Shown here piece after piece: positions 1 to 32,879 of a DNA stretch of 32,879 bases. Source of the stretch: Candidatus Fervidifonticultor quintus (lineage in GTDB: Bacteria > Sysuimicrobiota > Sysuimicrobiia > Sysuimicrobiales > Humicultoraceae). The translations under genes were made by a program, and so were the position numbers. The stretch's first letter is position 1. Every line of letters starts with the position of its first letter. Below the pieces are notes generated by a model, which was given only the letters and a program-made list of their open reading frames with translations, ran no database searches and was not told where the DNA came from. The stretch lies in assembly GCA_031459535.1 (NCBI GenBank), contig JAVKIJ010000034.1:1-32879 (forward strand), given 5' to 3'.

Positions 1-3000
1 CACGTTGTACGGGTAGGCCGGGTTGTACCTGGCCCGCACCATGCAGCGGGCCACGCGGTAGAAGGGATCGTTGGGCTTCCAGCCCAGATACGGACGGTCG
101 GCGGCGTAGGCGTCCACGTAGACGTAGTCACCGTCGTTGATGCCCAAATCCCGCGCGGCCTGTGGGTTGATGTGGAGCTGGTGCTCCCCCACGCCGGGAG
201 CCCGCTTGTCCAGCCGGTAGGGATCCGCGAAGTTGGAGTCCCAGATCAGGTTCCAGTCGGTGCTGCTCCACGAGGAGTGCACGCGGTGGCGCGTCTTGGG
301 CGTCAGGCAGTAGAACTGGTAGCCACGCTGCCACAGCGGGTTCTTCGTGGCCTTCACCTGCGCCCAGGGCAGCTTGACGTTGCGCACCGTGCGCTGGTCC
401 CAGTGCAGGGCATCCAGAGGGATCCCGTAGTCCTCGGGCCGGATCAACGGGTTGCTGCTCACGATCACGTTGGGTAGATATGGGGTCGCCTCTGGGCCTT
501 CCCGGTGGACGACGAAGTTCTCGCCGTACTCGATGGCCTCGGGGATGTCGCAGTAGGCGTTGAGCCGGCCGGTATCGGTGTAGAACGGCTCGCTGTCGTG
601 GATCTGTTCGTAGAACGGCACCCGGGGGTAGGTGCGGAACAACATCAGCGCCGCTCCGGGCTCACCGTACCGCCCTCCAACGATGTCCTCGAAGCGGTAC
701 CCCACGGTCGAGGTTGAACTGTCCAGGATGCGCTGGATGTACACCTCGGGCCGCCCGTCCAGGATGAACCGGTAGTAGTCGCGAAACCGGCGGTCGCCGG
801 TCTTCACCGAGAGCTTGGCCGCCACCTCGGCAATGATGCGGGCGTCGTCCCTGGTGTCGAAGAGCGGCTTGATCCCGCCCTTCCAGATCTGGAGGAAGGG
901 GTTGCTGCACGAGGCCGTCAGTTCCCAGTCTTCGAACTCCACCCACGTGTTGGCCGGAAGGATGACGTCGGAGTATTCGGCCGTGGCGGTCATCTCCACG
1001 TCCTGGTTGATGATCAGCTCGACCTTCGGCCCCACGTTCTTGATGACCCCATACGCCCATTTGGCGTTGTTGATGATGTTGACGTTGTTGAACCACATGA
1101 CCTTGGTCGGGGTCGGCATGTGGGTCTGCCCGGTGAACACCTTGCGGCCCCGCTTGGGCGTCTGGACGATGAGCGGAACGTCGCCATGATCCCAGTAGGC
1201 CGGCTCCTCGTCTTTCAGGTACTTCCTGACCTTCACGTCCTTGCCGGGCGTCCGGGGGTCGGGGGCCGGGGCAAAGGGGTCCTCAAAGAGCCACCCGGTG
1301 ATGCCTGGCCCGGTCCAGGGGGAACCCTGGAAGATACCTGCTTTGTAGTTGCCGGCCCAGGTGTGGCAGCCGGCGCCGGGCTTGCCGATGTTCCCGGTGA
1401 GCATCAGCGGCAGGTAGAAAGCCCGGTTCGCCAGCGTAGCATGGAACCAGTGATTGATCCCCTCGCCGATGTGGATGGCCACCGGCGTGATGGTGGCCAT
1501 ATCGCGGGCCAGGCGTCTGATCATCGCCTTGGGCACGTGGGTGATCGCCGCCACCGTGTCCAGGTCGTAGTCGCGCAGGTGGTCGCGGTAGGCCTCCCAC
1601 AACGTCAGGCATGGCACCTCGGTGCCATCCACGAGCCGCACGGTTCCCCGCCAGACCAGCGCCGGGTCGATGCCCCTGGCGGTCATCCGTCGGCCCACAT
1701 CGTCCCGGGTGACGGCCCGCAGCGCCCCAGTGGTCTTGTCGAAAACCACGAAGTCGCCCAGCCTGGCGTACTGGTCGGGCTTCAGGTTCTGGCGCGCGAA
1801 GCTCGGCCCGTCAGGTGCAAGGCCCGGCTTGTAGTTGGGGAACACCTCGGCCGCCCGCAGGCGCTTCAGCGTATCGGTCCGCACGATCAGCGGGAAGTCG
1901 GTGAACTGCCGCACGAACGCCGCGTCGTACCAGCCGCGTTCCATCATCAGACGGGTGATGCCCAGGAAGAGCGCGGCATCGGTCTGCGGCCGAATCGGCA
2001 TCCAGTAGTCGGCCTTGACGGCGGGGGGGCTGTATTCGGGCGTGATGACCACGATCTTGGCGCCCCGCTCCATCAACTCGTTGAAGAAGTGGCTCTCGGG
2101 CATCTTGTTCTCAATGAGGTTCTTGCCGACCTGGATGTGTAGCTTGGCATGCCGCAGTTCGTTGAAGTCCACGTCGGACGCCTGCAGGCCGTGGACGAAG
2201 GGCATACCCGGCGCCTGGTCACCGTGCCAGGTGTAGTTACTCCACTTGCGGGCGCCTAGCGCCTCCTCTGGCCCCACCCCGCGCACGTGGGCGTCCAGCA
2301 GCGCCATCATGTTGGCGGCGCGCCAGAGGCCGTACTTGCCGATGACACCCAACAGACCCATGCCGCCGCGGAACTTGAACGTGCGCACGCCAGCGCCGTG
2401 CACGGCGTCCACCATCTCGGGCGGATAGCCCTGGTCGAGCAGGCGGCGCGCGCCGTCGGGGCCGCTGTACCGCCGAGCGATAGCGATGAAGGCCGAGGCG
2501 ATGTACGAGTAGACCTCGTCCCAGGGGACCCGCACGAACGTGTCCTGGCCGCGGCTGTCGAACCGGTACTTCGTCCGCAACTCATCGGTCAGCTCGGGGT
2601 AGCCGTCGTCCGCCCACTGCTTCCATCCCCGACGGATCATGGGGTACTTCAGGCGGTACGGCCCGTAGACCCGGCGATGAAAGGTGTAGCCCTTGAGGCA
2701 CCCGCGCGGGTTCCAGGCCGGCGTCGCCCGGTTGCCGTACAGATCACCGTAGCGGGGCACGTCGTAGTTCTGCTCGATGCGCATGATCACGCCGTTGCGC
2801 ACAAACGCCCGCATCCGACAGTGGTGCGTGTCGTTGGGCGAGCACACGAACGTGAAGCTGCTGTCGTACCGGTACTGGTCCCGGTAGACCTTCTCCCATG
2901 CCCGATCGGGATAGGCCTCCAGCGGGTTCTCCACGACGGACAGCGGCCTGAGCAGGTTGAGCGGGAGGGTCTGGGAGAGCAGGGCGCCGCCGAAGAGGGC

Positions 3001-3108
3001 ACCAGAGAGTTCCAGGAACTCGCGGCGGCGGAGCGTCCGAGGGGCGCTCGGCCCGGCTGCGTTCGAGTCAGGCGCAGGCGATGCCGCTGCGCCGTCGCGC
3101 TCGTTCAT
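1..3108 (-). CDS. nxrA: Periplasmic (Tat-exported) nitrite oxidoreductase/nitrate reductase alpha subunit, anammox/Nitrospira NXR clade; 3' end truncated by window edge
   Basis: Hand-translated; not in the ORF track. ATG at 3108 with GGGAGGT RBS at 3114-3120, and the frame stays open to base 1 (1036 codons). Twin-arginine motif TLRRREFLE (RRR at 3022-3030). NPLEAYPDRAWEKVYRDQYRYD. FS0 motif CSPNDTHHC (2818-2844) plus NPRGCLKG (Cys 2698-2700). Mo-ligand Asp in SNYTWHGDQAPG (Asp 2218-2220). Also GKNLIENKMPE, GENFVVHREGPEATPYLPN and RYNPAYPYNV at the edge. Confidence 0.95.
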   Translation of the reverse strand, partial: MNERDGAAASPAPDSNAAGPSAPRTLRRREFLELSGALFGGALLSQTLPLNLLRPLSVVENPLEAYPDRAWEKVYRDQYRYDSSFTFVCSPNDTHHCRMRAFVRNGVIMRIEQNYDVPRYGDLYGNRATPAWNPRGCLKGYTFHRRVYGPYRLKYPMIRRGWKQWADDGYPELTDELRTKYRFDSRGQDTFVRVPWDEVYSYIASAFIAIARRYSGPDGARRLLDQGYPPEMVDAVHGAGVRTFKFRGGMGLLGVIGKYGLWRAANMMALLDAHVRGVGPEEALGARKWSNYTWHGDQAPGMPFVHGLQASDVDFNELRHAKLHIQVGKNLIENKMPESHFFNELMERGAKIVVITPEYSPPAVKADYWMPIRPQTDAALFLGITRLMMERGWYDAAFVRQFTDFPLIVRTDTLKRLRAAEVFPNYKPGLAPDGPSFARQNLKPDQYARLGDFVVFDKTTGALRAVTRDDVGRRMTARGIDPALVWRGTVRLVDGTEVPCLTLWEAYRDHLRDYDLDTVAAITHVPKAMIRRLARDMATITPVAIHIGEGINHWFHATLANRAFYLPLMLTGNIGKPGAGCHTWAGNYKAGIFQGSPWTGPGITGWLFEDPFAPAPDPRTPGKDVKVRKYLKDEEPAYWDHGDVPLIVQTPKRGRKVFTGQTHMPTPTKVMWFNNVNIINNAKWAYGVIKNVGPKVELIINQDVEMTATAEYSDVILPANTWVEFEDWELTASCSNPFLQIWKGGIKPLFDTRDDARIIAEVAAKLSVKTGDRRFRDYYRFILDGRPEVYIQRILDSSTSTVGYRFEDIVGGRYGEPGAALMLFRTYPRVPFYEQIHDSEPFYTDTGRLNAYCDIPEAIEYGENFVVHREGPEATPYLPNVIVSSNPLIRPEDYGIPLDALHWDQRTVRNVKLPWAQVKATKNPLWQRGYQFYCLTPKTRHRVHSSWSSTDWNLIWDSNFADPYRLDKRAPGVGEHQLHINPQAARDLGINDGDYVYVDAYAADRPYLGWKPNDPFYRVARCMVRARYNPAYPYNV

Positions 3109-3162
3109 GGGTGACCTCCCAAACCACGCCAGAGCCCGAGGCCGTGCCGCCTCAGCCGAAAT

Positions 3163-3180
3163 TCGGACTTTGTCGTCCGA
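3163..3180. promoter_or_regulatory. Inverted repeat TCGGAC-N6-GTCCGA upstream of nxrA; candidate regulator site
   Basis: Perfect 6-bp arms with a 6-nt spacer, about 55 bp upstream of the nxrA ATG, in the divergent intergenic region. Confidence 0.35.
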
Positions 3181-3382
3181 TTAGTCTGAGAGATTACCCG
3201 CACCATACAGGGCAACTACCCCAACCGACAATCCGGTCTCGACCTGATCTTCCACGACCGGTGCCGGCCCTCCACGCGCCCACCTCATGGAGAGGGGGAC
3301 CCTCGAGCTTGGCGCCGAAATGGATGTCGTCTCGAAGGAGTGTGTTCTGTTCGACGACGTGCAATCCGCAGGACGGTGGGAA

Positions 3383-3859
3383 ATGAGGCGCGCGCCCTGG
3401 TGGAGGGGCGAGCGGGGCGAGTGGTGGGTGATCGGCCAGGGCGTGCTGCTGCTCGCCATGGCCCTGGCGCCCGCAGCGTGGCCCTGCAGCACCGCGCCCC
3501 GAGTCATCTGGCAGACGCTGGGCGGCTCGTTGATTCTGGCCGGCCTTGGCGTGGCCGGACGCGGCGCGGTCGAGCTGGGGCCCAACCTAACGCCCCTGCC
3601 GGAACCGCGCCCCAGGGGGTTCCTGGTGCGAACCGGCCTCTACGCCCACACCCGCCACCCGATCTACGGCGGACTGATCATCGCGGGCGTGGGCTGGGCG
3701 CTGTGGAAGGGCAGCGGCTTGCACCTGGTGCTGGCCGTGGCGTTGGCGCTCTACATGAACGCCAAAGCCCGCTGCGAGGAGGGGCGGCTGCTGGCGCGCT
3801 TCCCGGAGTACGAGGACTACCGCCGCCGCACCAAGCGCCTAATCCCCGGGGTGTTCTAG
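3383..3859 (+). CDS. Isoprenylcysteine carboxyl methyltransferase (ICMT/PEMT)-family membrane protein
   Basis: Hydrophobic helices, LVRTGLYAHTRHPIYGG and EEGRLLARFPEYEDYRRRTKRLIP motifs. ATG 3383 is in frame with track ORF 3287..3859. Confidence 0.85.
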   Translation: MRRAPWWRGERGEWWVIGQGVLLLAMALAPAAWPCSTAPRVIWQTLGGSLILAGLGVAGRGAVELGPNLTPLPEPRPRGFLVRTGLYAHTRHPIYGGLIIAGVGWALWKGSGLHLVLAVALALYMNAKARCEEGRLLARFPEYEDYRRRTKRLIPGVF

Positions 3860-4552
3860 CGCGATCTCGAGTCGGCGGTTCGCCTTGCCCTTGTTCTCGG
3901 TCCGGGTGATCCGCAGGCGGCCGACCTCCCGGGTGTTGGCCACGTGGGTGCCGCCGTCGGCCTGAGCATCGTAGTTTTCGATCTCCACCACACGGATCTG
4001 GGGCAGGTCAGGGACGAGGTTTCTGGCCAGTCGCGTCAGATCCGAGCGCTCGAACTCCTCGCGCGTGACGAACCGGATCAGCACCCGGCGGCGGGAGCTC
4101 AGCACACGATTGGCCTCGTCCTCGATGGCGGCCACGCGCTCCTTGCTGAGATCCTCCAGCGCGAAGTCCATCCTGGCGCGGTCGGGATAGATGGCGCCCC
4201 CGGTCACCAGTGCGCTGAAGAGCTTGTAGACCGCGCCAACCAGCACGTGCAGCGCGGTGTGGTGTCGCATGACGCCGTAGCGGCGCTCCCAGTCCAGGCT
4301 GCCGTGGACCACCTGGCCCACCGGGGGGACCGGGCCATCGAGCACGTGCCAGAGGGTTGCCCCGTCGCGCTTCATCTCAGCGACGCGGCTCTCTGTGCCC
4401 GGCCAGGCCAGCCGGCCGGTATCGAACGGCAGGCCGCCGCCGCCAGGATAGAAGGCCGTGCGGTCGAGGGCGACAGCCTGCCCCTCTGCAGCCACCACCG
4501 TCGCGTCGAACTCGCGAAGGTAGCTGTCGCGCAGATACAGTGGCTCGGTCAC
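3839..4552 (-). CDS. alaX: Free-standing alanyl-tRNA editing protein (AlaX-M type)
   Basis: LYLRDSYLREFDATV, FYPGGGG, HTALH (HxxxH) and ADGGTHV (CxxxH-equivalent). GTG start with a GAGGAGGGG RBS. Confidence 0.9.
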   Translation of the reverse strand: MTEPLYLRDSYLREFDATVVAAEGQAVALDRTAFYPGGGGLPFDTGRLAWPGTESRVAEMKRDGATLWHVLDGPVPPVGQVVHGSLDWERRYGVMRHHTALHVLVGAVYKLFSALVTGGAIYPDRARMDFALEDLSKERVAAIEDEANRVLSSRRRVLIRFVTREEFERSDLTRLARNLVPDLPQIRVVEIENYDAQADGGTHVANTREVGRLRITRTENKGKANRRLEIALEHPGD

Positions 4553-4596
4553 GGCTCCCCCTCCTCGGTGCGTCCCCGTCTTGGACGCCCCCCTCC

Positions 4597-5442
4597 CTAT
4601 GCGCCTGGCGGCCGCAGCCGGGGATCGAGGGCATCCCGCAGCGCGTCACCCACCAGGTTGAATCCCAGCACCGTCAGCATGATGGCCAGACCGGGAAACG
4701 TGGCGATCCACCAGGCCTGCAGCATGAATTCGCGGCCGCCGGCTAGCATCCCGCCCCAGTCGGGCGTCGGCGGCTGCGCGCCCAGCCCGAGGAACGACAG
4801 CCCCGCCGACGATAGGATCGCCGTGCCCACGCCCAGCGTGGCCTGCACGATCACCGGTGCCGCGGCGTTGGGCAGCACGTGGCGGGCGATGATGCGGGGC
4901 ACCCGCACGCCCAGGGCGCGGGCGGCGTCCACGTACTCCTGCGCCCGCACGACCAGCGTGGCCCCCCGCACCACCCGGGCGAAGGCGGGGATGGCGACGA
5001 CGCCCACGGCGATGATGGAGTTGCGCACCCCCGGGCCCAGCGCGCCCACGATCGCCAGCGCCAGCAGGAGGGCCGGGAACGCCAGGAGCACGTCCATGAC
5101 CCGCATGACCAGCACGTCGACGCGGCCGCCGACGAACCCGCTCAACAGCCCCAGCGGCACACCCAACCCGGCTGCGATGGCCACGGCCAGGAATCCGACG
5201 ACCAGCGAGATCCGGCTGCCGTAGATGATCCGCGTGAACACGTCCCGGCCGAACTCGTCGGTGCCGAGCCAGTGCGCGGCGGATGGGCCGCGCAGCGCCT
5301 GCTCCCACACCTGCGCGTTGGGATCATACGGCGCTACCCACGGCGCCAGGGCGGCGGAGGCGGCCATCGCCAGCAGCACCAGCAGGCCCACGGCCGCAGG
5401 CCGGTGCCGCACGAGATGTCGCACCCGCTGGCGGCTAGTCAT
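4597..5442 (-). CDS. Peptide/nickel ABC transporter permease (DppC/OppC-like)
   Basis: HWLGTDEFGRD, EYVDAARALG (EAA loop), LSFLGLGAQPPTPDWG. True start is probably ATG 5442, overlapping the upstream permease stop. Confidence 0.92.
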   Translation of the reverse strand: MTSRQRVRHLVRHRPAAVGLLVLLAMAASAALAPWVAPYDPNAQVWEQALRGPSAAHWLGTDEFGRDVFTRIIYGSRISLVVGFLAVAIAAGLGVPLGLLSGFVGGRVDVLVMRVMDVLLAFPALLLALAIVGALGPGVRNSIIAVGVVAIPAFARVVRGATLVVRAQEYVDAARALGVRVPRIIARHVLPNAAAPVIVQATLGVGTAILSSAGLSFLGLGAQPPTPDWGGMLAGGREFMLQAWWIATFPGLAIMLTVLGFNLVGDALRDALDPRLRPPGA

Positions 5443-6364
5443 ACCGTACCCGCGGGTCCACCACCGCGTAGAGCAGATCGACGCCGAGGTTGATGAGCAC
5501 AAAGGCCGCGGCCGTGAAGAGGATGGTGCCCTGCACCAGGGAGATGTCCCGGCTGTAGATGGCGCTGACCGCCAGCCGCCCCAAGCCGGGCCAGGCAAAG
5601 ACGGTCTCGGTGAGCACGGCGCCGCCCAGCAGACCGCCCAGCTGCAGCCCGACCACGGTGATCACCGGGATCAGCGCGTTGCGCAGCGCATGGCGCACCA
5701 GCACATTCTTCTGGGCCAGGCCCTTTGCCTGCGCCGTGCGGATGAAGTCCTGCCCCAGCACCTCGAGCAGGCTACTACGGGTCATGCGGGCGATGAGTGC
5801 CGAGGACGCCAACCCCAGCGTGACCGACGGCAGCACGAGGTGCTTCCAGCTCCCGAACCCCGAGGCCGGTAGCCATCCCAGCGCCAGGGCGAAGACCAGC
5901 ATCAGCAGCAGGCCCAGCCAGAACACAGGCAGGGACACGCCGAACAGCGCCAGCAGCATGGCCGCGTGATCCAGGGGGCTGCCACGATAGGCCGCGGAGA
6001 GCACGCCGGCGGGCAGGCCAATCGCCAGCGCGACGGCGAGGCTCGCCGCGGTCAGCACCAGGGTGAACGGGGCCCTGGCCAGCACCTCGTCCCACACCGG
6101 GGCGCCAGTGCGCAGTGATCGCCCCAGGTCGCCCCGGACCGCCCGCCAGACGAACCGGCCGTACTGGACCACGAGCGGATCGTCCAGGCCCAGGCTGCGG
6201 CGCAGGCGCGCTACCTCTTCCTGCGAAGCGCCCTGGCCCAGCTCGCCGAGCAGCACCCGGGCCGGGTCACCCGGGGTGAGGTGCAGCGTGATGAACGCCA
6301 CCAGCGTCACGCCCAGCAGCACCGGGGCCAGGAGCGTGAGGCGCTGGACCAGGAAGCGGGCCAT
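5435..6364 (-). CDS. Peptide/nickel ABC transporter permease (DppB/OppB-like)
   Basis: PGDPA, GDLGRS, DFIRTAQAKGL, ETVFAWPGLG, DPRVRYD. Confidence 0.93.
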   Translation of the reverse strand: MARFLVQRLTLLAPVLLGVTLVAFITLHLTPGDPARVLLGELGQGASQEEVARLRRSLGLDDPLVVQYGRFVWRAVRGDLGRSLRTGAPVWDEVLARAPFTLVLTAASLAVALAIGLPAGVLSAAYRGSPLDHAAMLLALFGVSLPVFWLGLLLMLVFALALGWLPASGFGSWKHLVLPSVTLGLASSALIARMTRSSLLEVLGQDFIRTAQAKGLAQKNVLVRHALRNALIPVITVVGLQLGGLLGGAVLTETVFAWPGLGRLAVSAIYSRDISLVQGTILFTAAAFVLINLGVDLLYAVVDPRVRYD

Positions 6365-6396
6365 TCGTCAGCCGGCGGTCATCGACGAACCCAGCG

Positions 6397-7914
6397 TTAG
6401 CGTCGCAGTGTCGCCTTCCGGAGTTCCAGGTTGATCCACGAGAACGGTGACGTGGTGCCCTTCAGCTCGCTGCGCACGGCATAGGTCGACAGCGGGTAGT
6501 ACAGAAAGATCATGGGCGCGTCGCGCACGATCAGCGTCTGCGCCCGGCGGTAGATGCGCTCGCGCTGGTTCTGGTCGGCGGTCGCGCGGCCTTCCTCGAG
6601 CAGCCGGTCCACCTCTGGGTTCTTGTAGCGCGAGTAGTTCGGGTTCGGGATCTGTGAGGAGTGGAAGAGCGAGTACAGGGTATAGTCGGCATCCAGCGTC
6701 ACGGTGCCCCACCGCATGCCGTAGAGGTCGAAGTCCCCGCGCTCCAGTCGCGACAGCCAGGTGCCGAACTCGACCACGTCCACCTCGACCTGGATGCCGA
6801 CGGGTTGCAGGCTGGCCTGGATCGCCTGCGCGATCCGGCGCCACTCGGCACTCTCGAAGACCACCAGACGCGCCCGGCTGCCGGGCCGGACGCCGGCCTC
6901 GGCGAGCAACGCCTTGGCGCGATCCAGATCGTACTCGTACCCCGAAAGATCCGGATTCGCGCCGAAAACCACCGGCGCCAGCGGCCCGTTGGCCGGCAGC
7001 GCCAGGTCCTTGAGGAAGAAGCTGATCAGGCCTGCCACGCGCACCGCGTGGCCCACCGCGCGCCGGGCGCGCACGTCGTTGAACGGCGGCCGCTCCAGGT
7101 GGAAGCCGATGTAGTTGGCGCTGAAGCTGGGTTCCTTGTACACGGTCACCCGCGGGTTGCGCTCCAGCCGCGGCACCGCGTCGGCCGGCATGTTGAAGAC
7201 CACGTCAACGCCGCCCGACTCCAGCTCGACGATCTGGGTCGAAGCCTCGGGGATCGGACGCATGACCACCCGAGCGATCTGCGGCGCGCCACCCCAGTAC
7301 TCATCGTTGCGCACCAGCGTGATCCGGTCGCGGGCTATCCACGACTCGAACTTGAACGGCCCGGTGCCCACCGGGTTGCGGGCGAAGTCCGCGCCAAACC
7401 GCTGCACGGCCGCCGGACTGACAATGGAAGTCGCCGGGTGGGTCAGGTGATTCAAGAGCGCCGCAAACGGAAAGCGGGTGGTGATCTGAACCGTGTCATC
7501 GGCGATCACACGCACGCTCTCCACCATGCTGAGCACGAAGAAGGCGCGCGCCCTGGACTGCGGGTTGACGAATCGCTCCAGGGTGAATCGCACGGCCTCG
7601 GCGCCAAACGGTGTCCCGTCGTGGAACTTCACGCCGCGGCGCAGTTTGAACTCCCATGTGCGATCACCCGCCGGCCTTCAGGACACGGCCAACCGTGGCT
7701 CCAGCCCCCTGGCCGAGCGAACCAGCAACGTCTCGTAGATCTGATTGATCACCAGGAACGACGGACCGTCGTTCGTCCGATGCGGATCCAGCGCCGTGGC
7801 GTCCGCCGGCATGGCGACCACGATGCCTTCGCCAGCCGCCGGCGCCCCCAATCCCACCCCACCGCCAAGCAGCAGCAACAGCATCACAACCAGCACTCGC
7901 CGCAACATCGTCAC
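6397..7914 (-). pseudogene. Family-5 ABC solute-binding protein interrupted by one in-frame TGA (7678-7680)
   Basis: Track ORFs 7678..7914 and 6397..7632 are in the same frame: signal peptide-LDPH...IYETLL...LAVS-[TGA]-RPAGDRTWEFKLRRGVKFHDGTPF. The stop occupies the conserved Trp of the SBP_bac_5 LAxSW motif. Confidence 0.85.
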
Positions 7915-8013
7915 ACCTCTCTCGCCGATGGTAGGAGCCTCGCGCAGTACGGCTCGTCTTCCTCACCTTAGGATATGCGACTCCACACGTCTACCGCCCC
8001 GCCGCGGGCGCCG

Positions 8014-9529
8014 CTAGCGTCCCGTCAGCGTCGGGAGCGGCGCATCCTCGGCCAATCGGCACGAGGCGCCGCTGCAGCGCTTCAGGGCGGCCAGGCGGGC
8101 TGACAGTGGTCCGAGGACACCGATCTCGGTGGCGTGGATGCTCTCCATCTGGTAAGGATCCCGTGCCAGGTCGTACAACTCACGCTCCCCGGTCGCATAC
8201 TCCACGTAGACCAGATCTCTGCCTCGCACACCGTGGAACTCCGGGATGCCCCGCCCTCCCGGCGATCGCTCCGGCGCGGCCTGAGGCAGGCCGTCGGGCT
8301 GCTCGCGGTAGTGCTCGATGGCAATGGCCTGCCGCCATGCCTCCGGCGCTGGCGGGGCGGCGCCCAGCAGCGGCACCAGCGACCGGCCGTCGACCCTCTC
8401 CGGAATCGGTACGCCGGCAATCTGTGCGAACGTCGGCGCCAGATCGTTGTTGCAGGCCAACAGGGCTAGGGTCCGTCCCTCGGGGACGGCCAGCCCGCGC
8501 ACCACGTGCGGCACGCGAATTGACTCTTCATAGGGCGTATTCTTGCCGGCGGCGATCCGATGCTCGCCCAGGTGCCAGCCGTTGTCCGACGTGAAGAAGA
8601 TGTACGTGCGAGACAACTGCCCGGTGGCCGCCAGCACGTCCACCAGCGCCGCGATCATCTCGTCGACGGCCAGCAACGACTGCAGGCGAACCCGGAAGTG
8701 CTCGTCGATGTCAGAGGTCTGCCGCGGGCTCAGGGGAGCCCGGCTGCGTAGCCACGCCGGCTTGTCGCTGGTGTCGGCCTCATTGAATGCCGGAGAGCGG
8801 GGCGCTGCCACGCCGCTGAAGGCATCCTCGTGACGCGGCGCGGGTGTCGCGGGCGCGTGGGGCGCGTACGTCGACAGGTGGACGAAGAACGGCCGGCCAG
8901 CGGCTGCCGCCTGCCGGATGAACGCAATGGCCTTGCGGGCGAGCAGGTCGGTCATGGAGTCCTCGGGCGCTCGCCCATAGGGCACGATCCGGCCGTTTTC
9001 GTTCATGCGAAAGTTGAAGTTGGCGTAGGGAGTGCCGCCGGCGGGACTGTTCCATTCGTCCCAGCCCGGCGGCACATGGGTCTGTTGCCCGCGCAGCGGA
9101 TAACCGTTCAGGTACTTCCCAAGAAACGCGGTACGGTATCCGGCGGCCTGCAGCCATGTTCCGACCGTGGAGCGCTCGTGGCCCTGCTCCAGGAACCGCG
9201 GATACCCCCCGTTGGGCCGGGTGTTGGTCAGCACCCGGTGGTTGTGCACGTACTGCCCGGTCAGGATCGTAGACCTGGACGGACAGCACAACGCGTACGT
9301 CACGAAGAACTGGGTGAACGTCACACCGCGCTCGATCAGCAAGCTCCCGAGAAGAGGCATGTAAGCCACGGAGCGGGTATCGAGGTCGTCGGTAAGTATG
9401 AAGACGATGTTGGGCCTCGCCGGGAGGGGTGCAGGCGCCGCGGCGCTCCAGACGGCCGGCTGCGCGAGCATCGCCAGCGTGACCCGAAACTACCATGGTG
9501 ACCGGGATGGGGTTGGGACGACGGTTCAT
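8014..9529 (-). CDS. Secreted formylglycine-type sulfatase (N-acetylglucosamine-6-sulfatase-like); probable 1-nt frameshift in the signal peptide
   Basis: PNIVFILTDD, CCPSRSTILTG (CxPxR), GKYLN, FTSDNGWHLGEH, GKNTPYEESIRVP, ELYDLARDPYQ. The main frame 8014..9471 is intact; the upstream ATG 9529 is offset by one base. Confidence 0.88.
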
Positions 9530-9717
9530 CGAAGTGCGTCAGCGTAGCATGTCGTAGAATACGCTTCTGCTCCGACCATGTGCGCCAGCACGTCACGGAT
9601 GGATTTCATCCCCGCCTGGGGCGGCGTGGTCAGTTGCCCCCAGGCGTGCGGCCGGCAGAGATCGGTGATCTCCCGCGGCACGTTGCCGAACGCTTCCAGA
9701 ATCCGCTGCGGAACCAT
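9526..9717 (-). pseudogene. Truncated DinB/YfiT-like protein (63 aa)
   Basis: SIRDVLAHMVGAEAY matches the first His helix of DinB proteins, but the ORF stops about 10 aa later and lacks the C-terminal HxxxH. TGATG coupling to the DUF167 gene. Confidence 0.55.
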
Positions 9718-9947
9718 CAGGATGCGCCCCCTGTGATCTCCAGGATCTTGTGCCGCCCGGTCTGCCCGTGCACGATGCGCACCCGGGACGGCGGCACCTT
9801 TAGATAGTCTGCCACGGCTCGCGCCACCGCCCGGTTGGCCTGTCCTCCGTGCGGCGGCGAGGTCACGGCCACCCGCAGGGTCGCAGGGTCCAGGCGCTCC
9901 ACGCGGGTGCGGGCGGCGCGGGGGGTCACGATGACCGCGAGGCGCAT
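9717..9947 (-). CDS. DUF167/YggU (UPF0235) family protein
   Basis: VTPRA, VTSPPHGGQAN, IVHGQTGRHK motifs; 76 aa. Confidence 0.88.
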   Translation of the reverse strand: MRLAVIVTPRAARTRVERLDPATLRVAVTSPPHGGQANRAVARAVADYLKVPPSRVRIVHGQTGRHKILEITGGAS

Positions 9948-9959
9948 GGGGTCGCCATC

Positions 9960-9990
9960 TTGACAGCCGGCGGGCGCGCTACAATATATA
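9960..9990 (+). promoter_or_regulatory. Putative sigma70-type promoter for the SPW-repeat gene
   Basis: Consensus TTGACA at 9960-9965 followed by AT-rich TACAATATATA at 9980-9990. Spacing is non-optimal (14 nt to TACAAT, 19 nt to TATATA). Confidence 0.4.
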
Positions 9991-10044
9991 CGGCACCATA
10001 CTGGCGACGGCGGAGGACGTTAGACCTCATGGAGGTGAGCTCGC

Positions 10045-10395
10045 ATGGTATGGGCCAATGTGATCAACGCCCTGATCGGAATCTGGTTCATCATTGCGCC
10101 GTTTGCGCTGGCATTTCAAGAGCTTCGCGGCGCCATGTGGACCAGCATCATCGGCGGCCTCATTCTGCTGATCCTCGCAGGCTGGGCCGTCTTCAATGAG
10201 GGCGCACGCAAGCAGAAGTGGGTTCAGTACGTCAACGGCCTCGTCGGCATCTGGTTCGTGCTCTTCCCGTTCATCTTCACGCTATCCACCAATGCGGCAG
10301 TCATGTGGACCAGCATCATCGGGGGGGCCGTCGCGCTCATCCTGAGCGCCTGGCTGGCGTTCAGCGTCCTGGCGAAGGAGGCCCCTGCCCGCTGA
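10045..10395 (+). CDS. SPW-repeat integral membrane protein
   Basis: Two homologous halves (NALIGIWFIIAPF..MWTSIIGG and NGLVGIWFVLFPF..MWTSIIGG); GGAGGT RBS. Confidence 0.8.
   Translation: MVWANVINALIGIWFIIAPFALAFQELRGAMWTSIIGGLILLILAGWAVFNEGARKQKWVQYVNGLVGIWFVLFPFIFTLSTNAAVMWTSIIGGAVALILSAWLAFSVLAKEAPAR
10134..10322 (+). repeat. 21-bp direct repeat CATGTGGACCAGCATCATCGG (10134-10154 and 10302-10322)
   Basis: Exact repeat with a 168-bp period, reflecting the internal duplication of the SPW protein. Confidence 0.8.
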
Positions 10396-10417
10396 TTTGC
10401 TCCCTCCGCCGTCGCGT

Positions 10418-10451
10418 GCCGGCGCCGCCCTCGTGGCGGCGTCGGCGTTTT
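10418..10451 (+). terminator. Probable intrinsic terminator after the SPW gene
   Basis: GCCGGCGCCGCC-ctcgt-GGCGGCGTCGGC stem (one G-U pair) followed by GTTTT. Confidence 0.6.
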
Positions 10452-10454
10452 CGA

Positions 10455-10463
10455 TGGTATACT
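10455..10463 (+). promoter_or_regulatory. Extended -10 promoter element TGGTATACT
   Basis: TGn-TATACT directly after the terminator and about 37 nt before an RBS-equipped GTG at 10500. Confidence 0.5.
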
Positions 10464-10499
10464 AGGGGCCATCTGCACGTCCGGGAGGGAAGCACCCAG

Positions 10500-10679
10500 G
10501 TGGGGGCGCTGGCCGTTTCGGTGGTCGCCGTGGCTGGTATCGGATTCATCGTCACGCTGACGCAACTCAGTCTGCGCCTCTTCGGTGTGCCCGAAGAGCA
10601 CGAGTTAATTGCGGGAATCTTCATGGCGGTCGCCTACGGGCTCTTCTCCGTCCCGGCCCTATTGCTACTCGCCCGGTAG
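10500..10679 (+). CDS. Small two-helix membrane protein (59 aa), unknown function
   Basis: GTG 10500 preceded by GGGAGGGG. MGALAVSVVAVAGIGFIVTLTQLSLRLFGVPEEHELIAGIFMAVAYGLFSVPALLLLAR has two hydrophobic segments. Confidence 0.55.
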   Translation: MGALAVSVVAVAGIGFIVTLTQLSLRLFGVPEEHELIAGIFMAVAYGLFSVPALLLLAR

Positions 10680-11618
10680 GCCCGGCGGGGCCAAGGCAGC
10701 GACCTCTTCGACTTCGGCGGGCGTCAGTTCCCACGCCGTGGCCTTCGCGTTGGCCTCGACCTGCTCCGGCCTGGTCGCCCCGGCAATGACCGTGCACACC
10801 ATGGGACGCGCCAGCAGCCAGGCGATGGCCAGCTCGGCCACGCTGTGGCCCCGGGCCCGCGCCCAGCCGTCGAGGGCCTCCACCAGGGTCAGGTTGCGCC
10901 GGGTCAAGAACCGGCGCTGGAACTGCTCGCTCCCATATCCCCGCGTTCCGACCGGCGCCGGTTCGCCCTGACGGTACTTCCCGGTGAGAACGCCAGCGGC
11001 CAGCGGGTAGTAGGGGATGACGCCGACCCCGAACGCCTGGCAGGCCGGAATCAGTTCCCGTTCGATCTCGCGAACCAGCAGGCTGTACTCTGGTTGCACC
11101 GTCACGAAGCGCGACCACCCGCGCCGTTCGCTGAGCCACAGCGACCACACCAGCTGCCAGGCAGCGAAGTTCGAACAACCGATATAGCGCACCTTCCCCT
11201 GCCGAACCAGATCGTCCAGCGCGCCCAGGCTCTCCTCCAGCGGCGTCTCCTGATCCCACCGGTGAATCTGCAGCAGATCAACATAGTCCATCTGCAGCCG
11301 CCGCAGGCTGGCCTCTATGCCCGCGACGAGCCGCGCGCGGGAGACGCCGGCCTGGTTGGGGCCGTCGCCCAACGCCCAGCCGACCTTTGTGGCGACCACG
11401 GCACGGTCGCGGCGCCCGGTGAGTGCCTTGCCCAGGAATTCCTCTGACCGGCCACCGCCGTAGACGTCGGCAGTGTCGAAGAAGGTCATCCCCAGGTCCA
11501 GGGCCGCATGGACGATGCGGGCCGCGCCGTCGGCGTCCACGAACCGGCCGAATGTGTTGCAACCCAGCCCCAGCACGCTGACCTGGAGCCCGGCACTTCC
11601 CAGCCGGCGGTACTTCAT
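10665..11618 (-). CDS. Aldo/keto reductase
   Basis: [62 protein letters not shown]. Confidence 0.95.
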   Translation of the reverse strand: MKYRRLGSAGLQVSVLGLGCNTFGRFVDADGAARIVHAALDLGMTFFDTADVYGGGRSEEFLGKALTGRRDRAVVATKVGWALGDGPNQAGVSRARLVAGIEASLRRLQMDYVDLLQIHRWDQETPLEESLGALDDLVRQGKVRYIGCSNFAAWQLVWSLWLSERRGWSRFVTVQPEYSLLVREIERELIPACQAFGVGVIPYYPLAAGVLTGKYRQGEPAPVGTRGYGSEQFQRRFLTRRNLTLVEALDGWARARGHSVAELAIAWLLARPMVCTVIAGATRPEQVEANAKATAWELTPAEVEEVAALAPPGLPGE

Positions 11619-11864
11619 ACTGCCTCCTTCTCCAGCGTAACGTCACCCGCGCACGAGCGGACCGAGCGGCTCTTCCGGTGACTTGGACCCGAGTGTAGAG
11701 ATGTCCTGCGAAGCGCGGCGTGGATCGCGCGTGACCAGCTGGCGGCGCACCGACTACGGCCGAACGCAAATGTTCATGGGGTCAGCACGCCAGCACGGCG
11801 ATGACCACAGCGTAATGGGCACCACCGAGAGGGGTCAAGCGACCGCCCCGCCAACTTAGCACCC

Positions 11865-12476
11865 ATGGAGTCTCTGAAGCGTCGCATCCTCGCCGAAGGC
11901 AAGAACCTGGGAGGCGGCATTCTGAAGGTGGACGCCTTCATCAACCACCAGGTCGACCCTGTGCTGATGCAGGAGTGCGGGCAGGAGCTGGCGCGGCGCT
12001 TCCGTCACGCCGGTGCCACCAAGGTGCTCACCGCCGAGATCTCCGGCATCGCGCCAGCGCTGTGCGCCGCGTTGGACTTGGGCATCCCCATCATCTACGC
12101 CCGCAAGCAGCGTCCGGTGACGATGCCCGATCAGATCTACCTGACCATCGCACCGTCGCACACCAAGGCCGGACGCGTGGAGCTGATGGTGTCGCCCGAG
12201 TTCCTCCACCAGCACGACCGTATCCTCATCATCGATGACTTCCTGGCTACCGGTGAGACCATCCTAGGCCTGGCCCGGCTGGCACAGGCTGCAGGTGCCA
12301 CGGTGGTCGGCGTTGGGGTGGTAATCGAAAAGACATTCGAGGGCGGGCGCGCCGCGGTCCAGCGGCTGGGCGTCCCCGTCGAAGCCCTGGCCCGCATCAG
12401 CGATATGAGCGACGGGAAGATCGTGCTGGAGGACGCGCCGGGACCACCGGGGTTGGGCTTGCCCGGACCGACATGA
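11865..12476 (+). CDS. xpt: Xanthine phosphoribosyltransferase
   Basis: ILKVDAFINHQVDP, TAEISGIAP, YARK and PRPP-binding LIIDDFLATG; VIEKTF. Confidence 0.9.
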   Translation: MESLKRRILAEGKNLGGGILKVDAFINHQVDPVLMQECGQELARRFRHAGATKVLTAEISGIAPALCAALDLGIPIIYARKQRPVTMPDQIYLTIAPSHTKAGRVELMVSPEFLHQHDRILIIDDFLATGETILGLARLAQAAGATVVGVGVVIEKTFEGGRAAVQRLGVPVEALARISDMSDGKIVLEDAPGPPGLGLPGPT

Positions 12477-12497
12477 CGTCTACTGGAGGCCATCGAG

Positions 12498-13470
12498 GTG
12501 GAGACGCGTGCAGCGGTGCTGTACGAGATGGGGCGCCCCACCCCGTATGCGGCGTCACGCCCCCTGGTCGTGCAGGACGTGACCCTGGCGCCGCGGGGCC
12601 CGGGCGACACCGATCATTCTGGGCCACGAGGCGAGCGGGGTGGTGCGGAAGACCGGGCCGGGCGTGACCGGCTTGGCCCCTGGTGACCCCGTAGTGTTCT
12701 CGTTCGTGCCGGGCTGCGGCCGCTGCGTGCCATGTGCCACTGGCCGGCCGGCGCTGTGCGAGCGCGGCGTTGCAGCCAACGCGGCGGCGATGCTGCTGTC
12801 AGGGGCCCGCCGCTTTCACGACGGCTCCGGTGCCGTCATCAGCCATTTCCTGGGCATCTCTGCCTTCGCTCGCCACACGGTCGCGGCGGCGGAGTCGCTG
12901 ATCCCGATCGACCGCGGATTCCTTCTTGACACCGCTGCCCTCTTCGGCTGTACCGTGCTCACCGGTGTCGGTGCGGTGGTTAACACGGCCCGCGTGGAAT
13001 CGGGAACCAGCGTCGCGGTCTTCGGTCTGGGCGGCGTGGGGCTGAGCGCCGTCATGGGCGCACGGCTCTCGTCGGCGCTCATCCGCTCGTGGCCGTAGAC
13101 GTGCTCGACGCCAAGCTGGAGGTAGCCCGCGCGCTCGGGGCGACCCACAGCGTCAACTCCCGCACGACCGACCCGGTCGAGGCGATTCGGGAGCTCACCG
13201 GCGGAGGAGCGCACTACGCCCTCGAGAGTGTTGGCAGCGAGCAGGCCCTGGTGGCGGCCTACCAGGCCACCCGCCGCGGGGGCACCACGGTGAGCATGGG
13301 TTTGACGGACCGTCAAGGGGTCGTTCATGGGCTCGGCCGTGCCCCGGCGCGACATCCCAGGTTCATGGCGCTCTATCAGGCGGGTCTGTTGCCCGTCGAT
13401 CGGCTCGTGACCCGATTCCTGACCCTCGACGAGATCAACGCGGGATTCGACGCGCTGGCCGGGCCGCGCG
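12498..13470 (+). pseudogene. Zn-dependent alcohol dehydrogenase (class III-like MDR) pseudogene
   Basis: Fragments in different frames: METRAAVLYE..., ILGHEASG..CGRCVPC..LC, FGLGGVGLS, VAVDVLDAKL, RTVKGSFMGS, DEINAGFDALA. Lesions near 12608, 13068, 13305 and 13357; no proper stop codon. Confidence 0.88.
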
Positions 13471-13471
13471 C

Positions 13472-14464
13472 TCAGCGGTTGACGGCGCCCATGGCGTCTG
13501 GCGGATATCGCTCGCCCGCGGCCACCCCGGGTGGGGCGATAGTGTTCAGCGCGTCGAGGTCGGCCGGGGTGAGCTCGACCTCGAGCGCGCCCAAATTGTC
13601 CTCGAGGTGGGCGCGGCGTTTCGCACCGGGGATGGGCACGATGTCCTCGCCCTGCGCCAGCACCCACGCAATGGCCAGTTGTGGCAGGGTGCAGCCCTTG
13701 GCCGCCGCCATCTCGCGCAGGCGGTCCACCAGTGCCAGATTCCGAACAAAGTTCTCCGGGTGGAACCGCGGATGGATCCGGCGACGGTCATCAGCCGCCA
13801 GATCCTCGGGCGCTCGCAACGTCCCGGTGAGGAATCCCCGGCCCAGGGGGCTGTAGGCCACGAACCCGATCCCCAGCGCACGGCAGGTGGCCAGCACGCC
13901 GTCCTCGGGGTCTCGCGTCCACAGCGAGTACTCCGACTGCACGGCGGCGATGGGGTGCACGGCGTGGGCCCGTCGGATCGTCCCGGCCGCGGCCTCGGAC
14001 AGCCCCAGATAGCGCACCTTGCCAGCCCGCACCAGCTCGGCCATGGCCCCCACCGTGTCCTCGATGGGCGTCTCGGGATCTACCCGATGCTGGTAGTAGA
14101 GATCGATCACGTCGACCCCCAGCCGTCTCAGGCTGGCCTCAGCGGCCTGCCTCACGTACTCGGGACGGCCGCTGATACCCGCGGGACGTCCCTGGGCATC
14201 GCGGATGCTGCCGAACTTGGTCGCGATGGCTACGTCGCGCCGGAATGGTCGGACCGCACGGCCGACGAGTTCTTCGTTGTGACCGTTGCCGTAGACATCG
14301 GCCGTGTCGAAGAAGGTCACGCCGAGCTGGTAGGCCCGACGGATCGTGGCCTCGGACTCCTCCTCGTCGCCCGGGCTGCGCCCGTAGCTGCCGGACATGC
14401 TCATGCAGCCCAGGCCTAAGGCCGAGGTGATGAGCCCGCTCCTACCCAGTGCTCGCATCCGCAT
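13472..14464 (-). CDS. Aldo/keto reductase
   Basis: [50 protein letters not shown] 14464 has an AGGAG RBS; the track start at 14611 is too long. Confidence 0.95.
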
Positions 14465-14649
14465 CGCAGGACTCCTGAGATACACGGTGACCGCACACCA
14501 TGTACTATTCACCAGGCAGGCGCCACTGTCTTGACGGCAGGGTGTGCCTGGGTCCGAAAAGAACCCCCTGGAGCACAGGGTCCTCTCGGGTCGGACGCCC
14601 GAGGCCGCCACGCTGACGTGTTCGGTCTGCGCTCACAGGAGGGACCACT

Positions 14650-15624
14650 ATGGATACGGTGTGGATTCGCCGGATAGGGCTGCTGAGCCTGCTGGCACTG
14701 GGCGTGTGGAACCGGCCGGCATTCGGCCAGGCCTTTCCCACCCGGCCGATCGAGCTCGTGGTGCCGTTCGCGGCGGGAGGCGGGAGTGATATCCTTGCCC
14801 GGGCCATGGCCAAAGTCATGGCTGAGGAGCGGCTGCTTCCCGTGCCCCTGGTCGTGACCAACAGGCCGGGTGGTAGCGGCGCAGTCGGATGGGGATACGT
14901 GTTGTCCAAACGCGGCGACCCGTACTTCCTCGCCACGGTGAGTTCCAGCTTTTGGACCACGCCGCTCGTGGGTCAGGCGCCGTTTACCTTCAAGGACTTC
15001 ACGCCCGTGGCCGGGGTCGCGCGGGACACCTACCTGTACGTGGTGCGCACCGAGTCGGCCTATCGCACGCTGCGGGACGTCATCACGGTCGCACGGCAGT
15101 CTCCGGAACTCATCAGCATCGGCGGCTCTGCTGCGGCATCGGACGACCGGGTGGCCACGGGCTTGCTCCAGCGCGCAGCAAACGTTCGCTTCAACTACAT
15201 ACCCTTCGGCGGCACAGGACCGGCCCTGACCGCGTTGCTGGGAGGGCACGTATCGTCCACGTGGATCAACCCAGGCGAGGGGCTCGAGCACATCAAAGCC
15301 AACAAGATCCGCGCGCTGGCCCTCACGTCGTCGGAGCGTCTGCGGGTCCTGCCCGACGTGCCCACCTTCCGCGAACTGGGCTACGATCTGACCTGGGAGC
15401 AGTTCCGAGGTGTCGTCATGGCCCCGGGCGTGCCGGCCGACGCGGTTCGGGTGATGAGCGAGGCGTTCGTGAAGCTTTGCCGGTCAGCGAGGTGGCATCG
15501 GGAGTACGTGGAACCCAACGTCCTGGTCGGAGCCTGCCAAGGCCCCGAGGAATTCGCCAGGACCCTTGAGGTGTACAATGAGCGCTACCGGCGGACGTTC
15601 CAGGACCTGGGCGTGATCCGCTGA
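14650..15624 (+). CDS. tctC: Tripartite tricarboxylate transporter substrate-binding protein
   Basis: Signal peptide, FPTRPIELVVPFAAGGGSDILAR, NRPGGSG, IPFGGTG, LPDVPTFRELG; AGGAGG RBS. Confidence 0.93.
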   Translation: MDTVWIRRIGLLSLLALGVWNRPAFGQAFPTRPIELVVPFAAGGGSDILARAMAKVMAEERLLPVPLVVTNRPGGSGAVGWGYVLSKRGDPYFLATVSSSFWTTPLVGQAPFTFKDFTPVAGVARDTYLYVVRTESAYRTLRDVITVARQSPELISIGGSAAASDDRVATGLLQRAANVRFNYIPFGGTGPALTALLGGHVSSTWINPGEGLEHIKANKIRALALTSSERLRVLPDVPTFRELGYDLTWEQFRGVVMAPGVPADAVRVMSEAFVKLCRSARWHREYVEPNVLVGACQGPEEFARTLEVYNERYRRTFQDLGVIR

Positions 15625-15646
15625 GACCCACGGCTCCGTTGCGCCC

Positions 15647-16138
15647 GTGAGACGGATCTGGGATCGAGCGATCGCCCTGCTGCTCCTAGGCCTGGCGGTC
15701 TACATCATCGTGGCCGCCCGCGGTATGGCCTACATGCAGGATCGGGTGCCCGGCCCGGGCTTCGCGCCCCTGTGGATCGGTATCGGCCTGGCGCTCGCGG
15801 CGCTGGCAGTAGTCCTCGACCAAGCCCCAAGCAGTCCGACCGCGCCACCAGAAGGCGTCGCCAGAGCGCCCGGTGACGTCGCAGCGCCCGGTGACGTGGA
15901 GGCAAGACGCGCGGCGGTCGGTCCCGCCGTCGTGACCGCCATCGTGGTGGCAGTCCTGTTGACGCCCCTGGTGGGCATGCTGGTTGCGTTGGCGGTGATG
16001 GTGGTGGTCACCTCGCGGCTGCTCGGGGCTGCATGGCGCACTGCCGCCGCAACGGCGGCGCTGCTGACGCTGGCGTTCTACGCCGTGTTTGGACGGTGGT
16101 TCAAGGTCCCGCTCCCCGCCGGACCGTGGGGATTCTGA
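15647..16138 (+). CDS. tctB: Tripartite tricarboxylate transporter small membrane subunit
   Basis: PGPGFAP and VPLPAG motifs, about 4 TM helices, located between tctC and tctA. Confidence 0.85.
   Translation: MRRIWDRAIALLLLGLAVYIIVAARGMAYMQDRVPGPGFAPLWIGIGLALAALAVVLDQAPSSPTAPPEGVARAPGDVAAPGDVEARRAAVGPAVVTAIVVAVLLTPLVGMLVALAVMVVVTSRLLGAAWRTAAATAALLTLAFYAVFGRWFKVPLPAGPWGF
15865..15897 (+). repeat. In-frame tandem duplication (AGCGCCCGGTGACGT x2, 18-bp period) in the TctB loop
   Basis: Copies at 15865-15879 and 15883-15897, encoding APGDVAAPGDV. Confidence 0.75.
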
Positions 16139-16145
16139 TGCTCCG

Positions 16146-17627
16146 GTGAATATCCTTAGCCTGCTAGCCTCAGGGTTTGCGATCGCGCTCCAGCCCGTCA
16201 ATCTCGCGACTGCGGCCCTGGGCGTCCTGGTCGGTCAGCTCATCGGTGTTCTACCTGGCATTGGACCAGCGGCGGCGATCGCCATCCTGCTCCCGGTAGT
16301 CGCGGACACCAACGCCACCGCGGCCATGATCATGTTCGTGGGCGTCTACTACGGCGCCATGTACGGCGGCACGATCACCTCGGTGCTGCTACGGATCCCG
16401 GGCGAGTCGGCATCGGTGATGACCACCATCGATGGCTACCAGATGGCCCTGCAGGGCCGGGCGGGGCCCGCGCTGGGTATCGCGGCCTTCGGGTCGTTCG
16501 TCGCCGGCACACTGGGAGTGGTGGCGTTGATGGTCCTGGCGCCCTCCCTGGCCCGCGCCGCGCTGGCGTTCGGGCCGCCGGAGTACGCGGGGCTCCTCAC
16601 CCTCTCCTTGAGCCTGGTGGTGCATCTCGGGGGCACGCATCGGGCAAAGGGCGCCGCGTCAGCGTTGCTGGGGCTGTGGCTCTCTGTGATCGGCGTGGAC
16701 CTCTTCTCCGGCTTGCCGCGGTTCACATTCGGTCAGGTGAAACTGCTCAGCGGTCTGGAGTTCGTACCGGTTGCCGTCGGGCTGTTCGGGCTCGCGGAAA
16801 TCATGGCATCGTTGCAGGAGGGCCGGACGGGGACGCTGGTACGCGCGGATCTGGGCCTTCGCAGGGTGCTGCCCACCGCGGCGGACTGGCTGGCGAGCCG
16901 CTGGGCGATCGTGCGCGGCACGTTGATTGGCTTCTTCATCGGCGTTCTGCCCGGCGCCGGTGCCACCGCCGCGTCCATGATCGCGTACGCTGTCGAGAAG
17001 CGCGCCGCGCGGGATCCCGACCGGTTCGGCCGCGGGGCCGTCGAGGGCGTCGCGGCTCCCGAGAGCGCCAACAACGCGGCGGCAGTAGGAGCCATGGTCC
17101 CGCTGTTCACCCTGGGCATCCCCGGGTCGGCGGCCACGGCGGTCATGCTGGGAGGGCTGCTGATGTTCGGTCTGCGGCCCGGTCCGTTGCTCTTCGATCA
17201 CCAGCCCCAGTTCGTCTGGGGTGTCATCGCCAGCATGTACGTCAGCAATCTGTTGCTGGTGTTGCTCAACGTGGCGGCGATCCCCGTTTTTGTGGCGGTG
17301 CTCAGGCTGCAGCGAGCGGTACTGCTCCCCGCAGTGGTCGCGATTGCCATCATAGGGGTCTTCAGCCTCGAGAACAGCCTGTTCGAGGTGTGGATCGCGC
17401 TGATCTTCGGAGCCATCGGCTACCTGATGCGTCGGCTCGAGTACCCGCCCGCCCCCATGGTGCTGGCCCTGGTCCTAGGCAATACGCTGGAGGAGGCGGT
17501 ACGCCAGTCACTGCTCATGTCGAGGGGCGATCTCACCGTGTTCGTGACACGTCCGCTGGCGGCCATGTTCTTGCTGGTGACGGTGGTTCTGATCGCTCTC
17601 CCACTGGTGTCACGCCGCCGAAGATAG
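16146..17627 (+). CDS. tctA: Tripartite tricarboxylate transporter large permease
   Basis: GVLPGIG, YYGAMYGG, IPGESAS, DGYQMA, APESANNA, LTLGIPG-like FTLGIPGS. Probable GTG start at 16146. Confidence 0.93.
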   Translation: MNILSLLASGFAIALQPVNLATAALGVLVGQLIGVLPGIGPAAAIAILLPVVADTNATAAMIMFVGVYYGAMYGGTITSVLLRIPGESASVMTTIDGYQMALQGRAGPALGIAAFGSFVAGTLGVVALMVLAPSLARAALAFGPPEYAGLLTLSLSLVVHLGGTHRAKGAASALLGLWLSVIGVDLFSGLPRFTFGQVKLLSGLEFVPVAVGLFGLAEIMASLQEGRTGTLVRADLGLRRVLPTAADWLASRWAIVRGTLIGFFIGVLPGAGATAASMIAYAVEKRAARDPDRFGRGAVEGVAAPESANNAAAVGAMVPLFTLGIPGSAATAVMLGGLLMFGLRPGPLLFDHQPQFVWGVIASMYVSNLLLVLLNVAAIPVFVAVLRLQRAVLLPAVVAIAIIGVFSLENSLFEVWIALIFGAIGYLMRRLEYPPAPMVLALVLGNTLEEAVRQSLLMSRGDLTVFVTRPLAAMFLLVTVVLIALPLVSRRRR

Positions 17628-17637
17628 GAGGGAGGCC

Positions 17638-18615
17638 GTGGAGATTGCCGGGATCATGCACGGCGCACGCAAGGTGACCCGGATCCTCGCCCGCATCCGG
17701 GAAGGCGAGAAAGTGCTCGTCGTGGCCGACACGGACACAGCGGTGGTCGCCGAGGCACTGGCCGCCGCCGCGTTGGAGCTCACCAGCGAGGTGGTCACCA
17801 CCTTCATGACCCCGAGGCACGTGGACGGCGACGAGCCGCCCGCAGTGGTCGCTGCGGCCCTGATGGCAGCCGACGTGGCCCTGCTGCCGGTCAGCTATTC
17901 GATCAGCCACTCTACCGCGGTGCGCAACGCCCTCCAGAGCGGCACGCGGGTGCTCTCGCTCCCGGCCGTCACCCCCATCCAGCTCGTGCGAGGGGGTGCC
18001 GAGGCCGACTTCGAAGCAGCCGCGCCGACCGTTCGGCGCGTCGCGGAACGGCTGACTGCGGCGTCCAGTGCGCACCTCACCACGCCCGCAGGAACCGACT
18101 GCACATTCGACCTGCGAGGTCGCTCGGGCAACGCCCATGACTGTATCCTCGACCGTCCGGGGAAGTTCTCGGCGTTCCCCAATATCGAGGCCAACATTGC
18201 CCCTGTGGATGGCACCGCCGAGGGCGTGCTGGTCTTCGACGGCAGCATTCCCAATCTGCGCCTGGGCGGGACGCTGCGCAGTCCGGTGACCTGCACGGTC
18301 AAGAGGGGTGCCATCGTCCAGATTGAGGGCGGATGGGAAGCCGCCATGATTCGCAAGGTGTGGGCGGCATTAGGCGACGCGGCCGTCTACAACGTCGCAC
18401 AGTTGGCCATCGGCCTCAATCCTGCGATCCCCATCCTCACCGGTGTGTGGGCCCAGGACCACGGCGCCTTCGGCACGGTACACATCGGCATCGGTACCAG
18501 CGCCAATCTCGGAGGCACCACCAAGGCAGCGGCCCACTTCGATGGGATGATGTCCCGTCCCACTCTGATGCTGGACGGCCAGGTCCTGTTGGAGGACGGG
18601 GAACTGCGAGCCTGA
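17638..18615 (+). CDS. M29/aminopeptidase T-like metalloprotein (crocagin/NicX-related fold), atypical ligand set
   Basis: GEKVLVVAD, EPPAVVAAALMAAD, SISHS, TPAGTD, EANIAP, GTVHIGIG, HFDG; GGAGG RBS just after the tctA stop. Confidence 0.75.
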   Translation: MEIAGIMHGARKVTRILARIREGEKVLVVADTDTAVVAEALAAAALELTSEVVTTFMTPRHVDGDEPPAVVAAALMAADVALLPVSYSISHSTAVRNALQSGTRVLSLPAVTPIQLVRGGAEADFEAAAPTVRRVAERLTAASSAHLTTPAGTDCTFDLRGRSGNAHDCILDRPGKFSAFPNIEANIAPVDGTAEGVLVFDGSIPNLRLGGTLRSPVTCTVKRGAIVQIEGGWEAAMIRKVWAALGDAAVYNVAQLAIGLNPAIPILTGVWAQDHGAFGTVHIGIGTSANLGGTTKAAAHFDGMMSRPTLMLDGQVLLEDGELRA

Positions 18616-18679
18616 CCGCGGCGCGCCTGGCGCACGCCGCCACTATGAACCCTACGTCGCCCATGAGGAGGGAACCGTC

Positions 18680-19165
18680 GTGCCGACCGTCCAGCACATT
18701 GCCGCACTCATCCAGGCGTATGCCGATGGGCCACGGCTGATCGAAGAGGCGATCAGGGGGATGTCCGCAGACGAGCTCCACTTCAAGCCCGGGCCCGAGC
18801 ACTGGAGCATCCACGAGAACGTCATCCATGTGGTCGACACCGACCTCATCGCTGCGGGGCGCATGCGGTTCATCATCGCGCAGCCGGGCACCATGCTGGT
18901 CGGGATGGATGTCGGAAGGTGGGCGCAGACCATGGCGTATCCCGCCCAGCCGCTGGCCGAGGCGGTGGAGCTGCTACGAGCGGTGCGGGCGTCGACCGCC
19001 GCCCTGCTCCGGCGCGTTCCGCCAGCGACGTGGGAGCAGACCGGGACGCACACCGAGGCCGGTCCCCAGACCCTGGAGTGGCTGGTCGAGCATTTCGTCG
19101 AACACATCCACTACCATCTGCGCACCATCGCCAAACGGCGCGAACAGTTTGCCCGGGCCGGGTGA
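18680..19165 (+). CDS. DinB/YfiT-family four-helix metalloprotein
   Basis: WSIHENVIHVVDTD and HIHYH (HxxxH) motifs; GAGGAGG RBS. Confidence 0.85.
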   Translation: MPTVQHIAALIQAYADGPRLIEEAIRGMSADELHFKPGPEHWSIHENVIHVVDTDLIAAGRMRFIIAQPGTMLVGMDVGRWAQTMAYPAQPLAEAVELLRAVRASTAALLRRVPPATWEQTGTHTEAGPQTLEWLVEHFVEHIHYHLRTIAKRREQFARAG

Positions 19166-19200
19166 ACCGGCCAGGGCGCCGCCCGAGGATCTGACCCGCC

Positions 19201-21105
19201 ATGCCGCTGCTGTCGGTGGCCGACCTCACGAAGTCCCACGCCGGCCAGGAGATCCTCAACGGCGTCACGTTCGCCCTCGAGGCGGACGAACGCGCAGCCC
19301 TGGTCGGCCGCAATGGGGCCGGGAAGACCACGCTGCTACGGCTGATCGCCGGGCTCGACCGCCCCGACCGCGGCCGCATCACCCTGGCCCGTTGGGCCTG
19401 CCTGGCGTATCTGCCGCAAACTCCGCAGGGACCATCCGATGTACCGGTCCTGGCGTACGTGCTCGCCGGTGCCAGCGAGGTCAGCGCGCTCGAGGCCCGG
19501 CTCCGCGATCTGGAACGGCGCATGGCCCTCCCCGAAGTCCACGACCATCCCGAGATCCTGCAGGTCGCGATGGACGAGTACGCCCGTCTGCGCCAGCATT
19601 TCGAAGCGGCCGGGGGGTTTGCGCTGGACGTGCGGGCCAAGACGGTGCTGACGGGCCTGGGATTCCGCGCCACGGACTACGACAGGCCACTGGGCGCCCT
19701 CAGCGGCGGCTGGCGCGCCCGTGCGGAACTGGCGCGGGCGCTCCTTGGGGAACCTGATCTGCTCCTGCTGGACGAGCCGACGAACCACCTCGACCCGACG
19801 ACGACCGAGTGGCTCGAAGAGTACCTCAAGGCCTTTGCCGGCGCGTGCATCATCGTCAGTCACGACCGCTACCTGCTGGACGCCGTCACCTCGCGCACGC
19901 TGGAGCTGGAGGCCGGGCGACTGGAATCGTATCCGGGAGCGTACTCGGCCTTTGTTCGGCTCAAGGCCGAGCGTGCGCGAAGGCAGCAGGAGGCCTGGGA
20001 GCGTCAACAGGAGGAAATCGCGAAGCTCGAGGACTACATCCGTCGCTACCGCGCCGGGCAGCGGGCCGCGCAGGCCAAGAGCCGCGAGAAGCGACTGGCG
20101 CGCATCGAAGCCAGAACCGAAGACGCGCCGCGCGCGCAGCGGGTGCTCCGGCTGACGCCGCCCAGAACGCCGCTAGCATCGGGACGGATGGTTGCGCGGC
20201 TGCAGAACGTCTCCAAGGCGTTCGACGGGTTCGAGGTACTCAGCGACGTGAGCTTGGAGATTCACCGCGGCGAGCGCGTCGGCCTGCTCGGACCCAACGG
20301 CGCGGGCAAGTCCACGTTGCTGCGTCTGGTTGCAGGCCTGGAATCTCCCACATCGGGCATCGTCACCCTAGGCAGCGGCGTACGCCCCCGGTACTTCGCA
20401 CAGGAGTCCACCGAGGCGCTCGACGTGGAGAACACGGTACTCGACGAGGTCCTGGGGGATCGGCCGATGACCCCCAAGCAGGTCCGCACCTACCTTGGCC
20501 GGTTCCTGTTCACCGGCGACGACGCGTTCAAGCGCATCGGCATGCTCTCAGGCGGCGAGCGCCAGCGGTTGCTGCTGGCCACATGGCTGCTTGATGCCCC
20601 CAATCTGCTGTTGCTCGATGAACCGACGAACCATCTTGACATCGCCTCGCGCGAGGCGCTGGAGGCCGCGCTCCTCGAGTTCCCCGGCACCATGATGGTG
20701 GCGACGCACGATCGCTACTTACTCGAGCGGCTGGCCACCCGCATCCTCATCGTGGAAGACCGCGGCGTGACCGACTTCACGGGCACCTACCATGAACTAC
20801 GCCAGCACCAGCGCCGGCAAGCACCCCAGGCGGGCGGACGTCGCGAGGCGGGCCAGCCCCAGGCCCCCAGGAAAAGCTCCCGCACCGCACCCCCGCTCCG
20901 GCCGACCTTCGACCAGGTGGCGGCTCAACTGGAGGCCGCCGAGCAGGACCTCAAGGACGCGGCCTCCTGGCTGGGCGATCCGGAACTCTACCGCGACCCG
21001 GAACGCGCCAAAGCCATGCGCGCACGCTACGAGGCCGCGGAACGGCGCATTGCCGAACTCTACGAGGAGCTGGGTCGTCTGGAGGGCGAGCGGTCCCAGG
21101 GATAG
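19201..21105 (+). CDS. ABC-F family ATPase (ribosome-associated, Uup/YdiF-like)
   Basis: Two NBDs (GRNGAGKT/LSGGW/LLLLDEPTNH and GPNGAGKS/LSGGE/LLLLDEPTNH), a linker, a C-terminal coiled coil and no TM helices. Confidence 0.93.
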   Translation: MPLLSVADLTKSHAGQEILNGVTFALEADERAALVGRNGAGKTTLLRLIAGLDRPDRGRITLARWACLAYLPQTPQGPSDVPVLAYVLAGASEVSALEARLRDLERRMALPEVHDHPEILQVAMDEYARLRQHFEAAGGFALDVRAKTVLTGLGFRATDYDRPLGALSGGWRARAELARALLGEPDLLLLDEPTNHLDPTTTEWLEEYLKAFAGACIIVSHDRYLLDAVTSRTLELEAGRLESYPGAYSAFVRLKAERARRQQEAWERQQEEIAKLEDYIRRYRAGQRAAQAKSREKRLARIEARTEDAPRAQRVLRLTPPRTPLASGRMVARLQNVSKAFDGFEVLSDVSLEIHRGERVGLLGPNGAGKSTLLRLVAGLESPTSGIVTLGSGVRPRYFAQESTEALDVENTVLDEVLGDRPMTPKQVRTYLGRFLFTGDDAFKRIGMLSGGERQRLLLATWLLDAPNLLLLDEPTNHLDIASREALEAALLEFPGTMMVATHDRYLLERLATRILIVEDRGVTDFTGTYHELRQHQRRQAPQAGGRREAGQPQAPRKSSRTAPPLRPTFDQVAAQLEAAEQDLKDAASWLGDPELYRDPERAKAMRARYEAAERRIAELYEELGRLEGERSQG

Positions 21106-21115
21106 GGGCCGGCTG

Positions 21116-22300
21116 CTAGCGTCCCGTCGCGCCCAGCCTCTGGAAGGCCAGCCCCGTCTGTGTCAGCCGCGGCGGGTCGGCCATCATGTTCTGCACCGCG
21201 GCTCGATTTGCCAGCCTGAACAGCTCAGCGGGGGGCAAGCGACGGGTGGCCTCGTTGTACTCCACGTACCCGTAGAAGTGTCGCGACCAGAAGAACGAGA
21301 TGAAGTCCACCGTGAGGTAGTGCGAGAGCCGCCCCATGGTGGTAATGAATTGTGCGTCGAGCGGCTCCCAGAAGCCGAAGGTGTCTCGTGCGAAGAGGCC
21401 GGCGGCCGCGGCCACGGGTGCGCCGCCAAGGTCGCGGTCACGGGCCTTGTAGAGCCATGCCTCCCCGATGACCAGCCGCTTGCCGGCCCGGTGGGCTACC
21501 TCGGCCATCTGGATCGCGCGGTCAAGCAGGAAGTCGTGGTTGATCGGGTAGATGTGGAGATCGAGGTAGTCCAGACCCGGCACGCGAGCCAGGGCCTGCA
21601 GGTACGCCACATCCTCCCAGGTGCCCGTCCCGGCGCCCAGTTGTACCCCCTGCTTGTCGAGCCCGCTGATCACATCCTGGAGGAGATCCACCATGGCCTC
21701 GGGGGTGAAGCGCAGCCCGGTGTTCGCTTGCTGCGTGCCCGGCTCGTTCTCGATGGTGATCAGGTTGGGCCTGACCTCGCGGATGACCGCCTCGACGTGC
21801 TGGCGCTTCTCGCGCCTGTAGCGATCCCAGGTCAGGCCGGCGTAGTGCCCCTCGGGCCGTACCTGGCTGAAGACGGGGTCACGAAACGCAGCGGTGGTCT
21901 GTGCGAGGAGCTTGAGGTTCCGCCGTCGGACCTCGCCCCCAACCCACTTGAAGAACTCCAGGTAGTCGGCCGAGTGCGGGAACGCCGGCACCAGGAGGGG
22001 ATACTTGATGGCCACCTTCACTCCCCGCGCGCCGGCGTGCTGGAGGCGGTCGAGATATGCCGCCACCGCCTGGCGCTGCTCGGGCCGCAGCAAGGTCTCG
22101 CCCTGATTCCCGTTGGCCGCCAGCAGCTCGGCACTGAACGTGACGTCGTGACGCTCACCCTTCCAGCGTGATCCCAGGTAGTCCTCTGCCGCCCGCAGTC
22201 GCGCATCGAGCATGGCGTAGAGGTCGGCGTATTCAGCCGGGACACCCGCAGGGGCCAGCATGACCATCGCCCCTACGGCAGCCAGAAGCCTGTGCCGCAT
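21116..22300 (-). CDS. Secreted hypothetical protein, probable clan GH-A TIM-barrel glycoside hydrolase
   Basis: N-terminal signal peptide, ITIENEP (acid/base-like), DYLDLHIYP, LVIGEAW (nucleophile-like), FFW near the C-terminus. Confidence 0.6.
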   Translation of the reverse strand: MRHRLLAAVGAMVMLAPAGVPAEYADLYAMLDARLRAAEDYLGSRWKGERHDVTFSAELLAANGNQGETLLRPEQRQAVAAYLDRLQHAGARGVKVAIKYPLLVPAFPHSADYLEFFKWVGGEVRRRNLKLLAQTTAAFRDPVFSQVRPEGHYAGLTWDRYRREKRQHVEAVIREVRPNLITIENEPGTQQANTGLRFTPEAMVDLLQDVISGLDKQGVQLGAGTGTWEDVAYLQALARVPGLDYLDLHIYPINHDFLLDRAIQMAEVAHRAGKRLVIGEAWLYKARDRDLGGAPVAAAAGLFARDTFGFWEPLDAQFITTMGRLSHYLTVDFISFFWSRHFYGYVEYNEATRRLPPAELFRLANRAAVQNMMADPPRLTQTGLAFQRLGATGR

Positions 22301-22402
22301 GTGGCCCCCCGGGAATACCCGCCCTCCAGAGCGGAAATCACCCTACCGAGATCTCACACCGGATAATCCCGCCGCTTTGACGACCAAGACGTCCTTGGAG
22401 GT

Positions 22403-23692
22403 TCAGTGGGAACGTCGGAGACCCCTTGCCTCCAGACGTTGCGGAAATCGGTCAAGCCGCCACGGCGCCAGCGGCACTGAGGGAGTCCGGCCCTCTGCCA
22501 AGTCGGCGACGAGCTTCCCTGTGATCGGCGCCTGCGTGATGCCCAGCATGGCATGCCCCGTGGCTACGATCAGCCCGTCGGCGCCGACCCGGTCGATGAT
22601 CGGCAGGCCGTCCGGCGCCACCGGCCGGAACCCGCACCATGGCTCTTCGTGCTGCATCGGCGGCGGTTGCCGCAACACCTCCCGTGCCGCGCGCACCACC
22701 GCCTGGTAGCGCACGGAGTCAATGGTGGGGTCGAATCCCGCCAGCTCCAGCGTCCCACCGAACCGCACGCGGCCGTCCAGTGGGGTGATGATGACCCGCC
22801 GCTCCTGGATCAGGATCGGCACAGTGGGCATCTCTTCAAAGGCGTCAATCGTGCAACTGTACCCCTTGGCAGGCTGCAAGGGAATCTGCACCCCCAGCGG
22901 CGCCGCGATAGCCGGCGTCCATGAGCCGGCGGCGATCACTACCACGTCCGCAGCGATCGCCTCGCGGCCCGAGCGCGACTCGACGTCTACCGCTTCGACT
23001 CGTCGCCGCCCCACGCGAATCCTTCGCACGGTCGCGTGCTCCAGCAGCCTTGCCCCCCGCCGCCGGCATGCCGCGGCCATGGCGCGCACAAACCCCAGAC
23101 TCTCGGTGTGCGCCTCACCCGCGATGAACAGGCCGCCGCGCACACCGTCGCCCAGGACCGGCTGGAATTCGCGCACCTCCCGCGCATCGAAGAGGGTCGT
23201 CCGGAACCCGGCCGCCTCAAGGGCTTCCCGCTCGCCCCGCGCGCCGGCGGTCCCCTCGTCGGTGACGTAGACATGCAGCAGGCCTGCCCTCCGAAAGAAG
23301 AACTCCAGGTCCGGCGTGCGCGCCAGGTCCTCATACAGCGCGAGACTGGCCCGGCTCAGTGCCAGCAGCGCGTCGAACCCCCGGTGCGACGCCTCCGGCG
23401 TGCAATACCGCCTGAACTGCCAGGCCCACCGGAGCAGATCTCGATCCAGCCGGGGTCTGATGTAGAAGGGGCTGTCCCGGCGCACCATCCACCGCAAGGC
23501 GCGGCCGACGACGCCGGGCCCAGGCAACGGATGCGAGTGGCTCGGCACGATGAGACAGGCGTTGCCGTAGGAGCAGCCGTGGCCGATCTCCCCGCGATCA
23601 ACCAGGGTGACGTCCCAGCCGGCCAGGCTCAGGAAGTACGCGGAACACACCCCGATCGCGCCCCCGCCGATCACTACCGCCTGTCCAGGCAT
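22403..23692 (-). CDS. dadA: FAD-dependent D-amino acid dehydrogenase-like oxidoreductase
   Basis: VIGGGAIG, CSYGNA, AAGSWT, PAKGYS, FGGTLE, WCGFRP..PDGLPII, ATGHAMLG. Start is ATG 23692 or GTG 23695. Confidence 0.85.
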   Translation of the reverse strand: MPGQAVVIGGGAIGVCSAYFLSLAGWDVTLVDRGEIGHGCSYGNACLIVPSHSHPLPGPGVVGRALRWMVRRDSPFYIRPRLDRDLLRWAWQFRRYCTPEASHRGFDALLALSRASLALYEDLARTPDLEFFFRRAGLLHVYVTDEGTAGARGEREALEAAGFRTTLFDAREVREFQPVLGDGVRGGLFIAGEAHTESLGFVRAMAAACRRRGARLLEHATVRRIRVGRRRVEAVDVESRSGREAIAADVVVIAAGSWTPAIAAPLGVQIPLQPAKGYSCTIDAFEEMPTVPILIQERRVIITPLDGRVRFGGTLELAGFDPTIDSVRYQAVVRAAREVLRQPPPMQHEEPWCGFRPVAPDGLPIIDRVGADGLIVATGHAMLGITQAPITGKLVADLAEGRTPSVPLAPWRLDRFPQRLEARGLRRSH

Positions 23693-23723
23693 CACTCCTC
23701 CTGACGACCGTCCCGACGGCGTC

Positions 23724-24701
23724 CTAGTGGAGCGGATAGAAGGTGTATCGGAACAGGACCGACACCACCAGCATGACCAGCGCTACCGCACCCATCACAG
23801 CCGTCACCTCGGTCGGGCGCCTCTCCCACCCGATGGTTCGAGCCAGCTCGCGGTAGATCTCGCGCAGGCGCCCAGCGGCCGACGCATGAAAATACCGCCC
23901 GCCGGTCTCGACCGCAATCGCCCGCAGCGTAGGCTCATCTAGCACACCGTAGTATCCGCTGCGAAACGCCGCCGGATCGTTGGTTGTGCCCACGCCCACA
24001 GTGTAGACCCGCACGCCTCTCGCCCTCGCCTCCACCGCTGCCTGGAGGGGCGGGACGCCGTCACTGGCGCGGCCGTCGGAGAGCAGGACAGCCACGGCCC
24101 GCGGCCGGCCGGACCCTGCCTGACCCGGGACAGGCGATGACGAGCCCGCGGCAGGTGGCCCGTTGCCTTCGTCCAGCACTGCCCGCACCCCCTCGAGCAG
24201 CCCTGTCCCGAGCTGCGTCCGGAGTTGCGTCGCCAACCCGAGGATGCCCTGCCGGATCCTGGCTCGATCGTCGGTGAGCGGGACGACCACGGTGGCATAG
24301 TTGCCGAAACTCACGACCGCCACTCTCGTCGTGCGCGGCAGCCCGTCGATGAAGTCCAACGCTGCGGCCTTTGTGGCCAGGATCCGGCTGGGTGGAATGT
24401 CGTTCTCTTCCATGCTACGACTGACGTCAATAATGAGGACGACCGGATAGCCCGTTGGGTTCGGCCAGGGCACCATGGGGCGCGCAGTCCCCACGATGAT
24501 GGTGGCCAGCGAGAGCCAGAAGAGCCCGGCAGGCAGGTGACGGCGCAGACGGCACGCCCAGACCGCCGCGTCGGCCACCAGCCAGAGCGGGAAAATGGCC
24601 ACTCCGCCAGTCGGGCGACGGCGGGTCAGAGCCGCATACCAAAGGATGAGGGCGCCGAGTGCCGGCAACAGCCAGAGGATCGCAGGATACGTCCAGGCCA
24701 T
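23724..24701 (-). CDS. Membrane-anchored vWA domain protein (BatA-like)
   Basis: N-terminal TM helices, MIDAS DVSRS, LLSDG, VYTVGVG, DEPTLRAIAVETGGRYF, C-terminal TM helix. Confidence 0.88.
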   Translation of the reverse strand: MAWTYPAILWLLPALGALILWYAALTRRRPTGGVAIFPLWLVADAAVWACRLRRHLPAGLFWLSLATIIVGTARPMVPWPNPTGYPVVLIIDVSRSMEENDIPPSRILATKAAALDFIDGLPRTTRVAVVSFGNYATVVVPLTDDRARIRQGILGLATQLRTQLGTGLLEGVRAVLDEGNGPPAAGSSSPVPGQAGSGRPRAVAVLLSDGRASDGVPPLQAAVEARARGVRVYTVGVGTTNDPAAFRSGYYGVLDEPTLRAIAVETGGRYFHASAAGRLREIYRELARTIGWERRPTEVTAVMGAVALVMLVVSVLFRYTFYPLH

Positions 24702-24937
24702 GACGCCTCGTCTGGACCGATCCCAACGGCCAGGTCACGCGGGGACCGGTTAGCCACCAGTATAGCGACTCCGAAGCGTTGGCGGGATGGAGCAGCTATT
24801 CGAACAGCGGTCTCAGGTTGAGGGCGAAGCCTTCCGAGATAGGATCAAAGGACACGGCCTCTGCAGCGTTCGATGACCTCTGGTGCCTTAGCCCTACCGA
24901 GAGGCGGCCCGCCCGCCGATGCTATGCCTGGCGAAAC

Positions 24938-25744
24938 CTACACGCTCTGCGCCGCCCGGCGGCTGGGTGGGAGATGCGGCCGGCCCGCGTGCGCGCCGCC
25001 GGTCACCTCGATAATGGCACCGGTCATGTAACCAGCGCGCCGGTGGCTCGCGGCGAACAGCACCGCCGGCGCGATGTCGTCGCCGGTGCCGGTGCGTCCC
25101 ATGGGAATTCCCCGCAGGATGGCCTGCGGGTACTCGTCGGCCGGCGGGCGGTCCTTCGAGACGACCTCATCGAGGACGAGGCCCGGCGAGACGGCGTTGA
25201 CCCGGATGCCATACGGGCCGAGCTCGATGGCCAGCGTGTGCGTGAGCAGGTTCAGCGCGGCCTTCGAGCCGCAGTAGTGCGCGCCACCGGTGCGGGCGGA
25301 GAAGCCCGCTGGCGACGTGATGTTGACCATGGCGCCTGCGGCTCCGCGCGCGATCATCTGCCGGGCCACCTCGCGGCACAGGAGCATGGGCCCGCGCACG
25401 TTCACGGCGAACACGCGGTCCCACTCGGCCACATCCATCTCGATAACCGGGCAGTTGGGGAAGATGCCGGCACAGTTCACCAGGACGTCGACGGGCCCCA
25501 GCGCCTGGGTGGTCTGCTGGACGATTGCCCGCACCTGATGCTCGTCGGACACATCACCAACCACGGCGACCGCCGTGAACCCGGCGCCGACCATGTCATC
25601 GGCCACGGCCCGGGCGCGGGCGGGATCGAGATCACAACAGGCCACTCTGGCCCCCTCGCGCGCGAACTGCCAGCAGACCGCGCGGCCGATGCGTCCGCCG
25701 GCACCGGTCACGAGCACGACCTGATCCGCGAATTCGGTCGCCAT
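24938..25744 (-). CDS. Short-chain dehydrogenase/reductase
   Basis: TGAGGRIG, LVNCAG, YCGSK (YxxxK), IRVNAVSPG. Confidence 0.93.
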   Translation of the reverse strand: MATEFADQVVLVTGAGGRIGRAVCWQFAREGARVACCDLDPARARAVADDMVGAGFTAVAVVGDVSDEHQVRAIVQQTTQALGPVDVLVNCAGIFPNCPVIEMDVAEWDRVFAVNVRGPMLLCREVARQMIARGAAGAMVNITSPAGFSARTGGAHYCGSKAALNLLTHTLAIELGPYGIRVNAVSPGLVLDEVVSKDRPPADEYPQAILRGIPMGRTGTGDDIAPAVLFAASHRRAGYMTGAIIEVTGGAHAGRPHLPPSRRAAQSV

Positions 25745-25750
25745 GGCTGC

Positions 25751-26707
25751 CTACACCACCCCGATGCCGGCCAGGGGATCGCCGGGGTTGATCGCCAGCG
25801 ACGTGACCACGAAGAGCACGACGCCGTCGGCGGGTACACGGTAGTCGGCCAGCACCTCGCCCCAGTAGTCCCTGATGACGCCAACCGCCTGCCCCGCCTT
25901 CACCTGTTCACCGGGCCTGACGGCCGGGTACCAGCACCCGGCCTGCTCGGCCCGCAGCCAGTCGAACCGGCTCAGGCGCACGGGCGATGAGACGGGCTGC
26001 GGGCTCCCCGGCAGCACCCTGAGCATCCGCAGCACGCTGTGCACCCCACGGAGGTGAATCGCCACGCTCTCTTCGTCGAGCTGCCCGAGGCCTCCGGCTT
26101 CGACCAGGATCGCGGGCACGCCCCGCGCCGCGGCCGCGCCATAGGTTCCACCGGCGATGGCCTCTGAAACGATGATGTGCCGGATGCCGAACGCATCGGC
26201 CATGGCCCGGGCCCGCGACGCCACATCGGGTGGGCCGCCGGCCGAGTGGATGGTGAATGGCCACAGGGCTTCGTGGATGTCGCCGCCGTGGAGATCGATC
26301 CACGCGTCGGCGCGGGCCACGAACGTTTCCATGATGGTGTATGCCAGGCGCTCGGACACGGTACCGGTCGCCCGCCCGGGATACACCCGGTTGGGGTTCT
26401 TTCCGTCCTCGGGCGTGAGATACTGCATCCGGGCGTGGAACGCCGAGATCCCGCAGATGTGGACGATGGCCACGCGACCCCGCACCTGCCCGGGATCGAG
26501 CTCCCGGGCCAGGCGGATGGCCGCCTCGATGCCGGGATACTCGCCACCGTGCACGCCTGCTGTCACCAAGACCGTCGGCCCCGGTGCCAGACCGCAGACG
26601 AGCGTCAGCGGCAGGCGCAGATCGGTGCCCGCCACCTCCAGCACGCCGCGCGCTTTCTGCCCAGGGACCGCAGCCGCGGTGCCTGCCGAGAACATCTCCT
26701 CGCTCAT
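25751..26707 (-). CDS. Succinylglutamate desuccinylase/aspartoacylase (M14-like) hydrolase
   Basis: GVHGGEY (HxxE), NPNRVYPG, IDLHGGD, LVEAG and a C-terminal biotinyl-like domain. ATG 26707 has a GGAGG RBS; the track's 616-aa ORF is over-extended. Confidence 0.9.
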   Translation of the reverse strand: MSEEMFSAGTAAAVPGQKARGVLEVAGTDLRLPLTLVCGLAPGPTVLVTAGVHGGEYPGIEAAIRLARELDPGQVRGRVAIVHICGISAFHARMQYLTPEDGKNPNRVYPGRATGTVSERLAYTIMETFVARADAWIDLHGGDIHEALWPFTIHSAGGPPDVASRARAMADAFGIRHIIVSEAIAGGTYGAAAARGVPAILVEAGGLGQLDEESVAIHLRGVHSVLRMLRVLPGSPQPVSSPVRLSRFDWLRAEQAGCWYPAVRPGEQVKAGQAVGVIRDYWGEVLADYRVPADGVVLFVVTSLAINPGDPLAGIGVV

Positions 26708-26769
26708 CGTGGCATCCTCCCAGCGCTGACCCTCACACCTTCCCGGCCACCCCCCACCCGGGGAGACAC

Positions 26770-27627
26770 TCACATCTTCAACCTCGGGTCGAGCGCGTCC
26801 CGCAGCCCGTCGCCCAGCATATTGATGGCCAGCACGGTCACCATGATGGCCACTCCTGGAAACGTCGTGATCCACCACGCCCGCCGCAGGTAGTTGCGGC
26901 CATCGCTCAGCATGATCCCCCACTCCGGCGTCGGCGGCTGCACCCCCAGGCCGAGAAACGACAGCGCCGCGCCGGTCAGAATCGCGCCGGCCATGCCCAA
27001 TGTGGACAGCACGATGAGCGGCGCCAGCACGTTGGGGAGGATGTGCCGCCAGATGATGAGGCCGTCGCTGCAGCCCACGGCCCGCGCCGCCTCCACGTAG
27101 GTGTTCTCCTTCGTGGATAGGACAGACCCGCGGACGAGGCGCGCGTACGCCGGCGTGGCGGAAATGCCCACGGCGATCATCAGGTTGAAAATGCTCGGTC
27201 CCAGGATGGCGATGATCGCCAGGGCCAGGAGGACGTTGGGAAATGCCAGCAGCAGGTCGATGAACCGCATGATGCCCAGGTCCAGCCAGCGCCCGTAGTA
27301 CCCGGCGATCAGGCCAAGCGTAGTGCCCAGCGCGGCCGCAATGCCCACAGAGACCAGGCCGACGCGCAGCGAGATCCGTGCGCCGTGCACCAAGCGCGAG
27401 AGAATGTCGCGGCCCAGGGTGTCGGTTCCCAACAGGAATGGCCGCCCCGGCGGCCGCAGCGCGGCTTCGGGGTTGATCTTGACCGGATCGTGCGGGGCCA
27501 GCCGGCCCGCGAAGACGGCCACGATGACCAGCGCGAGTACCAGGTACAGCCCGGCGACGGCACCGCGGTTGCGCCGCAGCCGGCGGGCGGCCGATCGCCA
27601 CGGGCTCTCCGGGTGCCGGTCAATCAT
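26770..27627 (-). CDS. Peptide/nickel ABC transporter permease (DppC-like)
   Basis: LGTDTLGRD, YVEAARAVG, LSFLGLGVQPPTPEWG, DGLRDALDP. Confidence 0.93.
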   Translation of the reverse strand: MIDRHPESPWRSAARRLRRNRGAVAGLYLVLALVIVAVFAGRLAPHDPVKINPEAALRPPGRPFLLGTDTLGRDILSRLVHGARISLRVGLVSVGIAAALGTTLGLIAGYYGRWLDLGIMRFIDLLLAFPNVLLALAIIAILGPSIFNLMIAVGISATPAYARLVRGSVLSTKENTYVEAARAVGCSDGLIIWRHILPNVLAPLIVLSTLGMAGAILTGAALSFLGLGVQPPTPEWGIMLSDGRNYLRRAWWITTFPGVAIMVTVLAINMLGDGLRDALDPRLKM

Positions 27628-28543
27628 ACCTGATCCGGGGGTCGAGCGCGGCGTACGAGACGTCCACGATGATGTTGACCAGGGTGTAGAAGACCGCGGA
27701 CATCAGCACGGTCCCCTGCGTGACCTGGAAGTCCTTGCTGAGGATCGACGTCACCGCCAGCCGGCCGATGCCTGGCCTCGAGAACACGGTTTCGATGACC
27801 ACGGTCCCGCCTAGCAGCGCGCCAAACTGCAGGCCCATGACCGTGACCACCGGGATCAGCGCGTTTCTCAACGCGTGCCGGTAGACGACCAGACGCTCGG
27901 CCAGACCTTTGGCCCGGGCGGTACGGACGTAATCCTGCCGCAGGACCTCCAGCATGCTGGACCGCACCAGCCGGGCGATCACCGCCGCCGCCACATAGCC
28001 CAGCGTGAACGCGGGCATGACGAGGCGCACCCACCCGCCCTGTCCAGTGGCGGGGAGCCAGCCCAGCTTCAGGGAGAACAGGAAGATGAGCAGCAGCCCC
28101 ATCCAGAACGAGGGCATCGAGACCCCCCACAGCGCCAGGAGCATGCTGCCGTTGTCTACCCAGGTGTGGTGGCGCACGGCCGCCGTGACGCCTAGGGCGC
28201 CCCCAAGCAGGACGGCCACCCCCATGCCCGCCAGCGTCAACTCCACGGTGGACGGCAGGACCTGCCAGATCATCCGTGCCACCGGCTGGTTCTCGAGGAT
28301 GGACCGGCCCAGGTCGCCGCGGAGCGCGTTCCGCAGGAAGCGCCAGTACTGCACCGGCACGGGGTCGTCGAGCCCGAGCTGGTGGCGGAAGTTGGCGACG
28401 ACGTCCTCGTCCACCGCCAGCTCGCCCAGCATCATCTTGGCCGGATCGCCCGGCACGAGGTGCATCATCAGGAAGACGGCGACCGAAATCCCCAGCAGGA
28501 CCGGCAGTGCCGCCACCAGACGCTTGAACAAGAACCGGAGCAG
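27620..28543 (-). CDS. Peptide/nickel ABC transporter permease (DppB-like), probable CTG start
   Basis: PGDPA, GDLGRS, DYVRTARAKGL, ETVFSRPGIG. GGAGG at 28551-28555 lies 7 nt before CTG at 28543, giving MLRFLFKRL. Confidence 0.9.
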   Translation of the reverse strand: MLRFLFKRLVAALPVLLGISVAVFLMMHLVPGDPAKMMLGELAVDEDVVANFRHQLGLDDPVPVQYWRFLRNALRGDLGRSILENQPVARMIWQVLPSTVELTLAGMGVAVLLGGALGVTAAVRHHTWVDNGSMLLALWGVSMPSFWMGLLLIFLFSLKLGWLPATGQGGWVRLVMPAFTLGYVAAAVIARLVRSSMLEVLRQDYVRTARAKGLAERLVVYRHALRNALIPVVTVMGLQFGALLGGTVVIETVFSRPGIGRLAVTSILSKDFQVTQGTVLMSAVFYTLVNIIVDVSYAALDPRIRYD

Positions 28544-28619
28544 GCGAGGCCCTCCGAGGGGGCTGACCGCGGGGCGCACCCCGCGATCAGCCCACGGATC
28601 GACGCGATACCCTGACGGG

Positions 28620-30236
28620 TTACCTCATAATATACATGTCGTAGTAGACGGGATACGCGTTCACGTTGAATGCCAGTCCCCTGTACTGGGCGCGGATGGC
28701 GTAGAGATTGACCTGCTCGTGGATGGGCAGGGTCACCGCGTCACGCATCAGGATCTCCTGCGCCTTCACGTAGTACTGCTGGCGCACCTTGGGGTTGGTG
28801 TACAACAGGCCGTCCTCGACCAGCTTGTCCAGCTCCGGGTTCTTGTAATGCGACCACGAGAACGCGCTGCCGCGGGAGTGGTACAGCGCTCTCAGCATGT
28901 CCGGGTCGGCGTTCCACAGACCCATCGGTGCCAGATGGTGCTCGCCGTTGCCCAGCGCGGCGAACCACGGGCTGCGCGACTGGGCGTTGATGAAGGCGTC
29001 GAACCCCACCTCTTTGAGGTTGGCCTGGATGAACTCGGCCAGCGGCCGGAACGCCGGCACATCGGTGAGGATGTAGATGCCGACCCGCAGCCGCTGACCC
29101 GCCTTCTGCCGCACGCCGTCCGGCCCCGGCCGCCAGCCGGCTTCTTCGAGCAACGCCCTGGCGCGACCTTGATCGTAGGGGTACATCTGCCTGAACTGGC
29201 CCTTGATGGCCATGGGCGTGGCCGCGCTCATGACCCCGTTCCCGACCGGGTAGACGCCGAAGTACAGGGTCTTGATCAGTGCCTCGGCGTTGACCGCGTG
29301 CAGGATGGCGCGCCGCACCGCCAGCTCGGTCGTGGGCGCCCGTTGGGTGTTGATCATTGCCTGGCGGGGCGACCCGGGGAAGTTCTCCTTGTACAGCGTG
29401 AACCGGGGGTTCTTCTCGATGTCGGCCACGTTCTGGGCCGGGACGTCCTCAATGGCCTGCACCTCGTTGGTCTCCAGCACAGCGAACCGCACCGCGTCTT
29501 CCGGGACAAACTTGATGGTGATCTCCTCGAGATAGGCCGGCCCCTTGTTGGTCAACGGACCCCACTTCCAGTCAGGGTTGCGCACCAGCGTGATGTGGCT
29601 CTTGGCCCGCCACTCCTTCACCATGAACGGGCCAGTCCCGACGGGCTGCCTTCCAAAGTCCTTGCCGAGACGCTGGACCGCCGCAGGCGACACCGGTGCC
29701 AGCGATGCGGGTCCCAGGTTCATCAGGAACGGCGCGTAGGGCTCCTTGAGCGTGATGCGGATCGTATAGTCGTCGAGCACCTCGGAGCTCTCGTACGGGC
29801 CGATTGCGATACGGCCCGACTGGGACGCAGTCGCTGGATCCACCACGCGGTCCAGTGAGAACTTCACCGCCTGGGCATTGAACGGCGTGCCGTCGTGGAA
29901 CTTCACGCCTTTGCGCAGCCAGAAGGTGTAGATCTTGCCGTTGGGGCTGATACGCCACCGCTCGGCCAGCATCGGTCGAACGTTGCCCTGCTGGTCGACG
30001 TACACGAGCCCGTCCACGATGTTCAGCAGGATCCGAAAGGCGTTGGCCTGACCTGAGACGTGCGGATCCAGGGTGACCGGTTCATACTGGAACGCGAGGG
30101 TCAGCTTCCCGCCAGGCTTCGCGTCGGCGGGAGGACCGGCCGGTGCGCCAAACACGAACCCTCCCGGTCGCGCGGCAACCATCCCAACCCCCAGCACCAC
30201 CGTCAGCAGGACCACGAGCCGTGCAAGATTCCTCAT
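28620..30236 (-). CDS. Family-5 ABC solute-binding protein
   Basis: Signal peptide, TLDPH, LAERW, LRKGVKFHDGTPFNA, PVGTGPF. GGAGGAGG RBS favours a start at 30236 or 30239. Confidence 0.93.
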   Translation of the reverse strand: MRNLARLVVLLTVVLGVGMVAARPGGFVFGAPAGPPADAKPGGKLTLAFQYEPVTLDPHVSGQANAFRILLNIVDGLVYVDQQGNVRPMLAERWRISPNGKIYTFWLRKGVKFHDGTPFNAQAVKFSLDRVVDPATASQSGRIAIGPYESSEVLDDYTIRITLKEPYAPFLMNLGPASLAPVSPAAVQRLGKDFGRQPVGTGPFMVKEWRAKSHITLVRNPDWKWGPLTNKGPAYLEEITIKFVPEDAVRFAVLETNEVQAIEDVPAQNVADIEKNPRFTLYKENFPGSPRQAMINTQRAPTTELAVRRAILHAVNAEALIKTLYFGVYPVGNGVMSAATPMAIKGQFRQMYPYDQGRARALLEEAGWRPGPDGVRQKAGQRLRVGIYILTDVPAFRPLAEFIQANLKEVGFDAFINAQSRSPWFAALGNGEHHLAPMGLWNADPDMLRALYHSRGSAFSWSHYKNPELDKLVEDGLLYTNPKVRQQYYVKAQEILMRDAVTLPIHEQVNLYAIRAQYRGLAFNVNAYPVYYDMYIMR

Positions 30237-30338
30237 CACCAGCACCTCCTCCGGCGCCCGTCTGAAGCGACCCGAGTTACGGAATCCACCGATATGCGTG
30301 TTCGGTTCTGCGAATCCCGAGAGACTCCTCCGCGCTGC

Positions 30339-31616
30339 TCATACGATTCGGATGCCCGCCCGCATGACCAGCCGTACACGTTGCAGCGCGGCCAAGTCCT
30401 GGTCGGGCCGGCCGTCCACAGCCAGCAGGTCGGCGGCCGCGCCAGGGCGGATCGTGCCGATCTGGGCCTGCAGGCCCAGGGCGGCGGCTGCGGCGCCGGT
30501 GGCGGCGAGGAGGCACTCGCGCGCGGAGCAGCCCGCCTCAGCCATGAGCTCCAGCTCCCGGGGCAGGGCGTCAAAGGGGGAAAACCGCCACCCCGCGTCG
30601 CTGCCCGCAATGAACCGGACACCCCGCTGGCGCAGCCGCGACACGATTTCCGCCACCTCGGCGTCGAGCCGGGCCCACCGGTCGGCCGCCGCGCGGTCTT
30701 CGGGCGTCGGCGTCTCGAGGTGCGCTATCCCGGCTCGCACGTAGTGCCCCACGCTCATGGTCGGGCAGACCGGCACACCTGTTTCGGCAATGCGGTCTGC
30801 CACGCGGGCCTCGAACCGCTGGGGAGCATCCGGGCCCGCCAGGAACCACGCGTGTGCGATCTCGTCTGCGCCCGCATCCAGCGCGAAGTCCGTGGCCTCA
30901 GCACACAGGCAGTGCAGGACGGCGCGGTAGCCGAGGTGGTGCGCCTCGTCCACCAGTGCCCGTAACTCGTCGCGCGAAAACGCCGGCCGCCAAGCCTGCG
31001 TGCCCGGAGTACCGCCGCCGCTGGCCATGGCCTTGATGTAATCCACGCCGGTCTTGATCGCCTCGCGCACCTTGTGCCGGACACCGTCGGTGCCATCGGC
31101 CTCACCGCCGAAGTAGTGACAGTGCCCTCCCGTGATCGTGATCGGCCACCCGGCTAGCACCAGGCGCGGGCCCCGCGCATACCCAAGGTCAATGGCCCGG
31201 CGGAGTGCAAACAGCACATCGGGAAACCCTCCGCAATCGCGCAGCGTGGTGATGCCAGCCCCAAGCGCTGTGGCCGCGTTGCGTACCGCGATGGCGTGCA
31301 CAACGCCCCTGGGCTCGGTGACCGCCCGGGGGAACGGCGTGCCATCGCCGGGCAGACAGAGGTGGACGTGCGCGTCGATCAGCCCGGGGAGGATCGTGCA
31401 ATCGGGCAGATCGATGACCTCGGTGTCCGGCAGCAAGGCATCAGCGGGTCGGCGGAGGTCAGTTGGCCCGGCGCCCGGAGACGCGGGGTCGCGGTATACG
31501 GCCTCGATGCGGTCATCGCGCACCAGCACCGCAGCGCGCTCGATGGCAGGTACGCCGGTGCCGTAGAACAGGCGGCCAGCGCGAATGAGTGTGCAAGGGG
31601 GTTTGCGGGCATTCAT
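30339..31616 (-). CDS. Metal-dependent amidohydrolase (Xaa-Pro dipeptidase/ochratoxinase-like)
   Basis: PGLIDAHVH, GITTLRD, TGGH, YIK, VLHC, IAH, GSDAG, ADLLAVDGRP. Probable ATG 31616. Confidence 0.88.
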   Translation of the reverse strand: MNARKPPCTLIRAGRLFYGTGVPAIERAAVLVRDDRIEAVYRDPASPGAGPTDLRRPADALLPDTEVIDLPDCTILPGLIDAHVHLCLPGDGTPFPRAVTEPRGVVHAIAVRNAATALGAGITTLRDCGGFPDVLFALRRAIDLGYARGPRLVLAGWPITITGGHCHYFGGEADGTDGVRHKVREAIKTGVDYIKAMASGGGTPGTQAWRPAFSRDELRALVDEAHHLGYRAVLHCLCAEATDFALDAGADEIAHAWFLAGPDAPQRFEARVADRIAETGVPVCPTMSVGHYVRAGIAHLETPTPEDRAAADRWARLDAEVAEIVSRLRQRGVRFIAGSDAGWRFSPFDALPRELELMAEAGCSARECLLAATGAAAAALGLQAQIGTIRPGAAADLLAVDGRPDQDLAALQRVRLVMRAGIRIV

Positions 31617-31677
31617 AGGGATGCGCCCGAGCGACCAATGCCGATCCCAAGTGTTCGGCCGACGAGACAATCCTCGT

Positions 31678-32879
31678 TCAGACCACCGCTCCGCGTGATG
31701 GGACGCCAGCCGGCCTCCGGTCTGCCACGATGGCACCGCCCTTGATGACCAGAGGAATCCGCTGCAGGTCTTGCAGGATCCTGATGTCCTGCAAGGGATC
31801 GCCATCCACGCACACCAGGTCGGCGAACCGGCCCGGCGCGATCGTGCCCACGTCCGTGAAGTCGATCGCCTCGGCTGCGGCGCCGGTCGCGCTGGTAATG
31901 GCCTCGAGCGGCGTCAGGCCCGCTTCGACCAGCATCTCGAGCTCATAGGCATTGGTGCCGTGGAAGACGTAGGGCATGGCGGCGTCGGTACCGCAGATGA
32001 TCCTGACGCCCCGCTCCCTCGCCCGGCGTACGGTATCCCAGGCATGGGCCACGGCCTTCTCGCGCCAGGCCGGCAGGAACGGCTGGCCCGGCGGTAGGGC
32101 GGCGTCCCCCTTCTCGCGGAAACGGCCGACGACGCTCAGCGTGGGGCACAGGACCACCCCGCGCCGCGCCATCAGGTCGAGCTGCTGGTCCGAGAGGTAG
32201 AACCCGTGCTCGATACCGTCGATCCCCTCCTCGATGGCCCAGGTGGCGCCGTCGCCGCCATAGCAGTGAGCGGTCACCCGCCGGCCATGCCAGTGCGCTT
32301 CCTCGAAGATTGCCCGCATGGTCTCCCGGGTCATCTCTGGGGCGCAGTAGCCATAGTACCTGCGGACGTGCTCCGTCAGTGTGGCGTTGATCTTGATGAA
32401 GTCCACGTTGTGGCGCAGGTTGAGCCGTACCGCCTTGCGCCCCTCGGTGGGGTCGTCGGCGACGGCCGACGGTCCGGGCAAACTCACGTGGGGAGCCAGG
32501 TACTTCTCGCGGTCCATGTGGCCGGCCGTGGACGTGATCCCGAGCCCGCAGCACCACAACCGCGGGCCCACCAGGTCGCCCCGGTTGATCGCGTCGCGAA
32601 GCGCCACATCGGCGAAGTGGCGCGAGGCGGCATCGCGCAACGTGGTCCAGCCGGCTGAGAGGTCGCGCAGCGCGTTCCTGTAGCACTCCAGGGTCACGGC
32701 CGGGATGGACCGGGCCACCTCGCCGAGTCCGAAGGTGATGTCGCGGGGATCGCCGCTGGCGACCAGGTGCACATGGCAGTCGATGAGCCCCGGAAGCACG
32801 GTGTAGCGGGACGCGTCGATCACGTCGTAGCCGGGCGGGATCGCCGCTTCGGATTCGGGCGCCACGATGTTCAGGCGAT
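31678..32879 (-). CDS. Metal-dependent amidohydrolase (Xaa-Pro dipeptidase/ochratoxinase-like); 5' end beyond the window
   Basis: PGLIDCHVH, GWTTLRD, TAGH, FIK, TAHC, IEHG, GTDA, ADLVCVDGDPLQDI. The frame is open to the window edge (..RLNIVAPE). Confidence 0.9.
   Translation of the reverse strand, partial: RLNIVAPESEAAIPPGYDVIDASRYTVLPGLIDCHVHLVASGDPRDITFGLGEVARSIPAVTLECYRNALRDLSAGWTTLRDAASRHFADVALRDAINRGDLVGPRLWCCGLGITSTAGHMDREKYLAPHVSLPGPSAVADDPTEGRKAVRLNLRHNVDFIKINATLTEHVRRYYGYCAPEMTRETMRAIFEEAHWHGRRVTAHCYGGDGATWAIEEGIDGIEHGFYLSDQQLDLMARRGVVLCPTLSVVGRFREKGDAALPPGQPFLPAWREKAVAHAWDTVRRARERGVRIICGTDAAMPYVFHGTNAYELEMLVEAGLTPLEAITSATGAAAEAIDFTDVGTIAPGRFADLVCVDGDPLQDIRILQDLQRIPLVIKGGAIVADRRPAGVPSRGAVV

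Follow-up and report, generated by a model that had tools for sequence, protein, structure and literature searches.

What does a gene for the catalytic subunit of a nitrite oxidoreductase (NXR) do in Candidatus Fervidifonticultor quintus, and in which direction does its enzyme work? The gene, nxrA, lies at the start of the 32,879-nucleotide stretch of contig JAVKIJ010000034.1 analysed here (the window). An earlier note, based on the sequence alone, had described an uninterrupted frame of 1036 codons with a twin-arginine (Tat) motif, an Asp-type FS0 motif and WHGD. All of these were found on the minus strand, where the frame runs from position 3108 to 1 with an ATG start, zero stops and an open end at the contig edge; the plus-strand reading of the same stretch is interrupted by stops. 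The description of the gene as invisible to the ORF track was also accurate, for the trivial reason that the frame has no stop at the contig edge: an ORF listing with open ends includes nxrA, whereas a listing without them omits it. The features of the gene and its upstream region are as follows.

1..309, no strand: region that overlaps the terminus of contig C72 (99.0% identity; 3 silent differences, at window positions 25, 151 and 226)
1..3108, minus strand: nxrA, first 1036 codons of the catalytic Mo-bisPGD alpha subunit (frame, structure match and synteny)
2218..2229, minus strand: WHGD, residues 294-297; D297 corresponds to the Mo ligand Asp275 of Kuenenia NxrA (motif and alignment)
2698..2700, minus strand: fourth FS0 cysteine, C137 (motif and alignment)
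2818..2844, minus strand: FS0 motif C89-x3-D93-x3-C97; N92 corresponds to Kuenenia Asn70 (motif and alignment)
3013..3030, minus strand: twin-arginine motif RRREFL, residues 27-32, behind an extended n-region (motif; the genome encodes tatC)
3115..3120, minus strand: ribosome-binding site GGGAGG (sequence)
3161..3182, no strand: second palindrome, 22 bp, which lies 74 nt ahead of the ATG and recurs in locus L015
3202..3207, minus strand: putative -10 element TATGGT, 22 nt past the operator (sequence)
3230..3249, no strand: predicted 20-bp palindromic operator, consensus AATCGGGT-N4-ACCCGATT, common to about 39 other intergenic sites

The best structure match of the nxrA product is NxrA of Kuenenia stuttgartiensis (7b04_B, 1582 bits), followed by PcrA at 206 bits. 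The alignment to 7b04_B has an offset of 22; thus, C89, N92, D93 and D297 are equivalent to Cys67, Asn70, Asp71 and Asp275, the key residues of Kuenenia NXR (PMC8387239). The FS0 stretch reads CSPNDTHHC (residues 89-97), and the residue set of periplasmic NXR, namely a 3Cys/1Asp FS0, a Mo-ligating Asp and an active-site Asn, is present. Export is predicted from the Tat motif and the genomic tatC, and no clear AxA cleavage site was found in the present copy. The term 'periplasmic' is used here for outward-facing, because a BamA-like gene scores below the cut-off.

Leftward extension of the contig, as the earlier note had proposed, led to nxrB, a soluble nxrC and a TorD gene on C72. The join rests on the 309-bp overlap and on synteny in loci L014, L015 and L016, and the total length of NxrA is 1171 aa if both pieces are one gene. 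The genes on C72 are, in order:

27305-28021: remainder of nxrA
26999-27301: orf100
25753-27006: nxrB
24986-25738: TorD/NarJ-like chaperone gene
24042-24989: orf315
23167-24045: nxrC, soluble, heme-b

The operon order is therefore A-orf100-B-D-orf315-C, with two conserved unknowns, orf100 and orf315; orf100 matched no Pfam or NCBIfam family and only unnamed clusters in the Atlas. The best structure for both NxrB (E 2e-181) and NxrC (E 1e-53) is 7b04, and NxrC retains the Met155/Lys305 equivalents. The cluster on C72 thus holds nxrB together with a heme-b nxrC, as expected of a periplasmic NXR, and nxrA is the alpha subunit gene of a soluble NxrABC-type nitrite/nitrate oxidoreductase. Neither a quinol dehydrogenase gene nor a cytochrome c gene was found within the operon. 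A cydA-like/cytochrome c pair 2.5 kb past nxrC was considered as a membrane partner and rejected for its mismatched distribution: 13 of 41 genomes carry the pair, with 6 full-length copies in genomes without either NXR type; of the 8 genomes with the present enzyme, 4 gave no match, and the pair is absent from all other nxr loci. In L014, L015 and L016 the operon is bordered by cupredoxin genes, and in relatives G012 and G004 nxrA is followed, after about 9 kb, by nosZ.

The position of nxrA at a contig break, in an assembly with 5.24% contamination, could mean that the contig was misbinned and comes from a nitrifier or anammox bacterium, or that the gene is broken. Both ideas are largely refuted and deserve almost no credence, as orthologues 88-91% identical occur in the same gene order in Ca. 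Fervidifonticultor records, GC3 of nxrA is 0.90 vs a genome median of 0.87, the nxrA promoter has the host's own operator, and the 3' end is intact on C72.

A quick IQ-TREE phylogeny (60 rows; 10 redundant rows removed beforehand) placed NxrA within a 50-row clade with Brocadia and Nitrospira rows (SH-aLRT 100), as the earlier note had expected of a periplasmic NXR, and within a 44-row anammox-type subclade (SH-aLRT 96). It stands apart from NarG, from chlorate-reductase-like/perchlorate reductase rows and from a sister clade. NxrA is 64-65% identical to anammox proteins vs 55% for Nitrospira. The three motifs named in the note (RGGMGLLGVIGKYG, WHGDQAPG and GKNLIENKMPE) are all identical in Brocadia, whereas Nitrospira-labelled proteins have RAGMP..., WHGDQDPSQ or WHGDQNPSH, and GKNFVENKMPE; RGGMGLLGVIGKYG and WHGDQAPG are likewise shared by the two Nitrospinota-labelled rows examined. 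The preference for anammox over Nitrospira therefore held, but anammox bacteria are not the nearest kin: the closest proteins outside the host family are from Chloroflexota, Methylomirabilota, Binatia and Acidobacteriota (69-70% identity).

Kuenenia NXR-ABC (PDB 7B04; PMC8387239) shares the FS0, Asn and Mo-Asp equivalents, the Tat motif, NxrB, and a soluble, EBDH-gamma-like NxrC with Met/Lys ligands. Brocadia clusters likewise carry TorD and orf315 homologues, although their order is C-B-D-orf-A and orf100 was found in none of 18 Brocadiaceae-labelled loci. The periplasmic NXR of Nitrospira is of the same FS0 and WHGD type and forms a sister group in one 100%-supported clade; it differs in its lower identity and in the three diagnostic motifs, and RuBisCO was not found in the present host. 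NXR-like cassettes of non-nitrifying Armatimonadota, Chloroflexota, Methylomirabilota and Acidobacteriota (PMC9306079; PMC7814187) have the same six-gene set at 65-70% identity, but the host operator reaches a score of at least 14 in just 1 of 70 such loci. The direction of these enzymes has explicitly been called unknown (PMC9306079). Cytoplasmic NarGHI of E. coli and haloarchaeal NarG share the type II DMSO-reductase fold and the Asp ligand, but they are only 24-27% identical, have a His-type FS0 (H-x3-C-x3-C) and fall outside the clade. A cytoplasmic NarGHI identity is ruled out by the Tat motif, the Asp-type FS0 and the tree position, with narK not found. Membership of the type II DMSO-reductase family and a chlorite-dismutase-family gene in the genome would allow chlorate, perchlorate or selenate as the physiological substrate. 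This is very improbable, given the low PcrA score, the nesting within the NXR clade away from chlorate-reductase-like and NarG rows, and the dismutase-family gene lying on a different contig and belonging to a family with matches in 7 of 14 control genomes.

A periplasmic-clade NxrA in Humicultoraceae has already been published: Liu et al. (2024; PMC11604079) placed NxrA/NarG near periplasmic NXR in Humicultoraceae and Kaftiobacteriaceae (Sysuimicrobiota), so that the nxrA find itself is ordinary. NxrA of two Ca. Fervidifonticultor records, with hosts in the same family, is 91% and 88% identical to the present NxrA, and the gene order is the same. The accessible part of the article leans to nitrite oxidation and holds no description of the operon, a soluble NxrC or the operator.

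The host belongs to Sysuimicrobiota, Humicultoraceae, based on a single marker, RpoB (92% and 90% identity to Ca. Fervidifonticultor genomes, 56-58% to two Armatimonadota), and on the presence of CODH/ACS, which the accessible part of PMC11604079 limits to Humicultoraceae. The genome is 88.85% complete, and gene absences are thus weak evidence. The earlier note had inferred high GC, many importers and a host neither anammox nor a canonical nitrifier, all of which agree with the data: GC is 68.7%, and an SBP5 peptide-binding protein of the window, TctA and TctC have 58, 7 and 6 matches in the genome. Its term 'heterotroph-like' is incomplete, as a Wood-Ljungdahl cluster (CODH/ACS/FTHFS/MTHFR) is present. 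Also encoded are NrfA with CxxCK, NrfH, NosZ, an aa3 heme-copper oxidase whose subunit II has a CuA-type motif, two NiFe hydrogenase loci, two Rieske-like/cytochrome b clusters, NarL-type regulators on C104 and C119, and one clear CRP-family gene at C47:16911-17579 without a link to the operator. Searches for nirK, narK, RuBisCO and hzsA gave nothing over the cut-off in this genome; a weak nirK match (83.5 bits vs a cut-off of 296) was not counted. No HAO-sized octaheme protein was found among its 28 CxxCH proteins, and an anammox identity was rejected on this, on hzsA and on membership of Sysuimicrobiota, not Planctomycetota. Of the traits of canonical nitrite oxidisers, aa3 is present and RuBisCO was not found, the fixation route found being Wood-Ljungdahl. 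The AMO search, which matched no control genome, was uninformative.

Within the genus, two of six genomes have the present enzyme, two the sister-clade enzyme and two neither; nxrA is single-copy and patchily distributed. All 8 genomes with the present enzyme have a heme-copper oxidase, while nrfA or nirK was found in five and nosZ in five. The best three DNA runs all belong to a single study, possibly the source, and carry the label hot springs metagenome. One metatranscriptome run with 35% of words was unusable as proof of transcription, because its contigs cover every one of the 30 bins in window positions 1-12000, including the spacers, making transcription indistinguishable from DNA carry-over.

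The region upstream of nxrA offers further evidence. The operator there reads ATCGG-N8-CCGAT, 122 nt upstream of the gene; the 39 other sites were counted after removal of 11 high-scoring repeated words near contig ends. Across 41 genomes it has 167 occurrences vs 7 for the control. Of 48 site-gene pairs, 19 have a TAnnnT that starts 20-22 nt past the site; no other offset reaches more than 2. Since the putative -10 element begins 22 nt past the operator, the operator centre would lie near -44 relative to a predicted start site near position 3195, a probable activator position. The operator also precedes the nos cluster, the CODH/ACS cluster, PFOR, an NfnAB-like pair, hypC-region (hydrogenase-maturation) genes, class I fumarase, hemerythrin, moaA, mobA, cstA, sdh/frd, and sugar, peptide and TRAP binding proteins. 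It is absent from both short spacers of the aa3 operon and from the region upstream of nrfA (best score 3.7). In relatives, it was found at 4 of 4 loci of the sister-clade nitrate/nitrite enzyme, none used in training. Strict sites number 1-13 in 35 of 37 genomes with a heme-copper oxidase, and 0, 0, 0 and 1 in the four of 41 without, three of which are one genus. The consensus sites of CRP (TGTGA-N6-TCACA), FNR (TTGAT-N4-ATCAA) and Rex (TTGTGAA-N4-TTCACAA) do not fit, and their canonical intergenic sites number just 6, 2 and 2. A literature search for the operator, a weak test, returned nothing relevant.

This distribution suggests that the operator may link nxrA to anaerobic modules. There is little to recommend a stronger version, an order-wide, undescribed oxygen or redox activator co-inducing NXR with NosZ and Wood-Ljungdahl, in its boldest form with anoxic nitrite oxidation passing electrons through cupredoxins to N2O reductase. 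Such a coupling (nitrite + N2O to nitrate + N2) would be strongly exergonic by standard redox potentials; nxr and nos both carry the operator, and in two relatives some 9 kb separates them, the interval holding cupredoxin genes in the loci named above. Both enzymes face outward, however, so direct transfer would move no net charge. Further, the search for nosZ gave no match in 3 of the 8 enzyme-bearing genomes, many genomes without the enzyme do have nosZ, and the linkage has a simpler explanation in two terminal reductases on a single chain fed by quinol. A limited literature search found no paper on this coupling, which we regard as highly unlikely.

Sequence does not fix the in vivo direction of NXR, and the Kuenenia enzyme works both ways in vitro (PMC8387239). 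Of the three options left by the earlier note (nitrite oxidiser, mixotroph or outward-facing nitrate reductase), the last fits the evidence best: the nxrA product is probably a nitrate reductase of this kind, induced at low oxygen. In a facultative anaerobe, a global activator would switch the enzyme on at low oxygen, and NxrAB would be exported by Tat after TorD-assisted maturation. H2, CO or organics would reduce quinone to quinol, from which electrons may reach the Met/Lys heme b of NxrC by way of a Rieske/cytochrome b complex followed by a cupredoxin or a c-type cytochrome, the carriers being present and their wiring putative. The Fe-S wire of NxrB would then lead to the Mo-bisPGD of NxrA, with its Asp ligand and 3Cys/1Asp FS0. 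Nitrite could be reduced by NrfAH (nitrate ammonification), N2O being respired separately by NosZ, and an outward-facing enzyme would need no nitrate transporter. Against this reading, nrfA lacks the operator, the operon lacks a quinol dehydrogenase, and nrfA or nirK was found in just five of the eight genomes. With cstA, binding proteins and sdh/frd in the regulon, a carbon-starvation signal fits as well as anoxia.

The latter genes also suit a mixotroph in which NxrC passes electrons through cupredoxin or cytochrome c to aa3, so that auxiliary aerobic or microaerobic nitrite oxidation, or operation in both directions, supplies maintenance energy when carbon is scarce. An oxidative route exists, since all eight genomes have a heme-copper oxidase and the host's subunit II is of the CuA type. 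NxrA shares its clade with proven nitrite oxidisers, the high-potential Met/Lys heme ligands are retained, and cupredoxin genes adjoin the operon in the three syntenic loci. Such oxidation is proposed in the accessible part of PMC11604079 and, from the presence of nxrAB alone, for an Armatimonadota genome (PMC7814187). It nevertheless seems a less probable, if plausible, role: the operator is common to O2-sensitive enzymes and absent from the aa3 spacers, and nxrA is single-copy and patchy. In addition, no fixation route other than the O2-sensitive Wood-Ljungdahl pathway was found.

The useful addition of this analysis is a promoter site that may tie nxrA to anaerobic modules. Reduction of nitrate by an outward-facing enzyme predicts that nxrA rises together with nosZ and CODH/ACS under anoxia. 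Nitrogen-cycle surveys often score NXR-like genes of non-nitrifiers as nitrite oxidation, their direction being unknown (PMC9306079). If the prediction is true, these hot-spring bacteria would be nitrate consumers, not new nitrifiers.

A single minus-strand open frame of 1036 codons occupies bases 1-3108 of the window; it starts at an ATG that has a GGGAGG site and reaches the edge of the contig. The earlier note on this DNA called the frame invisible to the ORF track; ordinary ORF lists do leave it out, but solely for want of a stop codon within the window, and it is listed when open ends are allowed. All of the motifs named in that note, including the Tat motif, are present. The predicted NxrA matched Kuenenia NxrA (chain 7b04_B) with 1582 bits, compared with 206 for perchlorate reductase and 137 for E. 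coli NarG; use of another oxyanion as substrate is considered highly improbable. C89, N92, D93 and D297 align with Cys67, Asn70, Asp71 and Asp275 of 7b04_B, given in the available text of PMC8387239 as FS0 and molybdenum-site residues. The gene is genuine and intact, and its product belongs to an enzyme clade that is already known.

A tree of 60 rows (10 redundant rows removed beforehand; quick search, SH-aLRT support only) placed this enzyme in a nine-row group of close relatives (support 100) within a 44-row anammox-type clade (96), of which the Nitrospira group is the sister (joint support 100). With Fervidifonticultor the enzyme shares 88-91% identity; the figure drops to 69-70% for rows from Anaerolineae, Binatia, Methylomirabilota and Acidobacteriota, to 64-65% for Brocadia and to 55% for Nitrospira-labelled rows. 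The proposed placement in the periplasmic NXR clade, nearer to anammox bacteria than to Nitrospira, is thus upheld by clade support and identity alike. The novelty claimed for a host carrying such an enzyme falls away, because prior literature already covers these genes: the clade is known, and such NxrA has been reported in Humicultoraceae (PMC11604079). In the portions available, PMC9306079 describes nxr-like genes of unknown direction in heterotrophic genomes, PMC7814187 names an Armatimonadota nitrite oxidiser from the presence of nxrAB, the main text of PMC11962464 contains no occurrence of nxr or narG, and bioRxiv 2022.03.11.484050 does not link nxr to CSP1-3. In six loci of Armatimonadota and Rokubacteria (L029, L031, L034, L035, L080 and L089), the FS0 Asp is replaced by Cys (CSPNCT), giving a 4Cys cluster.

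The end of C72, another contig of the host genome, is 99.0% identical to window bases 1-309, with three differences, all silent. Its gene order is the last 135 nxrA codons, a 100-aa ORF, nxrB, a TorD/NarJ-like chaperone gene, a 315-aa ORF and nxrC, so that all three genes expected leftward of nxrA lie on C72. The two ORFs in its nxr locus (L001) are:

L001:17000-17302 (C72): orf100, 100-aa ORF beside nxrA, no family, conserved
L001:14043-14990 (C72): orf315, 315-aa ORF, no family, conserved, C-terminal cysteine motifs

The join across the contig break, although not read through, is well supported, since three other nxr loci (L014, L015 and L016) show the same order uninterrupted. NxrB and NxrC best match chains A and C, respectively, of the Kuenenia structure 7B04; NxrC is soluble and EBDH-gamma-like and retains the Met and Lys heme ligands. 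A homologue of orf100 occurs in 49 of 67 other, non-anammox loci, many misses being truncated loci, and in none of 18 Brocadiaceae-labelled and four sister-clade loci searched; orf315 has homologues in Brocadia (anammox) nxr clusters (29%). Genes converging on the operon end (L001:9335-13164) are a cydA-like one encoding a C-terminal cytochrome c domain and those for a 375-aa membrane partner, MarR and a protoglobin.

Alignment of upstream DNA revealed a 20-bp palindrome, ATCGG-N8-CCGAT (window 3230-3249), shared by the window and loci of four relatives. When only those four relatives' sites were used to build a matrix, 20 of 1465 upstream regions scored at least 14 bits, whereas shuffles gave 1.4; the nxrA site scored 21.6 with a matrix refined without it. 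The refined matrix gave 51 intergenic sites of at least 15 bits (1-4 in five Markov controls), or 39 without repeated words, a count partly circular owing to refinement. The strict pattern occurred at 167 sites, against seven for the reversed control, and in 36 of 41 genomes; genomes lacking a heme-copper oxidase hold 0-1 strict sites each, these kin not being independent. TAnnnT begins 20-22 nt 3' of the site in 19 of 48 site-gene pairs, a spacing that would suit an activator bound near -44. The sequence differs from the canonical boxes of CRP, FNR and Rex, and this identity was rejected. A second strong copy (window 13398-13417, 18.7 bits) has no assigned called gene start. The cydA-like gene also carries the operator, yet the occurrence of that gene does not follow nxr.

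Among 11 close-relative loci (three duplicates), the operator precedes nxrA or an upstream regulator gene in all except L009, whose nxrA was matched as two pieces (G017:C9:19237-22363), possibly through a frameshift; one genome, G016, seems to hold two nxrA copies. Of 70 loci in other phyla, only one reaches a score of at least 14. The palindromic operator is order-wide and activator-like in position. It is the sole part of the nxrA findings for which weak literature searches returned no earlier description.

Host-type NxrA was found in eight of 41 genomes (host included) and an intact sister-clade enzyme, 44-46% identical to it, in five; in the host's genus, two genomes hold the former, two the latter and two neither. 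Four relatives' loci (L010-L013, two in the host's genus) bear the sister-clade enzyme (WHTDL) in place of the host type, all four under the same operator, which suggests replacement of one type by the other. The sister clade groups with Natronococcus and is presumably the Nitrotoga/Hydrogenobacter clade. The clade so named in PMC6050957 contains, in the text available, a characterised nitrate reductase as well as a nitrite oxidiser.

The host's RpoB is 92% and 90% identical to those of two named Ca. Fervidifonticultor records (Humicultoraceae, Sysuimicrobiota in NCBI), 84% to a third and 56-58% to two Armatimonadota genomes. Its genome (3.1 Mb, 68.7% GC, 88.85% complete, 5.24% contaminated) carries genes for a CODH/ACS cluster together with FTHFS and MTHFR, and for NrfAH, NosZ, an aa3-type oxidase, two Rieske-like/cytochrome b clusters and two NiFe hydrogenase loci; at this completeness RuBisCO and hzsA were not found, and nirK and narK gave no match over the cut-off. 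The heterotroph-like character proposed earlier describes the host only in part: it has many importers, but is a facultative anaerobe and not a plain heterotroph. Window 3839-32865 holds catabolic and uptake genes unrelated to nxr (an AlaX-like editing protein, two peptide ABC clusters, a sulfatase, aldo-keto reductases, xanthine phosphoribosyltransferase, an ABC-F ATPase, D-amino acid dehydrogenase, amidohydrolases and a presumably TTT-like transporter). Contigs C104 (L094) and C57 (L095:2-2355) carry a dense multiheme cytochrome block (10, 7, 5 and 4 CxxCH) with two cytochrome b/Rieske-like modules, two NarL-type two-component pairs and a cytochrome b-ferredoxin fusion adjoining an MvhD-like gene; should these contigs be adjacent, the block lies beside the Wood-Ljungdahl cluster. 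An identical 20-nt word near the ends of C4, C23, C37, C47, C48, C64, C69, C90, C100 and C102 probably stems from a repeated mobile element at which the assembly broke.

Among the operator's targets are the nos cluster, CODH/ACS, PFOR, an NfnAB-like pair, hypC-region genes, fumarase, sdh/frd, hemerythrin, moaA and mobA. Nitrite oxidation coupled to N2O is judged very unlikely. Further targets are cstA and several solute-binding proteins, and the regulon could respond to carbon starvation rather than anoxia. The operator occurs neither upstream of nrfA nor in the aa3 spacers. That nrfA lies outside the regulon, that a nitrite reductase was found in only five of the eight carriers of host-type NxrA, and that all eight have an oxidase count against nitrate respiration, as does the possible starvation response; auxiliary or bidirectional nitrite oxidation remains a doubtful alternative. 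On balance, the enzyme rather likely serves nitrate respiration. NxrAB would be exported via Tat and induced at low oxygen, quinol would supply electrons to NXR by way of Rieske/cytochrome b and a soluble carrier, and the nitrite formed from nitrate would be removed by NrfAH.
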